Shown: positions 1-64,000 of the stretch, one piece after another | How the letters are laid out: each line of letters opens with the position of its first letter | Numbering within the stretch: position 1 is the stretch's first letter | Source of the DNA: Nitrospiria bacterium | GTDB taxonomy: Bacteria > Nitrospirota > Nitrospiria > SBBL01 > JAADHI01 | Assembly: GCA_945787655.1 (NCBI GenBank) | Contig: CALZIJ010000008.1 | Span: forward strand, 26,644-90,643 | Direction: 5' to 3' | DNA: 64,000 nucleotides | Position numbers and translations under genes: made by a program | The notes under the pieces: model-generated | Databases searched by the model: none | The model's input: only the letters and a program-made list of their open reading frames with translations | Told to the model about the DNA's origin: nothing

Positions 1-2339
1 CCATTGCCGTCGTCAACGGCCACCACACTTCCGGCAGTGATTTGCATCGAATTTCTCTGAATATCATTGGAATTGAGTGTAAAGGAAAATACGCTTTTCA
101 CTCCATCCCCCGTGCCGGCATTTTCTTTGATCACGCTTGAAATCATGGACACCGAAAGCAAACGATCTAAAGAAAGTTCACCATCAATACCGATCATTTC
201 AGTTTCAATGATGCCATTGCCTGCGCTGTTCACGCCACCTGCTATCCAGATTCTATTGTCATTAAACGCATTAATTCCGGAAAAAACGGGAGGAACCGCA
301 TCTGATGTCGGCATCGTAAAGGTATTATCAGCAGAGCTTGTACTGTTCCCTGAAGCATCCTCGCTAATCACCCGGAAATTATAGGCCGTGCTGCCAGTCA
401 GGCCCGTAAGGGTCACGCTGTGGCTGGTTTTAAAGTCACTGTTTAAGGGGGAAGACAGTCCGTAACTAGGACTTGTTCCGTATTCAACTAAAGAGGTGGC
501 CGGTTCATCTGTGGTCCAGGTGATGACTGCTGTTGTGGTATTGACCAACCGGCTTGAAATAAGTGAAACGGCCGGTGCAGCCGCATCAACAGAGGCATCC
601 GTCGTAAAATTAAAATTCTCGGAAAAGGAGACATTTCCCGAAGGGTCAGTACTGAATACCCGGTAATTGTAGGTGGTGTCCAGCGTCAGTCCCCCCAGAA
701 TCACACTGTGGCTGGTTACCGGAGTACTGTTCACCTTGGAAACACTCCCGTAACTTGAGGTCAATCCATATTCCACAAAAGAGGTGGCCGGTTCATCACT
801 GGTCCAGATAATCGTCGCATTGGTACTCCCCGGAGAACCGCTAACACCGACACCGGATAACACAGGAGAACTCAGGTCAGATGTATTGAAGGTAAAATCA
901 CCGGAAAGATCGGCGTTGCCTGATGCATCCACACTTCTAACCTGATAATGGTATGTCGTCGAGGGATTTAAGCCGGACAAACGCACAATGTGCCGCGTTA
1001 CCAAGGTGGCATCAATCACCGGTGTTTCGGCATATGCCGTTGTTTCTCCGTAATTTACTTGCGAAGTGGCCGCCTCATCCGTATCCCACACAATAATGGC
1101 TTCCGACCCTGAAAGCCCGCCATCCGTCGCCGTATGGAACTTCCTTGGGTTGATTAAACGGCCAAAGGGCTGAAAACCTGTCAAGGCAATACGAAAAAGG
1201 TCATTGCCGCGCAATGAAAAATCGTTAAAAAGAAAGGCCCCGGCCGGCTCGTCAAAGTGATACAGTCCGTGAACGGTATTTCTTGCCCCTTCAATAAAGG
1301 GAGAATCGGGAAGCAAAAGCTCTTTCGGCGGATTAAAATCGGATGCCGCATACCGCAAATCCTGGGTCACCCGAACCTCGTCCGCCATGCCGACCCACAG
1401 GTTTTTGCCATCGGGACTTCCAACGGTAAAACGGCTTATGTTTTGGGCAAGCGCCGCGGGGGGCGTCACAATGCTCGAAACCGTTCCATCCAGTGCAATA
1501 TACGCCTGGTTATTGGTCCGATCAATCAGCAGGGCAATATGGTGCCATGCGCCCAGTGTGAGCGGATTGTTTGAAGTAGCTGTCACAGGGGTGCCGGAAG
1601 AAGGATACAGGCGGCCTTTAACTAAAAAATCGGTCCCGACGACCACATCAAAAACACCCTGTTTCCCCATTAAATAAGCATCGGCTGCGGGATTTGGAAG
1701 AGATGTGATAAAAAACCACCCTTCTGCGGATAATTCCATACTTCCGCCGATTCCCATCGAAATTGCAGAACGCCCAAAATGCTTGCCATCCATAATAAAC
1801 TTATTTCCGCTTCCTTCAAAAGCGCCAGGTGGACCAACGAGAACGGTTACTTCATCGGGTTCACTTGATAAGCCCTGGGCCACCGTCGGAATACTTCCGG
1901 TATCTGTGTTATCGGTATTTTGAATGTCTACTTCCGCCTCTTCAACCACAACCAGTTCAATACGATAGACCCCGTCCACATCCCCAATAAATGTTGGGGT
2001 CGGGCTTTCCGGGTCACTCAACTGGGTAGTGCTCCCTGGAGGAGAATCCAGAATACGCCACTGAAATTCAATGACATCCCCATCCGGGTCACTGCTGTTG
2101 GACCCATCCAGAGAGATCAATCCGCCGTTCCCTACATTTTGATCCGCGCCTGCATCGGCGATTGGGGGATTATTGGCCTTAAAAAGATCCTGCGGGCCGG
2201 GCTCATCATCGACACACCCTGGAAGAAAAAACAGGCCACATAACAATAAAATCCGCCCTATGCTTGCCCCATGACAATATAGTAATCCCCTAAAGGTTTT
2301 AATCGGGAATCCACTCTCTTTTTTCTGCTGCTTTTCCAC
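1..2339 (-). CDS. Giant surface lipoprotein, 3' end runs off window (PKD-like + LamG-like + at least 4 Fn3-like repeats)
   Basis: Absent from the ORF track because there is no stop inside the window. Hand translation of the minus strand is open from GTG at 2339-2337 down to base 1. The N-terminus ...GRILLLCGLFFLPGC is a signal peptide plus lipobox. It is followed by ADAGADQNV...LDGSNSSDPDGD (PKD-like) and LGAWHHIALLIDR...ADEVRV (LamG/concanavalin-like). Then come repeats of W.TDE.ATS.V.YG...TSHSV.L.GL...T.Y.YRV.S.D.SGN (Fn3-like). The start lies 7 nt after the stop of the upstream gene. Confidence 0.75.
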   Translation of the reverse strand, partial: MEKQQKKESGFPIKTFRGLLYCHGASIGRILLLCGLFFLPGCVDDEPGPQDLFKANNPPIADAGADQNVGNGGLISLDGSNSSDPDGDVIEFQWRILDSPPGSTTQLSDPESPTPTFIGDVDGVYRIELVVVEEAEVDIQNTDNTDTGSIPTVAQGLSSEPDEVTVLVGPPGAFEGSGNKFIMDGKHFGRSAISMGIGGSMELSAEGWFFITSLPNPAADAYLMGKQGVFDVVVGTDFLVKGRLYPSSGTPVTATSNNPLTLGAWHHIALLIDRTNNQAYIALDGTVSSIVTPPAALAQNISRFTVGSPDGKNLWVGMADEVRVTQDLRYAASDFNPPKELLLPDSPFIEGARNTVHGLYHFDEPAGAFLFNDFSLRGNDLFRIALTGFQPFGRLINPRKFHTATDGGLSGSEAIIVWDTDEAATSQVNYGETTAYAETPVIDATLVTRHIVRLSGLNPSTTYHYQVRSVDASGNADLSGDFTFNTSDLSSPVLSGVGVSGSPGSTNATIIWTSDEPATSFVEYGLTSSYGSVSKVNSTPVTSHSVILGGLTLDTTYNYRVFSTDPSGNVSFSENFNFTTDASVDAAAPAVSLISSRLVNTTTAVITWTTDEPATSLVEYGTSPSYGLSSPLNSDFKTSHSVTLTGLTGSTAYNFRVISEDASGNSTSSADNTFTMPTSDAVPPVFSGINAFNDNRIWIAGGVNSAGNGIIETEMIGIDGELSLDRLLSVSMISSVIKENAGTGDGVKSVFSFTLNSNDIQRNSMQITAGSVVAVDDGN

Positions 2340-2346
2340 TGACCTC

Positions 2347-5151
2347 CTATGGTGTAAATTGTGAAGCGGTTGTACTAATACTTGATATTTTTTCCGCCAA
2401 TTCCTTTCGGTTAAAACCATGAAAAGAAATCCCCTGCGCCTGAAAAGACGCCACTTCCCAAACAACCTCGGTTCCTGCAGAAAAAGGGTTCATTAAAACA
2501 TTCACCTCGCTTGGAAAAGGAGGCAGCTTAATTTCCTGAAGCGTACCCGGCACCCAGGCCTGCCAGAGAAGCATCCCGCCGGGACTCTTTACTCGGACCT
2601 GGTAGAGGTCCGCGGAACCCGCCCCCGCCCCTGGCACCCAGGAAAAAATCGGCTCCAGACCGACTGCCGTGGCACCGGACCCCGGACTCAGTAATACTGG
2701 CGGCTCTAAAAGGGACACATCCATTACCGATGGAATCTCTGGAAGACCCTGTATTAATGAATAACTGCTTTTACCGTCTGATGTGGATGCGGAAACCCCT
2801 AGAAAATAACTTTCAATTCCTTCAGATTCCGAAGAACGGATGCGATATTGAGATGCAGCCTCCCCTTTCAAAACACCGGTGTCCATTCCAGTGAAGACCC
2901 GGCCCTGTGGAACGATTGCGCCAATTGCTGTGACCCTAAGATCGCTGACCTGAAAACCCGAAGGCAGTGTAATCGCCCCGATCGTTTCCTTAAATTCAGG
3001 GCTTTGATCAAAAAAGAAATCAAAGGGCAGCCGCCCGGAAGGACCCAGCGGCCCCAGTCCCGATGAAAAAGTGAGATTATAAGACGCATCGGATTCCCCA
3101 ACGCGAAAAGCCGTGAACCCCAAGCGACGTTTTGATGCGCCAAAGCTGAGTCTGTAATCCCCGCCCCCTGTCGATTTTCCCATTCGAATGATATATTCCC
3201 CTTCAGTAAAAGGGGTAATCCCAACATCACCTGCTGTGTCGGATACACAATCGGCCGTACACTCCAGAGTATCCGCTCCGGAAAGTTCTAATGTCACTTC
3301 AGCAATTCCTGATCCATCAAAACCCTTCACAGAAAGCGGCGACGCAATAGACGCTGTCCCTCTTTTGATCAGCTCGACCAAGCGAACGCTATTGGCATAT
3401 ACGGGGATTGTCTGCCGGTCTATAAGGCCCCCGCCGCTGTCCCGAGCTGAGATTGTGTACATGTCCGATCCCGGAAATGCGGGAAGATCCAGTACAACGA
3501 ACCCACCGGATGCATCCGTCACACACACCCCTTCTCCAAAACGGCAAAGCAGGTTTCCCCCAATGTCTATTGCATAGGCCTTTCCTGCATCATTCCCGGA
3601 TTCATCAGTGACTCTGAGTTCGACATTGGCAGTGGCTTTGAGGTGTGGGTCTCCATTTTCATCCAGTGTCCCCGTCTTTTCGGAAATACGACCCAGAAAC
3701 TCGCCGTTGTTAGGCAAAAAACCCAAACGGATGGGCACATTACCGTCTTCATCCGTTCGCTCAGGGTCAGGAATCGCAGCCTGAATCACCATATTGGTTA
3801 AGGTATTCAGACGAACCACAGTCAAGGGGTAGTTTGATTTTGAACGATCTGAGAAAGAAACTTCCTGAAATGTCGCACGAAACCCGCTACCAGCGGAAAG
3901 AAATGCAACATAACGGCTATTGGGAAGGCGTCCCGAGGCGAAATAGTTCCCTGCGGTAACGACACCCTGATTCGCGACAAAAGACTCCTCAAAGGTATCC
4001 CCGGAAAAGTTGATCAAAGCACGTGCGACGCCGGTGTTCCCACTGCTCAAAGGCCCTAATAACTCTTCCTCCCGATAATCCGGACGAAACGCCACAACCC
4101 GCCCGTTAATACTCACAGTGCTGGACAGCGGTAAGACCAACAGATTAAGAATCGCGGTGCCTTCTGAGGGGAGCCGGAGAAAGTTTTGCCCCGCCCCGAT
4201 TCCTCTGCTGGCAGAATAAATCACCAAATCATTATTGGGCTGCAATTTCAGGAGCAGGAAGTACCCGTTTGAAGTGGTCGCATTCAAGTCAGGATCCAAT
4301 TCTAGAGGCGGATCCTCAGGTCCGGCAGGAGTCACCGTCTTAAAATAATAGGGTCGCCCTGCACTCGTCCCATTAAAATATTCAGCGAATACTTCCACTC
4401 CGGGCTGCGGCGTATTCTCTGAATTCACCACTTTCCCGAATACTGCAATTTGTCTGAAATTTTGCTGAACACCAGCAGCCTCCGCCCAGTTGTCCAAATC
4501 CTTGGCATAAATAAAGGTCAGGTCTTTCGGCGAGGACGAGTTAAAATCAATCCGTTGGTGAGTCAGGGAACGTGTCGGCCCAATTACACTAAAACCACCC
4601 AAGGCATCGATGACCGCATGAAACCCGGTTTCATCTTTTTCGGTATTAAATATCTTCCCTTCCAGCCTGCCGCTTGAAAGGGTCGTATCTCTGGGGACCA
4701 TGGGGATTGCTACGCGAGAAGCATTCACTTGATAAAAAGAAGTATTCTGATACAACAAGGGCAGCTGTGCATCCTCGCACCCCACACAGGCATACACATG
4801 AATGTCCTGCGGCCCGCTGACATCATCAAAGGTCGCTATCCCTTCAAAGGTGGTCGTTTCAGAACGGCCTTCCGTCCCTCCCAAAAAAACCTGGGCATTG
4901 GGAATAGGTCTCCGGACAGTATCGTCAAAAACCTGAACAACCAGTCTTCCTGAAATCGGTCCGCCGGCTGTTCCTCCATCTTTTGAAACCAGGGCCGGAG
5001 TAATATTGTGCTGTTCCGTGTTGCTGCAGGAAACCACTGAAAACAAGGCTCCTGCGAGGATACACAAAAACCAATAAGGCGAGACCATACCTTTACTCTT
5101 GGAAGACGCTTCGGTATTCACAATATATCTTTTTATTTCTGCTTTATTCAT
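2347..5151 (-). CDS. Large putative lipoprotein (934 aa), beta-sandwich-rich, function unknown
   Basis: Long ORF in the track. The N-terminus ...WFLCILAGALFSVVSC is a lipobox-like signal. Repeated segments such as GRLVVQVFDD...AQVFLGG resemble carboxypeptidase-regulatory-like folds. The ATG lies 5 nt after the stop of the TPR-barrel gene. Confidence 0.7.
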   Translation of the reverse strand: MNKAEIKRYIVNTEASSKSKGMVSPYWFLCILAGALFSVVSCSNTEQHNITPALVSKDGGTAGGPISGRLVVQVFDDTVRRPIPNAQVFLGGTEGRSETTTFEGIATFDDVSGPQDIHVYACVGCEDAQLPLLYQNTSFYQVNASRVAIPMVPRDTTLSSGRLEGKIFNTEKDETGFHAVIDALGGFSVIGPTRSLTHQRIDFNSSSPKDLTFIYAKDLDNWAEAAGVQQNFRQIAVFGKVVNSENTPQPGVEVFAEYFNGTSAGRPYYFKTVTPAGPEDPPLELDPDLNATTSNGYFLLLKLQPNNDLVIYSASRGIGAGQNFLRLPSEGTAILNLLVLPLSSTVSINGRVVAFRPDYREEELLGPLSSGNTGVARALINFSGDTFEESFVANQGVVTAGNYFASGRLPNSRYVAFLSAGSGFRATFQEVSFSDRSKSNYPLTVVRLNTLTNMVIQAAIPDPERTDEDGNVPIRLGFLPNNGEFLGRISEKTGTLDENGDPHLKATANVELRVTDESGNDAGKAYAIDIGGNLLCRFGEGVCVTDASGGFVVLDLPAFPGSDMYTISARDSGGGLIDRQTIPVYANSVRLVELIKRGTASIASPLSVKGFDGSGIAEVTLELSGADTLECTADCVSDTAGDVGITPFTEGEYIIRMGKSTGGGDYRLSFGASKRRLGFTAFRVGESDASYNLTFSSGLGPLGPSGRLPFDFFFDQSPEFKETIGAITLPSGFQVSDLRVTAIGAIVPQGRVFTGMDTGVLKGEAASQYRIRSSESEGIESYFLGVSASTSDGKSSYSLIQGLPEIPSVMDVSLLEPPVLLSPGSGATAVGLEPIFSWVPGAGAGSADLYQVRVKSPGGMLLWQAWVPGTLQEIKLPPFPSEVNVLMNPFSAGTEVVWEVASFQAQGISFHGFNRKELAEKISSISTTASQFTP

Positions 5152-5156
5152 AATCG

Positions 5157-8100
5157 TTAAAAGACCAGGCGGAGCCCGACAGTACCGATGATCTTCTCGT
5201 ATTTTCCCAGGGAACTGGTATTTCCCGACACCACGGCATTCTCCGTATCGGGTGGCACACTGCCCAGATTAGATTGATTCAATACCCAGGCCCCGTTCAC
5301 AAAAATCTGAATTCCTCTTTCCAGTCCAATGGTCAAGCCAAGACGGACGGAGTGACTTTCTCCAATCCGTTTTTTATTAAAACCTTCTTCCTGATAAATA
5401 TATGCTTTATATGAAAACTCGTATGAACTGTTGAATTGAATGCCGCGGAACAAGGCCCTGTCATAGATAATTGATGGCGCCGCGGAGACAAACGAAAATT
5501 TCTTCCCTTCGGGATTGAGGTTTAAATTGGCCGAAGTTCGTGTGCCCAGCGTTAAACGGCCGCCGGCCCACCCGTTAATAAAAAAGGATCCCGAAGCTGA
5601 CGGTTGGTACGCATCCAGATCGCTATTGTTAATCGAATCAAAAAGGCTGAACCGGACATCTCCCGCCACACTGAATCGATCCCCAAGGCTTTGAAATCCG
5701 GTCACCGCCAAGGAATGCCCCTGGCTTGAAAAAGCCCCTTCAAACAGGCTGAACAAGTATTCATATTCGACCGTCTTTCTTTTTTGATAGCCTCTCCACT
5801 CATGAAAAATCCGGTTTGAAGTGCTAAAAAAAGAAACTTGATCTTTAATATAACTTGATAAACTGGGTGAAATACGAAGCCCCAGACGTTTCCCTTCCCC
5901 CATATCATATATCCGCTGATATTGCCCCAAGAGACTCGAAAGAATATCACTGGATGGATCTTTGCTTAAAGTGACATTATTATCCACGGTGCTTTGATAA
6001 GTGACCGAAACATTGACAAAAAGGTGCCGTATCCGTTCTTCAATTTCTTCTCTAACCGCGTCCGGTAGGTCCGGGTCCTTTAAAACAACCTTGTAATGTT
6101 CGAGGGCATTTTTAACCTGCCCCACTTCTTCATACAAACTGGCCAGGCGGATACGTTTAGGACGGTCATCCGGCGACAGTTCAACGGCTTTTTTAAAGTG
6201 ACTCAGCGCTTGATTGGCATCTTTTAAGCGCAAGGCAATAAAACCTAAATTAAAGTATGCCATGGGTTCTTCGGGATCGAGAAAAAGGATCGTCTCAAAA
6301 TGAGCCTGGGCCTTTTCAATCTGGTCTTCCTGCCCTAAAACCACCCCTCTGAGCAAATGGTAACGAATCTGTGAAAATCGTGCTGTTTTTCCATGGACAA
6401 GCCACATCAGCGCGGCATAGTCGTTAACAGAATCCTTTTCCTCTCGTCCCATTTCCACCTGCTCCAACAGCACTTGCTCTATGATTTTATTGTTTTCTCC
6501 GGCCCGTTGCATTAAACCCGAAAATAGGGTTTTGGCCTCGTCTATTTTTTCATCCTGAGTATCTAGGATAAAACCTGTTTCGGACAACCCGGTAAAACTG
6601 GACAGATAATGGTCCGCCAAGATCGTATCACGCACCATGTTTAAGATTCTAGCAATCTGAATTCTGATAAGAATCAGATAGGTATTTTTATCTTTGGGAT
6701 CCAAAGCGACTACTTTTTCAAAAGCAGATGCAGCAGATTCCATCTCATTTATTTCGCGATAAAACACGCCCAGGTTATAAAAGTTCACGGGGTTATTCGG
6801 TTGGATTTCAAGAGCGGCCTTAAACCATTTTTCAGCCTCCTCAAATTTTGTCAAACCCATGGCAACCTTGGCATTGACTGAATAGAGACTGACCAGGGCA
6901 TTTTTCCCATCCGGACTATCTGCATTAACCTCCACCGCTTTTTCATAAAAAATAACCGCTTTTTCCAAATCCCCACTTTGCTCAGACATGCTCCCAAGAT
7001 GAATATAGGCTTTCTGATGACGCGGGTTCTCCGAAATGGTTTGCCGAAACGCCTTTTCGGCTTTCTGAAGGTCGCTTAACTCAAGATGGATCTTTCCGAT
7101 ATTAAAATAGATCGCGGCTTTCTCCCTTGAGAAGGTCAATGCTTTTTCAAAAATAGCCAACGCTTCTTTGATCCGGCCCTGAAGCGCGAGAGCACTTCCT
7201 TGAAGAAGAGGCAATTTTTGGTTCGCGCTGATCCCACCCGGCGTTCTGGGGTTAATTTCAACCGCCCGAATAAAAACCTGCAAGGCCTCATCCAGACGGC
7301 CTTGATTTTCGTACAGATTCCCCAAATTTAGATAAGCATCCTGGTGTCTGGGGTCCAATGAAACCACTTTCAAAAAAGCCTGTTCCGCATCCTGGAGCTG
7401 TTTTTTAATCGAATAAATTAAACCGATATTGTAATAAAGGGCAGCCTGTTCCCCCGAAAAAGAAAGGGCCCGCAAAAACAGAGTCAGGGCTTCATCCAAT
7501 CGCCCCTGGCGTGCGAGCAGGCGCCCCTGAAAAACAGGTATTTTGCTTCGAGCAATTTGGGCTCCCCGGCTCCTTGTATCAATTTCAAGGACTTTAAAAA
7601 AGACGTTAAGTGCCTCATCGATCCTGTTTTTCCGTTCGTAAAGAATACCTAAGCGGACGTAGGCTTCTTGGTGATTCGGGTGTATACGAATTACTTTCTT
7701 AAAGGCCGCTTCCGCCTGTTTATCATCTTCAAGTTGAAGATAAACCAGGCCAATATTATATTGCACCCCAGGATCATTTGGAGAAATCTGTTCTGCTGTC
7801 TTAAAAAATTTTAGCGCTTCTTCAAAATTTTGCGAACGCGCCTGCATAATCCCGTTAATCATATTGACTTTAAATTGGCTGATCGTTTTAATTTCATCTG
7901 CCGGATTTTGTTTTATCACTTGATCATATAGGGCTAAGGCCTCAGGCAGCTTTTGCGTGGCTTCATAAAGATCCGCCAAACGAAGATAAGCCTCAATCGC
8001 CGAAGGCGCCAGCCGGATCGTTTCTTTAAACGCCGCCTCCGCTTTTTCAATATCTCTTTTCTGCATATATCCAATACCCAGTTGAAGATGGATCTCGGCC

Positions 8101-8288
8101 TTATCCGGGAATTTTAATCGCATTGATTCAAAATGGGTGATAGAATCATCCCATTTCCCTTCTTTTATCAACCTGTTTCCTTCTTCCATCTGACTTGAAA
8201 ATACAGAATCAGAAAGTGTTTGAGCTGATGCAATCCCCGACAAAATGAGTATTACGATAACTGCCTGTGCACTGCATCGTTTTAACAT
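5157..8288 (-). CDS. Giant TPR-repeat protein fused to a C-terminal ~290-aa outer-membrane beta-barrel-like domain
   Basis: The track ORF is 5157..8330. I prefer the ATG at 8288 (MLKRCSAQAVIVILILSGIASAQ is a signal peptide), 5 nt after the stop of the upstream gene. About 750 aa carry TPR-type A..F......P....A...LG repeats. The tail has alternating-hydrophobic strands and ends ...GTVGLRLVF (terminal Phe, as in OMPs). Confidence 0.75.
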   Translation of the reverse strand: MLKRCSAQAVIVILILSGIASAQTLSDSVFSSQMEEGNRLIKEGKWDDSITHFESMRLKFPDKAEIHLQLGIGYMQKRDIEKAEAAFKETIRLAPSAIEAYLRLADLYEATQKLPEALALYDQVIKQNPADEIKTISQFKVNMINGIMQARSQNFEEALKFFKTAEQISPNDPGVQYNIGLVYLQLEDDKQAEAAFKKVIRIHPNHQEAYVRLGILYERKNRIDEALNVFFKVLEIDTRSRGAQIARSKIPVFQGRLLARQGRLDEALTLFLRALSFSGEQAALYYNIGLIYSIKKQLQDAEQAFLKVVSLDPRHQDAYLNLGNLYENQGRLDEALQVFIRAVEINPRTPGGISANQKLPLLQGSALALQGRIKEALAIFEKALTFSREKAAIYFNIGKIHLELSDLQKAEKAFRQTISENPRHQKAYIHLGSMSEQSGDLEKAVIFYEKAVEVNADSPDGKNALVSLYSVNAKVAMGLTKFEEAEKWFKAALEIQPNNPVNFYNLGVFYREINEMESAASAFEKVVALDPKDKNTYLILIRIQIARILNMVRDTILADHYLSSFTGLSETGFILDTQDEKIDEAKTLFSGLMQRAGENNKIIEQVLLEQVEMGREEKDSVNDYAALMWLVHGKTARFSQIRYHLLRGVVLGQEDQIEKAQAHFETILFLDPEEPMAYFNLGFIALRLKDANQALSHFKKAVELSPDDRPKRIRLASLYEEVGQVKNALEHYKVVLKDPDLPDAVREEIEERIRHLFVNVSVTYQSTVDNNVTLSKDPSSDILSSLLGQYQRIYDMGEGKRLGLRISPSLSSYIKDQVSFFSTSNRIFHEWRGYQKRKTVEYEYLFSLFEGAFSSQGHSLAVTGFQSLGDRFSVAGDVRFSLFDSINNSDLDAYQPSASGSFFINGWAGGRLTLGTRTSANLNLNPEGKKFSFVSAAPSIIYDRALFRGIQFNSSYEFSYKAYIYQEEGFNKKRIGESHSVRLGLTIGLERGIQIFVNGAWVLNQSNLGSVPPDTENAVVSGNTSSLGKYEKIIGTVGLRLVF

Positions 8289-8293
8289 CGAAT

Positions 8294-9118
8294 TCAAAAG
8301 AAAAACCGTATGGACCCTGTGATTTCCCATCCGCTTAAATCAATCACCAATGGCCGAGCCACATTATTTTCATCCCGATAAAAAACAGGACTCCCTTCCT
8401 CGGGAATAGAGCGATTCGCTCCAATCGCATCATCCACGGCATCCCGCTCTAAGAATGTATGACGAAAGGATTTATAAAATAATTGCCGGGTCTTACCCTT
8501 TCGATAAATAACATCTGCCCCAAGGGCAACCCACTTTCTCAGGAAGTATTCCCCTCCCAACCCCCATTCCAACATGTATCCACCCTTGCTTTCTGCGCGC
8601 GATAGAATGTTCCTCAAAAATTGTTGGTTCCCGTTATCAAATACATAATTGTAATCCTCACGATAAGTCACCTTGATCAAACTAAATAATCCAATATCAA
8701 TGTAGACCCGGTATTTTTTGGGTTCATCCAAAAAATGATATCTTCCGTGCAGCGCATATTCATTAAAAGAAACACGGGTGGTTCTTTTTGCCGTAAAGGG
8801 AATCATTCCAAAATCCTGAAACAACATCTCGCTTTCTTCAAACGCGGTAGATCGCCCTTCCCAAAACGAGCTTTTTATCAATAAAGAAAACCTGGGACGG
8901 ATACGCCATTCCACGCTCACCCCATGTAAAGGCCCACCGAGAATTCCAGGACTGCCTCCCACCCTGGGCGGCGTAAAAGTGGTTTGCTGCAGTTGCCCCT
9001 CGTTCAATAACTTTAATCTGGCCTGGCTGTAACCGGTGAATACCTGAACATTCCATTCGGCGAATGCTTCCGGGGGCGGCACCAAGATCCATATTAGATA
9101 CAAAATGAAAAAAGGCAC
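8294..9118 (-). CDS. Putative outer-membrane beta-barrel protein (274 aa)
   Basis: GTG start. The signal-like N-terminus ends ...PEAFA/EW. The sequence has alternating amphipathic strands rich in Y/G/R and a C-terminus ...GSIRFFF typical of BAM substrates. Confidence 0.6.
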   Translation of the reverse strand: MPFFILYLIWILVPPPEAFAEWNVQVFTGYSQARLKLLNEGQLQQTTFTPPRVGGSPGILGGPLHGVSVEWRIRPRFSLLIKSSFWEGRSTAFEESEMLFQDFGMIPFTAKRTTRVSFNEYALHGRYHFLDEPKKYRVYIDIGLFSLIKVTYREDYNYVFDNGNQQFLRNILSRAESKGGYMLEWGLGGEYFLRKWVALGADVIYRKGKTRQLFYKSFRHTFLERDAVDDAIGANRSIPEEGSPVFYRDENNVARPLVIDLSGWEITGSIRFFF

Positions 9119-9316
9119 TTAGTTCCTGCCCAGCAACAAACGATTATTTACAATATTACTTAATATTTTATCAACAAAGTATACCATATTCCCCAAATCC
9201 TGCTGAATTGATCCCCCAACAAAAACATAATAAAATATTTACTTTCAATTACTTATGAACATAAAAGCCTTGTTTACATTTTTATTTACATCAAGCACCC
9301 GAATTCTCCTGCCTTT

Positions 9317-10840
9317 TTAAAAGCTATACTTGATTTCGAAAAATATCCGATCCCGGTTGACAAAAGTCCCGACAAACTGGAAAAGCCGGTCATTTGCCGG
9401 GGCAGCCAAATCCGGCAGCAATGTCTCTTCATGTCCAAAGAAAAAATCCCCGCCCAAAGCCAGTTGGATATTATCCGTCAAGCGATAACTCGCTTTGGGT
9501 TTAAGTAAGATTTCTTCATTATTAATTAAGTAGAGGAAAAACACCTGACCGGTTAGTGCTCCCGAAATAAAGGTTTTTCTGGTAAAAAAACTGATAAAAG
9601 TATCGTATTGGTCCTGAAAGAAAACGGCTTTATGGTCAAAGATGATCCACTGGGATATCGCCAATGAATATTCATATCCAAACAGGCTGCTATCCACTTC
9701 GAGCCCCCATCGTATATGGTCTCTCTTTAAAGCGCCGTCGTGGTCCAATAGGTTATCTCCATCCAGATCCGCCAACCGGGTTCCAAAATATTTTCCGACA
9801 ATGTAGGATGCTTCTCCCTTTAATATGAAACTTTTTAGATTCGCCATAATTGCCGTTCCAAAAATGTGCATTCTTTTAAATTGCGGTTGGAAGACAGGCC
9901 CGCAATCAGGATCGGTTATTGGCTGATCAAACTGCAAGGCTGTCGGAATGCATTTTTGTGGAGGAGTTACAAACCTAAACCCTGTATATTTTCGAAACGG
10001 TGTAGGAAAGTCATCCCAGGTATAAAAATAGCTAAATGCCAAATCGAGCCCTTGGAATATCCTTTTAATACGAAATCCAGCTTCAGAATTTCTAAATGTT
10101 TGGGGAGGCTCTTTTTGACCTGGTAGTTCCTGAAACAATTCCCACTCCGAACCCGGTGGGGCCGGCTTATGCGGTGTAATTTCAGGAATCCACAATGCCT
10201 CGATTTGATATGATCCTGTATAATAATTCGCTTTGAGTGTCCAGAGCGGTATACGAAAATCGATTAAATCCGGCAGGATAAATTCTCTGAAATTGAGTGG
10301 GTTGATTTCATCAAGGATACGGAATCCAAGTAATTGTTCCCATATAATAATCTGCCGGCCTATCCTGAGATCCAGATTATCTATAGACCAATCCAGATAA
10401 AGCTCCCGGTATTCAACGAGTATCCTTTCATCTTCCTCAGCGCGCTGAGAGACAAAGGCCAAAGGCAGATTAGGGTCATTGGGAGGATTTACTGTGTCAT
10501 AGTCTGCAAAGAGATAAACAGCATCATACCAAGTCCAACCGGAAGCATATAATTTTAAATCTTGTGACAGATCCGCACTGCCTTCCAAATAGAGAATATT
10601 CCTGATTTTAGTAAAAGATACAGGTTCTCTAATTCGAAATGCGGTCTCATTTTTTAAATATCCCCCCCAGCTATAGGAAGGAAATCCATCTATATCCGCT
10701 GCCCACAATTTTATTGGGGGAAATAAAAAAAAAATGATAAAAATTAAGCATGAATACAATAATTCCGTCCCTATTCTCATACCATTCATTTTAACAGAAA
10801 AAACCAAGAACGGAGACTGGGAAAAGGACATTTTGGACAA
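9317..10840 (-). CDS. DUF1302-like outer-membrane beta-barrel protein
   Basis: The signal peptide ends ...PPIKLWA/AD; the true start may be the internal Met at 10789 or 10780. The motif YRELYLDW..DNLDLRIGRQIIIWEQ...ILDEINPLN matches my memory of the DUF1302/alginate-export style motif RxGRQxxxWGE...inP. The C-terminus is ...FFEIKYSF. Confidence 0.6.
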   Translation of the reverse strand: MSKMSFSQSPFLVFSVKMNGMRIGTELLYSCLIFIIFFLFPPIKLWAADIDGFPSYSWGGYLKNETAFRIREPVSFTKIRNILYLEGSADLSQDLKLYASGWTWYDAVYLFADYDTVNPPNDPNLPLAFVSQRAEEDERILVEYRELYLDWSIDNLDLRIGRQIIIWEQLLGFRILDEINPLNFREFILPDLIDFRIPLWTLKANYYTGSYQIEALWIPEITPHKPAPPGSEWELFQELPGQKEPPQTFRNSEAGFRIKRIFQGLDLAFSYFYTWDDFPTPFRKYTGFRFVTPPQKCIPTALQFDQPITDPDCGPVFQPQFKRMHIFGTAIMANLKSFILKGEASYIVGKYFGTRLADLDGDNLLDHDGALKRDHIRWGLEVDSSLFGYEYSLAISQWIIFDHKAVFFQDQYDTFISFFTRKTFISGALTGQVFFLYLINNEEILLKPKASYRLTDNIQLALGGDFFFGHEETLLPDLAAPANDRLFQFVGTFVNRDRIFFEIKYSF

Positions 10841-10892
10841 TGAGAACCGGTATAATTTTTACAGAAATCAGAATAGACCTTAAGGATATCTC

Positions 10893-10947
10893 AACAAAAA
10901 AAGGGTCTATGGATAAAATCATGTTTTGATTTCGTCCATAGACCCTT
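10893..10947 (-). terminator. Intrinsic terminator/attenuator inside the locus
   Basis: A perfect 13-bp inverted repeat, aagggtctatgga (10901-10913) / tccatagaccctt (10935-10947). On the minus strand it is followed by TTTTTTTGTT. It sits between the 216-aa gene and the DUF1302-like gene. Confidence 0.6.
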
Positions 10948-10968
10948 GGAATACTGATATGGTAGATA

Positions 10969-11619
10969 TTAGAAGTTTTGGTTCACAACAGCCGGGCTAC
11001 CTGTATCAAACAAAATACTTGAGCTAAATCCAGGTGTTCCAGGATCGCTTACCAGCTGATCAATACTCGTTGTAAAACCACCCGTACCATCTGGGGTCAG
11101 GGTTAAGTCATTACGATCCAAGCCTTGGCTGGGATCTAAAATGCTTTGCGTAACATTGATATCGGTTCCAACTAAATCAGCTTCTGTTCCTGTTCTTGCA
11201 ATGATATTCAGGTTATCCATTCTAACCAATACATCAACGGAAGGGACTCCGAGAGAATCTGTTGCTGCCTTAAGGCTTTGCTTAAACGTAATGTTATTGG
11301 TTGAAGTCGTTGTCGTCGCACCCGTAATAGCACCACCCGGGGTAAACGTTTCCTGAATAAACTCTGAACCTGTTGAGCCATCCGGTTTACTCCGGATAAT
11401 CATGTGGTTTAAAAGTTCCGTTCCAATCACGACTTGTTCTTGAAAAAATGTACTGTCACCAACACTTTCAAAAAGCCGGTTGGTCCCACCTGTAATTCCG
11501 CAAGTGGCCTGGCTGTTACAAGTGCCATCGTTAAACGACGTTGTTTGTGCTTCCACCATACCGGCAGACAAAAGGATACCCAAGCTTAATACACCCAGGA
11601 TTTTAAATTTTGATTTCAT
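10969..11619 (-). CDS. Small secreted protein, paralogue family member A (216 aa)
   Basis: Strong RBS (AGGAGG). Signal peptide MKSKFKILGVLSLGILLSAGMVEA/Q. It shares the motifs FFQEQV, SEFIQETF and ITFKQSL with the 242-aa neighbour. The mature part has two Cys. It ends ...VVNQNF. Confidence 0.7.
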   Translation of the reverse strand: MKSKFKILGVLSLGILLSAGMVEAQTTSFNDGTCNSQATCGITGGTNRLFESVGDSTFFQEQVVIGTELLNHMIIRSKPDGSTGSEFIQETFTPGGAITGATTTTSTNNITFKQSLKAATDSLGVPSVDVLVRMDNLNIIARTGTEADLVGTDINVTQSILDPSQGLDRNDLTLTPDGTGGFTTSIDQLVSDPGTPGFSSSILFDTGSPAVVNQNF

Positions 11620-11668
11620 TATTTATACCTCCTAATCAATGCGTTTTCCCAATTTAATCCTGCTGTCA

Positions 11669-12397
11669 TTATGGCCCTTGAACAATCACAGGGGAACCAC
11701 CGGTTGTAAAGTCCATATTTTGACTAAACACAGACACTCCAAGGCCGTCAACTACATTGACCTCTTGGGAAATGGTGGTACAGAAAGAAGCAGTCGCTCC
11801 GCATGAAGGGTCTGTTACTTCTTGACCTTTCACAGTGAAATTCGGAAGGATATCAACATTTGTAAAACTTAACCCTCCAGCCTGGCCCGAAATCGCAGCC
11901 GAACCATCGACCTGCTGATGAATGTGAATATCCTGCCCTGGATCCAGACTGGATGTCGTTGAAAAACCAGGACCACTCAAGGTTTGCCTAAATGAAATAC
12001 TGGTTTGAGCTGGGGCGGGGGTCACCGGAGCCGTCGTGTTATTTTGGTTGGTCGGACTCCGTTGAGACCCCATCAAAACAAAGGATTCCTGAATAAAGGA
12101 GCTTCCGACTGCAGAAGCTTCCATCACAGAGTGCACAGCCAGTTCGGGACCAGAACCGACATCAATGTTCACAAATTCCTGAGTAAAGAAACTTCCACTA
12201 CCCATTGTACCCTCTGAGACAACCAATTGCCCTGAAAGTGGGACTCCGCTTCCATCTATTCCAGAGTGAACAAATGGAAAAGGAGAGGGATTATCGCTAA
12301 ACGAAGGTGCCCCAACCTGGGCTTCAGACTTTCCGTATCCTGAAGCAATCAGAACACCTGATATTAATAGGAAGATTATTCCTTTTTTCAGATTCAT
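11669..12397 (-). CDS. Small secreted protein, paralogue family member B (242 aa)
   Basis: Strong RBS (AAGGAGG). The signal peptide ends ...GKSEA/Q. Motifs FFTQEFV, SSFIQESF and ISFRQTL are collinear with member A. The mature part has two Cys. Confidence 0.7.
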   Translation of the reverse strand: MNLKKGIIFLLISGVLIASGYGKSEAQVGAPSFSDNPSPFPFVHSGIDGSGVPLSGQLVVSEGTMGSGSFFTQEFVNIDVGSGPELAVHSVMEASAVGSSFIQESFVLMGSQRSPTNQNNTTAPVTPAPAQTSISFRQTLSGPGFSTTSSLDPGQDIHIHQQVDGSAAISGQAGGLSFTNVDILPNFTVKGQEVTDPSCGATASFCTTISQEVNVVDGLGVSVFSQNMDFTTGGSPVIVQGP

Positions 12398-12464
12398 ACC
12401 TTACCTCCTTTTAGTAAAAAAACAAGACAAAAACCACGTTACTACAAAAAAAAAAATTTTTCAA

Positions 12465-13577
12465 TCAAAATCCACCAAAACCACCACCCCCGCCGCCACT
12501 GCCATTCGGGAAATTAGTAGACAAACCGCTGCTAAAAGAATCACTCCCACTACCGCCCCATCGCTCCCAGTTAATCGGGGTGAGCTGGAAGTTATCGTCA
12601 TCGTGAACAGGAATCAAAGATCGGACTGAACTCGCCGCTCCACCGCCGGAACACCCGTCTCGAGTGCCCCGATCACTATTAAAATTAAAATTGCCTCTGT
12701 CGGCTGGATCGTTAAAATCATTACATCGGCTAAAATTAAGTAACTGGTTGTTGACGGGATCGACTATTTTGACCGCTTCCAGGTCATTCCACCAATCAAT
12801 CGTCCCATTACTTGGGCTTCCACCCCCAAAACCACCCCCGCCCCCGCCACCGGCAGGTATACTTACGGCGACATCATGAGAAAGATCTCCCGGGCTTAAG
12901 GTAAAATTTTGACTTTGTGTAATATCTAATGGCATCACACCTGCGAAGCTGGTCATCCAAACCCCGATATCCTGGCGCACCAGCACTTTCCCGGACGCAC
13001 TGTCAAAAAAAGGCACTTGACGAAAATGCATGTCCATCTGGTTTAGGCCGTTTGTCAGCTGCGCCACTTTCCTTTCTGTAATATCGGAATGAATACTCAC
13101 AGGCTGCCGGAAGCTGTCTATGACTGTTTTTTCTGTCAAGCCAAAGGCCGGGTCTGTGATTTCCTGACTGAAAATCAAGTTTCCCTCCGGGTCGTTGGTA
13201 CTGCCGGAACCAAATTTCGTATAACTCTCCATCGTAAAATCAGAGGAAGACATGCTTTGAAAAAAGAAACTTTCTCCACTGGAATTCGTCACCTTTCCCT
13301 GGGTAAATCCGGGGCTTTGCATCACATCTTCGACAACAAGCCCGGACACAGTTGCTGGATCAGTACCCCAAGGGGCAGGCGCATCAGATGCGAGGGGGGT
13401 TACAGTCGCTGCGGGAAGGGTTCTTGTAATGTTTCCACCTCCACCTCCACCTCCGCCTCCAAACTGCGCATAGGCCGGGGAAACGGAAACTATTGCAACC
13501 ACAGCAAACACCGGAAATAGTAGCGTATTTTTGTTTTTAAACCATTTTGTTGTATTTTGAAACGGCAACATACGCAC
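12465..13577 (-). CDS. Glycine-tract secreted protein, distant member C of the same family (370 aa)
   Basis: The signal peptide ends ...VSPAYA/QF. The start could be the ATG at 13571. Poly-Gly runs occur right after the cleavage site (QFGGGGGGGG), internally (AGGGGGGGFGGG) and at the C-terminus (GSGGGGGGFGGF). Motifs FFFQSM, LIFSQEI and FRQPV echo members A and B. Confidence 0.65.
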   Translation of the reverse strand: MRMLPFQNTTKWFKNKNTLLFPVFAVVAIVSVSPAYAQFGGGGGGGGGNITRTLPAATVTPLASDAPAPWGTDPATVSGLVVEDVMQSPGFTQGKVTNSSGESFFFQSMSSSDFTMESYTKFGSGSTNDPEGNLIFSQEITDPAFGLTEKTVIDSFRQPVSIHSDITERKVAQLTNGLNQMDMHFRQVPFFDSASGKVLVRQDIGVWMTSFAGVMPLDITQSQNFTLSPGDLSHDVAVSIPAGGGGGGGFGGGSPSNGTIDWWNDLEAVKIVDPVNNQLLNFSRCNDFNDPADRGNFNFNSDRGTRDGCSGGGAASSVRSLIPVHDDDNFQLTPINWERWGGSGSDSFSSGLSTNFPNGSGGGGGGFGGF

Positions 13578-13833
13578 ACTCGCATTTTGTCTCCCTTTGG
13601 TTAAAAAGAAGATGGAATAAGTACGGCTAAAACAGTCATTTTCTCCTTGATTCTCTCTACATATTTACAACAATTACTACTTTATTGCCAATATATACAA
13701 GGAAGCTTACCCTAGAAACGAGATAATGTCAATCACCAACATAACAAAAAAGTAATATTTTTTATCTTTTATAAATAATTCAAAATTCTATCTATCCACA
13801 GTTTAACTCTAAATTTGCTCATTTTTCCATATT

Positions 13834-14748
13834 TCACTTAAAAAGTCCAGAAATAAATGCATTTGAGTCAAAGGGAATCACATCCTCCATCCCTTCCCCA
13901 ACACCGACATAAAGAACCGGAACCGAAAGGAGTTCAACTACTGGGATGACAATTCCCCCTTTTCCCGTTCCATCCAGTTTGGTCAGTACAACCCCCGTCA
14001 AACCAATCGCTTTTTGAAAATGCTCCGCTTGGGAAAATGCATTCTGGCCAGTTGTCGCGTCTAATACGAGAATCTTCTCATGAGGAGCCTCCGGAATCAG
14101 CTTTGAGATCACCCGGGTCATTTTTTTCAACTCTTCCATCAGATTGTGTTTTGTTTGCAAACGGCCCGCAGTATCGATAAATACATGATCTACACCACGT
14201 GCTTTGGCCGCACTAACGGCGTCATAGGCCACTGCGGAAGGATCAGCTTCGCCGTTATGGCGAATCACATCAGCACCTACGCGCTCTCCCCAAATGGAAA
14301 GTTGATTCGCCGCACCTGCCCGAAATGTATCTGCTGCCGCCAATAAAACCTTTTTGCCTTCCAATTTTAACTGATACGCTATCTTACCAATGGAAGTGGT
14401 TTTTCCAACACCGTTTACGCCAACAAAGAGCGTGACTGCAGGGGCGGGTAAAGTTTTTTTTGAAGGGGGAAGTTTTTGAAAAACTTCAGAAAGTGAGTTC
14501 GCGATCTTCTCTTTTAAGGCCTCTAGACTGAGGTTTTCTTTTCGGTCTGCCGAGGCCTTTAAATCTGTAATAATGCGCTGACTAATATGGACACCCAAAT
14601 CCGCGCCAATCAACAGTTCTTCCAAAGCATCGAGGGTGTCACCGTCGATACTCCCCTTTCGAGCAAAAATCCGCTCCAGCCCGGAGGAAAAATAGGACCG
14701 TGTTTTTGATAAGGCAGAACTGGTCTTATTCCAAAATCCATTCGACAT
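13834..14748 (-). CDS. ftsY: Signal recognition particle receptor FtsY
   Basis: GVNGVGKTTSIGK P-loop, DTAGR, and TKLDG..KGG SRP-GTPase motifs. Confidence 0.92.
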   Translation of the reverse strand: MSNGFWNKTSSALSKTRSYFSSGLERIFARKGSIDGDTLDALEELLIGADLGVHISQRIITDLKASADRKENLSLEALKEKIANSLSEVFQKLPPSKKTLPAPAVTLFVGVNGVGKTTSIGKIAYQLKLEGKKVLLAAADTFRAGAANQLSIWGERVGADVIRHNGEADPSAVAYDAVSAAKARGVDHVFIDTAGRLQTKHNLMEELKKMTRVISKLIPEAPHEKILVLDATTGQNAFSQAEHFQKAIGLTGVVLTKLDGTGKGGIVIPVVELLSVPVLYVGVGEGMEDVIPFDSNAFISGLFK

Positions 14749-14753
14749 TCAAG

Positions 14754-15191
14754 CTACCTTTTGACCCTTTCCAAGATATAGCGTTCCCGGCGTTTCATTT
14801 TTTTTTCATCGTTTACAGACCGTTCATGATCATAGCCCAACAAATGCAAAATGCCATGAATCAGCAGGATCAGAAGCTGTTCATGCATGTCCCTTTGATC
14901 CCTTATGGATTCAAATTCTGTCATTTCAAGAGAGATCATCACATCCCCCAAAAATTCAGGGTGTAAATCCCCTCCCACCCCTTCACGCATCGGGAAAGAC
15001 AACACATCCGTCGGCCGGTCAATTTGACGATAGTCCCGGTTATAAGTGCGAATACGACGATTATTGACAAAAACAATGGAGACTTCGCCATCGTTTATTT
15101 TTTGTAACAGTAATATCTGGCGGACCCAATCATTGATTTGTTGTGTATTAACGGGGTATTTGCGCTGTCTGTTTAATATTGAAATTTCCAT
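14754..15191 (-). CDS. ybeY: rRNA maturation endoribonuclease YbeY
   Basis: HGILHLLGYDH zinc-binding motif. It has the expected size and lies directly after phoH. Confidence 0.9.
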   Translation of the reverse strand: MEISILNRQRKYPVNTQQINDWVRQILLLQKINDGEVSIVFVNNRRIRTYNRDYRQIDRPTDVLSFPMREGVGGDLHPEFLGDVMISLEMTEFESIRDQRDMHEQLLILLIHGILHLLGYDHERSVNDEKKMKRRERYILERVKR

Positions 15192-16207
15192 TAACGCCCT
15201 TCCAATGGAGCATTCCCGTCTTTATTTCCAGATTTTGTGCTCTGATATTTGACATAGGCCTCGATGATTTCCTGAACCAAATGGTGACGCACAACGTCTT
15301 TTCCAGCAAAGTACGTAAACTGGATCCCCCGCACCTCTTCCAAAATCTTTTGAATTTCGATCAGGCCGGACACTTCGCCTTGAGGCAAGTCTATTTGAGT
15401 CACGTCACCAGTAATCACTGCTTTGGACCGAAATCCCAAACGCGTTAAAAACATCTTCATCTGCATAGAGGTTGCATTTTGGGCTTCATCCAATATGACA
15501 AATGCGTCATTTAATGTTCTTCCCCGCATAAAAGCCAGGGGGGCGATTTCGATGTCTCCACGCTCCAACAGCCGGTTGACATGATCGACTTCCATCATTT
15601 CGTATAAGGCATCATAAAGCGGTCGTAAATACGGATTGACTTTTTCCACCAATGTGCCCGGCAAAAAGCCTAAATTCTCACCGGCTTCAACCGCGGGCCG
15701 CACCAGAATAATACGCTCCACCTGCTTCTTTAAATAAGCTGAAACAGCCATGGCCATGGCCAAGTAGGTTTTTCCCGTTCCGGCGGGACCAATACCCACC
15801 ACGACATCATAACTTTTTATGTGATCCACATATCGCTTCTGGGCAACGGATTTGGGCAAAATCGAATGCTTTTTACCCGAGACAATAATCCGGTCATTTT
15901 CCGTATCAATTTCAGGCTGGACTGTACCATGATTGTCTTCGGAAAGAATAGACTGAATGACCTGATTCACCTCCTCGGTAGTCAGATGATGCGCCTTCAC
16001 TGCACGCTGCATCAGCTCAGAGATCACTGCTTCGGCATTCTCCACACGATCCCGGACCCCAACAACACGGATTTCTTCACCCCGCGCTGTGACTTCAACT
16101 GAAAAAGCATCTTCGATCATTTTAATATGTTGATCGTAACTGCCAAAAAGGGCGAGTTTATCGGCTTCTGATTGGACGGTTATCTTTTTAAGGAAAGGTC
16201 GATTCAA
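15191..16207 (-). CDS. phoH: PhoH-like ATPase (YbeZ)
   Basis: GPAGTGKTYLAMA Walker A, ILDEAQN Walker B, and the conserved phoH-ybeY gene order. Confidence 0.9.
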   Translation of the reverse strand: MNRPFLKKITVQSEADKLALFGSYDQHIKMIEDAFSVEVTARGEEIRVVGVRDRVENAEAVISELMQRAVKAHHLTTEEVNQVIQSILSEDNHGTVQPEIDTENDRIIVSGKKHSILPKSVAQKRYVDHIKSYDVVVGIGPAGTGKTYLAMAMAVSAYLKKQVERIILVRPAVEAGENLGFLPGTLVEKVNPYLRPLYDALYEMMEVDHVNRLLERGDIEIAPLAFMRGRTLNDAFVILDEAQNATSMQMKMFLTRLGFRSKAVITGDVTQIDLPQGEVSGLIEIQKILEEVRGIQFTYFAGKDVVRHHLVQEIIEAYVKYQSTKSGNKDGNAPLEGR

Positions 16208-16233
16208 AGAATTATTGCGAAGAGATCACGTTA

Positions 16234-17238
16234 TCAAGAAGGATTATTAGCTGTTTCAAGCGGGACTTCTCCTCCTGTTTCAGTATAAAGAATCGTTTGT
16301 TTTGTTCCGGTCACCCAACCCATGTTTTGATTGGTAAAATGAACGCCGGTTAAAAATTGAAGGGTGCCGGTGGTTTGCTGCTCCCAGGTTTCCCCGCCAT
16401 CTTTTGTTTGCAATACCGTTCCGCCCGCGCCCACAACCCAGCCATGAAGCTCATCAACAAAAGAGACATCGGTCAGCAAAGAAGTCAAACTGCTTTTTTG
16501 AGGGGTCCAACTGACTCCGGCATCCATCGTCTTGAGAATGATGCCGCCATTTCCAACAATCCAGCCCGTTTGATCATTCACGAAAAAAATGCGGAGCAAG
16601 TCCCTATTGGTTCCCGTTTCCCGCAATGACCAATTTTTACCCCCATTATTCGTGACAAGCAGATTCCCTTTGTGGCCTGTGATCCATCCGTGATCGGGAT
16701 CAGTAAACAAAACCGAATTCATTGTTAAGCGGGAATCTCCCTCGGCCTTCTGCCAATGCAAACCGCCATCATCGGTAGATAGCAGATTGCCTTTAACCCC
16801 GGTCACCCAGCCCTGTTTTTCGTTAATAAAATAAACTGAGGTGAGATCTTTTTTAACACCGCTGGATTGCGGCCCCCAGGTTTTTCCTCCATCGGATGTA
16901 TGTGCAATCAGGCCGCGATCTCCGACCGCCCATCCCAGTTGTTCATTCAGAAAAAAGGTGGAAACAATCAACACCTTTGTCCCCGTTTCCTGGACAACCC
17001 AATCTTTCCCGCCATTTTCTGTGTGCAGAATAACCCCTTTATTACCCGTGACCCAGCCTTTTTTATCATTCAGAAAAAATATCCCGCCCAAAGACGTATC
17101 CACGGGAACCGCTTGTAACTCCCAGCCGGTTGAAATTTCCGATCGATCCGGCATTTCAGGCGGTCTGGGACACCCTGCGATTAAAAACCCCAGAAACACC
17201 CATAATAATGCTTTTGCTTGCGTTTTCGTCAGATTCAT
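16234..17238 (-). CDS. Ycf48/BNR-like beta-propeller lipoprotein
   Basis: The track ORF extends to 17343. I prefer the Met at 17238 (MNLTKTQAKALLWVFLGFLIAGC contains a lipobox). Repeated units read GW.VG..G.I..T.DGG..W. Confidence 0.7.
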   Translation of the reverse strand: MNLTKTQAKALLWVFLGFLIAGCPRPPEMPDRSEISTGWELQAVPVDTSLGGIFFLNDKKGWVTGNKGVILHTENGGKDWVVQETGTKVLIVSTFFLNEQLGWAVGDRGLIAHTSDGGKTWGPQSSGVKKDLTSVYFINEKQGWVTGVKGNLLSTDDGGLHWQKAEGDSRLTMNSVLFTDPDHGWITGHKGNLLVTNNGGKNWSLRETGTNRDLLRIFFVNDQTGWIVGNGGIILKTMDAGVSWTPQKSSLTSLLTDVSFVDELHGWVVGAGGTVLQTKDGGETWEQQTTGTLQFLTGVHFTNQNMGWVTGTKQTILYTETGGEVPLETANNPS

Positions 17239-17269
17239 TTTTTCAGAATTCCACTCTAAGTATCCGCCC

Positions 17270-18253
17270 TTACTGAACGTTTGATAATGTCCAGGGTTCT
17301 TCCTGGTTTTCTTTTTTATAAATCCCCCGCATGGTCCCGGCAAACAGGGTATTGTTTTTCAATGGGTGGGAAGCAACGGTCAATACAGACTTGGGGGATT
17401 GGGAAAGCAACTGCCAGGATTCACCCCCGTCTTTCGATTCATAAACCCCATCATTATTGCCAACGTAAACAATATTGGGGTCTTTTTTATCCACAGAAAT
17501 GGACGAAACAAACTTGGTGGAAAGCCCGTTGTTGCGTTCCTCCCAGTGCGCACCCAGGTCTGTTGATTTAAAGACGCCTTTATTCGTCCCGGCATAAATC
17601 ACCTTGGGGTTAACCGGGTCAAACTGAACGTTGTTCACCGCCCATTCTTTTGTTTCCCGCGATGTGATCCGCCATTGTCTTGCAGAGTTCGTTGTGATAT
17701 ACACCCCTTCGTTTGTCCCTGCCAAAATCACGGATCGGCTTTGCGGATTAAAAGCAAGTGAAATCACGAAACGATTTGCCATGCCCATATTGGCATCCCG
17801 CCACTGACTCCCGCCGTCCGTTGTCAAATAAATCCCGTGGTTCGTACCCACATACACCCGTTTGGATTCTACCGGATCGACGATCACCGCATTCACGGCC
17901 TGTGTTCCGACATTATCATCAAGCCCACGATTCGCAATGTTCCAATGCCCGCCACTGTCAATACTTCGATAAACACTGTCCCCATACGTCCCTGTATATA
18001 TAACAGAGGAAAGAGATGGGGTCACCGCAATCGAGACGATGTTGTAGGAGGTTAAGCCCTCGTTGGTTTTATTAAAGGTATTTCCACCATCCATACTTTT
18101 ATAAAAGCCTCCACCAGAGGTTCCGATATATACAATCTCTGGTTTATGATAACTAAAACCGATCGAGAAAACATTGACCCGTTGTTCACAGCCTGCCAGA
18201 AGGGTTAAAACTAGCGAAATAATTAATTTAAAAACAGGGTAAGGCCGCACCAT
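17270..18253 (-). CDS. BNR/sortilin-type beta-propeller lipoprotein
   Basis: The track ORF extends to 18307. The internal Met gives MVRPYPVFKLIISLVLTLLAGC (lipobox). Repeated S.DGG..W BNR motifs include DGGNTF, SGGHW, DGGSQW, LGAHW and DGGESW. Confidence 0.7.
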   Translation of the reverse strand: MVRPYPVFKLIISLVLTLLAGCEQRVNVFSIGFSYHKPEIVYIGTSGGGFYKSMDGGNTFNKTNEGLTSYNIVSIAVTPSLSSVIYTGTYGDSVYRSIDSGGHWNIANRGLDDNVGTQAVNAVIVDPVESKRVYVGTNHGIYLTTDGGSQWRDANMGMANRFVISLAFNPQSRSVILAGTNEGVYITTNSARQWRITSRETKEWAVNNVQFDPVNPKVIYAGTNKGVFKSTDLGAHWEERNNGLSTKFVSSISVDKKDPNIVYVGNNDGVYESKDGGESWQLLSQSPKSVLTVASHPLKNNTLFAGTMRGIYKKENQEEPWTLSNVQ

Positions 18254-18530
18254 ATTTAGTCCTGAAAATACCCTAGGCATCGTATCATATCTTGTTAAGA
18301 TAGACAATCAATGGGCATCATCCACCTTATACCTCAGATATTGATCTTTTCCAGCCCCTTGCGGACCTCATTCTCCCGGAGATTCAAAGGCACCACTTGG
18401 TTTTTTGCGGAACGATCTATTTTTATCAAAAGAGTTTCGCAGACCTGTAAAGATAGACCCTGATCAATCGAGGGAACCCGCGCCCTCATCCGACAGGATC
18501 AAAGGGGAAACCGTCATCGACTGTCCTTCA

Positions 18531-18559
18531 TTGACTTCATTTTCCGGGAAAGCTAGAAT
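18531..18559 (+). promoter_or_regulatory. Sigma70-type promoter candidate for the GspE-like gene
   Basis: TTGACT (18531-18536), a 17-nt spacer, then TAGAAT (18554-18559), about 25 nt upstream of the start at 18584. Confidence 0.45.
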
Positions 18560-18583
18560 GCACCATTCATTTGAGAGGGAAGA

Positions 18584-20494
18584 ATGTCTTCTTTTGCCCA
18601 AGCCCAAAAACCGAATCGCCCATTAAAGTTGGGAGAATATTTATCACAGAAAGGCCACCTGAATGAAAAACAAATTCTTTGGGCACTTGAGGAACAAAAA
18701 AAGACCGGAAAACGGCTGGGGGAAATATTAAGCGCTTTAAAATTCATTTCAGATGAACTCATTGCCCAATCCATCGGTGCCATTAATCATGTCAGTTATG
18801 TCACCCCGCACACGCTCACCATAGAGAAAGATCTTTTTCTCATGATTCCCGAATGGCTCGCACGCCGCCACCTCGCTGTACCGGTGAAAATCCATGAAAA
18901 GGAATTTATTGTCGCAATGGCCGACCCGTTTAACTACGAAACCCTGAATGATCTGAGTTTTTATGCGGGCATGGCGATCACGCCCGCCATCTCGACCCAT
19001 AAAAATATTCTTGCAGCCATTGAACAAAATTATCATTTTGATACCTCCTCTGTTGAAAAAATTGTTCAGGCTTCCGAAAAAGATTTCGCGAAGGGCGCTT
19101 TGCAAGTGATTCCGGATCTTGCGGAAAACAATCGTCTTCATACAGACACCCGAACCCTGGAGAAAAAAAGTCAGTTGGGTCCGGTCGTGCAACTCACCAA
19201 TGTCATCATCGGAAAAGCCATTAAAATGCACGCCAGTGATATCCACATTGAACCGGCCCAAAAAGACTTTCGGGTCAGATACCGTATTGACGGCTTGCTC
19301 AGGGAAGAAATGCGGCTTCCCAAATGGGTTCAAAACCCGCTTGTCTCCAGGATTAAGATTCTTTCAAAGCTGGATATTTCAGAACGGCGGCTTCCGCAAG
19401 ACGGTGCGGTCCGTGTTATTGCCGAGGGCCGGGCCGTGGACCTTCGAATTTCGACACTCCCCACCGCACATGGTGAAAAAGTTGTCCTCAGAATTTTAGA
19501 TCAATCCAAAGTGTTAATCGATATCAACCAAATCGGTTTTCAAAACAAAGACGCCAAAACCGTGCGTAAAATGATTCAAAAACAAAAAGGCATGATCCTC
19601 GTCACAGGGCCCACCGGAAGTGGAAAAACCACCACCTTGTATGCCCTCATCCAGGAACTTAAGTCGGTGACCAATAACGTTACAACTGTTGAAGATCCAA
19701 TAGAGTACACCATTGAAGGCATTAATCAGATTCAGATTAATAATGAAGTCGGCTTAACGTTTTCACAATGCCTTCGTTCTATCCTTCGACAGGACCCCAA
19801 TATTATTTTTGTGGGGGAGATTCGAGACAAAGAAACCGCTGAAATTGCTTTTCGTGCCGCGATGACCGGGCATCTTGTTCTTTCCACTTTACACACGAAT
19901 GACGCCTCATCCACAATTACACGACTGGTGGATATCGGCGTTCCTCCTTATTTAATCTCTTCCTCTCTTATTGGCATTGTTGCGCAACGTCTGGTTCGAA
20001 AACCTTGTCCCCGATGCCTTGAACTGCGCGACTCCCCGCACAATATCCAGAGTGAGCCTTTAATGGGATGCGCCTTGTGTCATCATACCGGTTTCAATGG
20101 ACGTATTGGCGTTTTTGAGGTCATGCCTGTTTCCCAGAAAATCCGGGAACTGATCACCTCTGGCGCCACCGAGCAAGAAATCCGCCGGGTTAGTCATTCC
20201 GAAGGCATGACTTCCATGAAAGAAGATGGCTTGCTCAAAGCAAAATCCGGAATCACAACCCAGGAAGAGGTCACCCGGGTGGTTGAAAAAGATGACGCGG
20301 TAAAAAGTCTCTGCGCAACCTGTGAACGACCTCTCCGGGTTGATTTTTTAATCTGTCCATATTGTGCTGACACCGCCCCAAATATCTGCGGACGATGCGG
20401 AAAACGACTTCAAACGGAATGGCGCGCCTGCCCCTATTGCCGGCATCCATCCTCCCCTAAAACCCAGAAACCCTCCAAGGATTCTGAGCAATAG
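18584..20494 (+). CDS. GspE/PilB-family secretion ATPase with MshEN-like N-terminus and C-terminal double zinc ribbon
   Basis: GPTGSGKTT Walker A, the Asp box/Walker B region (IIFVGEIRD) and a His box (TGHLVLSTLHTND). An internal tetra-Cys motif is present (CPRC...CALC). The N-terminal KLGEYLSQKGHLNEKQILWALEEQ fits the MshEN pattern. An extra tail reads CATC..x9..CPYC..x6..CGRC..x9..CPYC. Confidence 0.85.
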   Translation: MSSFAQAQKPNRPLKLGEYLSQKGHLNEKQILWALEEQKKTGKRLGEILSALKFISDELIAQSIGAINHVSYVTPHTLTIEKDLFLMIPEWLARRHLAVPVKIHEKEFIVAMADPFNYETLNDLSFYAGMAITPAISTHKNILAAIEQNYHFDTSSVEKIVQASEKDFAKGALQVIPDLAENNRLHTDTRTLEKKSQLGPVVQLTNVIIGKAIKMHASDIHIEPAQKDFRVRYRIDGLLREEMRLPKWVQNPLVSRIKILSKLDISERRLPQDGAVRVIAEGRAVDLRISTLPTAHGEKVVLRILDQSKVLIDINQIGFQNKDAKTVRKMIQKQKGMILVTGPTGSGKTTTLYALIQELKSVTNNVTTVEDPIEYTIEGINQIQINNEVGLTFSQCLRSILRQDPNIIFVGEIRDKETAEIAFRAAMTGHLVLSTLHTNDASSTITRLVDIGVPPYLISSSLIGIVAQRLVRKPCPRCLELRDSPHNIQSEPLMGCALCHHTGFNGRIGVFEVMPVSQKIRELITSGATEQEIRRVSHSEGMTSMKEDGLLKAKSGITTQEEVTRVVEKDDAVKSLCATCERPLRVDFLICPYCADTAPNICGRCGKRLQTEWRACPYCRHPSSPKTQKPSKDSEQ

Positions 20495-20510
20495 ATTGGA
20501 AAACAAAACA

Positions 20511-20912
20511 ATGTATACTGTGACACGGGAAATTATGTTCTGTTATGGCCACCGGCTCTTAAACTACCCCGGGAAGTGTCGTCACCTGCACGGGCATAAC
20601 GGCCGAGCGGAGGTCGAGATTCATGCTGAAAAACTGGATGCATTGAGCATGGTCATGGATTTCGAAGAAATAAAATGTATCGTGGAAAGCTGGATTAATG
20701 ACCACATCGATCACAAAATGATTTTATGCAAGGATGATCCGATTATTCCTTCCTTAAAAGCATTAAACGAAAGTATTTTTGTGATTGAAGAAAATCCGAC
20801 TGCTGAGATTATCGCCAAAATGATTTTTGAATACGCCCGCTCCCAAAATTTGCCTGTTTCATCTGTGAGGCTTTGGGAAAACGAACGCTCCTGCGCAAGC
20901 TATCGGGAATAG
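20511..20912 (+). CDS. queD: 6-carboxy-5,6,7,8-tetrahydropterin synthase (QueD / PTPS family)
   Basis: MYTVTREIMFCYGHRL...GKCRHLHGHN is typical of QueD. The track ORF (20364) starts inside the upstream gene, and I chose the ATG at 20511. Confidence 0.85.
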   Translation: MYTVTREIMFCYGHRLLNYPGKCRHLHGHNGRAEVEIHAEKLDALSMVMDFEEIKCIVESWINDHIDHKMILCKDDPIIPSLKALNESIFVIEENPTAEIIAKMIFEYARSQNLPVSSVRLWENERSCASYRE

Positions 20913-20961
20913 TGCTTATGCTCAATGAGAATAGTAAAGACTGGTATTCGTCCACTTGTTT

Positions 20962-21795
20962 TTAAAAGAAGGAAAGAAGCTGAACAAGGGTTTCACGCAT
21001 GGCCTTTCTTTCCACGACCATATCAATCATCCCGTGTTCTAATAAAAATTCAGCCCGTTGAAAGCCTTTCGGCAGTTGCGCCTTGATTGTTTGTTGGATG
21101 ACACGTGGACCCGCAAATCCGATTAATGACTTGGGTTCAGCAATAATGATATCGCCGAGCATGGCAAAACTTGCCGTCACGCCGCCAAATGTCGGGTCCG
21201 TTAAAATAGAAATAAACAGTAATTTTTCCTCTTGGAGTCGGGCGACAGCAGCCGATGTTTTGGCCATCTGCATTAAGGAAAGTACCCCTTCTTGCATTCT
21301 CGCGCCGCCGGACGCAGAAAAAAGTATAAACGGAACCTTCTCTTCTTTTGCCCGCTCAAGCCCCCGTGTTAACTTCTCTCCGACAACAGAGCCCATGCTG
21401 CCCGCCATAAAACTGAAGTTTAATATGGCCAGAGCAACGGGTTGGCAGTTAATTTTAGCCCCGCCGATGACCAGTGCATCAGGATAGCCTGTTTTTTCTC
21501 TGTTTTTATTTAACCGGTCTTGATACCGCATCGTGTCTTTAAATTTTAATGGATCTTGCGGGGCCAAACCTGCATCCCACTCATGAAACGTGCCCTCATC
21601 TGTAATCATCCCTATGCGTTCATTGACAGAAATAGGAAAATGATAATCGCATTTTGGGCAGACCTTGTCTGAACGGACCAGCTCTTTTCTGTAAATAATG
21701 CCGCGGCAATTATTGCATTTGACCCAAAGTCCTTCCGGAAATTTAACTTTCCGAGGGTCTGTTAAAAGATGTCTTTCTTTTTTAAACCAAGGCAA
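20962..21795 (-). CDS. accD: Acetyl-CoA carboxylase carboxyltransferase beta subunit
   Basis: N-terminal zinc ribbon CNNC...CPKC, followed by a carboxyltransferase domain (GGSMG-like MAGSMGSVVGEK, SGGARMQEG). Confidence 0.92.
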   Translation of the reverse strand: MPWFKKERHLLTDPRKVKFPEGLWVKCNNCRGIIYRKELVRSDKVCPKCDYHFPISVNERIGMITDEGTFHEWDAGLAPQDPLKFKDTMRYQDRLNKNREKTGYPDALVIGGAKINCQPVALAILNFSFMAGSMGSVVGEKLTRGLERAKEEKVPFILFSASGGARMQEGVLSLMQMAKTSAAVARLQEEKLLFISILTDPTFGGVTASFAMLGDIIIAEPKSLIGFAGPRVIQQTIKAQLPKGFQRAEFLLEHGMIDMVVERKAMRETLVQLLSFF

Positions 21796-21847
21796 TGAAT
21801 TTCTCCATTTAAATGTGAGGTCTTACTTGCTTCTGATTTTGTCTATT

Positions 21848-23257
21848 TTAATAACGATAATGCTCAGGTTTATACGGTCCATCTTTAGATACACCGATAT
21901 ATTTTGCTTGCTCAGGCGTTAACCGTGTCAATTTTGCGCCGACGTGTTCCAAATGCAGCCTGGCCACTTCTTCGTCCAGCTCTTTTGGCAATCGGTATAC
22001 ATCTGTTTTATAGTCATTTTTCCATAATTCGATTTGCGCCAGTGTTTGGTTTGTAAAGGAATTGCTCATGACAAAAGAAGGGTGGCCGGTCGCACATCCC
22101 AAGTTTACAAGTCTTCCTTCCGCAAGCAAAATAATCGAGTGACCATCGGGGAAAATATATTCTTCGACTTGGTCCTTTATTTTTTCTTTCTTAATCCCCG
22201 GTATTTTATTCAATTGAGAAACCTGTATTTCATTATCAAAATGGCCAATATTGCAAACAATTGCCTTGTCATTCATCTGCAGCATATGCTCTGCGGTAAT
22301 TACATCAAAATTTCCCGTTGTCGTAATATAAATATTTCCCTCTGGCAAGGCATCTTCCATAGTCATTACTTTAAACCCTTCCATTGAAGCCTGAAGGGCA
22401 CAAATCGGGTCGATTTCTGTAATAATCACACGGGCACCATAAGTTCTCATAGAGTGGGCACATCCTTTTCCCACATCTCCATAGCCTGCCACCACAACGA
22501 CTTTTCCCGCGATCATGATATCTGTTGCCCGTTTAATCCCGTCTGCAAGTGATTCCCGGCAACCGTATAAATTATCGAATTTTGATTTGGTTACAGAATC
22601 ATTGACGTTAAAAGCCGGGAAGAGTAATTTTCCTTCTTCCATCATGTGATAAAGCCGATGTACCCCGGTAGTTGTTTCCTCAGAAACACCTTTTATCGCT
22701 TCAGCAATGTGATGCCACCGATTCTGATCTTCCTTATAAGATTGCTTTAAACAACGATATAACTCTATTTCATCCTCTGTTCCATTTTCTTTATCCAAAA
22801 TGGAAGGGTCTTTTTCGGCCTCACGCCCCACATGGATCATCATCGTTGCATCACCGCCGTCATCGACAATTAATTGTGGTCCCTTTCCTTCGGGAAAGAG
22901 CAATGCCTGCTTTGTGCACCACCAGTATTCCTCTAATGTTTCCCCTTTCCATGCAAAAACGGGAATACCCAAATCTGCGATTGCGGCTGCGGCATGATCT
23001 TGCGTCGAAAATATGTTACAACTCGCCCAACGAACTGTGGCACCCAGGGCCACCAAAGTTTTTATTAATACCGCTGTCTGAATCGTCATATGTAACGATC
23101 CGGTAATACGAGCGCCTGCGAGCGGTTTTTCTTCGGCATATTTTTTCTGTAAAGACATTAATCCGGGCATTTCGGCTTCCGCCAATGCAATTTCCTTATG
23201 CCCCCATTCCGCGAGTGAAATGTCTTTTACTTTGAAATCTTTTTCAGCTATTGCCAT
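21848..23257 (-). CDS. ahcY: Adenosylhomocysteinase
   Basis: A 469-aa ORF with the NAD-binding motif [10 protein letters not shown] and a highly conserved SAHH sequence throughout. Confidence 0.95.
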
Positions 23258-23337
23258 AATTGGATTTTTTCTCCTTAAAATATCATGATTTGTCAGAACA
23301 CATATCCATACAGATTACATGAATTCAAAAGTGCAAT

Positions 23338-24489
23338 TTATAGATTGGCCGCATCCTTTAATTGCTTTGAAATGTCGATATTTTCCCATGTAAAGTCCGG
23401 ATCATTTCTTCCAAAATGTCCATATGCCGCTGTTTTCTTATAAATCGGTCTTTTCAATTTTAAATGATCAATAATGCCTCTTGGAGACATCGGGAAAAAT
23501 TCCCTTACTATTTTGACTAATTTTTCCTGTGAAATTTTACCAGTACCCTGAGTGTCAATTAATATTGATACCGGCTCTACAACACCGATTGCATAAGCCA
23601 ATTGCACTTCGCAACGGTCCGCTATTTCAGCAGCAACAATATTTTTAGCAATATACCTCGCCATATATGATGCCGAACGATCGACTTTGGATGGGTCTTT
23701 TCCAGAAAAAGCCCCGCCTCCATGACTTCCAACACCGCCATAAGTATCGACAATAATTTTTCTACCGGTCAATCCAGCATCGCCTTGAGGGCCTCCGATG
23801 ACAAACCGGCCGGTTGGGTTGATATGATAAATGATATTCTCATCATCAATCATTTCCGGTGGAATAACGGGCTTAATGACTTGATTAATAATATCACTTC
23901 TTAAGTTTTCCAATAATATATCCGGGCTGTGTTGAGTTGAAACCACAATCGTGGATACCCTAACCGGCTTTCCATTTCTGTATTCAATTGTCACCTGAGA
24001 TTTACCATCCGGTCTTAGATAAGGCAGAGTCCCATCTTTTCTTACCTTTGAAAGTTGTTTTGTAATTTTATGCGCGTACATCACGGGCATAGGCATCAAT
24101 TCAGGGGTCTCATTGGTTGCATAACCGAACATCAATCCCTGGTCACCCGCGCCACCTGGGTCTACCCCCATGGCAATATCTGGGGACTGATTATGAATCG
24201 AAGTGATCACACCACAGGTCTCATAGTCAAACCCGTATTTTGCTCGTGTGTATCCTATATTTTTAATGGTTTCCCTGACAATTTCCGGTATTTCTACATA
24301 AACAGAAGTTGTAATTTCTCCTGAAACAAAAGCGATGCCTGTTGTGACCATCGCTTCACAGGCAACACGACATTCAGGATCATCTTTTATAATTTCATCC
24401 AATACGGCGTCTGATATTTGGTCTGCAATTTTGTCTGGATGACCTTCTGTAACTGACTCAGATGTGAATAAAAAATTTTCACGATTCAT
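23338..24489 (-). CDS. metK: S-adenosylmethionine synthetase
   Basis: [13 protein letters not shown] and GGGAFSGKD motifs. The start was moved to the ATG at 24489, which is preceded by GGGAGG. Confidence 0.95.
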
Positions 24490-24592
24490 TACAACCTCCC
24501 AATACAACCGAATACGACATTGCTATTCTCTGGTGAAAATAGTCTCAATCATTATACCTTTTTATTTTCATAAATACATTTAAAGGCTATAT

Positions 24593-24640
24593 TTTTTAAA
24601 ATAAAAAGGGGCGGTCACCTCAAAAAAGGCAACCACCCCT
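24593..24640 (-). terminator. Intrinsic terminator ending the cytochrome / bd-like operon
   Basis: On the minus strand, AGGGGUGGU ... ACCGCCCCU forms a 9-bp stem with one G-U pair, followed by UUUUUAUUUU. It lies about 30 nt downstream of the stop at 24669. Confidence 0.6.
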
Positions 24641-24668
24641 CATGTTTTTTAGTGACTCTGTATTAAAT

Positions 24669-25025
24669 TTAGCCTTCTTCTCCTTCTCCTTCATTGTCTT
24701 TTTTGTACTTAATTGCGGCAGCACGTGCCCAAGACAATAAACCAATCAGAACAAAGAAAACGATCGGCGGAACGATATATACAGTCGCTGGAATCGGGGG
24801 CTCCATCATTAAATAGTAGAATGTGGAAAGGGCCATACGACCATCCACTTCACCAGCATCCCCATCCCATGCAAAAAATGTCATTGGTATGTTTTTACCA
24901 TTAACAAGTTGAGCGGACTTTTCTTTATCCTCTGTTAACAAAGCCCGTTTCATAATCACTTGCCAACGACCATTTTCCCATTTTGCATAGGTGACTTTGA
25001 CATTTTTATCATCGCGAACCTGCAA
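24669..25025 (-). CDS. C-terminal half of an EB_dh-like (ethylbenzene dehydrogenase gamma / NxrC-like) heme domain plus TM anchor; probably the frameshifted continuation of the upstream ORF
   Basis: TTG start in the track. YAKWENGRWQVIMKRAL..D......NIPMTFFAWDGDAGEVDG matches the distal half of the EB_dh fold as I recall it. A C-terminal TM helix follows. This frame is open upstream to 25076. Confidence 0.55.
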   Translation of the reverse strand: MQVRDDKNVKVTYAKWENGRWQVIMKRALLTEDKEKSAQLVNGKNIPMTFFAWDGDAGEVDGRMALSTFYYLMMEPPIPATVYIVPPIVFFVLIGLLSWARAAAIKYKKDNEGEGEEG

Positions 25026-25029
25026 GGCA

Positions 25030-26328
25030 TCAATCCCGTTGCCTTGCCGAATTGTAAACCCCGACAGGTTCCGGGTTTACATTTTTCAATGGCCCTCTTG
25101 CCTTGTCATTTTCATGGGTATACTGCGTTGTATTAATGGCTGGAAATGCTACTGATGACAGCCGTTTGTAGTCATACTTCGCTTCCGCACTTTCATTACG
25201 ATGACTTTCCGTCCGATCATCCCATTGGAAAAGGAGGGCGACTTCCTTGTCATTGTAAAGAGAGCGAACCCGAATATCATCAACAGTACGGATAAAATGT
25301 CTTGGCGGTTGAATAATCTGACTCGCCATTCCTACAAACTGAGGAGGAACAGCAAGCCATTTCTCATCCGTAGGCGTATCCGGAACTGCACCTTCTTCAA
25401 CAAAACGAGATTTAATCACAAACCCGATTGCAGGTTTTCCCGTTTCTGGGTCAAGCGGACGTTTAATATCCGTTAAGGAAATAACGAAATTCGCGACATG
25501 CCATCTTTCCTCTTCAGACAATTCTTCCGCAAAAGACGGCATCGGAGTCCCATTCAAGCCTGTTGAAATTTCACGAAAGATATTTCTAGGATTGTAAGGA
25601 TCTCTTCGGTTTCCTCTTAAATTCCAGGGTTTTTGAAGATTCGCTGGAAAAATCGGAAAAGCCCAGTCATCTCTCTGGGTCAAGTTTCCATCTCCACGAC
25701 CTTCAACACCGTGACATTCTACACATTTTGCTTTATTCATAAAAATGTCACGACCTTGTTCGATGCTTTCAGGTGAAGAAGGAATTTGAGTTCCATAACT
25801 GATTACCGTTATTTCTTCATCAGGATCATCAAATTCCCTGTCTTTGACCAATTCCTTTTTAATAAAGGAGACAACATCCTTACGCTCTTGCTCAGAAAGG
25901 ATTGAACCCCAAGGAGGCATTACGGACCCTGAAAGACCATGCGTTACAGAGTTGAAAAGATCTTCATCTGTGGGCAATTCCCCACTGCCTGTATGCCGGA
26001 TTTTAAACGTTCCCTGGTTAAAATTTCTTGGTTTTGTGATCAGCCGAATTGCAGAAGGACCATCTCCCGCACCATCCGGACCGTGACACCAAACACACTT
26101 CCGAAAATATACCCCTTTACCGGCCTCAATGTTACCGGCGAGTGTACCCGGTTTATAGGTGCCCGGACTTGGTTCTAAAGGTGCTGGTGAAACTTTAAAG
26201 ACCTGTGCATTTCCAGGGACGCTGGATCCAATGATCAAGGCGGCGGCAAAAGCCGTACCCAAACCAAATCCCAGGACTGCCTTTTTCAGGCCGCTAGAAC
26301 CTTTTTTTTGTCCCAATATTTCTATCAT
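25030..26328 (-). CDS. Diheme cytochrome c fused to the N-terminal half of an EB_dh-like domain
   Basis: CVWCH and CVECH heme c motifs. The signal/anchor reads KKAVLGFGLGTAFAAALIIGSSVPGNA. The distal part, ...RTVDDIRVRSLYNDKEVALLFQWDD, is EB_dh-like. The start was set to the ATG at 26328, which follows GAGGGGG. Confidence 0.75.
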   Translation of the reverse strand: MIEILGQKKGSSGLKKAVLGFGLGTAFAAALIIGSSVPGNAQVFKVSPAPLEPSPGTYKPGTLAGNIEAGKGVYFRKCVWCHGPDGAGDGPSAIRLITKPRNFNQGTFKIRHTGSGELPTDEDLFNSVTHGLSGSVMPPWGSILSEQERKDVVSFIKKELVKDREFDDPDEEITVISYGTQIPSSPESIEQGRDIFMNKAKCVECHGVEGRGDGNLTQRDDWAFPIFPANLQKPWNLRGNRRDPYNPRNIFREISTGLNGTPMPSFAEELSEEERWHVANFVISLTDIKRPLDPETGKPAIGFVIKSRFVEEGAVPDTPTDEKWLAVPPQFVGMASQIIQPPRHFIRTVDDIRVRSLYNDKEVALLFQWDDRTESHRNESAEAKYDYKRLSSVAFPAINTTQYTHENDKARGPLKNVNPEPVGVYNSARQRD

Positions 26329-26391
26329 TTTTCCTATTCCCCCTCTTAAATCAAATTCCATCAAAATGGGATGTATATTTCCCAAAAGAGA

Positions 26392-27393
26392 TTATCCCCA
26401 TGTCCTTGGAAAGAATCCTGTGTGCCAGTATTCAAAGATAATCACTTTCCAAATCTCGTTCGTCGTCAAGTGTTTTTCCCAAGGGGGCATAGCTGAGGCC
26501 CAAGGGAAGGCTTCACGAGAAAGATCCGGTCCACCCTTTGCCACACGCCAGAAAACGAATGTCTCCTGTAACTGAGAAATTGTTCCCGGATCGGCAAAGT
26601 TTGCTGGAATCGGGTTAAAAGCAAATGAAAAGGGCCCTTTACCATCAAGGTTATCCCCATGACAATAGAAACATCCTGCCGTTCCGAAGAAGACCACACC
26701 GCCTTCCCGAACTTGCTGCAGGAATTTAGGGACATCTCCCGTCCAGGAATTTCCACCAAAATATTGGCTTTCATCCCCCACCTTCAAGTAGTTGCCATCA
26801 TCTCCGATACGAAACGGATTTTCGGCAGTTTGAAGGGTGACTAATTTTTTATGAACGTTAATACTCGCTGGTGGTGCTGGATGCACAGTTCTTAACTCAA
26901 TCGGCTCCCCAAATTTAGGAAGCATTTGATTGTAGGTTTGAAATGCGATCAAACCGGGAACAATCAAAAAGGTCGCATAACGACTCATCTTCGCTGTTCC
27001 GTGATCCTCTCTTAACATCACCGCAATAGGATGTGAAAACTCTTCCCATGATGAAGCAGTAATAGAACAATACAGGAAAATCGCAACCGTACAAACTCCC
27101 ATGTACATTGCAAGCAATGAAAACGGGATCGGTGGCTGCAATATCACCCTGAAATTAATATAACAGAGCACCCACAGTAACGGGGCCTGTATCAGCTTGG
27201 GTAAAGGGATACCCATTTTGTCCTTTATCAGCCATGCTGAAAAAATGGCGAATATCACCAAGCCCACTTTAATAAAAGAAAATGTTCCGGCACTAAACGG
27301 GCCGCCTCCGCCGCCCGCCCAAGCGAGCACGGGAGCAACCAAGATCAGCACCAAGACTTGAGTCAACAAAGTCTTCTTTTTAAACATACTCAT
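26392..27393 (-). CDS. Polytopic membrane protein with C-terminal monoheme cytochrome c domain
   Basis: About 5 predicted TM helices, then GCFYCHG and ...MPPWEKHLTTNEIWKVIIFEYW (a class I cytochrome c signature). The start was moved to the ATG at 27393, which follows AAGGAGG. Confidence 0.75.
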   Translation of the reverse strand: MSMFKKKTLLTQVLVLILVAPVLAWAGGGGGPFSAGTFSFIKVGLVIFAIFSAWLIKDKMGIPLPKLIQAPLLWVLCYINFRVILQPPIPFSLLAMYMGVCTVAIFLYCSITASSWEEFSHPIAVMLREDHGTAKMSRYATFLIVPGLIAFQTYNQMLPKFGEPIELRTVHPAPPASINVHKKLVTLQTAENPFRIGDDGNYLKVGDESQYFGGNSWTGDVPKFLQQVREGGVVFFGTAGCFYCHGDNLDGKGPFSFAFNPIPANFADPGTISQLQETFVFWRVAKGGPDLSREAFPWASAMPPWEKHLTTNEIWKVIIFEYWHTGFFPRTWG

Positions 27394-27426
27394 AATCAGT
27401 CTGCCTCCTTTTTTCATTTCTGAAAC

Positions 27427-28707
27427 CTAATTTAAGCCGATAAAGGTTGAACTTTCGATGACACCCGAACTGGAAACCTTCACAGTTTGCTTGTCATCAC
27501 TCATCGACTTATTCTTGGCGACCGCTTCTCCGGTATCCACTTTCGCTTCAGGCTTTTTAATTGGACCTTCCTTTTCATTCGGCAGGCGATCCATGCCATC
27601 TGCCAAGGCTGCGGCTTCGTCTTGTGCCAGCAAATAATCAACAAGCACATCCAAACCGGACACCGTGAATTTATGCTTAAAATCTTTCATCATATCATCC
27701 GCGAAACCGGGGACAATAAACGCTCCCGGATCCATAATCGACTCAATGACATACTCACGCGGAGTGGTTGCATGGGCCTTTCCTGCCTTGACAGCGGCCT
27801 GATATTCAGGTGACTTCAGACGATTTGCAGAGTTTGTTCCTTCGATTAGGAGCGGACCAATTGCACCGGTTTTTGCCACCGAAATCCCCGGAATTTTGTG
27901 ACAAGCGTAGCAGGTCATCTTGGTCACAATTTCTTCCGGACTCTCGGAGCCCAGCGCCACAGGAGGACCTGCCGGTTTTTCTTCTGCCGGCGCAGCATCT
28001 TCTTCATTTGCGCCTAACTCTTCTCCGAAATAGGCTTCCCAATCATCTTTTGCAGTCCATTTCGAAGGATCGTCCCTCATTTGAAGATATGACACAACCG
28101 CCACGATTTCAGTATCGACCAACTGAATTGGCGGTTTATTAATAATCGGCATCGGGCTGACCGTATCATTTGTCCCCTTCAAACCAAAACCTTCCACCAC
28201 GAAACAATTCGGGCAGTATTCAGATTCAATTAAATACTGACCGCCTGTTTCCGCATGGGGCACGATCCCGCTATCTTTTTCACCGTCAGCGAGACGTTTT
28301 TTTGCTTCTTCGTAGCGCGGCTCTTTAACACGCTCATGCGACCGCGCTTCTTCGCTGACCTGGAGCAATTTCTGCGGCTCTGTTTTTAAGGCAATCATAT
28401 TTGGGCAGCGATCTGCTTTTTGCTCCATGAAGAATCGGTGACAGAGCGGACATTGCCCTTTACCGATCGGGCCTTCTCCTCTGGCCAACACCCCAAGAGG
28501 ATCATGCGAACCATAGATAATTTTCTCTCCCATCTCCTGAAGCATCTCAGGAGTCACCGCGCTAACATCAATTGCTACAGCGGCTTCAGGCGCATCCCCT
28601 CGAATTTGTGGCAGCCAGTTGGTATAGGCTGCAAAAATACCGAGAATTGTGCAATACCACAGGGCCACCTTAAAAACAATGATTCCTGCTCCTTTTTTCT
28701 TAGCCAT
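27427..28707 (-). CDS. Membrane-anchored diheme cytochrome c (paralogue of 39321..40520)
   Basis: N-terminal TM helix. CPLCH and CYACH heme motifs. YLIESEYCPNCFVVEGFG and REYVIESIMDPGAFIVPGF blocks. RBS GAGGAG. Confidence 0.8.
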   Translation of the reverse strand: MAKKKGAGIIVFKVALWYCTILGIFAAYTNWLPQIRGDAPEAAVAIDVSAVTPEMLQEMGEKIIYGSHDPLGVLARGEGPIGKGQCPLCHRFFMEQKADRCPNMIALKTEPQKLLQVSEEARSHERVKEPRYEEAKKRLADGEKDSGIVPHAETGGQYLIESEYCPNCFVVEGFGLKGTNDTVSPMPIINKPPIQLVDTEIVAVVSYLQMRDDPSKWTAKDDWEAYFGEELGANEEDAAPAEEKPAGPPVALGSESPEEIVTKMTCYACHKIPGISVAKTGAIGPLLIEGTNSANRLKSPEYQAAVKAGKAHATTPREYVIESIMDPGAFIVPGFADDMMKDFKHKFTVSGLDVLVDYLLAQDEAAALADGMDRLPNEKEGPIKKPEAKVDTGEAVAKNKSMSDDKQTVKVSSSGVIESSTFIGLN

Positions 28708-28797
28708 ACTATCTCCTCTATTCCTCTATTTCTGCATTCACTCTTTCTGGCAGAGGAGAGACTCTCTCCTCTGCCAGCACAATCAATCCTCTATTAA

Positions 28798-30741
28798 TTA
28801 GTGGCTTCCTGCCGGGACAGCAGATCCTGCTGCTTCGGCTGCCGCTTCCGCTGCCACCTTCTCCTTACCTTTACCGGCAAGAGCACTTAACCAGAAGACA
28901 AAGAGGAGCATGGTCCAGAATAGAAGAACGTTGAAAGAATTAATATTCCCCGCATATCCGAGAGGATTGGTAAACGCCCACGGTGAGTTATCCCGGAGAA
29001 TTTCATTGACGTGCCAGTGAAGCCGGACTGAAGAGCGAAGGTAACCCATCACTGCCATGGTCCATGTAAACGCCACTGCAAGCATAAACAGCGCGTAAGC
29101 TCCCCTCACTGACATGCGTCCCCATCGGATTTCACCAACAGATTCCGCCCCTTTCAGCATCTTCACATTCATCCATACGCCTATAAACAAGACGGTCAAT
29201 GTTGAAGCCACCTGCGGAACAGATAACCCAATTCGAACGTTGGCCGGAATAAAATACCCGTAAATACCCAGGAAAACGATATTTGCTTCTGCACCGAACA
29301 CCAAGAAGAAGAGAAACAAATTCCCTTTCCAGGCCCACGGGACTTTCACATTGAAGTTGCACCGCTGGTAGATAATAAAGCAGACGCAGGTTGTCGTAAT
29401 CATGGTGTTAATCGCCGTATTTTTGGCCGACATCACCCCATAGTTTCCAACCACCGGATGCTGCGCACCTCCCATGGCTTTCAACTCCGCAGGAGTCATC
29501 ACCAAGGTATGTGGCGTCAACCATGCAATCGTTGACACAACCAATATCGCAAGCATGTACTTGAAGTAGCGGTGATACCGTTCCGAACCCGGCATTCTTC
29601 CCATCGCCTGGAACAGATAGTAATTCACGGTAATAAAGAGCGTTGCGATCATTGTCGCCTGCATAATAAACACCCAGGCCAACAATCCACCCATTAGCGT
29701 AATTCCCATTTGCTGACGGTAGGCGTAAATTTCACGCATCAACCAATAGCCCGCAAAAGGAAGCGGAATCAAAGCCAAAATCCCCATAAACATGGCGATA
29801 TAGCTCATCCAGTCGTAATGCCCTTTTTCTTCGATGTTTTTGGCTGCGAGGAATTTAAATGCAGCATAGGCCGCCACGACACCGCCACCAAAGGCCGCAT
29901 TCCCTAAAATACGGTGAATCACAATAGGAACCATCAGGGGATTATGCATGACCTTCCAGATATCCCCCAGGAACCTCCCTTGAGCATCAACACCTGCAGG
30001 AGACATCATAAAGCTCACCCAGGTATTCGCCATCACCATCAAAACGATACCTACAGCATTCAGCATGGTGCCTAATGCCAAGTGGCTCCATTTCCAGTCT
30101 CCGTCTCCATCGTTCATGGCATCCCAGCCATAGTAGTAAACGTACAACACACCGCTTTCCAAGATAAAAAGCAGTGCGTAAATATGCATAACCGGCCTAA
30201 AGATGCCTGATAAATAGCGGAAAAACCCTGGATAAAGGGCCAAGAAAGAAAAAATCAAAATCCCGCCCAAAATCGCGGTGACCGAATAGGCCGTCAAACT
30301 GATTTTCATCATTTCGTGAGCAAGATCGTCAAATTTCTTTCCTGCTTTTCGATCTTTCCCATACTGGAGAATGCCGATCAGCTCCATGACCCACACAAAC
30401 ATGGGAACCGCCAAAACAAAACTCCCGAAATAAAGATGCTGCTGATTGGCAATCCAGATTATTGTCCGACTTTGAAAGTCGCCATAAGAACCATAATCAT
30501 CCGGATAAACCATTTCTTTTGCAGGAGGGCCGGAAACAATCCCAAACTCTCCCGGCCCTTTATAGAAGACATCTTTTGCTTTTTCCGGCTCTGCATCCCC
30601 TTCTGCTGCTGCTTCGGCGGCTTTTTCTTCCGCTGCCATCACAACTGCAGGGGTGAATGGGAGAAGAACGAGCATTCCAATCATGCTCAGAAGAAGCCAT
30701 GCTCCTATTTTCTTTTTTTTCTCTCCGTTAAGATTTAACAT
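28798..30741 (-). CDS. Cytochrome bd-like (CydA-like) polytopic membrane protein
   Basis: LFILESGVLYVYYYGW resembles E. coli CydA AFFLESTFVGLFFFGW. NTWVSFMMSPAG resembles ANGWMQNP. IVIHRILGNAAFGG resembles the His186 helix. There are more than 12 TM segments and the long Q-loop is absent. The start was set to the ATG at 30741, after GAGGAGG. Confidence 0.8.
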   Translation of the reverse strand: MLNLNGEKKKKIGAWLLLSMIGMLVLLPFTPAVVMAAEEKAAEAAAEGDAEPEKAKDVFYKGPGEFGIVSGPPAKEMVYPDDYGSYGDFQSRTIIWIANQQHLYFGSFVLAVPMFVWVMELIGILQYGKDRKAGKKFDDLAHEMMKISLTAYSVTAILGGILIFSFLALYPGFFRYLSGIFRPVMHIYALLFILESGVLYVYYYGWDAMNDGDGDWKWSHLALGTMLNAVGIVLMVMANTWVSFMMSPAGVDAQGRFLGDIWKVMHNPLMVPIVIHRILGNAAFGGGVVAAYAAFKFLAAKNIEEKGHYDWMSYIAMFMGILALIPLPFAGYWLMREIYAYRQQMGITLMGGLLAWVFIMQATMIATLFITVNYYLFQAMGRMPGSERYHRYFKYMLAILVVSTIAWLTPHTLVMTPAELKAMGGAQHPVVGNYGVMSAKNTAINTMITTTCVCFIIYQRCNFNVKVPWAWKGNLFLFFLVFGAEANIVFLGIYGYFIPANVRIGLSVPQVASTLTVLFIGVWMNVKMLKGAESVGEIRWGRMSVRGAYALFMLAVAFTWTMAVMGYLRSSVRLHWHVNEILRDNSPWAFTNPLGYAGNINSFNVLLFWTMLLFVFWLSALAGKGKEKVAAEAAAEAAGSAVPAGSH

Positions 30742-30873
30742 TAATTTTTCCTCCTCAAGGAAATTTAAGGAAAGTGAACACAACCACCTTTCCCTGCCTG
30801 ACCATTAAAACCTTCTTTATTGAGCTTCACTACTCCACAGCTCATTCATCTCAAATCTTTAATTCCTCGGAAA

Positions 30874-31020
30874 TTAATAAGGGTATGCGAGATTCTGAAG
30901 CACCATGAGCGACTTGTTCAAAAAAACAACATAATATAAAAATGATGCGGCGGCCATAATCGCACCAAAAACAATTTTTTGGCCAATACCAACTTTTTGC
31001 TCTTCTTTGTTTTCTGACAT
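30874..31020 (-). CDS. Candidate small single-TM protein (48 aa) just upstream of the bd-like gene
   Basis: Below the 60-aa cut-off of the track. GAAGGGG lies 8 nt before the ATG. The sequence is MSENKEEQKVGIGQKIVFGAIMAAASFLYYVVFLNKSLMVLQNLAYPY, with one hydrophobic helix. Confidence 0.35.
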   Translation of the reverse strand: MSENKEEQKVGIGQKIVFGAIMAAASFLYYVVFLNKSLMVLQNLAYPY

Positions 31021-31291
31021 TTTACTTACCCCTTCTCTAGATACCCAACAGACTTCAATTTAATACCTCAAAGCACCCAGTGATTGCGCCTTGCCAAAGC
31101 AATTAAACTGATTTAATGGATAAACCCTGGCGGCGCATGCATTGAGTACCAGCTCACCCAGCATAAAAAAACCACAGATATCCAAAACAGCTTTTTCCCT
31201 ATACTTCCTCTTGGCCTGGTTTGCGCCATATCGAAAACCCCCTCTAATATTAAGTGTGCTAATTAACCTTTTCTGGCCTTGAAATGACGGG

Positions 31292-31320
31292 ACTATAGCC
31301 CAATTAAATAGGCTTGTCAA
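31292..31320 (-). promoter_or_regulatory. Sigma70-type promoter candidate for the bd-like/cytochrome operon
   Basis: On the minus strand: TTGACA (31320-31315), a 17-nt spacer, then TATAGT (31297-31292). This implies a ~265-nt leader before the 48-aa ORF. Confidence 0.5.
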
Positions 31321-31419
31321 GCCCAAAAACTTTCAATATTTTCTGCCCGAGACTTGACTTCTTTTGTCTATTTATGGTTATTTGCTATCATTAAACAATT
31401 AGGGGAGGGATTGATTGAA

Positions 31420-31563
31420 ATGAAAATGCCTGAGAAACAAGAAGATGCACCGTACTACTCACATAAAAATTCACCTCTTTTTGATCTTTTTATCATTATC
31501 GGTCTCATTTTTAATGCTTTAATGGTTATTTTTTTCCTTCTGTACTGGTTGGATCTTATTTAA
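31420..31563 (+). CDS. Candidate small single-TM protein (47 aa)
   Basis: The inner ATG of the track ORF 31354..31563 is preceded by AGGGGAGGG. The sequence is MKMPEKQEDAPYYSHKNSPLFDLFIIIGLIFNALMVIFFLLYWLDLI. Confidence 0.3.
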   Translation: MKMPEKQEDAPYYSHKNSPLFDLFIIIGLIFNALMVIFFLLYWLDLI

Positions 31564-31610
31564 ATTGGCGTTAAAATTTTCTGTAAATTACCACACTTTT
31601 TTATTTATTC

Positions 31611-32441
31611 CTACTCTAGTGATTTTGCACACCTAAACCCCACGGCTTCATAGCGATATCCTGGAACCATTTTTAACCTTCCCGAGGTTCTCCCTGCATA
31701 GAGAGAATCTCTCCATGACGACCCTCGCAGAACCTTCATTTCACCCACTTCCGGCCCGGTCGGGTTTTTATCCGGTCCTTTTTTATAGGCTTGGTCGTCA
31801 TACCAATCCTGCACCCATTCCCGCACATTTCCAGCCATGTCATACACACCGTAGGGACTCCTGTCCTGCTCGTATGACCCCACTGTCATTGTAAACACTC
31901 CCCGGTCTTCTTCGCCTTTTAAATTAGCGAATGCGGGCTTGAACTCCTCTTCCCATGGCCAAGCCAACCCTTTTGTGCCTCGGGCCGCCTTTTCCCACTC
32001 TGCTTCAGTCGGCAATCGTAAACCTGCCCATTGACAATATTCATAAGCATCGAGCCAGCTGACGTATATCGCCGGTTGGTTGTGGTGATTAAAATAATGA
32101 ATATCCTTTACATATCGGTTTAATGGTTTCCGGTGTCCGGTTTCGGTAACAAACTGGTTATATTGGTGTTGCGTCACTTCATATTGATGAATCGCAAACG
32201 CATCCAGGAAAACACTGCGCACGGGCTGCTCATCAGCCCCGCCATCATTTGAGCCCATAATAAACTCACCGGCCGGAACCACAATCAACGGGTTTTCCCG
32301 CGGGGGTTCAGAAGCATTAATCGGATTTTGCGCTAAAACAGCCGATTTATCCGCTGGCTTGGATGCTAAAATCATATAAAGTCCTATGCCAGCCAAAAAC
32401 AGAATAAACAGGGTATAAACCCTTACGAATATTTTATTCAT
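31611..32441 (-). CDS. Formylglycine-generating-enzyme family (SUMF1/EgtB/PvdO-type) protein, exported
   Basis: N-terminal anchor/signal. Motifs AGNVREWVQDWY, RGSSW and GFRCA are typical of the FGE-sulfatase domain. Confidence 0.8.
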   Translation of the reverse strand: MNKIFVRVYTLFILFLAGIGLYMILASKPADKSAVLAQNPINASEPPRENPLIVVPAGEFIMGSNDGGADEQPVRSVFLDAFAIHQYEVTQHQYNQFVTETGHRKPLNRYVKDIHYFNHHNQPAIYVSWLDAYEYCQWAGLRLPTEAEWEKAARGTKGLAWPWEEEFKPAFANLKGEEDRGVFTMTVGSYEQDRSPYGVYDMAGNVREWVQDWYDDQAYKKGPDKNPTGPEVGEMKVLRGSSWRDSLYAGRTSGRLKMVPGYRYEAVGFRCAKSLE

Positions 32442-32544
32442 ACGCTTCTTTTTAACCTCTCAGATATTTTAAAAATCAGGTTAGCATAAAGGAAGAAATG
32501 GAATCAAAGTCACAATCACAACTCAACGCCTCCGGCGCAATGGG

Positions 32545-32573
32545 TTGACAGCCAAGGCCCACACCGTTATTAT
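32545..32573 (+). promoter_or_regulatory. Sigma70-type promoter candidate for the second bd-like gene
   Basis: TTGACA (32545-32550), a 17-nt spacer, then TATTAT (32568-32573). Confidence 0.5.
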
Positions 32574-32626
32574 CCGCACTAAATATTTTTCACTTCGTCT
32601 TTGACTTTGTAATTGGACATTTCATC

Positions 32627-34537
32627 ATGAATCGAATCACCCGCCGGGCCGGCTTTTTGATTGCTTTTCTACTGCTGACTGTTTTTTCCTTTTCGACAAC
32701 AACCACCGCATTGGCGGCAGATCCAGATTTAAATCCAGGGTTAAATACCGTTTCTTCAAATACTCCTGAAGATATTTATTATAAAACGCCCGGGACAATT
32801 TCAGGCCCTGCGGCCCCTAAACTAAACTACCCTCAAGATTATGATCGAAGCGGCAATCTCGATAATCGTTCGATCCTCTGGGTGATTATTCAACAACACT
32901 TTTTCTTGGGCAGCTTCATTCTTGGAGTCCCCATGATGGCCTGGATGCTGGAGCTTTTCAGCTTTTTCCGCAGAAAAGCGGACCCGGTGAATTCCAGGAA
33001 GCAGGACGGTCTTGCGCATGAGTTCATGCAAATCGGACTCCCGTTTTACCCGCTGACCATTATTTTCGGTTTTGCATTGCTCGCCGCATTTATTTTTCTT
33101 TATAGTGAATTTTCAAGGTATATGTCGACCATTTTCAAACCGGTCCTGTACCTCTATGTTGTCGTCTTTTTTCTCGAAAATGTATTGCTTTATTCCTACA
33201 CCAAAACATGGGACCGCTGGCAGACCGGGAAAGCCAAGTGGAAACACCTGGGTTTAGGCGCCGCAACCTGCTTTAACGGACTGGTCATTATCTATCTCGC
33301 AAATGCCTTGATGGCCTTTATGATGTCTCCCGCAGGCGTTGATGCCGAAGGCCACTACCTCGGCAACATCTGGAAAGCGGTCAACACCCCGCTTTGGAAC
33401 CCCTTAAATATCCATCGTATTTTAGCCAGTATCATGTTTAGCGGTGCCGTAATCGCGGCCTTTGCCGCTTATCAAATGCTGACCACCCGCGATCCGGAAA
33501 AGCGTGCCCACTATGATTGGATGGGACATGTTTCCATCATGATCGCCATCGTCAACCTGTTCATACTTCCTTTTGCAGGGTATTGGTTTGCAAAAGAAAT
33601 ATTCATCTATCGACAACGGATGGGTGTCACCCTCATGGGCGGTAAACTGAGTTGGCCCTTTATCATGCAGGCCATGCTTATCGGCCTGATCTTCATGACC
33701 GTCACTTATTACCTTTGGCAGGGAACCACACGCATGCTGGGCTCGGAACGATACCGGCATCTGGTGAAATATACGATGCTCATCCTGGCGGCCGCTTTTT
33801 TAATCTGGGCCACGCCTCATACCATTCCGGCCAGCCGGAGTGAATTTAGTGCGATGGGCGGCACGCAACACCCGATCGTTGGATATTACGGCACGATGGC
33901 GGCAAAGAATACGGCAATCAATACCATGATCCTGAGCTTTGGGCTGTGCTATATTATTTTCCATCGGTGCAACAAGGAAATTACTGTTTCATGGGCCAAG
34001 TGGGGGAATTGGGCCATGGCGCTGATGTTTATCGGCGCTGAAGCCTTTGTCATTTTTATTGGCGTGTATGGATTTTTTATTCCGGCCAATGTCCGTGTTC
34101 AACTGGCCTTTCCCCAGTTTATGGCCGCCATCGGCGCTCTGTGTGGCGGCATGCTCCTCAACATCGCCATGCTCCGAAAATCCAAAATCATCGGACCTAT
34201 TCAATGGGGGAAACTCCCCACCTCCGGAGCATTTGCACTCTTTTCCCTGGCCGTCTTTATTTCAACCACCATGGTGCTGATGGGTTATATTCGCTCCTCA
34301 GTCCGGCTTGACTGGCATGTGACCGAAATCTTAAAGGATACCACCCCCTGGGCCGGTACGCCTTCGTTGACCTATGCCATCGGGATGGTCGTTTTTAATG
34401 TCGTGGTATTTTGGTGCATTGCGACATTAATCTTCTGGATGGGGAATCGAAAAACAACGCGGACATTCTCGATGAAAACCAGTCCAGTCTCATCGGGCAC
34501 CTCAAGTACTTCACCCGAAAAATCGCCTTTACCTTAA
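32627..34537 (+). CDS. Second cytochrome bd-like (CydA-like) membrane protein
   Basis: Collinear paralogue of 28798..30741. Shared blocks include FFLENVLLYSYTKTW, MSPAGVDAEGHYLGNIWKAVNTPLWNPLNIHRILAS, HYDWMGH, AGYWFAKEI and MGYIRSSVRLDWHV. Confidence 0.8.
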   Translation: MNRITRRAGFLIAFLLLTVFSFSTTTTALAADPDLNPGLNTVSSNTPEDIYYKTPGTISGPAAPKLNYPQDYDRSGNLDNRSILWVIIQQHFFLGSFILGVPMMAWMLELFSFFRRKADPVNSRKQDGLAHEFMQIGLPFYPLTIIFGFALLAAFIFLYSEFSRYMSTIFKPVLYLYVVVFFLENVLLYSYTKTWDRWQTGKAKWKHLGLGAATCFNGLVIIYLANALMAFMMSPAGVDAEGHYLGNIWKAVNTPLWNPLNIHRILASIMFSGAVIAAFAAYQMLTTRDPEKRAHYDWMGHVSIMIAIVNLFILPFAGYWFAKEIFIYRQRMGVTLMGGKLSWPFIMQAMLIGLIFMTVTYYLWQGTTRMLGSERYRHLVKYTMLILAAAFLIWATPHTIPASRSEFSAMGGTQHPIVGYYGTMAAKNTAINTMILSFGLCYIIFHRCNKEITVSWAKWGNWAMALMFIGAEAFVIFIGVYGFFIPANVRVQLAFPQFMAAIGALCGGMLLNIAMLRKSKIIGPIQWGKLPTSGAFALFSLAVFISTTMVLMGYIRSSVRLDWHVTEILKDTTPWAGTPSLTYAIGMVVFNVVVFWCIATLIFWMGNRKTTRTFSMKTSPVSSGTSSTSPEKSPLP

Positions 34538-34541
34538 ACGC

Positions 34542-35270
34542 TTATATTATTTTAGGAAGCAGTTCAGCCGCTTTTCCACTTAAAGTGACATCGGCAATAT
34601 CCAAAAGATACGGCTTCGGGTTGATTTCTACGACGTAGGCACCAGATTCCTTCGCAATGGATGCAAATGAAGCGGCAGGCTGAACCACACCAGAGGTTCC
34701 AATGACCAACATCGTATCACTGTTTTGACACGCTTGAATGCTTTGCTCCAAATGGCCGCTTTGAATGGCTTCCCCAAACCAGACAATGTCAGGGCGCAAG
34801 AGGCCCTCACATTTTACACACTGGGGAAGAGGCGGTAAATCGAGCGCATGATTTTCCATTTTCTCTCCGCAAACCGTACACCACATTTTCCAAATGTTGC
34901 CATGCATCTCTATCATCTTACGGCTTCCCGCTCTGCCATGCAGTCCGTCTACATTTTGAGTGATTAATAAAAACTGCCGAATGCTTGATTCGAGCAGCGT
35001 TAAGGCCTCATGGGCAGGATTGGCTTTTTTTGCTGCAATAATCCCCCGGCGCCACTGATACCACTCCCAAACCAGTTGAGGATTTCGCTGAAACGCTTCA
35101 GGGGTGGCCAAATCTTCCGCGCGATGCTTTTTCCAGAGTCCGTCTTCTCCGCGAAAGGTTGGGATCCCGCTTTCGGCAGAGATGCCCGCACCGGTTAACA
35201 CCACCACTGCTTCCGAGGACGCAATCTTCTGAGTGACCTTTTTAAGCTGATCATCCACAGCGTTTTTCAA
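34542..35270 (-). CDS. cobB: NAD-dependent protein deacylase (Sir2 family)
   Basis: GAGISAESGIPTFRG, QNVDGLH and a zinc ribbon (CTVC...CVKC). TTG start. Confidence 0.9.
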   Translation of the reverse strand: MKNAVDDQLKKVTQKIASSEAVVVLTGAGISAESGIPTFRGEDGLWKKHRAEDLATPEAFQRNPQLVWEWYQWRRGIIAAKKANPAHEALTLLESSIRQFLLITQNVDGLHGRAGSRKMIEMHGNIWKMWCTVCGEKMENHALDLPPLPQCVKCEGLLRPDIVWFGEAIQSGHLEQSIQACQNSDTMLVIGTSGVVQPAASFASIAKESGAYVVEINPKPYLLDIADVTLSGKAAELLPKII

Positions 35271-35279
35271 ATCAACCCT

Positions 35280-35402
35280 TTAAAAATGAACAGGATTATT
35301 GATGTCAGATTTTTCAAGATTTGAGTCCGGAGAAAATGGCTTTGCAAGGCTTTGTAAATCAGTTGACAGAATAAAATGAAGTGGTAGGCTTTCTATGTTC
35401 AT
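35280..35402 (-). CDS. Candidate 40-aa leader ORF upstream of cobB
   Basis: AAGGAG lies 7 nt before the ATG. The sequence is MNIESLPLHFILSTDLQSLAKPFSPDSNLEKSDINNPVHF. Its stop is 9 nt before the cobB TTG start. It is too short to appear in the ORF track. Confidence 0.3.
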   Translation of the reverse strand: MNIESLPLHFILSTDLQSLAKPFSPDSNLEKSDINNPVHF

Positions 35403-35444
35403 GGTTATTTCTCCTTAACAAAGAATGAACAAAGAGCAGACACG

Positions 35445-35481
35445 CCCCCCTTCAGAACAGCAGACTGAAGGGGGGTTTTTT
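35445..35481 (+). terminator. Strong GC hairpin with T-tract, oriented for the plus strand
   Basis: ccccccttcag (35445-35455) pairs with ctgaagggggg (35465-35475), followed by tttttt. No plus-strand gene ends here. Confidence 0.5.
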
Positions 35482-35552
35482 GTCGAAAAGCGCTTTATGA
35501 TCAGCCAGAAAAGAGGGACAAGTTGATTCCGGGTTGAAAACCCGATGGAAGG

Positions 35553-36119
35553 TCATCGTACCGGATTTTCAGGACCGCGCCCCCTAAACGTATCCACAAA
35601 CTGAAGGACTTTCTTTTTATCCAATCCCTCCAAACGCAGGATCGCGCGCCAGGCCGTTACAACAACAGGATGCTTTTTATCCTCCCGTGTGACCATCAGC
35701 ATGCCATCCCATTGTCCCAAATGTTTTTGAGTTAACTGCTTTAACCACTTGACGTCATCCGGGGCAAGGACTGAACGATCAAAATAAATCACGATGTTGC
35801 CATGCTCCAGGTTATGAACCAAAAGTTCCGGCCGGGTTTCGCTGGCTTCATAGATACTGGGGGGCAGCCAGCGTGGATCATGAGGTCCTGAGGTTGGCGG
35901 GTCTGTCTTGTAAAAACCGCGTGTGCCTTCCGGGATATGCCCATGCCCCTCGTTCTCGTAAAACTCAACCCCTTCAGGAACATCAGGCGGGACCGGCCGC
36001 TTGTTCTGCGCATCGGCCGGAGAAACCGCCAGCAACACCATCAACGACATAATAAAAAAAACGAAACGCACTGGATAACGAGTTGCTTTAAAACTAAGTT
36101 TTATTTCGTATCGCATCAT
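35553..36119 (-). CDS. DUF3105-like exported protein
   Basis: The signal peptide ends ...VSPADA/QN. The PPTSGPH...LVHNLEHGNIVIYF motif is recalled from DUF3105. Confidence 0.6.
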   Translation of the reverse strand: MMRYEIKLSFKATRYPVRFVFFIMSLMVLLAVSPADAQNKRPVPPDVPEGVEFYENEGHGHIPEGTRGFYKTDPPTSGPHDPRWLPPSIYEASETRPELLVHNLEHGNIVIYFDRSVLAPDDVKWLKQLTQKHLGQWDGMLMVTREDKKHPVVVTAWRAILRLEGLDKKKVLQFVDTFRGRGPENPVR

Positions 36120-36149
36120 CAGTCCTCATCATTGGTCAGAAAGCGTTTT

Positions 36150-36674
36150 CTATTCCCTTCCAGGTAGTTCACAAATTTGTTTGATAAAAGCGGATAAGGC
36201 GGCCTTGTCACCACTGAGTGCCTCCACCTCTTCTTTGGCTTTGGCGACGGCGGGGATTGCTGTATCCGGAAGAATAACCGACTCACCGGTCACTCTTGCC
36301 CGCGCTTCAACAATCACCCGGATAATAGCGCGGGATAAGACCGGAAGGGCATCCAGTTCACGGAGGGCCCCCTTACTCCATTGCATCTCAGGTTCGGGGA
36401 TCTGCAACTCCACATCCCCGTTAATGATGGCCTGGCACGACAAGCGAAAAGGCGCCGGCAATTCAGCTTCCTCAAGCATGTTTTCTTCGTCCAAATCCAC
36501 TTCACTCAAATTTTCCACGCCGCCCACAACCAGGATACGGCATGTACTGCAGGTTGCAAAACCGCCGCAGTCATGACGGATTTCGATGCCCAATTTCTCT
36601 GAGGCATCGAGGATGGACATTCCTTCGGGGACATCCCCGACCTTGTCCGCTGGATAAATCGAAATCTTTGGCAT
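36150..36674 (-). CDS. 2Fe-2S ferredoxin with ~80-aa C-terminal extension
   Basis: The CGGFATCSTC...LSC cysteine pattern is C-x5-C-x2-C...C. The start was set to the ATG at 36674, after GGGAGG. Confidence 0.8.
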   Translation of the reverse strand: MPKISIYPADKVGDVPEGMSILDASEKLGIEIRHDCGGFATCSTCRILVVGGVENLSEVDLDEENMLEEAELPAPFRLSCQAIINGDVELQIPEPEMQWSKGALRELDALPVLSRAIIRVIVEARARVTGESVILPDTAIPAVAKAKEEVEALSGDKAALSAFIKQICELPGRE

Positions 36675-36771
36675 TCCTTTATTTTCCTCCCTGAAAATGA
36701 GGGAATTATAACGAAGCACACCCCCCAATTCAAGGAAGCGGTTTTTAACTGCCCTTCAAGCGTGACCGGGT

Positions 36772-38349
36772 TTACACCTTGGATTTAAACCCGCGTTCCG
36801 CCAATGCCACCTCCAGATTCATCAGGGCATCCCGACCGGTATTGCCCTCAAAGATATTGGCGATGGAATCATCCGCATAAGTTACGTTTTCAGCCTTTTT
36901 CATGGGGTCACGCGCGGGAGTGGATTTTTCTTTCCACGCCTTCAGACAGGCCTTGGTAATCATTTTACCGAGGGGCGCAGGATTGTACAGCAGCTTCTTG
37001 ATCATTAAAGGATTCATGGATAAAGGGTCATAATTTTTTGGAAGATACCCCTCATCAATTAAACGCTCAGACAGACCGGTATTGGGCTGAATCCCCAGAA
37101 AAAAGAGCGCTGGATAGACTTGGGACTCCCCCATAATATCTACAATCTTTTTGTAGGAAGCCACACTTTCCAGTAAGGTTTCCTCGGTATCTCCCGGTGA
37201 GTTTAGGGAATAGTTTAATATAATGCGCCCTTTATATCCGGCCTCCTTTAAATAACGGCAGCCTTCGTATAATTTGTCCAGACGAAACCCCATCTTCATG
37301 CCATCGAGCACCTCTTGGGAACCCGAAGTGATCGCCACTTCTGTATCCCCCAGTCCGGACTGCACCATGAGCCGGGCCAGCTCCGGGGTAATAAGACTCG
37401 TGCGGATATAGCCGCCCCATTCAATATTCATCCCGCTTTTGATGATCCGCTCCAAAGTCTCGGTACAATGCGGGTAATACTTCGACCCGGGAATCCACTG
37501 GGCATCGGCAAACCAGAACCGCCTGACTCCCCATCGATCATAAAAAGCCTGCATTTCCGCCACCACATTTTCAGCAGGCCGGGTATAAACCCGCTTTCCT
37601 TCAATATAGGTATACAAACAAAACTGACAATCATAGGGGCATCCCCGTTTGGTCTGGATGCCAATCGATTCCAATTTGTAGGCGGCAAACTGCGGAAAAA
37701 TGGATTCAATATAAGCAGGGTCCTGAACGGAAGATTCCAGTTTCACCGGCTCTGCTTGAGTCCCGGTGATGATTTCATCCCCTTTGCGGTAAATACAGCG
37801 GTCCTGCAGAATGGACTGGCCTTCATAGATATGAAGCAGGGCATCCTCGCCCTCACCAATAATCCCGATCACTCCTTCGGGAAGCCGACGAATTACCTCT
37901 TTTGAAAAAACCGAAAAAGCCCCGCCGCCGACAACCATCTGAAGACCGGAGTATTTTTTCGCGATCAAATTAAAATAGGTAAAATGCTCACGTAAATTGT
38001 TGTAATACAGCCACAATGCACGGAGCCCCTGAACCGCGGCAATGCTTTTTTTGATTGGATTCAGGGAATAATAAAAATCGAAGGCATATTGTAACGAGCC
38101 ATCCCCTTCATGCGGCGCAAACATTTGAATATCCCGCCAGGAAAAAGCGATTAAATCCGGCTTGAACGTCTCCACGGTCTCAATCAGTTTCTGATGCCGG
38201 TTTTCAGTTGGAATCAGGGAAAGATCAAGAATATGCTGCGGCGCTTCAGGGTGACGTTCGTGCATAAAATGAGCAAGATAGGTGACACCCAGGGGGTAGA
38301 CCTTCTTACAGGGAAGGAAGACGTAAAGAATCGCTTTTGCTCTCATCAC
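36772..38349 (-). CDS. B12-binding-domain radical SAM enzyme
   Basis: The N-terminal Rossmann-like region has the layout of a B12-binding domain. It is followed by the CPYDCQFC (CxxxCxxC) radical SAM cluster motif. Confidence 0.8.
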   Translation of the reverse strand: MMRAKAILYVFLPCKKVYPLGVTYLAHFMHERHPEAPQHILDLSLIPTENRHQKLIETVETFKPDLIAFSWRDIQMFAPHEGDGSLQYAFDFYYSLNPIKKSIAAVQGLRALWLYYNNLREHFTYFNLIAKKYSGLQMVVGGGAFSVFSKEVIRRLPEGVIGIIGEGEDALLHIYEGQSILQDRCIYRKGDEIITGTQAEPVKLESSVQDPAYIESIFPQFAAYKLESIGIQTKRGCPYDCQFCLYTYIEGKRVYTRPAENVVAEMQAFYDRWGVRRFWFADAQWIPGSKYYPHCTETLERIIKSGMNIEWGGYIRTSLITPELARLMVQSGLGDTEVAITSGSQEVLDGMKMGFRLDKLYEGCRYLKEAGYKGRIILNYSLNSPGDTEETLLESVASYKKIVDIMGESQVYPALFFLGIQPNTGLSERLIDEGYLPKNYDPLSMNPLMIKKLLYNPAPLGKMITKACLKAWKEKSTPARDPMKKAENVTYADDSIANIFEGNTGRDALMNLEVALAERGFKSKV

Positions 38350-38555
38350 TGCCTCAAATGGGAATAACCTAACATGGCATACGGCTCGGCTTCAAGCGCA
38401 GATTCAAAGGGCGGGGCCTTCTATTCATTCCAATCATTTTATTTGACAAGGAGAAGAACGATCATATAAATTTCGAGATAGTAAAAATCTGTCACCATAA
38501 TATCAACGATGCACTGGACCACCCTGGACCCAAACAATAAGGAGGATAGAAAGAG

Positions 38556-39137
38556 ATGGTATTAGTTAACAAAGAAGCACCTGATTTTACAGCAAAAGCT
38601 GTGATCGGAGACAAAACAGTCGATGATTTTAAACTCTCCGATCTTCGCGGGAAATATGTTGTTATGTTTTTCTACCCGCTCGATTTTACTTTTGTCTGTC
38701 CAACAGAGCTGCATGCCTTTCAGGACAAGCTTGAAGAGTTTAAAAAGAGGAATGTTGAAGTCATCGGCGTTTCAACAGATTCCTGGTTTTCCCATCACGC
38801 CTGGCTCAACACCCCCAGGAGTCAGGGCGGAATTCAAGGCGTAACCTACCCTATCGTCTCTGACTTTAACAAAACCATTGCCAGAGATTATGACGTTCTG
38901 TTTGAAGATCTCGGCGCCGCCTATCGCGGCCTCTTTTTAATCGACAAAGACGGCATCGTGCAGCACCAGGTGGTCAACAACCTGCCGCTGGGGCGCAGTA
39001 CCACTGAAGCCCTTCGAATGGTCGAAGCCCTTCAGTTTTTTGAAAAACATGGTGAAGTCTGCCCCGCAGACTGGCAAGAAGGCGCCAAAGCCATGAAACC
39101 GGACGAAAGCGGATTAAAAGAATATTTCGCAGAATAA
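38556..39137 (+). CDS. ahpC: Typical 2-Cys peroxiredoxin (AhpC/Prx1 family)
   Basis: FTFVCPTE contains the peroxidatic Cys. The C-terminal GEVCPADW contains the resolving Cys. RBS AAGGAGG. Confidence 0.9.
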   Translation: MVLVNKEAPDFTAKAVIGDKTVDDFKLSDLRGKYVVMFFYPLDFTFVCPTELHAFQDKLEEFKKRNVEVIGVSTDSWFSHHAWLNTPRSQGGIQGVTYPIVSDFNKTIARDYDVLFEDLGAAYRGLFLIDKDGIVQHQVVNNLPLGRSTTEALRMVEALQFFEKHGEVCPADWQEGAKAMKPDESGLKEYFAE

Positions 39138-39144
39138 GTTTATT

Positions 39145-39168
39145 CGGGGCCCTTACCCAAGGGCCCCG
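39145..39168 (+). terminator. Perfect 10-bp GC hairpin after the peroxiredoxin gene (no clear U-tract)
   Basis: cggggccctt accc aagggccccg, 8 nt after the stop codon. Confidence 0.4.
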
Positions 39169-39320
39169 ATACCCTTCCCCTCCATTCATCCCCCATCGTC
39201 CACAATTCAGAACAAGGATCTGATTCTCACAAGATCAACTATTCTAAACAAGGGCTTGACAGAACCCCCTCATTTACGGTTTATTCAAAGGCTTTAGTAA
39301 GGGCACCAACCCGGTCAATT

Positions 39321-40520
39321 TTGAAAGGATCGATGCGTATGAAAAAATCACGAACCCAGATTTTGCTGACCCTTTGGAAATGGTCGGCCATTATTTTGAC
39401 CATTGTTGTCGTTTCAATGGTTCTTTTCAAAAGAGAAAAACCCGTTTCTAAAAAACAAACTCCCACCATTATTAAAGACAGCAAAGACCCGATGCCCAAG
39501 CAAGTGAAGGCCGAAATCGACCCGGAAACCCTCATGACGCCAGAAGCACTCGTCAAAGCCGGGGAAAAACTGATTTTCTCAACCGAAGGCCCTCAACTCA
39601 ATGATATGGGCCGTTTTCCGGTGGGCAAGGGACAGTGCGCATTTTGTCATCTTTTTGCGGAAGAACAGAAATTAACCCGTTGTCCCGACCTGAGAACCAT
39701 CGAAACACGCTCTCACGAGCGCATCAAAGAGGCGCGTTACGCGGCATTCACAAAACAATATGCCGACGCGCCAGACCCGGTTTCACAACTGAAACCCAAA
39801 GCGACAACAGGGGGAGAGTACTTAATTGAATCACTCTATTGCCCGAACTGTTATGTTGTGGAAGGCTTTGGAAAAGAAGGCAGTCACGATCAGGAAAGCC
39901 CAATGCCGATCGTATCTGAAATGCCCATGCTCCTGAACGACTACGAAATGGTGGCCGTAGCGGCCTATCTGCAAGCCATGGATACGCCGGATGATTATTC
40001 GAAAGTCACGGCCCGGGCGGATTGGGAACGCTATTTCAACCGTAAACTGGAAGTCGGAGAAGACAAGAGACCTGTCGTTCAAGCGTCAGAAAATTTAACA
40101 AAGACTGCTTTGCTTGAAGATCCTCCTGAAGTCATTATTGAAAAAATGGGCTGCTTTGTTTGTCATAAAATCCCGACGGTTCCGATTGCCACAACCGGCC
40201 TGATTGGGCCCGTACTCACCATGAAGACCAAGGCCATCGAAAGAATTAATTCGCCCGAATACCTAAGCGCGGTGGAAATGAACCGGGCCAGGGCGGTGAC
40301 ACCGAGAGAGTATGTCCTGGAGTCCATACTCGATCCGGCGGCTTTCGTTGTACCCGGATTCGGAGACGGAGACGGTATGCCCACTGATTATGGACGAAAA
40401 TTCACCGTTGGCGCTCTCAATAAACTGGTGAACTTCCTCCTGACACTCGATGAAAATTCAGGGAAAAATCCTGACGGAACAGAACCCTCTAAACCAGGAA
40501 GCGCCTCAAAACGGGATTAG
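39321..40520 (+). CDS. Membrane-anchored diheme cytochrome c (paralogue of 27427..28707)
   Basis: CAFCH and CFVCH heme motifs. The blocks GKGQC..CH, SHERIKE.RY, GGEYLIESLYCPNCYVVEGFG and REYVLESILDPAAFVVPGF are collinear with the operon copy. Confidence 0.8.
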   Translation: MKGSMRMKKSRTQILLTLWKWSAIILTIVVVSMVLFKREKPVSKKQTPTIIKDSKDPMPKQVKAEIDPETLMTPEALVKAGEKLIFSTEGPQLNDMGRFPVGKGQCAFCHLFAEEQKLTRCPDLRTIETRSHERIKEARYAAFTKQYADAPDPVSQLKPKATTGGEYLIESLYCPNCYVVEGFGKEGSHDQESPMPIVSEMPMLLNDYEMVAVAAYLQAMDTPDDYSKVTARADWERYFNRKLEVGEDKRPVVQASENLTKTALLEDPPEVIIEKMGCFVCHKIPTVPIATTGLIGPVLTMKTKAIERINSPEYLSAVEMNRARAVTPREYVLESILDPAAFVVPGFGDGDGMPTDYGRKFTVGALNKLVNFLLTLDENSGKNPDGTEPSKPGSASKRD

Positions 40521-40568
40521 GATGGGGACAGAGGCCCCGGGCTTCAATCCCCCGCCTCTGTCCTTTTC

Positions 40569-40597
40569 TTGACATCAAATAAACGCGATGATATCCT
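40569..40597 (+). promoter_or_regulatory. Sigma70-type promoter candidate for tRNA-Ala
   Basis: TTGACA (40569-40574), a 17-nt spacer, then TATCCT (40592-40597), about 20 nt before the tRNA 5' end. Confidence 0.45.
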
Positions 40598-40618
40598 CCC
40601 CAGCACATGAGATTCGAT

Positions 40619-40694
40619 GGGGCTGTAGCTCAGCTGGGAGAGCACAAGGCTGGCAGTCTTGGGGTCAGGGGTTCGATCCCCCTCAGCTCCACCA
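40619..40694 (+). tRNA. tRNA-Ala (anticodon GGC)
   Basis: Cloverleaf folded by hand. The acceptor stem GGGGCTG/CAGCTCC carries the G3:U70 alanine identity pair. The anticodon loop is CTGGCAG. The T-loop is GGTTCGATCC, and CCA is encoded. Confidence 0.93.
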
Positions 40695-40816
40695 ATCTTT
40701 GCTTTACTGTTGGATGAATTCCTTGTTTTACCCTGAAGAAACACGCCAAAGCCTTTCCCCCTTCTTTTCTCATTTAATATCGATTTATCCGTGAGATTTT
40801 TCCGCCATTCGATATA

Positions 40817-41638
40817 ATGAGTAGTGTTATGAAAAAATATCTATTGTTGACAAGCGTGTTTTTCTTTTCCCTGCAATCCCACACACTTGTCTTTTCCCAA
40901 ACAAAAGAGCCCCTTAAAAAGGAACACAAGGGATTTACCCTGTGGCTGGACTGTGAGACACAGCATGGTGCGCTTGCCTTTTATTATGCTCTGGGAAAAG
41001 ACCGGGGAAATCTCGACTTAAAATCCCGGCCGTATCGTTTTGATCCCAAAATCCCGACATCCTGTCAACCGCAAACCTGGCGGTCATACAACACCACCAC
41101 AGTGAACCCCTCGGAAGGCACCTGGGATCGCGGACAACTGGTTCCCAGTAATCACATGGATGCAAACCGGAGCACCTTAAAAGAATCGTACTATTTAAGT
41201 AACACCCTTCCCCTGAACTCGATCTTTAATCAACCCGGAGGGGCTTGGTACAAGACTGTTCTGATCACGGAGTGTTACCGGGACATTACCCGTTTAAAAA
41301 TATGGGGCGGGGTCATTTGGGGAAAAAATGAAGACAATGATTTTTTTACTGTCACGCACGGGATCAAAACACCCGACTTTCTATGGAAACTCATCTACCG
41401 GGAAGATAAAAAGGAATATGTGGCCTGGATTTTTCCCAATCACTGGTCCACAAAAGACACTAAAATGGATGATTACCTCATTGCTCTGGATAAATTAAAA
41501 GCGGCCGTCGATTTCATTCCAGAGCTTCCCGCAGCGATTCTTTCCGGAAAAGGCGTTACCGTATCCAGCGCCAGCTGGCCGGTGGAACAATCTGAAAAAA
41601 CCCTCAGCTGTGAAGGCCGCAGCACGTCCATTGATTGA
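40817..41638 (+). CDS. Secreted DNA/RNA non-specific endonuclease family homologue with a variant active-site motif
   Basis: Signal peptide present. WDRGQLVPSNH compares with EndoG/NucA DRGHLAAAANH. LSNTLPLNSIFNQPGGAW compares with Serratia nuclease LSNITPQ...NQGAW. Confidence 0.65.
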   Translation: MSSVMKKYLLLTSVFFFSLQSHTLVFSQTKEPLKKEHKGFTLWLDCETQHGALAFYYALGKDRGNLDLKSRPYRFDPKIPTSCQPQTWRSYNTTTVNPSEGTWDRGQLVPSNHMDANRSTLKESYYLSNTLPLNSIFNQPGGAWYKTVLITECYRDITRLKIWGGVIWGKNEDNDFFTVTHGIKTPDFLWKLIYREDKKEYVAWIFPNHWSTKDTKMDDYLIALDKLKAAVDFIPELPAAILSGKGVTVSSASWPVEQSEKTLSCEGRSTSID

Positions 41639-41665
41639 AAACACTTTAACCCCGAATGAGAGCTT

Positions 41666-42676
41666 ATGCATTCTGACTCCCTTCAAAACGTGCTGATACG
41701 TCATTTAAAAGACATCGCCACACTTGTCTTTGAGCATACCACGCAACACCATGCCATGATTATTTACGACGAAGCCTCCCCTCTTGCTCGCCGGCTGACC
41801 GAAGCCTATCAAACACTCCTGCCGCAGGCAGAAAGTATCAATTTTGATCAAACGGCACAGGACACCATCCTGTCGCGATTCGAAGCCCTTAAGCCTGGTG
41901 ACTGGGTCATATTGATTCAATCCACCAGTTTCCGGCTGAGCAAATTCAGAATCCGGCTTGAGCTTTTTCACCGCGGCCTTAAAGTCATCGAACATCCTCA
42001 TCTTGCCCGGATCAAAGATTCTGAAATTGAAACCTATATCGCGTCACTGGCCTATGACCCCGGCTATTACCGGACCCTTGGACCGCGCCTAAAAGCACAG
42101 ATTGATGTAGCACAACAAATTAAAATTAAAGGGGAAGCCGCTACTTTACTTTATGACACCCCGTTTTTAGGTGCAAAACTGAATATCGGAGAGTATACCG
42201 GCATGCGTAATATGGGCGGCCAATTTCCAATTGGAGAGGTTTTTACCGAACCCCGGGATCACAAACAGGTCAATGGTACTGTAGAAATATTTGCTTTTGG
42301 TGATGCCCGATTTAGTGTGAATATCCCGGAGAAACCCTTTTCCGTCCAAATTGAAAACGGCCAGATCACGGCATGTCATCATGCCCCTCAAGGCTTTCAA
42401 ACCGTACTTCAAGACATCCGGGAAAAAGAAGGGGTGGTTTGGGTTCGGGAGTTGGGGTTTGGCCTGAACCGGGCCATGACCCGCACACAAAGCCTTACCG
42501 ATATTGGTGCCTACGAGCGCATGTGCGGCATTCATCTCTCACTGGGCACAAAACACCTGCAATACAAAAAACCGGAATTTCCCAATAAGGGCGGGTGTCA
42601 CGTTGATGTCTTCCTCGTCGCCAGAAAAGCAGAAATAGACGGGATTGCCGTCTACGAATCAGACCGCTATCTTTAA
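41666..42676 (+). CDS. M29-like (aminopeptidase T/PepS-like) protein
   Basis: GGQFPIGEVFTEP, ELGFGLN and HLSLG blocks resemble peptidase M29 as I recall it. The protein is shorter than typical members. Confidence 0.45.
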   Translation: MHSDSLQNVLIRHLKDIATLVFEHTTQHHAMIIYDEASPLARRLTEAYQTLLPQAESINFDQTAQDTILSRFEALKPGDWVILIQSTSFRLSKFRIRLELFHRGLKVIEHPHLARIKDSEIETYIASLAYDPGYYRTLGPRLKAQIDVAQQIKIKGEAATLLYDTPFLGAKLNIGEYTGMRNMGGQFPIGEVFTEPRDHKQVNGTVEIFAFGDARFSVNIPEKPFSVQIENGQITACHHAPQGFQTVLQDIREKEGVVWVRELGFGLNRAMTRTQSLTDIGAYERMCGIHLSLGTKHLQYKKPEFPNKGGCHVDVFLVARKAEIDGIAVYESDRYL

Positions 42677-42684
42677 TATCATCC

Positions 42685-44121
42685 TCAAACACCGTCACGG
42701 GCGATTTCTTCAATTTCCCGATTCGCGCGAATCGCGAGCGGACTGCCCGGCTCCAGCAAGTTTAGCGCATTCTGAAACTGGGTGATGGCCTTAGCGGGAT
42801 TAAGGTCCAAGCGGTAATATCGCCCAAGGTGGAATTTTTCTTTTCCAAGCTGGGCAATCGCATGATAGGACCGGGCAAGCTGAAGGTGGACAAAAGCGTA
42901 GTCCGGAGCAAGGTTTTTTGCGGCTTCAAGCTGGGGTACTGCCCCTTGATGATTGTTTTCACTCTGGGCAATCATGCCTAAAACCAGGTAAGGGACAGGG
43001 TTCGTTGTCGATCGTCGGATACTTTCCAAGGCCGCAGACTTCGCCAAGGCCGCCTCTTGAAGCTGCATCCACAGGTAGGCAAGGTCCGCATGATAGACCG
43101 CCTGGCCCGGATCTCGGCGAATCGCCTCCTGATAAAGCGTGACGGCTTCTTGTAACTGTCCTCGCCGCGATAAAGAAAGTCCCTTTAAATACACTTGACG
43201 CGGTGTATCTTCCCCATCCGGCTTAAGCTCCCCGTTTGAGGGCTGATTCGTTATGGATTGATTCTGTTCTCCAGACAATATGGCCCTGATCCGGCCCCAA
43301 TCCCGATTCCAATCCGGCAACGGATGCTTTTTACTTCCCCCTTTTTCAGGAAAATCCTTCATGAGGGTTTCGACCATAAAACGCCGCTCGCTTAGCCCGG
43401 GGTGTGTTGAGAAATATGGCGGCTCCACGCCTCGGGTGAATCCGGCATAAAAGGACAAGGTTTCAAAAAATTCCGCCAGTCCCATCGGATCATACTCGGT
43501 CCTTTTAAGATATTCGATGGCATGAATATCAGCGTCTTCTTCATTTTCCCGGCTAAATTTAAGTTGCATTGAAATATTGGCTGCAGCGGCAATCGTTCCT
43601 GTTGCAGCCACTTCCTGCCCTGTCAGGCCCGCAATAAGAATCGATGCAATCGTGGCCAAACTCATCGCTGTCATCTTTTTTTCATCCTTGAAAAAATGAT
43701 TTCGTTGCACATGGGCGATTTCATGCGCCAACACACCCGCCAAGGCATCCACTGATTTCAATTCCTGAAGCAAGCCATCAAAAAGAAAGATATATCCGCC
43801 AGGGACAGCAAAGGCATTGAGTTGATTGTGGCGGACCACAAAAAAATGAAATTTTGAAGGGTCCTCGCCTATACCCTCTAAAATCGCCCGGCTGACGGCA
43901 TTGACTTGAGAAAGCACTTCATAGTCCTTCACAAAAGCGAATTCCTTGAGGGCGGCCTGCATAAATTGACGGCCAAGCTCCTTTTCCCGGCTCACAGAGG
44001 GGGATTGAACCGTTTTCACACTGTGCCCGCTTCCTGTTCCAGGGGGTGGAGACTTAGGGACAGACGGTCCCCCTGCGCATGCTGTAAGAAGAACCAAGGA
44101 CAAAGTCATCAAGTGTTTCAT
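42685..44121 (-). CDS. M48 zinc metalloprotease with C-terminal TPR domain (BepA/YfgC-like), lipoprotein
   Basis: MKHLMTLSLVLLTAC contains a lipobox. HEIAHV is the HExxH motif. TPR repeats occupy the C-terminal half. Confidence 0.8.
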   Translation of the reverse strand: MKHLMTLSLVLLTACAGGPSVPKSPPPGTGSGHSVKTVQSPSVSREKELGRQFMQAALKEFAFVKDYEVLSQVNAVSRAILEGIGEDPSKFHFFVVRHNQLNAFAVPGGYIFLFDGLLQELKSVDALAGVLAHEIAHVQRNHFFKDEKKMTAMSLATIASILIAGLTGQEVAATGTIAAAANISMQLKFSRENEEDADIHAIEYLKRTEYDPMGLAEFFETLSFYAGFTRGVEPPYFSTHPGLSERRFMVETLMKDFPEKGGSKKHPLPDWNRDWGRIRAILSGEQNQSITNQPSNGELKPDGEDTPRQVYLKGLSLSRRGQLQEAVTLYQEAIRRDPGQAVYHADLAYLWMQLQEAALAKSAALESIRRSTTNPVPYLVLGMIAQSENNHQGAVPQLEAAKNLAPDYAFVHLQLARSYHAIAQLGKEKFHLGRYYRLDLNPAKAITQFQNALNLLEPGSPLAIRANREIEEIARDGV

Positions 44122-44196
44122 TGAAATTTATCACCGTTTCGTAGGGATTGAGAACGAACAAAAAGCTGAAAGGTCAAGATGTCTACGAGGTTATTC

Positions 44197-44226
44197 ATGC
44201 TACCATTCCACAGAAAAATATGTCAA
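44197..44226 (-). promoter_or_regulatory. Sigma70-type promoter candidate for the M48 protease gene
   Basis: On the minus strand: TTGACA (44226-44221), an 18-nt spacer, then TAGCAT (44202-44197). Confidence 0.4.
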
Positions 44227-44468
44227 CAAAGGTCCCTTTTCAGTGTATCCCATTAGAGCAAAGCCGTCCGGATCTTCCAGTTTCAGAGATGGATTAAAAT
44301 TCAGCTTTTAAGCACTGTCTTTATTTTCAGCATTCTGCTGTTCTGCCTGAATTATTGGAGGACTCTTTTTCTCAATCCCCACTTTCCCACAGCTTTTCCA
44401 CTTTTGGTGTTGAAAACTTTAGACCACTCCTTTTTTAAATGTAAAAGAAGACGTTTATTCGCCGTTCG

Positions 44469-44498
44469 TTGACTTCATTTAAAAAGACCCTCTATAAT
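44469..44498 (+). promoter_or_regulatory. Near-consensus sigma70 promoter for the DUF512-aroE unit
   Basis: TTGACT (44469-44474), an 18-nt spacer, then TATAAT (44493-44498). Confidence 0.55.
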
Positions 44499-44534
44499 TT
44501 CAAATTTTAACAGGTTTTTGAGGGGGAAGAATCC

Positions 44535-45950
44535 GTGACTAAAAGAGGACTGGAAATAGAATCAGTAGGCGCAGGCAGCATCGCGGCAGAGATTGGCATA
44601 CAGCCAAAAGATCGATTGCTGAGCCTGAACGGTCACCCCATCAAAGACTTGCTCGATTACAAGTTCCGGGCGGGTGAAGAAAGTTTCGTCCTTGAAATCT
44701 CAAAACCCAATGGGGAAGTTTGGGAAGTCGATATTGAAAAAGAGCTGGATGAAGACCTCGGTATCGAACCCGTTGAAATGAAAATCCGGCAATGCCCCAA
44801 TAAATGCCTCTTTTGTTTTGTCGACCAAATGCCGGAGGGGGAGCGAAAAGCCCTTTATATCCGGGATGAAGACTATCGGTTTTCCTTTCTTTTTGGAAAC
44901 TACATTACCCTGACCAACCTTTCGAGAAGAGACAAGGAACGCATTTTCGAGCAAAAAATGAGCCCGCTGTATATCTCGGTGCACACCACTGATATCGAGC
45001 TTCGCAAATCTCTGCTGGAAAACCCCAGAGCACGGCCAATCCTGGGGGAAATCGAGGAAATGATCTCTCACAACATTGTTTTACATACACAAATTGTCCT
45101 TTGCCCTGGGCTAAACGACGGCCATTATCTACATAAAAGTATCGAGGAGTTGTCAGAGCGCTATCCAGGGGTCGAATCTCTCGCGATTGTGCCCGTGGGT
45201 CTCACCCGTCACCGTGAAGGTCTTCCGGAAGTCAAAACGATTGATGCCGACTATGCCCGTGAAGTCATTGCCCTTGTCAATACATGGCAGGAACGATTCA
45301 AAAAAAGCCTGGGAGATGCCTTTGTCTTTGCGGCGGATGAATGGTTTATTATCGCCGGCATTCCCTTTCCGCCGCTGGAAGCCTATGGCCCTTTACGTCA
45401 GCTTGAAAATGGGGTTGGCATGCTGCCACTTTTTTTAGAAACCTTTGAAAATACGGATTTATCAGAACCTATTTCGGCCGAAACACCTGCACAATTCCTG
45501 CTCGTGACCGGAACATCTTTCACTGAGTATCTAAAAAAATGCCTTAAAAAGCTCATTTGTAAAAACGTCTCTTTTAAAGTACTGACCATTATGAATCATT
45601 TTTTTGGGGATTCCGTCACAGTCGCCGGACTGATCACAGGGGGTGATATTATTACCGCCGTGAAAAAAGAGCTTCAATCTTCTCAAAGCGCAACACCGCA
45701 AGTGCTCCTCATTCCGGATGTCATGCTGGCTGAAACTCAAAAAGACTTTCTCGACAGCACAACCCGGGAAGAAATCGAACAGGAACTCGGCATACCCACT
45801 TATATTGTTCCCACCGACGCCAGCGGGTTTATCGCTTGCCTGGATGACTTGATGGCCTTTCCTCCTGAACGCAATCTTGCACGCCCGCGGATGGAAGAGA
45901 CCCCAGCCATACACAAATACATGGATGAGGGCCTCGGCATGGTGACATGA
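44535..45950 (+). CDS. PDZ + radical-SAM-like + DUF512 protein
   Basis: GTG start after GAGGGGGAAG. An N-terminal PDZ-like segment is followed by the CPNKCLFCF cysteine motif and a long C-terminal domain, the layout of DUF512 family proteins. Confidence 0.7.
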   Translation: MTKRGLEIESVGAGSIAAEIGIQPKDRLLSLNGHPIKDLLDYKFRAGEESFVLEISKPNGEVWEVDIEKELDEDLGIEPVEMKIRQCPNKCLFCFVDQMPEGERKALYIRDEDYRFSFLFGNYITLTNLSRRDKERIFEQKMSPLYISVHTTDIELRKSLLENPRARPILGEIEEMISHNIVLHTQIVLCPGLNDGHYLHKSIEELSERYPGVESLAIVPVGLTRHREGLPEVKTIDADYAREVIALVNTWQERFKKSLGDAFVFAADEWFIIAGIPFPPLEAYGPLRQLENGVGMLPLFLETFENTDLSEPISAETPAQFLLVTGTSFTEYLKKCLKKLICKNVSFKVLTIMNHFFGDSVTVAGLITGGDIITAVKKELQSSQSATPQVLLIPDVMLAETQKDFLDSTTREEIEQELGIPTYIVPTDASGFIACLDDLMAFPPERNLARPRMEETPAIHKYMDEGLGMVT

Positions 45951-46819
45951 GTGCCTTAAACGCTTCGGGATTCACCCGGGTTTATGGCATTTTTGGACAT
46001 CCGGTGCGTCATACCTTGTCGCCGCAGATGCATCAAGCGGCCTTTGAGTCGCTGGGAATGCAAGCCGCCTATCTCCCTTTTGAAGTGCATCCGAACCAGT
46101 TGCAACAAGCAGTTGATTCGATCCCTGCACTCGGCATTCAGGGCGTCAACGTTACTTTGCCTCACAAAGAAAAAGTCATGGCTTTTCTCGATGACATTGA
46201 TTCAGAGGCTGAGCAAATCGGGGCAGTCAATACCATTAAAAATGATTCAGGACGATTAATCGGCTATAACACCGACGGCAGAGGATATGTGGCCTCACTG
46301 GAAGAAATGTTCGTCACGCCTGCGGAAAAAACTGTTATTCTCCTCGGTGCCGGCGGCGCGGCAAAAGGGGTTGCCGTGGCCCTCATTAAAGCTGGCGTGA
46401 AAGAAATTTTCATTCGAAGCCGGCGAAAAGAAGCCGGGACCGCATTATCCACCCATCTTAAAAGCGCCACCGGTTTTACAAATATTTCGGTGATGCCCTT
46501 TGATCAACAAGAAACAGACTCATTCAGTACCCAAAACCCGGTACTGTTAATCAACACCACTCCCCTGGGGATGAAAGCCGGCGACCCGATTCCCTTCCCC
46601 CCCCATCTCATCCAGGCCTCCTGGACCGTTTCCGATTTGATTTATCGTCCAAGTGAAACCCCACTGCTTAAAACCGCAAAAAAAGCAGGGGCTAAAACAG
46701 TCCCGGGCCTTGGCATGCTGCTTCATCAAGGCGTGCTGTCATTTCAACTATGGACCTCGCTGCACCCCCCGATTGAGCACATGAAACAAGCACTTCTTAA
46801 AGCCATTTCAAACACCTGA
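45947..46819 (+). CDS. aroE: Shikimate dehydrogenase
   Basis: GHPVRHTLSPQMH, NVTLPHK, GAVNT, and GAGGAAKG NADP-binding motifs. An ATGA overlap links it to the upstream gene. Confidence 0.9.
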   Translation: MSALNASGFTRVYGIFGHPVRHTLSPQMHQAAFESLGMQAAYLPFEVHPNQLQQAVDSIPALGIQGVNVTLPHKEKVMAFLDDIDSEAEQIGAVNTIKNDSGRLIGYNTDGRGYVASLEEMFVTPAEKTVILLGAGGAAKGVAVALIKAGVKEIFIRSRRKEAGTALSTHLKSATGFTNISVMPFDQQETDSFSTQNPVLLINTTPLGMKAGDPIPFPPHLIQASWTVSDLIYRPSETPLLKTAKKAGAKTVPGLGMLLHQGVLSFQLWTSLHPPIEHMKQALLKAISNT

Positions 46820-46998
46820 ATTTTACCCGTTTAGAGCCGCCCGCAAGCCCCTGGTTTGGTTGACAGTCCGGGGATCATCGGATAAGCTTTTTTGCAGAAG
46901 TAACAGGGTTTTAGGGTCCCCAGCCTGCCTATCGAAGAGACGATAGGCTATAAAAAGGGGGGAAATGTCCTTCTGTTTATCCAGTATTTTATGGGGTT

Positions 46999-48810
46999 TT
47001 GCCATTGATAACCGACCGGTTAGGGGCTATGCTTGTCAAGGCCAACCTTGTCTCCGAAGAGGAGGCGCAAAAAGCATTGCTTGTCCAAACAAAACAGGGC
47101 GGCCGGATTGGCAGTATCCTTGTTCGTCTTGGCTTTATCGATGAAGTCAAGCTCCTTGATTTTCTAAGCCGTCAGTACGGGCTCTCCGCAGTCGACCTGA
47201 GCAAAACCAACATCGATCCCGATGTCATCAAAGTCGTTCCGCTCGATCTGGTTAAAAAATACCGCATCGTCCCCATTAAACGCCGCGGGGCCACACTGTG
47301 CATCGCCATGATTGACCCAAGCGATGTCTTTGCCATTGACGATATTAAGTTTATGACCGGCTACAATATCGAACCGGTCATTGCGACAGAATCCAGTGTC
47401 ATCGAAACCATTCAAAAATTTTACGGCAAAGAAGTCGCGCCGGAAAAAGAAGAATCCTTTTCCCTTGAGGCCAAAGACTACACCCTGGCTGAAAATATGG
47501 ACGATGATGACTTTATGGACGATAAGCAGGACGGGCCTCTGGTCTCGGTGGAAGATTTCGATACCGTTGTTGGCGATGCGCTGGAAAATGTGGATGTCGT
47601 TGAAGATGAACAGGAAGAAGGCGCCATTCAGGATGTGGCCGCCCCCATTGTGAAGCTGGTCAACGGCATTTTGGTCAATGCAATCAAAGTCGGGGCAAGT
47701 GATATTCATATCGAGCCTTTTGAAACCGTCTTCCGCATCCGGCTTCGTGTCGATGGGGTGCTTAAAACCATCATGAACCTGCCCACCAAGATTAAGAATG
47801 CTGTGGTGTCCCGTTTAAAAATTATGTCCAAACTTGATATTGCCGAACGCCGCCTTCCTCAGGATGGCCGTATCAAATTAAAACTGGGGAAAAAAAAGGA
47901 AGTCGATTTCCGGGTGTCCACCCTGCCCTGTCTTTTTGGCGAAAAAGTGGTGATGCGTATTTTAGACAAGGGGAACCTGACCTTTGATCTCACCAAACTG
48001 GGCTTTGAGGAAACAGCCTTAAAAAACTTTAATGCTGCGGTGCATTCCCCATACGGTATGGTCCTTGTCACCGGGCCCACAGGAAGTGGAAAGACAACCA
48101 CCCTGTACTCCGCCTTGAGTACCGTCAATACACAAGAAATCAATATAATGACGGCCGAAGATCCGGTCGAATATAACTTACTCGGCATCAACCAGGTTCA
48201 AATGAAAGACGAAATTGGTCTCAATTTCGCCGCAGCGCTCCGCTCTTTTTTGCGGCAGGATCCGGATGTGGTCATGGTCGGGGAAATTCGTGATTACGAA
48301 ACTGCTGAAATCGGGGTCAAGGCCGCACTCACCGGGCATCTGGTTTTATCCACCCTTCACACCAATGACGCTCCCGGTACCGTTAACCGTCTTCTCAACA
48401 TGGGTGTCGAACCTTTCCTTGTGGCCTCTTCGGTCATCCTGATTCTTGCCCAGCGCCTCGCCCGCCGGATTTGCCAGTACTGCAAAGAAGTCGATCCAGT
48501 CAACTCCGAGGCCCTTCATGAAGCCGGGTTCAGGGAAAAAAATCTTGAAGAATTGGTCGTTTATAAGGGAAAAGGCTGCGACAAATGCAGCAAAACCGGA
48601 TACAAAGGGCGGGTTGCGTTGTATGAAGTCATGCCAATCAAGAGCAAAATACGGGAACAAATTCTTCAAGGGGCAACGACTGAGGAAATTAAATCCACAG
48701 CAATCGCTGAAGGAATGAAAACACTCCGGATGAGCGGCCTGGGCAAGGTTATTGAAGGAATAACCACAATTGAAGAAGTACTCAACAATACCATGGCAGA
48801 TAGAGATTAA
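46999..48810 (+). CDS. pilB: Type IV pilus assembly ATPase PilB
   Basis: GPTGSGKTT Walker A, VMVGEIRD, TGHLVLSTLHTND and tetra-Cys (CQYC...CDKC). The N-terminal tandem RLGAMLV.../RIGSILVRLGFIDEVKLLDFLSRQ is an MshEN-type repeat. The TTG start is needed to include that motif. Confidence 0.9.
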   Translation: MPLITDRLGAMLVKANLVSEEEAQKALLVQTKQGGRIGSILVRLGFIDEVKLLDFLSRQYGLSAVDLSKTNIDPDVIKVVPLDLVKKYRIVPIKRRGATLCIAMIDPSDVFAIDDIKFMTGYNIEPVIATESSVIETIQKFYGKEVAPEKEESFSLEAKDYTLAENMDDDDFMDDKQDGPLVSVEDFDTVVGDALENVDVVEDEQEEGAIQDVAAPIVKLVNGILVNAIKVGASDIHIEPFETVFRIRLRVDGVLKTIMNLPTKIKNAVVSRLKIMSKLDIAERRLPQDGRIKLKLGKKKEVDFRVSTLPCLFGEKVVMRILDKGNLTFDLTKLGFEETALKNFNAAVHSPYGMVLVTGPTGSGKTTTLYSALSTVNTQEINIMTAEDPVEYNLLGINQVQMKDEIGLNFAAALRSFLRQDPDVVMVGEIRDYETAEIGVKAALTGHLVLSTLHTNDAPGTVNRLLNMGVEPFLVASSVILILAQRLARRICQYCKEVDPVNSEALHEAGFREKNLEELVVYKGKGCDKCSKTGYKGRVALYEVMPIKSKIREQILQGATTEEIKSTAIAEGMKTLRMSGLGKVIEGITTIEEVLNNTMADRD

Positions 48811-48840
48811 AAACGCCGATGACGATTGGAGAAATTGTGC

Positions 48841-49977
48841 ATGCCTAATTTACATCAACTACTTCAAAGCATGATTGAAAAAGGAGCCTCTGACTTACAT
48901 ATTACGACAGGTTCACCGCCCATGGCGCGTATAAATGGGAGTCTGGCTCCCCTCGACCCGGCTTCCTTAAAACCCGCGGAAACAAAACAACTGCTGTACA
49001 GTGTCCTGACCGATGCCCAAAAACATCGTTTTGAAGAAGAAAATGAGCTGGATTTTTCTTTTGGTTTGAAAGGATTAAGCCGCTTTAGAGGCAATATTTT
49101 CATGCAGCGCGGGGCGGTTTCCGGCGCGATACGAACCATCCCGTTTAAAATATTGTCTTTCAATGAACTGGGACTGCCTTCAGTCGTCAATAACCTGGTT
49201 AAAAAACCCCGTGGTCTGATTCTCGTCACCGGCCCTACAGGCAGTGGAAAGTCAACCACCCTCGCTTCGATGATCGACAAGGTGAATGAGGAGCGGCACG
49301 ATCACATTATTACCATTGAAGATCCGATTGAATTTCTGCATCCCCATAAAAAATGTATTGTCAACCAGCGGGAAGTGACTTCAGATACAAAGTCCTTCAA
49401 AACCGCTTTAAAATATGTTTTAAGGCAAGACCCCGACGTCGTGCTCATCGGGGAATTGAGAGATCTTGAAACCATCGAAGCCGCGCTGACTCTGGCGGAA
49501 ACCGGACATTTAACATTCGGCACCCTGCATACCAATTCTGCCGCCCAAACCGTCAACCGGATTGTGGATGTCTTTCCATCGCATCAACAACCGCAAATTC
49601 GCGCACAGCTGGCACTGGTGCTTGAAGGCGTTCTTTCCCAGCAACTGATTCCAAAAAAGAATGGACAGGGACGTGAAATGGCCCTGGAAGTCATGGTACC
49701 AACATCCGCCATTCGCAATCTGATTCGGGAAGACAAGGTCCACCAAATCTACTCTTCCATGCAAACAGGCCAGGGACAAAACGGGATGCAGACCATGAAC
49801 CAGTCACTTTGTGATCTGGTCAAAAAAGGCGTGGTGTCCCTTGATGACGCGATCGGACGTTCCGGCCAGCCCGATGAACTATCGACACTGGTTCAGCGAA
49901 GCAGGGGCGGCATGCAAACCCCTCCGGGTGCGGGACAACCTGCTCCAAGGCGGGCAAGCAATATTAAATACCAGTAA
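48841..49977 (+). CDS. pilT: Twitching motility ATPase PilT
   Basis: GASDLH, GPTGSGKSTT, VLIGELRD and TGHLTFGTLHTNSA motifs. The start was set to the ATG at 48841, after GGAG. Confidence 0.9.
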   Translation: MPNLHQLLQSMIEKGASDLHITTGSPPMARINGSLAPLDPASLKPAETKQLLYSVLTDAQKHRFEEENELDFSFGLKGLSRFRGNIFMQRGAVSGAIRTIPFKILSFNELGLPSVVNNLVKKPRGLILVTGPTGSGKSTTLASMIDKVNEERHDHIITIEDPIEFLHPHKKCIVNQREVTSDTKSFKTALKYVLRQDPDVVLIGELRDLETIEAALTLAETGHLTFGTLHTNSAAQTVNRIVDVFPSHQQPQIRAQLALVLEGVLSQQLIPKKNGQGREMALEVMVPTSAIRNLIREDKVHQIYSSMQTGQGQNGMQTMNQSLCDLVKKGVVSLDDAIGRSGQPDELSTLVQRSRGGMQTPPGAGQPAPRRASNIKYQ

Positions 49978-50009
49978 TAAATTAACGGCGTTATAAGGAG
50001 GATTAGTCA

Positions 50010-51212
50010 ATGGCAACTTTTGCATGGACGGGGAAGACACGGCAAGGCGGCGTCAAAAAAGGCGAAATCGTTGCGGGCAACCGTGATGAGGCAATGAATC
50101 TACTCCAAAAAGATCAAATTCTTGTCACTTCGGTTAAGAAGAAAGCCACAGAAATCAACCTCTCCTTCGGTGAAAAAAAAGTAACCGACAAAGACATTGT
50201 GATCTTTACCCGTCAATTTGCCACAATGATCGATGCCGGGCTGCCATTGGTTCAATGCCTTGAAATCTTAGGAAATCAATCTGAACATCCCACCCTGGCC
50301 AAGGCCATTAACGAAGTGAGAGGGGATGTCGAATCGGGGTCAACCTATGCCGATGCCCTGCGCAAGCATCCGAAAGTTTTTGACGAACTCTATGTCAACA
50401 TGGTCGCCGCCGGAGAAACAGGGGGTATTTTAGATACCATTTTAAACCGGCTGTCTCAACATATTGAAAAAGCAATGAAATTAAAAAAACAGATCAAATC
50501 TGCCATGGTGTACCCGATTACGATTCTTACCGTTGCAGTCGCTGTGATCGTGATTTTAATGGTTTTTGTGATTCCGATTTTCGCCAAAATGTTTACTGAT
50601 TTCGGCGGCACCCTCCCCGGCCTGACACAAATGGTCATTGATCTGAGCCATTTCATGCAGCGCAATATTATTTATATGGTGATCGCAACATGGGGAATGG
50701 CATGGGGAATTAAACGATATTACCGTACACCGAAAGGGAATTTTAATATCGACAAATGGGCACTCAAAACACCTGTCGTCGGAGACCTGATTCAGAAAGC
50801 CAGTATCGCCAAATTTACAAGGACGTTGGGAACCTTGATTACCAGCGGCGTCCCCATTTTAGAAGGGCTTGGCATTGTGGCCAAAACATCAGGGAATAAG
50901 GTCGTTGAAAAGGCCATTATGAACGCGAGGCAAAGTATCAGCGAGGGGAAAACCATTTCAGATCCTTTAGCGAAAGAAGAGGTCTTCCCACCCATGGTGG
51001 TGCAAATGATTGCAGTCGGTGAAACCACAGGAGCCATTGACGGGATGCTGGGTAAAATCGCAGATTTTTACGACGATGAAGTGGATACCGCTGTAACCAC
51101 TCTGACCTCCATGCTTGAGCCCGCGATGATGGTCTTTCTTGGAATCACCATCGGAACAATTGTCATTGCCATGTATCTTCCTGTTTTCGAAATGGCTTCC
51201 ATTGTCGGGTAA
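50010..51212 (+). CDS. pilC: Type IV pilus platform protein PilC
   Basis: A duplicated GspF/PilC domain (FTRQFATMIDAGLPL... and FTRTLGTLITSGVPI...) with 3 TM segments. Confidence 0.9.
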   Translation: MATFAWTGKTRQGGVKKGEIVAGNRDEAMNLLQKDQILVTSVKKKATEINLSFGEKKVTDKDIVIFTRQFATMIDAGLPLVQCLEILGNQSEHPTLAKAINEVRGDVESGSTYADALRKHPKVFDELYVNMVAAGETGGILDTILNRLSQHIEKAMKLKKQIKSAMVYPITILTVAVAVIVILMVFVIPIFAKMFTDFGGTLPGLTQMVIDLSHFMQRNIIYMVIATWGMAWGIKRYYRTPKGNFNIDKWALKTPVVGDLIQKASIAKFTRTLGTLITSGVPILEGLGIVAKTSGNKVVEKAIMNARQSISEGKTISDPLAKEEVFPPMVVQMIAVGETTGAIDGMLGKIADFYDDEVDTAVTTLTSMLEPAMMVFLGITIGTIVIAMYLPVFEMASIVG

Positions 51213-51295
51213 AGGGAAACCGCCGGTTCTAAAGATTAGACTTCTTTAATGAAGAAAGATAGTACCGGCACATATTAGAGCGGGCCAATTCCAAA

Positions 51296-53035
51296 ATGAA
51301 CTCTCCTGTCAATCAAGCAGAAAATACACTTCAAAAACGCATCATCTATATGATGGTGCTTCGCGTTGTATTGGTCACGCTCTTTATCGGTCTTCCTCTC
51401 TTACTTGAAATCGAAAACATAAAACATCCGAGATCCATCAGCATTTTTTACCTGCTGATTGGCACAACCTACGTGTTGAGTATTTTTTACGCAGTCTTTC
51501 TCCGCATCAAAGGGCCTTCCCTTCTTTTTACATCCTTTCAATTAGCCGCAGACCTTTTATTGGGAACCCTCCTGATTGCCGTCACCGGAGGGCTGGGCAG
51601 CCCCTTCCCCTTTCTTTTTATTATTACCATTGTTTCTGCCTCTATTTTCTTTCATCACCGGGGCGGCTTCGTGATGGCTGTGTGTTCAACATTTTTATTC
51701 GGCATACTGGCACTGTCTCAACGCGCCCAAATTCCTCCTTTTGAAAAAGCCCTGCTTTTAAGCGATAAGGAAATATTTTATGGTTTTTTCCTTTACACCA
51801 TCGCATTTTTTACCGTCGGAATTCTAAGCGGGCATCTGGCTAAAAGGCTTCGGGAAAAAGAGATCGGTTTTTCAGACCTCCAAGTTTTCCATGAAGATAT
51901 TGTCCACAGCATGCCCAGCGGTTTGATTACGACGGATCTTGTTGGTGAAATTACCTCATTTAACCGCTCTGCAATGGAAATCACCGGCTATAGCTCCGAA
52001 GAAGTGATCGGAAAAATCTGGTGGGAAATATTTTCCTGGGACAATATTGAAAAACGTTTTGAAGCCTTGGCCAAAACAGGCTTGCCCCAGCGGTTTGAAG
52101 GAAAAATTCAGGATAAATCTGGAAATCCCTGCCTGCTGGGGGTCACCATTTCCGCACTCCGGAATGAACAAGGTGAGCAAACCGGGATTATTGGGACTTT
52201 TCAGGATCTCACCGAGATCAGAAACCTCGAAGAAGCCGTACAACGGAAAGAACGGCTTGCCACGATTGGTGAAATGGCCGCAGGCATGGCCCACGAAATA
52301 CGAAACCCGCTCGCTTCACTCAGTGGATCCATTCAAGTCCTTCAAAATGAACTCGAGCTCAATGGAGAAAACCTGAAGCTGATGGACATCGCCATTAAGG
52401 AATCAGAGCGGCTCAATGCTTTTGTGACGCAATTTCTCAGATATGCACGGCCACTTCCACCGCAACGGGAATGGGTTAACCTGCAACATTTGCTGTCCGA
52501 AACTACTCACTTAATAGAGAATAACCCTGCTTATACCCAACGGATACAGATTATTCTTGAGGAAACTGAAAGCCCGATTCTAGCCTTTATTGATCCGGAC
52601 CAAATGAAACAGGTTTTCTGGAACCTGATCAACAATGCCTATCAAGCCATGCAGGGCCGTGGGACATTGACATTATCTGTTCATCACATTACCCGCCGTC
52701 TTGAAGAAGACACAATAGAAATTCTGTTTAAGGACACCGGCAAGGGTATTTCGGAAGGAGATCTTGCCAATATATTCGATCCTTTCTTCACCACTAAAAG
52801 TGCAGGATCGGGACTGGGGCTGGCCATTGTACAACGGATCATCGAAGAACATGCGGGCAACATTTCGGTGGCAAGCCAACCGGGCAAGACAATCTTTAAA
52901 GTACAACTCCCCTTTTCGTCGACTGACGCGCCCCCGACCATGGAATCACCCGCGGTTGAGTATTCCAGTGAAACCACAGAAACCCCTGGGCAGGGGCATG
53001 AAAGCAAGCACGATCTAACTTCTGTAAAAAAATAA
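51296..53035 (+). CDS. pilS: PilS-like sensor histidine kinase (multi-TM, PAS, HisKA, HATPase)
   Basis: About 6 N-terminal TM helices. A PAS-like segment is followed by the GMAHEIRNPL H-box and the N/G boxes (NLINNAYQA, GSGLGLAIV). It lies between pilC and pilR. Confidence 0.75.
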   Translation: MNSPVNQAENTLQKRIIYMMVLRVVLVTLFIGLPLLLEIENIKHPRSISIFYLLIGTTYVLSIFYAVFLRIKGPSLLFTSFQLAADLLLGTLLIAVTGGLGSPFPFLFIITIVSASIFFHHRGGFVMAVCSTFLFGILALSQRAQIPPFEKALLLSDKEIFYGFFLYTIAFFTVGILSGHLAKRLREKEIGFSDLQVFHEDIVHSMPSGLITTDLVGEITSFNRSAMEITGYSSEEVIGKIWWEIFSWDNIEKRFEALAKTGLPQRFEGKIQDKSGNPCLLGVTISALRNEQGEQTGIIGTFQDLTEIRNLEEAVQRKERLATIGEMAAGMAHEIRNPLASLSGSIQVLQNELELNGENLKLMDIAIKESERLNAFVTQFLRYARPLPPQREWVNLQHLLSETTHLIENNPAYTQRIQIILEETESPILAFIDPDQMKQVFWNLINNAYQAMQGRGTLTLSVHHITRRLEEDTIEILFKDTGKGISEGDLANIFDPFFTTKSAGSGLGLAIVQRIIEEHAGNISVASQPGKTIFKVQLPFSSTDAPPTMESPAVEYSSETTETPGQGHESKHDLTSVKK

Positions 53036-53049
53036 CGGGTTCATAAATT

Positions 53050-54453
53050 ATGAGTCAAATTTTAATCGTCGATAATGAAAAAAGCATGCGCGACTTCTTA
53101 AGTATTGTGCTTAAAAAAGAGGGATACGACTGCAAAACAGCAGAAGATGGCGAACAAGCGCTCAGCCTGGTCGAGAATGAAGGCGCAGATGTTGTTATTA
53201 CAGACATTAAAATGCCCAAAATGAACGGGCTTAGCCTGCTTCGAGCCTTAAAAGAAAGTGCCCCGGAGACAGCCACTGTCATGATGACTGCCTTTGCCTC
53301 TACGGAAACCGCGATTCAGGCAATGAAAGAAGGGGCCTATGATTATTTGACCAAACCCTTTCAAATTGATGAAGTCAAACTCATCCTCAAAAACGTTTTG
53401 GAACGCAAAACCCTGCGTCAGGAAAATTCTCAACTTCGCCGTGAGCTTAAAACCAAGTCGGATTTCAGGCAAATTATCGGGAAAAGCCACAAAATGCGGC
53501 AAGTCCTCGATCTCGTTGAAAAGGTGGCAGACAATAAAAGTAATGTCCTGATCACCGGAGAATCCGGAACAGGGAAAGAAATGATCGCCCGCGCCATTCA
53601 TTACAACAGCAGCAGAAAAGACCACGCCTTTGTCACAGTCAACTGCAGCGCCTTGCCTGAAAATTTGCTGGAAAGTGAACTTTTCGGCCATGTAAAAGGG
53701 TCTTTTACCGGAGCCATTGGCAATAAACCCGGATTGTTTGAAACCGCGGACAAAGGGAGTATTCTGCTCGATGAAATTGGAGAAACCTCACTGGCCATAC
53801 AAGTCAAGCTGCTTCGGGTATTGCAGGAACGTGAAATCCGGCGTGTCGGAGGCACAAAAGATATCAAAGTGGATATTCGTATTATTGCAGCCACCAACAA
53901 AAATCTTGAAGATTTGATTGCTGAAGGCAAGTTCAGGGAAGACCTCTACTATCGGCTTGATGTCATCCCGATTCACTTACCCCCCCTGCGGGAGAGAGCC
54001 GAAGATGTCTCCCTTTTGGCCCATTATTTTCTTGAAAAATTTAATGATAAACTTGACAAAAAAGTAGAAGCCATCTCACCTGAAGTCATCCGTTTGCTGA
54101 CCCAGCATGAGTGGAAAGGGAATGTCCGTGAATTGGAAAATGTCCTTGAACGGGCGGTTGCCCTCACTTCTAATAGTGTTCTTTCGCCTGATGATTTCAG
54201 AGTACATTTTCTAAAACCCCAACAAAACATCCCTGTCCCGGCCGCAATACCGGAAGAGGGTCTTGACCTTGAAAAACTAATAGAGACCATTGAAAAAGAA
54301 CTTTTGCTGAAGGCCCTGGAAGAAACGCGTTGGGTTAAAAAAGAGGCCGCAAAACGGCTGCACCTCAACTTTCGTTCATTTCGTTACCGCTTGGCCAAAT
54401 ACGGTATCCACCGGCAACAGGAAAATAGCAGTCCGGACCAATTGGCCTGTTAA
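53050..54453 (+). CDS. pilR: PilR-like sigma54-dependent response regulator
   Basis: REC domain (DIKMPKMNG), AAA+ domain (GESGTGKE, GAFTGA-like GSFTGA, ESELFGH) and a C-terminal Fis-type HTH. Confidence 0.85.
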   Translation: MSQILIVDNEKSMRDFLSIVLKKEGYDCKTAEDGEQALSLVENEGADVVITDIKMPKMNGLSLLRALKESAPETATVMMTAFASTETAIQAMKEGAYDYLTKPFQIDEVKLILKNVLERKTLRQENSQLRRELKTKSDFRQIIGKSHKMRQVLDLVEKVADNKSNVLITGESGTGKEMIARAIHYNSSRKDHAFVTVNCSALPENLLESELFGHVKGSFTGAIGNKPGLFETADKGSILLDEIGETSLAIQVKLLRVLQEREIRRVGGTKDIKVDIRIIAATNKNLEDLIAEGKFREDLYYRLDVIPIHLPPLRERAEDVSLLAHYFLEKFNDKLDKKVEAISPEVIRLLTQHEWKGNVRELENVLERAVALTSNSVLSPDDFRVHFLKPQQNIPVPAAIPEEGLDLEKLIETIEKELLLKALEETRWVKKEAAKRLHLNFRSFRYRLAKYGIHRQQENSSPDQLAC

Positions 54454-54521
54454 ACCATGATCGACATCGCAATTTCTGCATCATCGCAATTTCTTCATCG
54501 CAGTGTTATCATCGTAGCGAA

Positions 54522-55433
54522 ATGAAACAAGAACTCACATTACAAGCCCCGGCAAAAATCAACCGATCCCTTAAGGTGCTGAACAAAAGAAATGATGGCT
54601 TTTACAACCTTGAATCGCTGATGCATATGGTGGGTCTTTTCGATCAACTCACCTTTCAGATTGAAAAAAAGGGCATCCAACTCAAAATTTCAAACAGTTC
54701 CCTGCCCTCCAACGCCTCAAACCTGGTTTATCAAGCCGCGGCATTGCTTCAAAAAAAAATGGAAGAAACCGGACACCCGCCAAAAGGCGTAACAATCACA
54801 CTAAAAAAGGAAATTCCTGTCGCTGCGGGGCTTGCCGGAGGGAGTAGTAATGCCGCAGCAACATTGGTGGGACTCAATACCCTTTGGGAATTGTCCTGGC
54901 CCCGAAAAAAGCTGGCCGCCCTGGGTGCGACCCTGGGGAGTGACATCCCTTTTTTTTTCGAGGGGCCATCCGCCTGGATTTCAGGAAGAGGGGAAATCGT
55001 TGATAGCCTTTCAAAAACATGTGAAGGATGGGTCGTACTGGTACACCCTGAAATTTTTGTTTCAACCGCCTCGGTATTCAAGGCATATTCACAAGAAATC
55101 AGGTTGACAAAACCCGGAGCAGCCCTTAATATCACCACAGAAGAAGCACGGCCATCGCCTGAAAATTTGCTTGAGCATCCCTTCAATGATCTCGAAAAAG
55201 TAACACTCAAGCAGTTTCCGGAATTAAACCGTGTTAAGAATGTTCTTTTAGAACTCGGTGGAAAAGGTGTGTTAATGTCAGGCAGCGGCCCGACAATATT
55301 TGCTATTTTTAAACATAAAAAAGAGGCGGAGGAAACAGTAAAGCAGGTACGGCAAAAAATCCAGACTGTTTCATTTAAGGCTTGGGCTGTACCGTTATTG
55401 CAAAAATCACCTTTTGAACATATCCTTTTTTAA
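54522..55433 (+). CDS. ispE: 4-diphosphocytidyl-2-C-methyl-D-erythritol kinase
   Basis: APAKIN, the GHMP kinase motif PVAAGLAGGSSNAAA, and MSGSGPT. Confidence 0.9.
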   Translation: MKQELTLQAPAKINRSLKVLNKRNDGFYNLESLMHMVGLFDQLTFQIEKKGIQLKISNSSLPSNASNLVYQAAALLQKKMEETGHPPKGVTITLKKEIPVAAGLAGGSSNAAATLVGLNTLWELSWPRKKLAALGATLGSDIPFFFEGPSAWISGRGEIVDSLSKTCEGWVVLVHPEIFVSTASVFKAYSQEIRLTKPGAALNITTEEARPSPENLLEHPFNDLEKVTLKQFPELNRVKNVLLELGGKGVLMSGSGPTIFAIFKHKKEAEETVKQVRQKIQTVSFKAWAVPLLQKSPFEHILF

Positions 55434-55442
55434 AAAATTGAC

Positions 55443-55517
55443 TGGGGCGTCGACAAGTGGCAAGTCACGAGATTTTGGATCTCGCATTCCCAGGTTCGAA
55501 CCCTGGCGCCCCAGCCA
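55443..55517 (+). tRNA. tRNA-Gln (anticodon UUG)
   Basis: Hand fold. The acceptor stem TGGGGCG/CGCCCCA has U1:A72, with discriminator G73. The anticodon stem is CGAGA/TCTCG with loop TTTTGGA. The T-arm is CCAGG TTCGAAC CCTGG, and CCA is encoded. Confidence 0.9.
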
Positions 55518-55635
55518 TTTTTTTCTCTTTCACCCCTTCCCAATCTCCATACAGTGATTTTCGGTATAAAAACATGATTTCCATCGGGCAGGTTTTCCAC
55601 GTCAAAATACGCCAATTTTATTTTAGGAGAATAAC

Positions 55636-56100
55636 ATGACTATTTCAGATAAACATGTGGTCACCATCCACTATAAATTAACCGGAGACGACGGGGACAC
55701 CATAGATTCCTCCGAAGGGAAAGACCCTCTGGTTTACCTCCATGGCACTAACAATATTATTCCCGGTCTTGAACGTGCACTTTCTGGAAAAACCACGGGT
55801 GATAGCGTACAAGTCACCGTACAACCTGAAGATGGATATGGACCAATCAACCCCGAATTAATTCAAACCGTGCCTCACAGTGCCTTTGAAGGAATTGATA
55901 CGGTACAACCCGGGATGCAATTTCAAGCCAAAGGCCCCAAGGGAGAAGCACAACTCATTACGGTTCAGTCTGTTAATGACAACGGGGTAATCATCGATGG
56001 GAATCATCCTATGGCCGGTAAAGTGCTGCATTTTGATGTCTCGATTGAGTCCATCCGCGAAGCGACAGAGGAAGAGTTATCACACGGACATGCCCATTAA
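55636..56100 (+). CDS. slyD: FKBP-type peptidyl-prolyl isomerase SlyD
   Basis: The V.I.Y.L...G..IDSS start, the IF-domain insert and the short His-rich tail (SHGHAH) fit SlyD. Confidence 0.85.
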   Translation: MTISDKHVVTIHYKLTGDDGDTIDSSEGKDPLVYLHGTNNIIPGLERALSGKTTGDSVQVTVQPEDGYGPINPELIQTVPHSAFEGIDTVQPGMQFQAKGPKGEAQLITVQSVNDNGVIIDGNHPMAGKVLHFDVSIESIREATEEELSHGHAH

Positions 56101-56167
56101 TACTTGAATAAAAATCCTCCCTTAAGCGAGAAAACTGAATATACGCCCCGCTCGGCCTATTTTATTC

Positions 56168-56632
56168 ATGTTAAAAATTATTTCAGGCGGTCAAACGGGT
56201 GTTGACCGCGCCGCACTGGATACGGCAATGGCATACGGATTTCCCACCGGCGGTTTTTGCTCTGAGGGACGGCAGGCTGAAGATGGAGAAATACCAGAGA
56301 TCTATCCGCTTAAAACCCTTCCTGGAACGGGATACTCGCAAAGAACCGCCCAAAATGTATTCAGCAGTGATGGCACGCTTATCATATATTTTTCGATTTT
56401 ATCCGGGGGAACCCAAGAAACCCTTCATTTCTGCAAGGCCCATAAAAAACCAGTGCTTCTTATTGATGGACACACTGTTTCCGAAATCGATGCCGCGGGG
56501 AAAATACATCGATTCATCCAGGCATACGCCCTCAATGTTCTCAATATCGCGGGCCCACGAGCGAGTGAGGCACCCGCTGCCTATACTTACACCCGTTCAG
56601 TACTTCATCATTTTTTTGAAAAAAGTGAATGA
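56168..56632 (+). CDS. SLOG-fold 'putative molybdenum carrier' (YpsA-like) family protein
   Basis: IISGGQTGVDRAALD.A.....GG.C..GR.AEDG.IP..Y matches the family motif as I recall it. Confidence 0.6.
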   Translation: MLKIISGGQTGVDRAALDTAMAYGFPTGGFCSEGRQAEDGEIPEIYPLKTLPGTGYSQRTAQNVFSSDGTLIIYFSILSGGTQETLHFCKAHKKPVLLIDGHTVSEIDAAGKIHRFIQAYALNVLNIAGPRASEAPAAYTYTRSVLHHFFEKSE

Positions 56633-56678
56633 TAAAGGCTTCAGAAAAGAATTTCCGACCACACCATATCCGGTTCCC

Positions 56679-57407
56679 TCAAGTATCGCTGTGGAAAGGG
56701 ATCTCAGAGATCGTCTTCGATGCCGCCTCGCGCATTTGAATATGCTTTTTATTTGAAGCAAGGTAGGATGAATAGAAACGCATGACTTTATTCGCGTATC
56801 GGGTCGGAATTCTTCGGCCCCGTCTCAGCCAGCGCTGCACCTTAGTCGGCCCGAAATTATAGGCCGCCAAGGCAATACGGATATCGCCAAACCGCTTGTT
56901 CAATACATGAAGATAGTGTATTCCCAGCCGAATGTTAACATAAGGGTCGAACAATCGCTGGTTTTGCTCATTCCATGCAATTTGATTTACTTTTGCCAGC
57001 GCTTTCCCGGTCTCTGGAATAATCTGCATCATTCCAAGCGCGCCCTTGTTTGAAACGGCCCAATTATAAAAAGAACTTTCTGTTGAAATAAGCGCCAGAA
57101 TGAGTTCAGGCTCAAAACCATATTTTTTACTTTCTTCTGAAATAAACGCGACAAGCTTCTCATCTTCTGTCGGGTGTAGGCCTGTATGATAACGCGCCAG
57201 AATTTGCGTCATATGTTCTTTTCGATAAGGATGTATGCCGCCATCGCGGTGTTCAAGCTGTCGTTTTTTGGCTTCAGCCTTTAAGAGCGCCGCTTTGGGA
57301 ACTGGGCCAGGAACTGCCAGCCCATTGCTCAAGGTCATCAGCAAGACCAAACAGACCGACATGATGACAACCCACTTTCTTTTTTTTATTTTTTGTATGC
57401 TTTGCAT
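56679..57407 (-). CDS. Soluble lytic transglycosylase-domain protein
   Basis: ESSFYNWAVSNKGALGMMQI with the catalytic Glu, and AYNFGP. The start was moved to the Met at 57407 (MQSIQKIKKRKWVVIMSVCLVLL is a signal/anchor), which removes the overlap with the Smr gene. Confidence 0.8.
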   Translation of the reverse strand: MQSIQKIKKRKWVVIMSVCLVLLMTLSNGLAVPGPVPKAALLKAEAKKRQLEHRDGGIHPYRKEHMTQILARYHTGLHPTEDEKLVAFISEESKKYGFEPELILALISTESSFYNWAVSNKGALGMMQIIPETGKALAKVNQIAWNEQNQRLFDPYVNIRLGIHYLHVLNKRFGDIRIALAAYNFGPTKVQRWLRRGRRIPTRYANKVMRFYSSYLASNKKHIQMREAASKTISEIPFHSDT

Positions 57408-57472
57408 ATCAGGAGAAGATAACAAGGGTGCCTCCACCGGGTCAATCCCCCCGAACGAGGGGGCAATGGGTG

Positions 57473-57823
57473 TTACCGATCCAGCTTCAATGTCACAATC
57501 GTTACCGCATCCCCCCCTTCCCACGGATCTCCGGGGCGGGAAGAGAAGACATACACGGACGTTTTTAGATAATCCCGGACAGCGGATTTCAGCTTGCCCG
57601 CACCGTGGCCATGGATGATTTTCACCTCGTTTTCAATAGATAACATGGCTTGATCCAAAAAACGCTCCAGGCGCTCAATCCCTTCCTCAACAAATTCACC
57701 ATGCAAGTCGATTGTGGCTTCAAAACCATCAACATCCACTATTATTTGCCTTGAAATCAAGCGATTGTATGGCTCGCGAACCACGAGAAAGGATGTCAGG
57801 GGACTTGCAGAATGTGCTTTCAA
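57473..57823 (-). CDS. Stand-alone Smr-domain protein
   Basis: IDLHG....E....L..FL, then IIHGHGAGKLKSAVRDYL, is the Smr signature. Confidence 0.75.
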   Translation of the reverse strand: MKAHSASPLTSFLVVREPYNRLISRQIIVDVDGFEATIDLHGEFVEEGIERLERFLDQAMLSIENEVKIIHGHGAGKLKSAVRDYLKTSVYVFSSRPGDPWEGGDAVTIVTLKLDR

Positions 57824-57896
57824 TCGATAAAATCATTTTTCAGCACCTTGATTTTGAGGAATAAAATATCAGATTCAAACAAAGAGTACAAGACTT

Positions 57897-59351
57897 GTGG
57901 GATTAAGCGCCCGTCAGTTATCATCTGTCATCACAGAAATATCTTCGGATTTGACGGGAGGCATGATCCGAAAAATCTATCAGCCTTCCAGACAAACGAT
58001 CCTGTTTGAAATTGAAAAAAACCGGAAACGGCATCTGCTTCTTTTTTCCGCCCACCCTCAATTTTCACGCTGCCATCTCATCCTAAACAAAATAGAGGGT
58101 CCTAAAACCCCACCCAATTTTTGTCAATTATTGCGTGCCCGCTTGCGGCACAAACGGATAGATTCCATTAAACAATGGAATGAAGACCGAATACTTCATA
58201 TTTCGGCCAAATGGCCCAATGATGATCAGATAAGCGCCACTTTTGTGGCTGAATTAACCGGAATGACCTCTAATTTTTTCCTATTGGACAACAAAGAAAC
58301 AATCCTCGGTTTTTTAAAAATCCCGCCTCCAAGCCGGAACCAGGCCCAAGGACAACTTTATCACGCCCCATCCTTTAAAATAAGCGGGAAGCTGAAAGAG
58401 GCCCCCGTTCATCCTTCAAACGACGGGCCATACCCTCTTAATCAGGCAATAGAAACCTTGTATGGTCGTTTAGAAAAACAAGAAGATGAGACCCGAAAAA
58501 AGAAAGAAATCCTGACTCAAATAGAGAGAAGTATCCGCCAATGCAAAAAAAAAGAGGTGCGCTTACAGTCACGTTATACGGAAGCCCAAAAATCCATACA
58601 ATATCAACGCTACGGAGAATTTTTGAAATCCCGACTGCATGAAATTAAACCGGGCACCACTCAACTGATGGTAGACCATCGTTTTTCGGGCACAAACACC
58701 AACGCGATAGAAACGGTTGTCCAGCTCGATCCGGATTTATCTCCAGTGGAGAATATGAATCGATTTTTTAAACGTTATAAAAAGGGGCAATCTACCTTAA
58801 TCAATCTCACGCCATTGATCGAAAACAACCATAAACGCCTGAAACAACTTGAAACAGAAAGAAAGCAATGGCTTGATAATACAAACATAGACTTCCCCTC
58901 ACTTCCTTCAAATCCGCTTTATGTAAAACCGAATAGAGGGAAAACCCCGAAAGGGCCTCCCGTTTATCTGTCTTCCAATGACCTCCATATTATTGTCGGA
59001 CGAAGTCGTCACGAAAATGAAGAGATTACCTTTGGCATGGCGCGTGGAAACGATCTTTGGCTTCACGCCCGCGGCGTCTCAGGAAGCCACGTCCTCATCC
59101 AGCTTGCGGGTCGGAAAGAGGCTCCATATCCCACGTTGCTCGATGCCGCGCAACTGGCTCTGCATTTTAGTCAATATAAAAAAGAAGGGCGGGGGGAGGT
59201 CATGTACACCTATAAAAAATATGTCAAAAGACCTAAAAACGGAAAGGCGGGCAGCGTGATTTGTTCACAAGAAAAAACAATTTATCTTGAAATAAATACA
59301 AACCGGCTCAATAAAATCTTGGAAAACCGCCTGAAAACTCACCAGAAATAG
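57897..59351 (+). CDS. NFACT-family protein (RqcH/FbpA-like; NFACT-N + coiled coil + DUF814/NFACT-R)
   Basis: The N-terminal segment L..V..EI...L.GG.I.KIYQP resembles NFACT-N. A central K/E-rich coiled coil follows. The C-terminal IIVGRS..ENE.ITF.......DLWLHARGVSGSHVLI is the DUF814 motif. Confidence 0.7.
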   Translation: MGLSARQLSSVITEISSDLTGGMIRKIYQPSRQTILFEIEKNRKRHLLLFSAHPQFSRCHLILNKIEGPKTPPNFCQLLRARLRHKRIDSIKQWNEDRILHISAKWPNDDQISATFVAELTGMTSNFFLLDNKETILGFLKIPPPSRNQAQGQLYHAPSFKISGKLKEAPVHPSNDGPYPLNQAIETLYGRLEKQEDETRKKKEILTQIERSIRQCKKKEVRLQSRYTEAQKSIQYQRYGEFLKSRLHEIKPGTTQLMVDHRFSGTNTNAIETVVQLDPDLSPVENMNRFFKRYKKGQSTLINLTPLIENNHKRLKQLETERKQWLDNTNIDFPSLPSNPLYVKPNRGKTPKGPPVYLSSNDLHIIVGRSRHENEEITFGMARGNDLWLHARGVSGSHVLIQLAGRKEAPYPTLLDAAQLALHFSQYKKEGRGEVMYTYKKYVKRPKNGKAGSVICSQEKTIYLEINTNRLNKILENRLKTHQK

Positions 59352-59364
59352 AAGCGAAATAGTA

Positions 59365-60492
59365 TCAGGAAGACACCGACACCATATCCCTGCCTTTGGT
59401 TTTTGATTCATACATGGCCCGGTCCGCCAAATGAATGAGTTCCGTTCGCCCACCGGCGTGTTCCGGATAACTGGCAATACCGAAACTGGCTGTAATTTGC
59501 AAAGACAAGCCTTCTTTTTCCAAAAACTTGTGTTCCCGAATTGCAGTCCGAACACGTTCGGCCACTTGGGTTGCCCGCTTTACATTGGTATTGGGAAGCA
59601 ATACTACGAATTCATCACCGCCATACCGCACGATGACATCCACGGCCCGTAAACTGTCGATCAGAATTCCAGCCATCTCAACCAACACCTGACTTCCCAT
59701 AAGGTGACCATGGGTATCATTCACTTGTTTAAAAAAATCGAGATCAATAAATATAAGGGAGAGCAAGCTTTTATAACGCCGGCTCCGTTTCATCTCCACT
59801 TCCAAAACCCGGTCAAGATAACGGAGGTTATACAGGTGGGTTAAATCATCCGTCGTCACCAGGTCAGACATTTTTCGGTAAATATCCGAACGCTCAATCG
59901 CCGGCCCTGAGAGGTCCACCAATCTTTCCAGCAAAGAAAGATCATATTCTGTAAACCCCCTTTTATCCAATGCATTGACCAATTGAATGACACCCAACAC
60001 TTGCTTTTTGCACGTGATTGGAAAACAGAGTACGGATTGGGCCTGAATATGAGGATAAAATTTATCAGCATCAATGACATTCTGCATGGCAAGATTAGGA
60101 ATAATAACCGGCTTTCCCCGTTGCGCCGCCTGGCCTGCCGGCCCTTCCCCGAATTTGATCGCCACCTTTTTTAGCTGGCTAAATGTATTCCCCTTGGCGA
60201 GGATATGATGAAGGATCTTTGAAGACTCATTTAAAAGGAGTAACGACCAATCTTCACAACGAACCAACCGTCTTGAAGCAGACAGCATTACCCGCAACAC
60301 CCGGTTAAATTCCAGGGATGCGGTTAATGTTTTGGCTGTTTTGATATAAAAATCAAGTTCCCAGTCTTTTTGGCGCAAAGTCGATTTTAAGACTTTGTTC
60401 TCCTGGAAATTCGGGGGGCGCTTTCGCTGGTTTGGAAGATTTTTTTTATTCTTTTGAAGTGGTCTATTCTTCACACCTATTTTCCACAGCAC
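59365..60492 (-). CDS. GAF-GGDEF diguanylate cyclase
   Basis: A GAF-like sensor segment, then RYGGDEF with the upstream D.D.FK..ND..GH motif. The predicted start overlaps the secA stop by 16 nt. Confidence 0.85.
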
Positions 60493-63167
60493 TTTTTATA
60501 TTTTTTCCCGCTCCCGCAGGTACAGGGATCATTCCTTCCTACTTTTTTTTCCTGACGTTGAATGGTTTTTGGAGCGGCAGATTCTCCGCGGTTCATTTGC
60601 ATGGGTTGTGTCTTTTTAAATGCGGAAGTCACTTGCTCAACTTTTTCGTCTTCATTGACCAACTGAACATGAAATAGCTGTTCGATTGTATCTCGTTTTA
60701 TACGGTCAATCATGCCGGAAAACATATCAAAACCTTCTTTTTTATATTCACTCAAAGGCTCTTTCTGTCCATACCCTCGAAGACCGATCCCTTCCTTGAG
60801 ACTGTCCATTGCCAAAAGGTGATCCTTCCACTGCACATCAATCATCCGTAAAAAGATTTGTTTTTCCAGGGTTTGAATGAGTTCTTTTCTAAAGCCATCA
60901 TGTTTTTTTTCATAAAAAAGACGAGCACGTTCTAAAATTTCGCCCCGTAATGCGTCCCGGCCTGTTTTTGAAAAATCAAAATCTTCCTTCACACTGGAAA
61001 GGCCGAAGAGATGTGTTAAGCCTTCGGCAAGTCCCTCATCATTCCATGCTTCTGAATAAGATTCTTCAGGGCAATGAATATCAAGTAACTCATCCACCTG
61101 CTCTTCAATCATGTCCTGAATGTCTTCGCTGATATCTTCTTTCGAGAGCACTTCGCGGCGTCGGTCATAAATCACCATCCGCTGTTTGTTCATGACATCA
61201 TCATATTCGAGCAGCTGTTTTCTAATATCAAAGTTATGACCTTCAACCCGTTTCTGCGCATTCTCTATGGCCTTTGTCACCATACCATGCTCAATGGGAA
61301 CGCCTTCTTCCATGCCCAAACGGCTCATCAAGTTAGAAATTTTATCCGATCCAAAAATCCTAAGCAGATCATCTTCAAGAGATAAATAAAATCGTGAGGA
61401 ACCGGGGTCACCCTGCCGTCCGGCACGTCCCCGTAACTGGTTGTCGACGCGCCGGGATTCATGGCGCTCGGTTCCAATAATATGCAGCCCTCCCTCATTA
61501 AGGACTTCTTTTCTTTCCGCTTCGATTTCCTTATTAATCTTTTCTTTGGCCGCCTCAAGGGCTTCGGGTGAGGCATCCGGGTGTTGACGCTCGTATTGCC
61601 TGAATAAAAATTCAGCATTTCCTCCTAAAAGAATATCTGTTCCCCGTCCAGCCATATTGGTCGCGATTGTTACGGCGCCTTTTCTTCCTGCCTGTGAAAT
61701 AATCTCCGCTTCCTTTTCATGATATTTTGCATTTAAAACAAAGTGAGGGATGCCGTTTCGTTTTAACAACGCCCCGATTTGCTCTGATTTTTCAATGGAG
61801 ATTGTCCCCACAAGCACGGGCCGTCCTATCTTATTGTACTCGATAATTTGCTCAACGATGGCATTAAATTTTTCTTTTTCAGTCCGGTAGATGACATCCG
61901 GTTCATTAATTCTGGTCATCGGTCGGTTTGTTGGCAAAACAATCACTTCAAGATTATATATTTTTTGAAACTCAGCGGCCTCTGTGTCTGCCGTACCGGT
62001 CATTCCCCCCAGCTTTTCATACAGCCTGAAATAGTTTTGGAAGGTGATCGATGCGAGCGTTTGATTCTCATTCGCAATTTTGACGCCTTCCTTCGCTTCT
62101 GTTGCCTGGTGCAGCCCATCACTCCAGCGTCGGCCAGGCATCATCCGTCCGGTAAATTCATCAACAATAATGACTTCACCATCCTTGACCACATAATCCA
62201 CATCCTTTTTAAACAGGACATGGGCTTTTAAGGCCTGCATCACATGGTGTACGAGCGCGATGTTTGATAAATCATAAAGGTTTTCGACACCCAGTAATTT
62301 TTCAACTTTGGCGTTTCCCTCTTCTGTCAGGGTGGCGGTTTTTGTTTTTTCCTCGATCGTGTAATCTTCATCTTTTTTAAGTTGGGGGATAATCTGATTC
62401 ACACGATAGTACAACTCGGTAGAATTTTCTGCCGGCCCCGAAATAATCAATGGTGTTCTGGCTTCATCGATTAAGATACTGTCGACCTCGTCAATAATGG
62501 CGAAATAATGTTTCCGCTGGACAAAGCTTGAGGGGTCAAACTTCATATTGTCCCGAAGATAATCAAAACCAAATTCGTTATTTGTTCCGTAAGTGACATC
62601 CGCATGATAAGCCGCCTGACGGTCCTCGTCCGGCTCATCATGCTGGATAATGCCAACAGTTAACCCTAAAAATCGGTACAACTGCCCCATCCATTCTGAA
62701 TCCCTGCCCGCAAGATAATCATTGACCGTGACGACATGGACCCCTCTGCGCGTGAGTGCATTCAAATAAACCGGTAAAGTCGCAACGAGCGTTTTTCCTT
62801 CGCCCGTTTTCATTTCAGCGATCTTTCCTTCATGAAGTACCGCCCCGCCTAAAATCTGGACATCAAAATGCCGCATCCCCAAAACACGCTTCGATGCCTC
62901 ACGCACAACGGCAAAAGCCTCGGGCAAAATCGCGTCCAGACCTTCTGAAAGGGCTTTTTCATCGTAAATTTCCGGTAGATCGCCTGTTTCCGGAATATTG
63001 AGTTTTTTCCTGAACTCTGAAGTTTTTTCCCGAAGTGCTTCATCTGAAAGGGTTGAAATTGAGGCTTCCAAATCATTCACTTGTGATACAATTGGCCAAA
63101 GACGCTTTAGTTCCCGGTCATTCCTGCTCCCGATTACCTTTCTGACGAGACGATTGACACCTAACAT
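60477..63167 (-). CDS. secA: Preprotein translocase ATPase SecA
   Basis: The N-terminus is MLG...[25 protein letters not shown] Walker A and a [19 protein letters not shown] motif are present. The C-terminal zinc finger is [14 protein letters not shown]. The start was set to the ATG at 63167, after AAGGAG. Confidence 0.95.
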
Positions 63168-63237
63168 TATGTTCTCCTTAAAAAAGGGCAAAAGATTTCA
63201 AATTATTTTAGCATAGGCTTTTTTTTCTTGCCATTGT

Positions 63238-63273
63238 AAAAAAAAACCCCGGCAAGGGGAAACCCTGCCGGGG
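63238..63273 (-). terminator. Intrinsic terminator after cspA
   Basis: On the minus strand, CCCCGGCAGGG TTTC CCCTTGCCGGGG is followed by a T9 tract. Confidence 0.6.
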
Positions 63274-63296
63274 CATTGACCTAAAAAACAAATACC

Positions 63297-63503
63297 TTAA
63301 TCGGATGGGACAACATCAGAGGCTTGGGGTCCTTTTTCACCCTGAATTACCTCAAACTCAACCGCTTGTCCTTCAGACAATGTTTTAAAACCCTCACCTT
63401 GAATCGCCGAGAAATGAACAAAGACATCGTCTCCTTCTTCTCTCTCGATAAACCCAAACCCCTTTTTTTCATTAAACCATTTTACTTTTCCTTTGACCGC
63501 CAT
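63297..63503 (-). CDS. cspA: Cold-shock protein (CspA family)
   Basis: [15 protein letters not shown] (RNP1) and DVFVHFSAI (RNP2). The start was set to MAVKGKV. Confidence 0.9.
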
Positions 63504-63656
63504 CTGCCCTACAAACCTCCTTTTTCCCAAATACAACACATTCTGACATGCGCCGCATTAGAGTTGATAAACCAAGAAAAGTCCGGCCATCGCCTCATTC
63601 AAGTCCAAGCTCTTCTTGTCTTGCACCGGGGCAAATTCCCCCCTAAAAGTCTGCTC

Positions 63657-64000
63657 CTAATTTAGGATATATCGCATCGGATCAATTGCTACTTTATTTA
63701 CAGAGACTTCATAGTGGAGGTGTGGGCCAGTCGAAAGTCCAGTGTTACCGACATAAGCAATAACGTCTCCCCGTTTTACTTTTTGACCGACCTTTACAGC
63801 AATCTTAGAAAGATGTCCATAATGGGTTACAATACCGTAGCCATGATTGATTTTAAGAAATCGGCCAAACCCGCCATTAAAACGAGAATAACTAACAACC
63901 CCTGAAGCAGGCGCAATGATGGGTGTCCCTGGTCGAGCGGCAATATCTATCCCGTTGTGATTTTGGAGACGACCCGAAAAGGGAGATATTCGCTTGCCAA
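63657..64000 (-). CDS. M23 (LytM-type) peptidase, 5' end outside window
   Basis: Hand translation of the minus strand gives ...HNGIDIAARPGTPIIAPASGVV...HGYGIVTHYGHLSKI.VK.GQKVKRGDVIAYVGNTGLSTGPHLHYEV. It is absent from the track because it runs off the window. Confidence 0.8.
   Translation of the reverse strand, partial: GKRISPFSGRLQNHNGIDIAARPGTPIIAPASGVVSYSRFNGGFGRFLKINHGYGIVTHYGHLSKIAVKVGQKVKRGDVIAYVGNTGLSTGPHLHYEVSVNKVAIDPMRYILN

Follow-up and report, generated by a model that had tools for sequence, protein, structure and literature searches.

An all-exported eight-gene locus of Manganitrophus-like Nitrospirota as a candidate outer-membrane export or assembly system

Gene content and transcription units

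What could be the task of a locus of which every product is exported and to which no cytoplasmic partner belongs? The question is raised by positions 1–13577 of the window, by which we mean the whole 64,000-nt stretch of Nitrospiria DNA that was analysed. The ORF calls confirmed that this region holds eight co-directional minus-strand genes (g1–g8), as a first-pass annotation had it. They encode three secreted proteins, three outer-membrane barrels and two giant lipoproteins, and are flanked by the housekeeping genes FtsY/YbeY/PhoH upstream and DUF4321/UvrB downstream. A Sec or lipobox signal is present on 8/8 products and kept in orthologues. The same applies to the SPI sites of g1–g3 (AYA↓QF, SEA↓QV and VEA↓QT), to the SPI signals and the C-termini in F of g4–g6 (KYSF, RFFF and RLVF), and to the lipoboxes of g7 (L-x-S-C-S) and g8 (L-x-G-C-V-[DN]). 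Pfam and NCBIfam matches are confined to g4, g6, g7 and g8, with none to g1, g2, g3 or g5, and a cytoplasmic, ATPase, glycosyltransferase or inner-membrane domain was found in 0/8 products. Nor was a cytoplasmic or inner-membrane partner seen at the locus in any genome examined. The claim that the locus is all-exported and has no cytoplasmic partner is thus upheld.

The gaps between g5 and g6, g6 and g7, and g7 and g8 are 5, 5 and 7 nt, respectively, when the g6 start is taken as 8288; the start of the longest ORF, 8330, gives a 37-nt overlap with g5. Tight packing extends over g5–g8 in the window genome, where g4 and g5 are 198 nt apart, and over g4–g8 in the freshwater clade. The stop–start coupling suggested earlier for the last four genes does not extend to all eight as a single coupled unit, because a conserved terminator stands after g3. 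About 25 nt past the g3 stop, our reading of the sequence identifies an intrinsic-terminator-like hairpin, GGGTCTATGG ... CCATAGACCC followed by T7 (10895..10945, minus strand), with a folding energy of -34 kcal/mol (RNAfold). A GC-rich hairpin with a T-rich tail is found at this position in 8/8 loci compared, the sequences differing between them, and the arrangement of a hairpin after a secreted-protein gene is repeated in two distant loci (L022 and L012). The locus is thus not one operon and comprises at least two transcription units, with g1–g3 apart from g4–g8. The 256-nt gap upstream of g1 contains a weak promoter-like site, TTTAGA-17-TAGAAT (13785..13813, minus strand). Promoter-like sites in the region are not more numerous than in shuffled sequence, and consensus scans for promoters and terminators performed no better than on shuffles.

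The first three genes had been credited with the strongest ribosome-binding sites. This holds for g2 and g3, which are preceded by a strong GGAGG, but g8 has a strong GGAGG as well and the site of g1 is GGGAG at long spacing. By analogy, the terminator after g3 together with the strong g2 and g3 sites would amount to a subunit-then-machinery layout.

Barrels, secreted proteins and lipoproteins

The g4 product (9317..10840, minus strand; 504–507 aa) is a divergent DUF1302 outer-membrane barrel. It matches PF06980 with E 1.2e-14 and 54.7 bits (cut-off 23.2), in agreement with the initial call of a DUF1302-like barrel, although the match is partial (residues 80–346). Few genes of the block are as well conserved as g4 (64–80% identity). 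The g5 product (8294..9118, minus strand) is 274 aa long and models as a small OmpW-like barrel: the AF2 model (pLDDT 84.7, pTM 0.77) has very long strands of 24–29 residues, and its top Foldseek matches are OmpW, OprG and OmpA, with TMt values (normalised to target) of 0.65–0.71. All 20 homologues of g5 have identities of 51% or more, and those with an organism name (4/4) are Nitrospirota MAGs.

For g6 (ORF 5157–8330; 1043 aa from the annotated start at 8288), a fusion of TPR repeats and a barrel had been proposed, and both halves were recovered. The N-terminal part (6030..8288, minus strand) consists of a signal peptide and ~750 residues of TPR, predicted to be periplasmic. Its Pfam matches are to TPR_1, TPR_2 and TPR_16, with E down to 3e-87, and to the generic TPR_Slam (E 7e-10); they cover the stretch ahead of residue ~770, where the barrel begins. 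This C-terminal part (5157..6029, minus strand; 290 residues) confidently models as a 14-stranded beta-barrel (AF2 from a 10-sequence alignment: pLDDT 90.3, pTM 0.83). Its best Foldseek matches are the likewise 14-stranded OmpG and CymA, with TMq (normalised to query) of up to 0.68 and values of 0.67–0.68 for OmpG, and the similarity to PelB (0.47) and BcsC (0.44) is weaker. The barrel family is very rare: a search of 1.84 billion representative proteins returned only 11 relatives.

The products of g1–g3 are Gly/Ser/Thr-rich, Lys/Arg-poor and acidic, and lack the Tyr/Trp girdle typical of membrane barrels. Each has one conserved Cys pair, a feature frequent in extracellular proteins, and no internal repeats were found in any of them. 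ORF calling and orthologue alignment define g1 (12465..13577, minus strand) as a secreted protein of 370 aa (368 aa as annotated) with two conserved Cys and three Gly tracts, one following the signal peptide (QFGGGGGGGGG), one in the middle and one at the C-terminus (GGGGGGFGGF); the tracts are kept in 6/7 aligned sequences. No relative of g1 was found in Pfam, NCBIfam or PDB, and a relationship to g2 or g3 was not detectable. These two are paralogues over their full length (hhalign probability 97%, E 3.7e-11). The 242-aa g2 product (11669..12397, minus strand) contains few Lys/Arg and zero Tyr/Trp, and has no PDB relative. In the 216-aa g3 product (10969..11619, minus strand), a C-x6-C motif close to the mature N-terminus and the C-terminal Phe are conserved.

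The two lipoproteins are very large. The g7 ORF (2347..5151, minus strand), which starts 5 nt past the g6 stop, encodes 934 aa with a faint CarboxypepD_reg match in Pfam and no sequence relative in PDB. It has domains in common with a 1276-aa CarboxypepD_reg/FG-GAP protein adjoining a distant TPR-barrel (L016). The g8 ORF (1..2339, minus strand) starts 7 nt past the g7 stop and runs off the window; on the source contig CALZGB010000119.1 its full length is 1116 aa. Pfam finds PKD, LamG and three FN3/PAP_N domains, and the precomputed Pfam matches of the full-length product also include a Kelch propeller. Freshwater orthologues (836–932 aa) lack the FN3 block.

Conservation of the block and its distant relatives

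As a check on whether the gene set is kept as a block, related genomes were compared. The genes g1–g8 are collinear in every locus that is long enough (L002, L004, L005, L007, L010 and L011), while L006 ends within g8 and lacks g1. The identity of g5 across collinear loci is 53–77%. Full eight-gene collinearity is seen in Manganitrophus-like (manganese-oxidising) Nitrospirota and occurs in two genomic contexts: in the marine clade the block is flanked by FtsY and DUF4321-UvrB, in the freshwater Manganitrophus clade by RlmN and a methyltransferase.

A smaller core extends further. Distant relatives of the TPR-barrel are directly preceded by a g5-like gene and, in most cases, accompanied by a g4-like DUF1302 gene (L012, L013, L014, L018, L019, L021 and L022), the latter with E 1e-81 to 1e-125. 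The giant lipoproteins do not accompany this core everywhere: several distant loci have no lipoprotein gene. L022, which is complete, and L012, which is truncated at its start, open with a gene for a secreted Gly/Ser/Thr-rich, Lys/Arg-poor protein followed by a terminator. This protein and g2/g3 have a common motif, G-x-G-F-L-Q-E ... ES[FY]V, which was partly picked by eye, and align with an hhalign E of 1.2e-4. The hhalign probability of 55% makes for a weak link between g1–g3 and the distant secreted proteins. Three distant loci (L022, L012 and L013) also encode a LolA_like/DUF1329 protein (PF17131) with E of about 1e-38 (3e-38 and 3e-40).

Possible function

HMM and fold searches placed the gene set in no characterised pathway, in accordance with the first-pass annotation, which had recognised no named system. 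No named system fits. The locus does have ties to known families: g4 is a DUF1302 member, distant loci have a LolA-like/DUF1329 partner and g6 has a Slam/T11SS layout. We regard the locus as a good candidate for a new secretion/assembly system. From its gene content and operon layout we infer, tentatively and as a real possibility rather than a probability, a Sec-dependent, ATP-independent outer-membrane export and assembly module for a proteinaceous surface structure, clients included. Sec would carry all eight products over the inner membrane, and g7 and g8 would then be lipidated and moved by the Lol pathway. In the outer membrane, three barrels may cooperate, namely g4 (DUF1302-like), g5 (OmpW-like, its long strands protruding) and the 14-stranded g6 barrel, the periplasmic TPR arm of g6 serving as a docking or chaperone platform. 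The clients would be g1–g3, expressed separately and probably more strongly; in the window lineage the giant lipoproteins with their adhesin-type domains may be clients too. The product would be a surface structure made of protein. Since the locus encodes no ATP source, we propose that extracellular folding or assembly powers transport, as it does in curli, Fap, chaperone-usher and Slam. Besides the weak link to the distant secreted proteins, the absence of giant lipoproteins from part of the core loci and the chance-level consensus scans, two points speak against such a module. We know of no precedent for three barrels within one protein-export machine. In addition, the DUF1302 family has so far been linked to envelope/lipid phenotypes and not to protein secretion (bioRxiv 10.1101/072470; 10.1101/2020.07.04.188060).

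By homology, the DUF1302/DUF1329 envelope set (bioRxiv 10.1101/072470; 10.1101/2020.07.04.188060; PMC13499233) is closest to the locus. The locus could move a hydrophobic molecule or envelope lipid over the outer membrane, with the barrels as conduit and with g1–g3 and the lipoproteins carrying or capturing the cargo in the periplasm or at the surface. The DUF1302 match of g4 above the Pfam threshold, the nearness of the g5 fold to OmpW and OprG, and the LolA_like/DUF1329 protein in distant loci with the same core all point this way. For Proteobacteria, cofitness links DUF1302 and DUF1329 to a Ycf48-like BNR protein and a COG1033 RND exporter, a set for which export of an envelope component has been proposed (bioRxiv 10.1101/072470). 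The window has two Ycf48/BNR genes 2.7 kb upstream of the block (PSII_BNR, 16234–18307), with FtsY, YbeY and PhoH between them and g1. In the freshwater clade the BNR genes do not adjoin the block. The window locus itself has no LolA-like/DUF1329 protein and no RND transporter, and a Pfam scan of the window's ten longest ORFs outside the locus (469–904 aa) found no RND transporter either. Moreover, hhalign detected no similarity of g1–g3 to LolA-like proteins. The g5 barrel, the TPR-barrel, the three secreted proteins and both giant lipoproteins have no described counterpart in the proteobacterial set, and lipid transport leaves three separately transcribed, well-conserved secreted proteins and giant multidomain lipoproteins unexplained. 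We therefore consider this alternative rather unlikely, though worth keeping in mind.

In architecture, the locus is closest to Slam/T11SS (DUF560; PMC5449769, PMC8406197, bioRxiv 10.1101/2024.09.26.615229), which is likewise Sec-dependent, has no ATPase and has adjoining genes for lipoprotein and/or soluble clients. The Lol pathway might hand g7 and g8 to the TPR domain of g6, whose barrel would flip them to the surface, with g4, g5 and g1–g3 as accessories. Slam combines TPR with a predicted 14-stranded DUF560 barrel (PMC5449769), and the modelled g6, with its periplasmic TPR and ~290-residue 14-stranded C-terminal barrel, has the same architecture. About half of Slam genes adjoin lipobox genes (PMC5449769), and g6 is followed by two lipoprotein genes at gaps of 5 and 7 nt. 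One family member (P0111) aligns collinearly with SlipAM/DUF560 (PF04575) at 20.6 bits (E 3.6e-4), below the cut-off of 22. However, the g6 barrel of the window is not a recognisable DUF560, as it has no PF04575 match at E<=5, and other members of its family match BBP2_2 or Porin_4 instead; a remote relationship to DUF560 may nevertheless exist. With ~750 residues, the TPR arm has many times the length of the short TPR domain at the N-terminus of Slam. Pfam gave no TbpBBD or lipoprotein C match at E<=0.01 for any candidate client (g1–g3, g7 and g8), and the distant loci that keep the core without a lipoprotein gene also argue against a lipoprotein translocon. Finally, Slam works as a single outer-membrane protein and is known from Proteobacteria only (bioRxiv 10.1101/2024.09.26.615229), whereas g6 has two further conserved barrel partners and its host belongs to Nitrospirota. 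A Slam-like translocon is thus unlikely.

It is, in our view, still less likely that the locus supplies the outer-membrane part of a synthase-dependent exopolysaccharide pathway (BcsC, PgaA, PelB or AlgK/AlgE type) whose synthase gene lies elsewhere, with the lipoproteins binding or modifying the glycan. The fusion of a long TPR domain in the periplasm to an outer-membrane barrel at the C-terminus is a hallmark of BcsC, PgaA and PelB (cf. also AlgK/AlgE), AlgE was reported as the nearest solved fold to DUF1302 (PMC13499233), and many glycan-binding proteins have LamG, Kelch, PKD or CarboxypepD_reg domains. The NCBIfam matches of g6 include BcsC, PgaA and PrsT, but they are all below cut-offs, those to BcsC and PgaA far below and in the TPR region only, and the barrel has no BCSC_C or PgaA match. 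With 14 strands it is also closer to OmpG and CymA than to PelB and BcsC. No glycosyltransferase, synthase or c-di-GMP receptor gene was found in or beside the block, whether in one of its two contexts or in the distant loci.

The locus also has features in common with curli (CsgA/B and CsgEFG) and Fap (FapA–F). In these systems, too, essentially all structural products are exported, there is no ATPase, and two of the small secreted proteins are paralogues rich in Gln/Asn/Gly/Ser/Thr; the curli subunit genes have their own transcription unit (cf. csgBA and csgDEFG). The locus differs in having no CsgG or FapF homologue, no imperfect repeats in g2/g3 and no Pfam match for these proteins. Curli (type VIII secretion) was accordingly rejected after Pfam and NCBIfam gave no match for CsgG, CsgE/F or CsgA/B. 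For Fap, there was no HMM match, repeats as in the FapB/C subunits were absent, and g5 aligned with FapF at a TM of only 0.24. Searches for chaperone-usher pili (Pfam, NCBIfam) returned neither an usher nor a PapD-like chaperone, and those for T9SS no Por/Spr core or cargo C-terminal domain, a PorW/SprE match being TPR-only and far below cut-off.

That the block is a chance neighbourhood of unrelated envelope genes, for which solely the internal terminator and the 198-nt g4–g5 gap of the window genome could be cited, is already refuted for practical purposes, because the genes keep their order and content at g5 identities as low as 53% and between two sets of flanks, and because the core trio is found again in other lineages, among them one locus recorded under the name of a gammaproteobacterial MAG.

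Gene content and transcription units

ORF calling returned eight minus-strand genes, at the positions assigned by the first-pass annotation. The predicted secreted proteins g1 (12465–13577), g2 (11669–12397) and g3 (10969–11619) are followed by the DUF1302 barrel g4 (9317–10840), the small barrel g5 (8294–9118), the TPR protein with C-terminal barrel g6 (5157–8330, with an annotated start at 8288 giving 1043 aa) and the lipoproteins g7 (2347–5151) and g8 (1–2339, cut by the window edge). Full-length g8 has 1116 aa, as read on CALZGB010000119.1 (GCA_945786955.1), which matches the window exactly. On that contig g8 is followed by DUF4321 and then by uvrB in convergent orientation. The upstream neighbours of g1 are ftsY, ybeY and phoH. 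With these flanks on either side, the locus comprises exactly eight genes.

All eight products carry readable export signals, as had been claimed. Signal-peptidase-I sites are present in g1–g6 and a lipobox in g7 (L-x-S-C-S) and g8 (L-x-G-C-V-[DN]), and these are kept in the extracted orthologues. g4, g5 and g6 end in an aromatic residue, as outer-membrane barrels usually do. Neither Pfam nor NCBIfam assigned an enzymatic, ATPase, glycosyltransferase or inner-membrane domain to any of the eight products, in agreement with the earlier view that the locus has no cytoplasmic or inner-membrane partner. In Pfam, g4 matched DUF1302 above threshold. Across both databases g6 matched TPR families, g8 matched PKD, LamG and three FN3-like domains, and g7 gave only a faint match to CarboxypepD_reg; g1, g2, g3 and g5 matched no family. 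Precomputed domain matches showed a Kelch propeller in full-length g8.

The tight junctions g5/g6, g6/g7 and g7/g8 noted in the first-pass annotation were confirmed (5, 5 and 7 nt, using the annotated g6 start) and are also short in relatives. A hairpin with a GC-rich stem of 10 bp and a T7 run behind it was found at 10945–10895, beginning ∼25 nt past the g3 stop. At this position all eight loci compared have a strong hairpin ending in a T-rich tail; their sequences differ, and the g3–g4 spacer ranges from 137 to 946 nt. Because this terminator hairpin is conserved, we conclude that the locus consists of two units, g1–g3 and g4–g8, rather than one coupled unit of eight genes. In this genome g4 and g5 are also 198 nt apart. 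g2, g3 and g8 each have a GGAGG ribosome-binding site, so the assignment of the strongest sites to the first three genes holds for g2 and g3 but leaves out g8. No Rfam family matched the intergenic spacers in a search for riboswitches or other known RNAs.

By hhalign the secreted proteins g2 and g3 proved to be paralogues (probability 97%, E 3.7e-11); g1 has no detectable relationship to them by the same method. All three are Gly/Ser/Thr-rich and acidic with few Lys/Arg, each has one conserved Cys pair, and Tyr and Trp are absent from g2 and g3. These features argue against membrane barrels, and this composition would fit extracellular proteins. Neither amyloid-type internal repeats nor similarity to LolA-like carriers was seen in g1–g3, and sequence searches of the PDB with g1, g2/g3, g7 and the g6 barrel found no relatives. 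At the C-termini, including those of orthologues, a Pro follows a hydrophobic stretch at the end of g2 (IVQGP), g7 (FTP, marine clade) and g8 (EI[YF][FY]P), and g3 and its orthologues invariably end in Q-[NS]-F. The ends of g2, g3, g7 and g8 could be sorting or assembly signals.

Conservation of the block

In 90%-identity clustering all eight products, as well as FtsY and UvrB, formed singleton clusters, which indicates that the organism is poorly sampled. Twenty homologues of g5 were found, with an identity of at least 51% throughout; an organism is named for four of them, in each case a Nitrospirota MAG. A scan of 185,579 species-representative genomes, pattern-based and of limited sensitivity, found the block in seven loci from seven genomes, all Manganitrophus-like: Nitrospirota OFTM211 and OFTM336, Nitrospiria D_2_bin.8, Nitrospirae nzgw269, two Ca. 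Manganitrophaceae MAGs and the complete chromosome of Ca. Manganitrophus sp. GAC4. Nitrospirota MAGs of the order SBBL01, related to Ca. Manganitrophus, have been described from an Oslofjord subsea tunnel (PMC11442690), and judging from their names the OFTM211 and OFTM336 records come from that study.

The first-pass annotation had proposed looking for co-conservation in related genomes, and tblastn showed that g1–g8 are all present and in the same order wherever the locus is long enough. One locus (L006) is without g1, and its contig ends inside g8. The block is flanked by ftsY and DUF4321–uvrB in the marine clade and by rlmN and a methyltransferase gene in the freshwater Manganitrophus clade. 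Chance adjacency is thus refuted, as order and content are conserved between two clades with different flanks. The block seems to be characteristic of the Manganitrophus-like lineage.

The freshwater clade has an additional co-directional lipoprotein gene 5′ of g1 (L002, 3378–5060; L004, 2926–4671; also L010 and L011), which is absent in the marine clade and in the window. Its product of 560–581 aa combines a Gly-rich tether with a Big_5 domain and several copies of an L-K-Y-A-x-C motif. As for g8, only the marine clade has its three FN3/purple-acid-phosphatase-N-like domains, and the freshwater g8 orthologues (L002, L004, L011) are ∼200–280 residues shorter than marine g8. At the GAC4 locus (L010, CP114561.1) g1, g6, g7 and g8 are fragmented by apparent frameshifts, more likely due to assembly or sequencing error than to pseudogenisation.

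Barrel structures and distant TPR-barrel loci

An exhaustive HMMER search with the C-terminal 290 residues of g6 covered 1.84 billion representative proteins and yielded only 11 relatives (E<=1e-3); all nine full-length relatives are TPR-barrel fusions. Using these relatives as the alignment, AlphaFold2 confidently predicted a 14-stranded barrel (pLDDT 90.3, pTM 0.83). The model is nearest to the 14-stranded OmpG and CymA (TMq, the TM score normalised to the query, up to 0.68) and more remote from PelB and BcsC (TMq 0.44–0.47). The g5 model is a small barrel with strands of 24–29 residues (pLDDT 84.7), and the nearest structures are OmpW, OprG and OmpA. Structure prediction had been suggested for all eight products; the two barrels modelled here indicated no known pathway.

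The search for distant contexts included a metagenome scan with a subset alignment of the barrel. A g5-like gene lies directly 5′ of the TPR-barrel gene in L012, L013, L014/15, L018, L019, L021 and L022 (hmmsearch E values of the remote ones, 1e-17 to 1e-28), and a g4-like DUF1302 gene is found in L012, L013, L016, L018, L019 and L022 (E 1e-81 to 1e-125). The three barrels recur as a core across distant lineages. For one of the distant proteins the record names a gammaproteobacterial MAG from a hydrothermal vent. Among the remote loci L022 is the most complete; it encodes a Gly/Ser/Thr-rich secreted protein of 359 aa followed by a terminator, a LolA_like/DUF1329 protein, a small protein that is ribbon-helix-helix-like by eye (no Pfam match), DUF1302, the g5-like barrel and, last, the TPR-barrel. 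L016 has the TPR-barrel and DUF1302 alongside a 1276-aa CarboxypepD_reg/FG-GAP protein, with domains common to g7.

The distant secreted proteins and g2/g3 have a common motif, G-x-G-F-L-Q-E ... ES[FY]V (hhalign E 1.2e-4, probability 55%), and g1 shows a comparable G-x-S-F-F-x-Q motif. We regard this possible link as a lead, not as a result. A convergent ABC-2 transporter pair (ABC2_membrane and ABC_tran) always lies directly 3′ of the TPR-barrel gene in L012 (8047–10331), L019, L021 and L022 (10957–13280). As these four loci are closely related, the linkage may mirror shared ancestry only.

Possible function and neighbouring genes

The locus is built from parts of recognisable kinds, namely a TPR-barrel, a DUF1302 barrel and a small OmpW-like barrel, and resembles TPR-linked outer-membrane exporters as a general kind. 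No described system explains all eight genes, in line with the first-pass annotation, which had recognised none. As far as the searched literature shows, the combination of genes, so rare a TPR-barrel family and the restriction to one lineage are new. We tentatively favour, at somewhat less than an even chance, a Sec-dependent, ATP-independent outer-membrane module with a three-barrel core and secreted-protein and lipoprotein clients. The TPR arm of g6 would serve as a periplasmic platform for the conserved core of g4, g5 and g6; as clients it would have the secreted proteins of the other transcription unit and, in this lineage, the giant lipoproteins as well. The cooperation of the barrels, the identity and destination of the clients and the driving force of transport are what we infer here.

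DUF1302/DUF1329-type transport of hydrophobic or envelope components is an unlikely alternative: g4 belongs to the family and remote loci have a LolA-like partner, but this locus has neither a LolA-like partner nor an RND protein, and no RND partner was found among the large ORFs scanned in the window. A Slam-like lipoprotein translocon would agree with the architecture and neighbourhood, but neither a DUF560 domain nor the cargo hallmarks were found, which makes it improbable. Some explanation outside those listed here is about equally improbable. An orphan exopolysaccharide porin set is very unlikely, given the 14-stranded barrel and the lack of a synthase in the vicinity.

If the three barrels of the favoured module form one export or assembly machine, proteins would have a new route to the Gram-negative surface that needs no ATP, and DUF1302, a widespread family to which no function is known to be assigned, would gain a mechanistic context. 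Manganitrophus-like bacteria, which form Mn-oxide nodules, are the only bacteria known to live by manganese oxidation; a surface apparatus that is conserved and probably abundant in these cells would be an obvious candidate for managing mineral formation at the cell surface. More speculatively, and we consider this rather doubtful, the core trio could be an undescribed multi-barrel secretion or assembly pathway for Gly/Ser/Thr-rich acidic clients sharing an N-terminal G-x-G-F-x-Q-E module. In Manganitrophus-like bacteria giant surface lipoproteins would have been added to it, so that it builds a matrix on the cell surface; in these mineral-encrusting chemolithoautotrophs the matrix might handle Mn(II) or Mn-oxide there. 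The main text of a comparative genomics study treats cytochromes, oxidases and complex I and does not address a surface apparatus (PMC9040806). Should the locus serve ordinary envelope maintenance, its value would be for annotation only.

Two adjacent Ycf48/PSII_BNR-like beta-propeller genes (16234–17343 and 17270–18307, minus strand) lie 2.7 kb upstream of g1. The listed ORFs share 74 nt, probably because one of the starts is wrongly assigned. This family is reported to be a cofitness partner of DUF1302/DUF1329 in Proteobacteria (bioRxiv 10.1101/072470); in the freshwater clade the genes are not adjacent to the block. Two MshE-type T2SSE ATPases (MshEN and T2SSE) and a PilS-like histidine kinase (18584–20494, 46999–48810 and 51296–53035, plus strand) belong to type IV pili or type II secretion and have no relation to the locus. 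Housekeeping genes include secA (60477–63191, minus strand) and two tRNA genes (40619–40691 and 55443–55514, plus strand). Two bd-like oxidase genes (28798–30783, minus strand, 661 aa; 32627–34537, plus strand, 636 aa) match cytochrome bd subunit I only partially. Oxidases of this type have been considered as possible terminal oxidases of Ca. Manganitrophaceae, and the presence of the two genes is consistent with a Manganitrophus-like lineage.

Follow-up and report, generated by a model that had tools for sequence, protein, structure and literature searches.

The gene at positions 5,157 to 8,288 of the window, the 64,000-nucleotide stretch of a Nitrospiria contig (CALZIJ010000008.1) analyzed here, encodes one subunit of a conserved envelope module with three predicted outer-membrane barrels. 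These are a DUF1302-type barrel, a partner protein of ~275 aa, and the product of the gene itself, in which a giant array of tetratricopeptide repeats (TPR) is joined to a C-terminal barrel (the TPR-barrel protein). The module, which brings together outer-membrane barrels, lipid carriers and giant lipoproteins of the cell surface, is previously undescribed. With less than even confidence, we favor the interpretation that the TPR-barrel protein serves as the TPR-bearing docking subunit within a set of several outer-membrane barrels whose role is the export of surface proteins, either lipid-anchored or secreted; it would be similar to Slam in its working but not itself a Slam. If true, this may constitute a new route for placing lipid-anchored proteins on the cell surface.

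The TPR-barrel gene is a single open reading frame (ORF) on the minus strand, extending from 8330 or 8288 to 5157. Translation from the ATG at 8288, the start taken in the preliminary description, yields a 1043-aa product identical to the NCBI-called protein P0010 of a metagenome-assembled genome (MAG; GCA_945786955.1). Its N-terminus, MLKRCSAQAVIVILILSGIASA with Q as the first residue after the cut, was recognized as a Sec signal peptide by reading of the translation. Pfam TPR models matched throughout residues ~30-745, with 11 stretches for TPR_1 (E 2e-87) and 13 for TPR_2 (E 5e-87); TPR_1, TPR_2, TPR_8 and TPR_16 gave E values from 1e-63 to 1e-87 with 7-13 stretches each. The helices are less regular around residues 560-640. 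Among family members the TPR region spans 550-1300 aa and the full protein 862-2417 aa. Homologues that share both its architecture and its neighbors show that the gene is real and conserved rather than a chance reading frame. The protein is predicted to be exported by Sec and held in the outer membrane by its C-terminal 14-stranded barrel, with a TPR solenoid of ~730 aa reaching into the periplasm. The features of the locus are listed in the table.

Table. Features of the TPR-barrel locus, in window coordinates.
Feature	Coordinates	Strand	Remarks
Giant lipoprotein 2	1..2339	-	GTG start at 2339; lipobox ...FFLPGC; runs off the window; candidate cargo
Giant lipoprotein 1, 934 aa	2347..5151	-	Lipobox ...FSVVSC; weak CarboxypepD_reg Ig-like domain; candidate cargo
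C-terminal 14-stranded outer-membrane beta-barrel of the TPR-barrel protein (predicted)	5160..6026	-	~290 aa; stop codon 5157-5159; AlphaFold2, Foldseek
Periplasmic TPR array	6027..8222	-	~730 aa, at least 13 recognizable TPR units; Pfam
Sec (SPI) signal peptide of the TPR-barrel protein	8223..8288	-	Residues 1-22, cut after ASA; from translation
Partner protein, 274 aa	8294..9118	-	Signal peptide; C-terminal end ...GWEITGSIRFFF; putative small outer-membrane barrel
Divergent DUF1302-family outer-membrane barrel, ~504-507 aa	9317..10831	-	Pfam PF06980
Small secreted protein C, 216 aa	10969..11619	-	Paralogue of B; Cys pair, then F-F-Q-E-Q-V and F-I-Q-E-T-F
Small secreted protein B, 242 aa	11669..12397	-	L002 orthologue 55% identical
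Small secreted protein A, 368-370 aa	12465..13577	-	Three poly-glycine runs; L002 orthologue 47% identical

The last ~290 residues of the protein, which end in GLRLVF, were modeled by AlphaFold2 from an alignment (A1) of only 10 sequences as a closed beta-barrel with a mean pLDDT of 89.2 and a pTM of 0.81, and 14 strands were counted after two kinked strands had been joined. The barrel model and the Pfam TPR matches bear out the proposal in the preliminary description that a giant TPR array is followed by an outer-membrane barrel at the C-terminus, and the strand count that it had suggested obtaining from AlphaFold is thereby provided. In a Foldseek search of the PDB, the closest structures were the 14-stranded OmpG and CymA (TM 0.65-0.70), whose sequence identity to the barrel is only 8-10%. 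Both are monomeric channels of the same strand number as the model, but neither carries a TPR domain. OmpG and CymA are sugar channels, and the likeness therefore concerns fold size only. The barrel family has its own motifs, D-S-N-x-N-L after strand 1, N-x-S-N-L after strand 13, S-L-G-x-Y before strand 14, and a terminal F. No family was matched when the domain was searched against Pfam, NCBIfam and PDB sequences, and only 10 relatives were found among 1.84 billion cluster representatives. Judged by its sequence, the predicted C-terminal barrel is a new family.

The partner gene lies directly upstream of the TPR-barrel gene, both in Nitrospirota-type loci and in loci that carry LolA-like and RND genes. 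Its product is homologous across 7 loci (BLAST 1e-13 to 1e-106) and forms 25 clusters, with homologues labeled Nitrospiria or Nitrospirae. The Pfam model OMP_b-brl was matched weakly by 3 of 22 members (best E 2.9e-6), which together with the C-terminal aromatic motif suggests a putative outer-membrane barrel. The DUF1302-like protein matched PF06980 with an E value of 1.2e-14 and 54.7 bits, against a cut-off of 23.2. It represents a short divergent subfamily that covers only positions 80-362 of the 541 in the model, and its identity across all related loci is 32-68%. DUF1302 has been modeled as an 18-stranded AlgE/Occ-like barrel (PMC13499233).

Downstream of the TPR-barrel gene, the lipoprotein genes noted in the preliminary description were recovered with their lipoboxes, and the small secreted proteins that it had placed upstream proved to be three proteins with signal peptides (A, B and C, 10969-13577). 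The genes are tightly spaced, with 5 nt between the partner and TPR-barrel genes, 5 nt between the latter and the gene for lipoprotein 1, and 7 nt, including AGGAGG, between the two lipoprotein genes. Lipoprotein 1 has orthologues with lipoboxes in L002 and L003 (35-41% identity), and in L091 its position is taken by an 894-aa protein. Lipoprotein 2, of which the first ~780 aa are inside the window, is 1116 aa in full, as seen in L001, where the gene is complete. It contains PKD, laminin-G and FN3-like domains, followed outside the window by a C-terminal Kelch propeller, and has orthologues in L002, L003 and L091. In the last of these loci a 356-aa protein occupies the position of small secreted protein A.

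We collected ~90 related loci, in which the TPR-barrel gene generally follows the genes for a homologous ~275-aa partner and a divergent DUF1302 barrel. The TPR-barrel gene has these two genes beside it in the Nitrospirota loci, and both, with homology confirmed, are also found around distant TPR-barrel homologues of 23-30% identity. The DUF1302-like gene stands beside the TPR-barrel gene in all annotated loci except L009 and L010. Eighty of the loci, from metagenomes, were gathered by means of the DUF1302-like gene, so that its presence in all 80 reflects selection; in 18 of the 26 that were informative, the TPR-barrel gene directly follows the partner. The membership of the TPR-barrel gene in a conserved module, with a DUF1302-type barrel and a putative outer-membrane partner upstream, goes beyond the preliminary description.

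The clusters are of three types. In the Nitrospirota type, three small secreted paralogues precede the barrel genes, and the TPR-barrel gene is followed at tight spacing by genes for two giant lipoproteins (830-1116 aa) that contain PKD, LamG, FN3 and Kelch domains. The commonest type, of which one named record is gammaproteobacterial, has in addition a LolA-like protein and a Dispatched/HpnN/MmpL-type RND pump. Here the LolA-like protein of L004 matches PF17131 (E 5e-37), and LolA-like genes were found in 23 of the 31 metagenome loci with enough upstream sequence. The RND gene directly follows the DUF1302-like gene in 33 metagenome loci. Its product has 12 TM-like segments, and its best PDB relatives are Dispatched (4e-12), HpnN (9e-9) and MmpL4 (7e-7); matches to MmpL3 and MmpL5 are weaker (1e-4 to 1e-2). 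Dispatched releases a lipid-modified protein. In the third type (L006, L161-L174) the order is TPR-barrel, DUF1302-like, and a lipoprotein of ~1300 aa, and the partner was not detected in most of these loci. Giant lipoproteins thus accompany the TPR-barrel gene in only two of the three types and are absent from the commonest, where a secreted protein of ~340 aa is the sole conserved candidate for protein cargo. Seven variant loci lack the TPR-barrel gene; in each of the four that were read, a large secreted protein of beta-propeller repeats takes its place, and at the C-terminus of these proteins a Gly-rich stretch is followed by a hydrophobic helix and a basic tail.

According to the tentatively preferred interpretation, the module would take lipid-anchored and/or Sec-exported surface proteins encoded beside it and display them on the cell surface, either by passing them through the outer membrane or by inserting them in it. 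In the window, the candidate cargo would be the two giant adhesin-like lipoproteins, possibly together with the three small secreted paralogues. In the periplasm, the TPR array may act as a docking and chaperone platform, and one or more of the barrels could let the polypeptide through and offer the lipid anchor a lateral path. Where LolA-like and RND genes are present, the carrier and the Dispatched/HpnN/MmpL-type pump would feed the cargo, whereas in Nitrospirota this step would be left to the housekeeping lipoprotein pathway. Export of proteins is favored by the link to lipid-anchored proteins in three independent architectures (Nitrospirota, L006/L161-L174, and the variants lacking the TPR-barrel), by the lipid-handling LolA-like and RND parts of the commonest architecture, by the combination of TPR and 14-strand barrel as described for Slam, and by the absence of polysaccharide genes from the ORFs scanned. 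On the other side, RND and LolA-like parts would suit a lipid or a hydrophobic small molecule equally well; the window operon has no LolA-like gene, and no COG1033-type RND transporter was found among the scanned ORFs >140 aa across the window; and the commonest cluster type has no giant lipoproteins. Moreover, no C-terminal targeting domain common to the candidate cargoes was detectable, and Pfam at E <= 0.1 revealed no C-terminal barrel domain of the TbpB type in the two lipoproteins or in the small secreted proteins. A more specific version, to which we assign a low probability, holds that the three-barrel set (DUF1302-like, ~275-aa partner and TPR-fused 14-strand barrel) would be the outer-membrane end of an unrecognized secretion system that flips giant lipid-anchored, adhesin-like proteins to the surface, fed where present by the LolA-like carrier and the Dispatched/HpnN-like RND pump, and analogous to Slam although evolutionarily separate.

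Instead of proteins, the module may move a lipid or a hydrophobic small molecule, an alternative that we consider somewhat unlikely. An HpnN/MmpL-type RND pump would hand the substrate to the LolA-like carrier, and its insertion or release at the outer membrane would fall to the DUF1302 barrel, with the TPR-barrel and partner proteins as scaffolds and the lipoproteins as co-regulated passengers, for instance substrate binders. Known modules of DUF1302, DUF1329, BNR (COG4447) and RND (COG1033) genes are AmeABCD of Castellaniella defragrans, Sama_1588-1591, and PP_0765/0766 with PP_2018/2019, and they have been tied to hydrophobic or envelope cargo. Genes for DUF1302, DUF1329 (LolA-like), BNR and COG1033 RND proteins are cofit, for which export of an envelope component was proposed; monoterpene efflux (AmeABCD) or action on fatty esters has also been proposed for the same gene set. 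A DUF1302-family barrel is shared with these modules, and most of the related loci also have a LolA-like protein and a lipid-transport-type RND pump in one operon. The frequency of both genes in the metagenome loci and the relation of the pump to HpnN and MmpL fit this alternative, as do two Ycf48-like BNR genes three genes upstream in the window (16234-18307; PSII_BNR E 5e-43 and 3e-10), with phoH, ybeY and ftsY between them and the operon. The adjacency is not conserved, however, with no BNR genes near the cluster in L002 or L091. The Nitrospirota and third cluster types, in which RND and LolA-like genes are missing, nevertheless keep the barrels together with giant lipoproteins, and the window operon differs from the described modules in the same way. 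Those modules, in turn, lack the TPR-barrel, the ~275-aa partner, the Q-motif secreted protein and the giant lipoproteins. A periplasmic TPR array of 700-1300 aa is a device for binding proteins or polymers, and a role for it with small lipids is not obvious.

It is improbable that the module secretes the small Q/T/G-rich proteins and assembles them into a curli- or Fap-like extracellular fiber or coat, with the TPR-barrel protein as periplasmic platform and the lipoproteins as accessories. A secreted family with conserved, ordered motifs does open the cluster in Nitrospirota (as three paralogues) and in L004, L008 and L009-type loci, and the same family opens 13 of the 31 metagenome loci with enough upstream sequence. 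The small secreted proteins are of low complexity, rich in Gly, Thr, Ser and Gln, and several have a terminal F. The relation of the Nitrospirota proteins to the others is only remote, however: the profile of protein C aligned with the ~340-aa secreted protein of L004, L008 and L009-type loci at an hhalign probability of 86% (E 4.7e-6). A search of L005 and L006 detected no such protein, regular amyloid-type repeats have not been shown in the small secreted proteins, and the LolA-like and RND parts would be left unexplained.

The preliminary description had found Slam-type logic (Slam or the type XI secretion system, T11SS) to fit better than a polysaccharide porin. Slam has periplasmic TPRs and a C-terminal barrel predicted to be 14-stranded (PMC7857515); T11SS outer-membrane proteins have a median size of 481 aa and have been described mainly from Proteobacteria (PMC12282271). 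The likeness is considerable, since both proteins are Sec-exported, place periplasmic TPRs before a 14-stranded barrel of ~290 aa (the SlipAM model has 288 positions), and are encoded alongside plausible cargo in the form of lipoproteins and small secreted proteins. One family member, P0020, was colinear with SlipAM (protein 151-254 to model 147-248, E 3.5e-4), and PF24575 (TPR_Slam) gave 40.6 bits on the whole TPR-barrel protein, with its best stretch in the last TPRs before the barrel. These observations would suit a protein that truly belongs to the Slam/T11SS (DUF560) family, though highly diverged, and that translocates the adjacent lipoproteins on its own, the DUF1302-like and partner genes being unrelated neighbors; we regard such membership as highly improbable. 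SlipAM (PF04575/DUF560) did not match the query barrel at E <= 10, nor nine of the ten family members, and no NCBIfam Slam/DUF560 match was obtained for the barrel family. The P0020 match, at 20.6 bits, stayed below the Pfam cut-off of 22; other members of the barrel family matched Porin_4 or BBP2_2 just as weakly, and the SlipAM match therefore reflects generic barrel similarity. The TPR_Slam score fell to 13.5 bits when the last TPRs were scanned alone. The DUF1302-like and partner genes stay syntenic with the TPR-barrel gene down to 23% identity and are therefore not chance neighbors; T11SS loci lack the DUF1302-type barrel and the partner, the latter present in most of our loci. The TPR region of ~730 aa in a protein of 1043 aa contrasts with two TPRs and ~480 aa in Slam. 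Finally, our protein occurs in Nitrospirota, and the hallmark of T11SS cargo, a C-terminal 8-strand barrel, was undetected in its candidate cargo, lipoprotein 2 ending in a Kelch blade. The earlier interpretation as a whole is thus partly supported: its preference for Slam-type logic over a polysaccharide porin holds, and the assignment to the Slam/T11SS family does not.

An exopolysaccharide export porin of the PgaA/BcsC/PelB kind, with its synthase genes elsewhere in the genome, is scarcely credible: the barrel model has 14 strands as against 16 in these porins (or 18 in AlgE), there is no sequence membership, and PelBC (9h80) and BcsC (6tzk) are clearly poorer structural matches (TMq 0.47 and 0.43) than OmpG (0.65-0.66). 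The architecture itself is theirs, in that a giant array of periplasmic TPRs precedes an outer-membrane barrel at the C-terminus; AlgK-AlgE shows the same design in split form. In such porins the TPR region is thought to be a docking platform for periplasmic partners. The DUF1302 fold resembles the alginate porin AlgE, and an AlgE-like barrel thus adjoins the TPR-barrel gene. Although the TPR region weakly matched PgaA, BcsC and PrsT models, the NCBIfam scores came from TPR stretches only and were far below the cut-offs (PgaA, TIGR03939, 56.7 bits against 366.65; BcsC, NF008520, 61.1 against 858). As stated in the preliminary description, polysaccharide genes are missing: no glycosyltransferase, synthase or polymer-modifying genes were present among the scanned ORFs >140 aa across the window, nor were any of these three kinds seen among the annotated genes of L001-L010, L091 and L093.

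The suspicion that the host is not a proteobacterium was confirmed by MetK, which is 74-78% identical to that of Nitrospirota MAGs, and by the Nitrospiria or Nitrospirae labels of the partner homologues. The module is distributed over Nitrospirota, Gammaproteobacteria and organisms from uncultured metagenome samples.

The TPR-barrel gene is one long minus-strand ORF that encodes 1043 aa from the ATG at position 8288. Its product is identical to P0010, a protein called in a metagenome-assembled genome at NCBI (GCA_945786955.1). The N-terminus, MLKRCSAQAVIVILILSGIASA followed by Q, is a Sec signal peptide. Behind it lie 11-13 separate TPR units, from residue ~30 to 745 (Pfam TPR_1, E 2e-87; TPR_2, E 5e-87), and the last ~290 aa finish in GLRLVF. 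The two downstream genes, both with a lipobox, start 5 nt and 7 nt past the preceding stop codons, and three upstream genes encode small proteins with a signal peptide (216, 242 and 368-370 aa). The anatomy proposed in the preliminary description, a TPR array with a C-terminal barrel, lipobox genes downstream and signal-peptide proteins upstream, was thus real. A scan for promoters and terminators gave nothing above chance.

The last ~290 aa matched no Pfam family. The preliminary description had proposed an HMM comparison of this region with DUF560; neither DUF560/SlipAM nor the exopolysaccharide-porin barrel domains appeared even at E <= 10. The domain matched no NCBIfam model and no PDB sequence, and profiles from the barrel-domain alignments A1 and A7 gave nothing significant against PDB sequences. 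A full HMMER scan of the 290-aa domain against 1.84 billion cluster representatives yielded only 10 relatives. In every one of them 550-1300 aa of TPR precede this domain, and in nearly every one the last residue is F. Word-indexed homologue searches returned TPR matches only for the C-terminal 376 aa and one protein for the barrel alignment, and a single barrel sequence used as query found no match in GTDB genomes or JGI metagenomes.

AlphaFold run on the last 387 aa as a single sequence gave no usable model (pLDDT 36). With alignment A1 it produced a confident barrel, built on 10 sequences (mean pLDDT 89.2, pTM 0.81). DSSP divided this model into 16 strand segments. Because 53-59/62-66 and 186-189/192-200 are each single kinked strands of normal length, we read it as 14 strands, thereby supplying the strand-count prediction suggested in the preliminary description. 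In this reading short turns of 2-4 residues would face the periplasm and longer loops, with at most 23 residues, the exterior, and both barrel termini would be periplasmic, as the TPR fusion demands. The count agrees with Foldseek, in which the best PDB matches were the 14-stranded OmpG (TMq 0.65-0.66, TMt 0.69-0.70) and CymA, also 14-stranded, whereas the 16-stranded PelBC (0.47) and BcsC (0.43) were clearly worse than OmpG. These data show a Sec-exported protein with a predicted outer-membrane anchor of 14 strands and a huge TPR solenoid that would lie in the periplasm. The most conserved barrel motifs are D-S-N-x-N-L right after strand 1, N-x-S-N-L right after strand 13, and S-L-G-x-Y right before strand 14. 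In the modelled topology they would sit at the extracellular strand ends around the seam between strands 1 and 14, a position that might suit a gate.

The key to the context of this protein is held by two genes left uninterpreted in the preliminary description, the DUF1302-like gene and the gene for a small partner protein. DUF1302 has been modelled as an 18-stranded AlgE/Occ-like barrel (PMC13499233), and is known only from DUF1302/DUF1329/BNR/RND modules that are themselves uncharacterised. In seven loci of the Nitrospirota and LolA/RND types, the gene immediately before the TPR-barrel gene encodes a homologue of the partner (E 1e-13 to 1e-106). The partner family forms 25 clusters, all unnamed "hypothetical" proteins; four have a named source, three being Nitrospiria/Nitrospirae MAGs and one a Gammaproteobacteria MAG. 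Three of 22 members matched OMP_b-brl (best E 2.9e-6), and profiles from the partner alignments A3 and A6 found nothing significant among PDB sequences; the matches hint that the partner may be an outer-membrane barrel. The module of the TPR-barrel protein encodes two further putative outer-membrane barrels. The possibility that the partner is a paralogue of the 14-strand domain was rejected (hhalign probability <1%). Going by sequence, the barrel domain and the partner belong to no curated family in Pfam or NCBIfam, and each is a candidate for definition as a new family.

Four loci (that of the window, whose contig is the one in L001, together with L002, L003 and L091) share the Nitrospirota-type order of three small secreted proteins, DUF1302-like protein, partner, TPR-barrel protein, lipoprotein 1 and lipoprotein 2. 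A ~570-aa Big_5 protein also heads the cluster in L002 and L091, with a lipobox in L002, and is absent from the window. All three lipoprotein-2 orthologues finish with aromatic/Leu-aromatic/Leu-Pro (EIYFP, EIFYP and EFYLP), two of three lipoprotein-1 orthologues with FTP, small protein B with QGP, and the lipoprotein of L006 with LDP; these endings might represent a C-terminal signal or a chance resemblance. No C-terminal domain shared among the lipoproteins and small proteins was found. In the window, small proteins B and C are paralogous to each other, and their profile is remotely related to a ~340-aa secreted protein of L004-, L008- and L009-type loci (hhalign 86%, E 4.7e-6). This link came from profile-profile comparison alone; BLAST and jackhmmer did not connect the Nitrospirota small proteins with those of L004 and L008. 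No tie to this Q-motif family was found for the secreted proteins encoded in L005 and L006 or for small protein A. The latter contains three runs of poly-glycine (7-9 G each), one directly behind the signal peptide and one forming the C-terminus (GGGGGGFGGF).

Coordinates of the genes discussed (window positions unless a related locus is named)
Feature	Locus	Position	Strand	Properties
TPR-barrel gene	window	5157-8288	-	
DUF1302-like gene	window	9317-10831	-	504 aa; divergent DUF1302, PF06980 54.7 bits
Partner gene	window	8294-9118	-	274 aa; signal peptide; finishes ...GWEITGSIRFFF
Lipoprotein 1	window	2347-5151	-	934 aa; lipobox ...VVSC
Lipoprotein 2	window	extends beyond window		1116 aa; lipobox ...LPGC; C-terminal Kelch blade
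Lipoprotein-2 orthologues	L001; L002; L003	15950-19300; 15550-18348; 8445-11201		
Small protein A	window	12465-13577	-	
Variant large secreted proteins	L107; L116; L132; L147	10722-12443; 11699-14425; 10701-13607; 7435-9474		
ABC-2 pair, examples	L004; L093; L110	8047-10331; 5732-7701; 17446-19566		also many other metagenome loci
Ycf48-like BNR genes	window	16234-17343; 17270-18307	-	PSII_BNR E 5e-43; 3e-10
Dihaem cytochrome c and two cytochrome bd subunit-I-like genes	window	25030-26385; 28798-30783; 32627-34537		
FGE-sulfatase domain genes	window; L002	31611-32441; 1052-2041		
M48 peptidase-TPR fusion	window	42685-44121	-	BepA-like
Type IV pilus genes and T2SSE-family ATPase	window	46999-54453 and 18584-20494		

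A wider sample of 80 JGI metagenome loci was fetched through the DUF1302-like protein and scanned with home-made component profiles. The commonest order was a Q-motif secreted protein, a LolA-like protein (PF17131, E 5e-37), a 150-aa protein, the DUF1302-like protein, a ~825-aa RND protein, the partner, the TPR-barrel protein and a convergent ABC-2 transporter. This transporter, a pair of DrrA-like ATPase and ABC2 membrane protein, stands immediately past the TPR-barrel gene in most LolA/RND-type loci. About 12 TM-like segments were counted in the RND protein, whose best PDB relatives were Dispatched (4e-12), HpnN (9e-9) and MmpL4 (7e-7), with MmpL3 and MmpL5 weaker; judged from these matches, it is related to the superfamily's lipid-handling branch. 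The RND fragment in L005, which alone matched nothing in Pfam or PDB, was recognized because its full-length homologue was identified. In these loci, selected through the DUF1302-like gene and counted with home-made profiles, the next gene after it was that of the RND protein in 33 loci, that of the partner in 11 and that of a ~1300-aa lipoprotein in 5; where at least 3 kb lay past the partner, the TPR-barrel gene was directly behind it in 18 of 26. Seven loci had something else in this position, and in the four that were read (L107, L116, L132 and L147) it was a large secreted protein of beta-propeller repeats, whose C-terminus (Gly-rich stretch, hydrophobic helix, basic tail) looks like an anchor of the sortase, GlyGly-CTERM or PEP-CTERM type. 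A third architecture, TPR-barrel protein, DUF1302-like protein and ~1300-aa protein, occurred in L006, L161, L164, L166, L172, L173 and L174; the ~1300-aa protein had a lipobox in all three loci read (L006, L161 and L173), and the partner was not found in L006 or most other loci of this type. The DUF1302/DUF1329/RND module gains two new obligate-looking parts, the TPR-barrel protein and the ~275-aa partner.

We infer that the module handles lipid-bearing cargo, because it has a LolA-fold carrier and a lipid-type RND pump as accessories, and because three independent gene orders join it with giant anchored proteins. Their anchors are either lipids or of the C-terminal sorting type, and their domains are typical of surface proteins (PKD, laminin-G, FN3, Kelch, CarboxypepD_reg, FG-GAP and beta-propeller repeats). 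Our preferred, tentative reading is that the lipid-anchored proteins, and perhaps the small secreted ones too, are exported to the surface; the TPR array would provide the docking platform and the barrels the passage. The main rival, on balance rather unlikely, is that the module moves a lipid or a hydrophobic small molecule, the lipoproteins being passengers; other DUF1302 modules have been suggested to move cargo of this kind. That the small proteins are secreted as a fibre or coat seems improbable.

That the protein is a true but very divergent Slam is quite improbable. Slam combines two TPRs with a predicted 14-stranded barrel (PMC7857515), and the TPR-barrel protein has both this strand count and the two-part design, but its barrel gives no DUF560 match. 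P0020, alone among the 10 family members, matched SlipAM, colinearly and below threshold (20.6 vs 22 bits), and other members matched Porin_4 or BBP2_2 as weakly. TPR_Slam scored 40.6 bits on the whole TPR-rich protein; the match is not specific, because the last TPRs alone scored only 13.5 bits. The T11SS, found mainly in Proteobacteria, is defined by DUF560, a median protein length of 481 aa and cargo with a C-terminal eight-stranded barrel (PMC12282271). Pfam gave no TbpB-type hit on either window lipoprotein, and the second finishes in its Kelch blade. The Slam/T11SS-like reading of the preliminary description stands for the design and the 14 strands and falls for DUF560 membership; its Slam-type logic agrees with our preferred function, surface export, through a different machine. 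An exopolysaccharide porin of the PgaA/BcsC/PelB kind is highly improbable, because the barrel counts 14 strands instead of 16, the models for PgaA and BcsC align to the TPRs only, far under cut-offs, and no glycosyltransferase or synthase was found among the scanned window ORFs >140 aa, as already remarked from the sequence, or in the annotated related loci. We rate the protein as belonging among TPR-fused outer-membrane barrels and DUF1302 envelope modules; a literature search found no description of its family or gene combination.

To our knowledge, surface delivery of lipid-anchored proteins is known in few lineages, by Slam in some Proteobacteria and by partly understood routes in Bacteroidota and spirochaetes, and we know of no system described for Nitrospirota. 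The compact, conserved gene set, present in Nitrospirota and many environmental bacteria, joins lipid-carrier proteins, three putative outer-membrane barrels and giant lipoproteins. As a defined candidate, it makes the open question of lipoprotein surfacing testable by heterologous reconstitution. The DUF1302/DUF1329/RND module, widespread and uncharacterised, gains a new substrate hypothesis.

Several other genes of the window were recorded. Upstream of the cluster, separated from it by the three genes phoH, ybeY and ftsY, is the tandem pair of Ycf48-like BNR beta-propeller genes, an adjacency not kept in L002 or L091; in Proteobacteria such BNR proteins show cofitness with genes of the DUF1302, DUF1329 and RND kinds. 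The dihaem cytochrome c and two divergent cytochrome bd subunit-I-like genes together are a Nitrospira-like respiratory gene set. One FGE-sulfatase (formylglycine-generating enzyme-like) domain gene is in the window and another just upstream of the L002 cluster. The M48 peptidase-TPR fusion is BepA-like, a type that acts in outer-membrane protein quality control. A type IV pilus set comprises PilB-like and PilT-like ATPases, PilC, a PilS-like kinase and a sigma-54 PilR-like regulator, and a T2SSE-family ATPase that has a double zinc ribbon at its C-terminus is encoded separately, near the cluster.

Follow-up and report, generated by a model that had tools for sequence, protein, structure and literature searches.

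The curli (csgBA and csgDEFG) and Fap (fapA–F) systems each rely on two or three small paralogs as subunits, which are Sec-dependent, rich in Gln, Asn, Gly, Ser and Thr, and low in basic residues. Their subunit genes adjoin the gene for a dedicated outer-membrane channel, and transcription of these genes is arranged to give an excess of subunit; curli subunits are built from four or five imperfect tandem repeats of 19–23 residues. For another group of outer-membrane barrels, the DUF1302 family, we know of neither a solved structure nor an established function. In Pseudomonas and other Proteobacteria, DUF1302 barrel genes lie beside genes for secreted partners such as DUF1329, and for the barrel an AlgE/Occ-like channel of 18 strands has been predicted (PMC13499233). 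A TPR region combined with a barrel characterizes both the PelB/BcsC/PgaA/AlgK–AlgE exopolysaccharide exporters and the Slam/type XI translocons, the latter encoded beside secreted β-rich proteins. Here we describe a locus of Nitrospirota that shares features with each of these systems and in which three small secreted proteins of no known family are encoded next to a DUF1302 barrel.

In the window (the whole stretch of DNA analyzed, 64,000 nucleotides), the three proteins are encoded on the minus strand by the open reading frames of p370 (370 aa; 12465..13577), p242 (242 aa; 11669..12397) and p216 (216 aa; 10969..11619). Each has a Sec-type signal peptide cleaved at an A|Q junction (AYA|QF in p370), which is invariant among members of the 216 family and nearly so among those of the 242 family. 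The initial annotation had described the trio as acidic, rich in Ser, Thr, Gly and Asn, poor in Lys and Arg, and containing two Cys each, and our analysis bore this out: the mature chains have pI values of about 4.0–4.3 (4.05, 4.07 and 4.34), S+T+G+N amounts to 39–43%, K+R to 4.2, 1.4 and 5.1%, and every mature chain has exactly two Cys. One Cys pair is conserved per protein, namely C34-x5-C40 in p216, C199-x6-C206 in p242 and the invariant C285/C309 in p370, which encloses a 24-residue disulfide loop within the unique C-terminal ~200 residues. GRAVY is close to 0; p216 and p242 contain neither Trp nor Tyr, and p370 has poly-Gly tracts at its mature N-terminus, in mid-chain and at its C-terminus. 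Two of the proteins had also been singled out as ending in Phe. For p216 (...VVNQNF) the terminal residue is indeed invariant throughout the family, whereas other members of the 370 family end otherwise; p242 ends in ...VIVQGP.

Alignment of p216 with p242 showed that they are clear paralogs, both by BLASTP (E 3e-6, 27% identity) and by comparison of their profiles with hhalign (98.8% probability, E 1e-16), and the collinear motif pairs on which their relationship had originally been proposed were present in both alignments. By contrast, BLASTP detected no similarity between p370 and either protein. With hhalign, residues ~80–166 of p370 were collinear with the FFxQE / FxQE / xFxQ region of p216 and p242, scoring 40.5 (A2–A3) and 28.1 (A1–A3), while column-shuffled controls scored 15.5 ± 2.6 and reached at most 27.3 and 22.6, 0 of 110 controls matching the real score in either test. 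Thus p370 is a remote paralog of p216 and p242 over a single ~85-residue N-terminal β module, where the similarity is weak yet clearly exceeds that of the shuffles. The proposal of three paralogs thus holds for this shared module and not for the rest of p370, whose C-terminal ~200 residues are unique. As judged from sequence, such a set resembles a family of major and minor subunits.

The view that the trio belongs to no known family was upheld by every search. No match was obtained for p370, p242 or p216 in Pfam (E ≤ 1) or NCBIfam, nor for any of 84 members of the trio families at E ≤ 10, and profile searches of the PDB with the families found nothing. Foldseek comparison of low-confidence models with the PDB gave best E values of 0.49 and 0.025, all with TM < 0.22. 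The Curlin repeat (Curlin_rpt) was absent from the three proteins at E ≤ 1 and, at E ≤ 10, from all 84 members of their families, and none of these proteins matched a Fap subunit or FapF family of Pfam or NCBIfam. UniProt automatically names the Manganitrophus p242 homolog A0A7X6DPB4 a CHRD domain protein; this name could not be reproduced with Pfam, in which none of the 54 members, including P0034, had a CHRD match at E ≤ 10. In Ca. M. noduliformans, the p242 homolog is WP_168059121, which lies with its neighbors at about positions 1,906,200–1,909,100 of VTOW01000001. A literature search on the trio proteins or their accessions found nothing, and for the stalk-formation (sfz) clusters of Fe oxidizers, considered as an analogy, the papers found give no protein-level description for comparison. 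Among 1.84 billion representative proteins, a profile search returned only 12 matches, and all six genome loci, located using profile alignment A1, belong to Nitrospirota (Ca. Manganitrophaceae and kin). The trio therefore represents lineage-restricted orphan families of Ca. Manganitrophaceae-type Nitrospirota with no relatives elsewhere in ~1.8 billion representative sequences.

The trio proteins are predicted to be all-β. A repetitive β-solenoid had been suggested from the recurrence of F/I-x-Q motifs, but this spacing is not a sequence repeat: in profile self-alignments the best off-diagonal score of each trio protein stayed within the range of shuffles (z = 0.1–1.0), which leaves the solenoid unsupported. 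The two AlphaFold models, which are of low confidence overall (pLDDT 60 and 55; 82–87 for the N-terminal module alone and ~50 for the C-terminal halves), show strands of 7–15 residues with short connections. As far as this strand pattern goes, the models would fit an antiparallel meander and do not show a solenoid; a fiber is possible.

Downstream of the trio, all on the minus strand, lie genes for three barrels and two large lipoproteins. The 507-aa protein (9317..10840; ending ...KYSF) is an outer-membrane barrel of the DUF1302 family (Pfam PF06980; E 1.2e-14; score 54.7 bits, cut-off 23.2; the match spanning only profile positions 80–362 of 541); its homologs, 64–80% identical across syntenic loci, also match PF06980. 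The 274-aa protein (8294..9118; ending ...IRFFF) has a signal peptide and, from sequence features, is a putative small outer-membrane barrel with no match in Pfam, NCBIfam or the PDB; its gene overlaps the next one by 37 nt and is syntenic everywhere. The latter gene (5157..8330), syntenic as well, encodes a 1057-aa protein with ~750 residues of TPR (TPR families, E 1e-87) and, over the C-terminal ~285 residues, a putative barrel (ending ...GLRLVF) that matched neither Pfam nor the PDB. Next come a 934-aa lipoprotein (2347..5151; lipobox ...VVSC) with a CarboxypepD_reg-like domain and the 5′ part of a large lipoprotein (1..2300; ...FLPGC) that runs past the window edge and whose homologs carry PKD, Laminin_G_3, Kelch and FN3-like repeats. 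We examined the synteny of this region in six GTDB species (five of which show the barrels), in metagenomic contigs and in one divergent lineage. Wherever a locus extended far enough to include the barrels, the order never changed: first the trio, then the DUF1302 barrel, the 274-aa barrel and the TPR-barrel, and last the two large lipoproteins. The trio is not an obligatory set, because p370 is absent from the syntenic position in locus L007, which keeps the three barrels, and in the divergent contig L013 a p370-like gene is directly followed by a p216-like gene, without an intervening p242. In the window and its closer relatives, two Ycf48/BNR-like lipoprotein genes are located 3 kb upstream.

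Comparison of loci, together with reading of the sequence, pointed to a σ70-type promoter for the trio (13704..13732, minus strand) that consists of a TTGACA −35 box (13732–13727), a 17-nt spacer and a TAAGCT −10 box (13709–13704), with an AT-rich tract directly upstream. A simple scanner had not listed it because the −10 box of the window fits at only 3 of 6 positions. A perfect TTGACA, a 17-nt spacer and TAnnnT preceded the 370-aa homolog in each of the five further loci examined, the −10 boxes being TAGAAT, TATAAT, TAGAGT (twice) and TAGATT. Directly 3′ of the p216 stop codon, an intrinsic terminator (10896..10947, minus strand) combines a 13-bp outer stem and an inner stem with a U7 run; it was missed by the scanner because its loop exceeds 8 nt. 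Its free energy is −30.6 kcal/mol (z = −6.2 versus shuffles), and seven related loci have a strong hairpin at the same place with different stem sequences. This layout suggests that the trio forms a separate, probably highly expressed unit. Since the promoter and the terminator ahead of the barrel genes are conserved, the stoichiometry of the trio would differ from that of the barrels and would probably be higher. Codon bias was uninformative on expression (Nc 52–58 for the trio; window median 54).

The initial annotation had taken the trio for abundant subunits of, or cargo for, the adjacent barrels. Indirect support for this idea comes from the strict synteny with three barrel genes and from the conserved promoter/terminator bracket. 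The explanation we favor, which is plausible although short of probable, is that the trio proteins are secreted in abundance as subunits of an envelope or surface assembly that is particular to this lineage and that the barrels serve. One strongly transcribed unit of three genes would supply Sec-exported, disulfide-containing, all-β proteins as structural subunits of an assembly specific to Ca. Manganitrophaceae-type Nitrospirota. p216 and p242 would be closely paralogous subunits and p370 a larger relative sharing their N-terminal module; the DUF1302 barrel, the small barrel, the TPR-barrel and the two large lipoproteins would export and/or anchor them. We infer, rather than show, that the proteins are abundant, travel beyond the periplasm and self-assemble, and likewise what the barrels do. 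The likeness to curli and Fap extends to the small Sec-dependent paralogs, their composition, the adjoining outer-membrane barrel genes and a transcriptional arrangement that would give an excess of subunit, and the acidic, Lys/Arg-poor composition, with two proteins lacking Trp and Tyr, is unlike that of integral barrels. On the other hand, the trio has no curli/Fap-type internal repeat, its models suggest a meander and it has Cys pairs, and its neighbors are the DUF1302 barrel, the 274-aa barrel and the TPR-barrel in place of homologs of CsgG, CsgE, CsgF, FapF or FapD; searches of Pfam and NCBIfam likewise found no usher or chaperone among the cluster proteins. In addition, with its disulfide loop p370 would be hard to thread through a narrow porin, and DUF1302 barrels elsewhere have been tied to lipid/ester phenotypes, not to protein export (bioRxiv 10.1101/2020.07.04.188060).

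These phenotypes bring in an alternative that we consider somewhat unlikely, in which the trio would be periplasmic or periplasm-facing accessories of the barrels (plug, cap or carrier) that replace the LolA-like DUF1329, in a system moving a lipid or another hydrophobic envelope component. DUF1302 genes usually adjoin DUF1329, and a complex of the two has been predicted (PMC13499233); here scans of the cluster genes and of other window ORFs revealed no DUF1329, the small proteins fill the adjacent position, and three small proteins accompany three barrels. Pseudomonas fitness data tie DUF1302/DUF1329 to BNR-domain and RND genes and to fatty-ester phenotypes (bioRxiv 10.1101/2020.07.04.188060), a co-fitness set echoed by the upstream Ycf48/BNR-like gene pair. 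However, BNR genes are absent from the 10 kb upstream in the Manganitrophus loci, and neither an RND transporter (window ORFs scanned) nor a LuxR regulator (genes examined here) was found. The partners in the window are three small acidic proteins, unrelated to those of the DUF1302/DUF1329 pair and with no sequence similarity to DUF1329 or LolA, and the locus has two more barrels as well as two giant lipoproteins; the Foldseek similarities of the p216 model to LolA, RseB and lipocalins do not rise above noise (E > 3). A strong conserved terminator between the trio and the barrel genes would be unexpected for 1:1 complexes, and the number of small proteins varies from two to three while the three barrels stay, as in L007.

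The TPR-barrel suggests a different role for the trio, namely that of surface-displayed cargo, folded β domains comparable to TbpB, fHbp or hemophilin, of a Slam/type XI-like translocon. The 1057-aa protein has the corresponding order of TPR and barrel and matches PF24575 TPR_Slam (39.7 bits; cut-off 35.2), the C-terminal aromatic residue is invariant in the p216 family, and TbpB and fHbp chains are among the Foldseek matches of the p216 model. Yet cross-matches between TPR families are expected given 13–14 TPR units, the TPR region of Slam is about five times shorter, and the C-terminal 287 residues have no DUF560 match at E ≤ 10 and no PDB match. The Foldseek matches are at noise level (E 0.6–2, probability 0.03–0.08, TM 0.12–0.16), no TbpBBD or related cargo domain of Pfam occurs in the trio families, and the two large downstream lipoproteins are equally plausible as cargo, which leaves this role improbable. 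The same protein resembles the exopolysaccharide exporters in its long TPR array followed by a barrel, as does the DUF1302 barrel in its predicted AlgE-like fold (PMC13499233), but it scores far below the NCBIfam cut-offs for BcsC (60.7 versus 858) and PgaA (56.5 versus 366.65), and scans of the cluster and of other window ORFs turned up neither a glycosyltransferase nor a synthase. Finally, the all-β prediction and the invariant terminal Phe of the p216 family could suggest that the trio are themselves small integral outer-membrane β-barrels, such as the 8-strand barrel that had been envisaged. This is very improbable indeed: without Trp and Tyr, p216 and p242 have no aromatic girdle, whereas the neighboring barrels carry 21–36 Trp+Tyr. 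GRAVY near 0 and the high S/T/G/N content also argue against membrane insertion, the p216 end (...V-N-Q-N-F) reads without the alternating hydrophobic pattern of a β-signal, and p242 terminates in Q-G-P.

Returning to the surface-assembly subunits, a bolder version, which we regard as unlikely, holds that the trio would build a new protein matrix, sheath or fiber found only in manganese-oxidizing Nitrospirota and their kin, with a new fold based on Phe/Gln ladders and export through the DUF1302 porin. An acidic, nearly Lys/Arg-free and Trp/Tyr-free composition would suit threading through an AlgE-like DUF1302 porin; if this were true, it would be a new route of protein export across the outer membrane, and a polyanionic layer could bind Mn(II) or prevent Mn oxide from encrusting the cell. 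Ca. Manganitrophus is, to our knowledge, the sole demonstrated manganese chemolithoautotroph. The strongly constrained, lineage-only envelope cluster of nine genes is a concrete candidate for a lineage-specific surface structure and links the uncharacterized DUF1302 family with a new kind of partner. Should the trio be ordinary low-abundance periplasmic factors, interest would be limited to two new orphan families.

The trio are real genes under strong purifying selection. No other gene of the cluster is as conserved as p216, whose dN against the relative L006 is 0.098, compared to 0.181 for FtsY, and the dN of p216 and p242 is below that of the housekeeping gene ftsY; the dN/dS of the trio is ~0.05–0.17, an approximate value because dS is saturated against both relatives, dN remaining usable. 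Constraint is highest on Phe and Gln: conservation of at least 90% was found for 10 of 11 Phe and 7 of 10 Gln in the 216 family, for 12 of 15 Phe and 12 of 16 Gln in the 242 family, and for 9 of 14 Gln in the 370 family, against a baseline of 30–39% of all residues. The Gln residues of p216 lie at positions 60, 89, 114, 158 and 188, as initially reported, and all five, together with Q214 and the C-terminal Q-x-F, are invariant in its family. Throughout both the p216 and p242 families, F58/Q60, F87/Q89, F112/Q114, Q188 and Q214 are invariant, and at the five hydrophobic-x-Gln positions, three of which are F-x-Q, the Gln is kept in 54 of 54 homologs; p242 has invariant F-x-Q-E-x-F, I-x-F-R-Q and I-H-I-x-Q motifs. 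Thr–Gln ester or Lys isopeptide cross-links, which typically show an HxDxxDxxQ-type context, were considered as a role for the conserved Gln and rejected from sequence inspection, since this context is absent and Lys almost so. In the shared N-terminal module, the F-x-Q pattern would bring Phe and Gln together on one face from strand to strand, where the Gln side chains could form a hydrogen-bonded ladder beside a Phe stripe, and this face may serve as a common assembly or recognition surface. F-x-Q was enriched over shuffles in all three proteins (p = 0.012, 0.017 and 0.002), and in the low-confidence AlphaFold models the motifs were located in predicted strands.

The three small secreted proteins are encoded on the minus strand by p370 (370 aa; 12465-13577), p242 (242 aa; 11669-12397) and p216 (216 aa; 10969-11619), with ftsY as the upstream neighbour of this trio and five more genes downstream on the same strand. 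The latter encode a 507-aa DUF1302 barrel (Pfam E 1.2e-14), a 274-aa putative barrel, a 1057-aa protein combining 13-14 TPR units with a C-terminal putative barrel of ~285 residues, a 934-aa lipoprotein with a CarboxypepD_reg-like domain and a large PKD/LamG/FN3-type lipoprotein that extends beyond the window edge. The genes for the 274-aa barrel and the TPR-barrel protein overlap by 37 nt (8294-8330), suggesting that the two may be translationally coupled. The initial annotation described the trio as secreted, acidic, rich in S/T/G/N and poor in K/R, with two Cys each, and this description holds. In each protein a Sec-type signal peptide precedes a mature chain that begins with Gln, and the A-Q junction shows little or no variation within the 216 and 242 families. 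Across the trio, mature pI is 4.05, 4.07 and 4.34, K+R content 4.2, 1.4 and 5.1%, and S+T+G+N content 39-43%. The exactly two Cys of each mature chain are conserved within each family and placed differently (C34-x5-C40, C199-x6-C206 and C285-x23-C309). Three poly-Gly tracts occur in p370, at residues 39-47 (QFGGGGGGGGN), 243-253 (AGGGGGGGFGGGS) and 358-370 (GSGGGGGGFGGF); their length varies widely across homologues, some of which lack the central tract.

All three proteins had been proposed to be paralogues sharing a recurrent F/I-x-Q motif. p216 and p242 are true paralogues, matching each other by BLASTP (E 3e-6) and, over nearly their full length, by hhalign (98.8% probability, E 1e-16). 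By contrast, BLASTP showed no similarity between p370 and either protein, and the paralogy of p370 stood for one N-terminal module only: its residues ~80-166 are collinear with the FFxQE / FxQE / xFxQ region of the other two, and the p370-family module aligns with the 242 family at E 7e-5 and with the 216 family at E 1e-3. When these alignments were calibrated against column-shuffled profiles (110 shuffles per comparison), the real score was 40.5 for the 242 and 370 families (shuffled mean +/- sd, 15.5 +/- 2.6, maximum 27.3) and 28.1 for the 216 and 370 families (shuffled, 15.4 +/- 2.6, maximum 22.6), and 0 of 110 shuffles reached the real score in either case. The two AlphaFold models are all-beta, with strands of 7-15 residues and short connections, and their overall confidence is low (pLDDT 60.3, pTM 0.53; pLDDT 54.6, pTM 0.42). 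In both, the only confident stretch (pLDDT 82-87; four or five strands) is the shared module. Because the collinear alignment and the confident stretch coincide there, we conclude that one N-terminal beta module is common to the trio, while the C-terminal ~200 residues of p370 are unrelated to p216 and p242.

In each of the three proteins F-x-Q occurs more often than in residue shuffles (p = 0.012, 0.017 and 0.002), and no other residue types are as well conserved as Phe and Gln in any of the three family alignments. The Gln positions originally listed for p216 (60, 89, 114, 158 and 188) are correct; F58/Q60, F87/Q89/E90/F92, F112/Q114, Q188 and Q214 are invariant in all 54 sequences of the 216 and 242 families. 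The suggestion that the motif spacing reflects a beta-solenoid found no support, since the best off-diagonal scores in profile self-alignments lay within the shuffle range (z = 0.1-1.0), revealing no internal repeat. F-x-Q therefore recurs as a structural signature of individual strands and not as a duplicated unit.

Searches of Pfam, NCBIfam and PDB sequence profiles, and of the PDB with Foldseek, returned no match for the trio, bearing out the earlier statement that no known family has this signature. Among 5.8 billion clustered proteins each trio member has ~28-30 homologues, and a combined profile of both paralogue families matched 12 proteins among 1.84 billion representatives. Thus, by these searches, the p216/p242 and p370 families are new, with nothing detectably related. 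The trio was not mentioned in the literature searched. UniProt automatically names a Manganitrophus homologue 'CHRD domain-containing', which Pfam did not reproduce. The most distant profile match, a 295-aa protein (P0094; L016 10001-10888 and L017 438-1325; E 5e-4), matches the N-terminal module only, and its gene neighbourhood is unrelated and lacks barrel genes; the match is due either to very remote kinship with the module or to chance.

When one genome per GTDB species was scanned, the six loci detected all belonged to Nitrospirota, two of them in complete Ca. Manganitrophaceae/Manganitrophus genomes; the cluster is also present in Ca. M. noduliformans. Every locus long enough to reveal it has the gene order p370-p242-p216-DUF1302-274 aa-TPR barrel-~900 aa lipoprotein, the PKD/LamG lipoprotein following where the fetched locus extends that far. 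A more divergent lineage retains this order too, a p216-like gene there directly preceding the same five genes. The number of small proteins is not fixed: a Nitrospiria MAG (D_2_bin.8; L007 8905-9143) lacks p370 between ftsY and p242, and on a divergent metagenomic contig (L013 408-2356) a p370-like gene is followed directly by a p216-like gene, so p242 may be a later duplicate. All three genes are under strongly purifying selection (dN/dS ~0.05-0.17), and dN of p216 and p242 is below that of ftsY. In the Manganitrophus genomes (L001, L008 and L009) ~650 nt separate the p216 homologue from the DUF1302 gene, compared to 128 nt in the window, and this spacer holds a called, putative 109-aa ORF (L001 11741-12070).

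Upstream of p370, a perfect -35 box (TTGACA) with an AT-rich tract ahead of it is separated by 17 nt from a TAnnnT -10 box; all five other loci examined share this layout, although protein identity is only 52-74%. A long hairpin with a trailing U7 run (-30.6 kcal/mol, z = -6.2) directly follows the p216 stop codon, and seven related loci have a strong hairpin at this position with different stem sequences. Bracketed by this promoter and terminator, the trio is predicted to form an independent unit whose transcription largely ends before the barrel genes. Such a layout is used for subunits required in larger amounts than the machinery that assembles them.

As the reading with the best support, we tentatively propose that the trio proteins are secreted in abundance as structural subunits of an envelope or surface assembly specific to this lineage; because we infer abundance, export and self-assembly alike, we hold this at somewhat below even confidence. 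The shared F-x-Q module would offer a common surface for assembly or recognition, and the co-conserved barrels and lipoproteins might serve as export and anchoring machinery. The arrangement resembles curli and Fap, with small Sec-dependent paralogues that have a transcription unit to themselves beside dedicated outer-membrane barrels, but every test of membership in either system was negative. There is a modest chance that trio and barrels constitute a genuinely new system for protein export and matrix building, linked to manganese lithotrophy. It is very unlikely that the trio proteins are themselves integral barrels, because p216 and p242 contain no Trp or Tyr and because of their C-terminal sequences.

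The main rival, an unlikely one but still to be reckoned with, is that the trio proteins are periplasm-facing accessory or carrier subunits standing in for DUF1329, the normal partner of DUF1302 (PMC13499233), beside the DUF1302 barrel. Fitness data from Pseudomonas link DUF1302/DUF1329 with BNR-domain and RND genes (bioRxiv 10.1101/2020.07.04.188060), and two adjacent Ycf48/PSII_BNR-like lipoprotein genes (369 and 345 aa; minus strand, 16234-18307; Pfam E 5e-43 and 3e-10, plus Sortilin-Vps10) lie 3 kb upstream. This pair is kept in closer relatives, upstream of phoH-ybeY-ftsY and the cluster, but is absent from the 10 kb of upstream sequence fetched for the Manganitrophus loci; the terminator ahead of the barrel genes and the varying number of small proteins also argue against accessory subunits. 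We consider it improbable that the trio is the cargo of a Slam-like translocon, as the sole grounds are the TPR-barrel architecture and a TPR_Slam match that is expected from TPR cross-matching, and DUF560 was not detected.

Divergently oriented from the BNR genes is a T2SSE-family ATPase gene (18584-20494, plus strand), found at the same position in L004, where the homologue has MshEN and zinc-ribbon Pfam matches. Genes for two cytochrome bd-like subunit I proteins (661 and 636 aa) lie at 25030-30783 and 32627-34537; the former shares its gene run with a di-haem cytochrome c (451 aa) and two proteins without a Pfam match, an arrangement reminiscent of the unusual terminal-oxidase clusters of Manganitrophaceae (PMC9040806). 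A type IV pilus block (46999-54453) comprises, in order, a PilB-like ATPase (T2SSE and MshEN), two ~390-aa genes, a PilS-like histidine kinase and a sigma-54 PilR-like regulator, and a GAF-GGDEF diguanylate cyclase gene (59365-60492) and secA (60477-63191) are also present.
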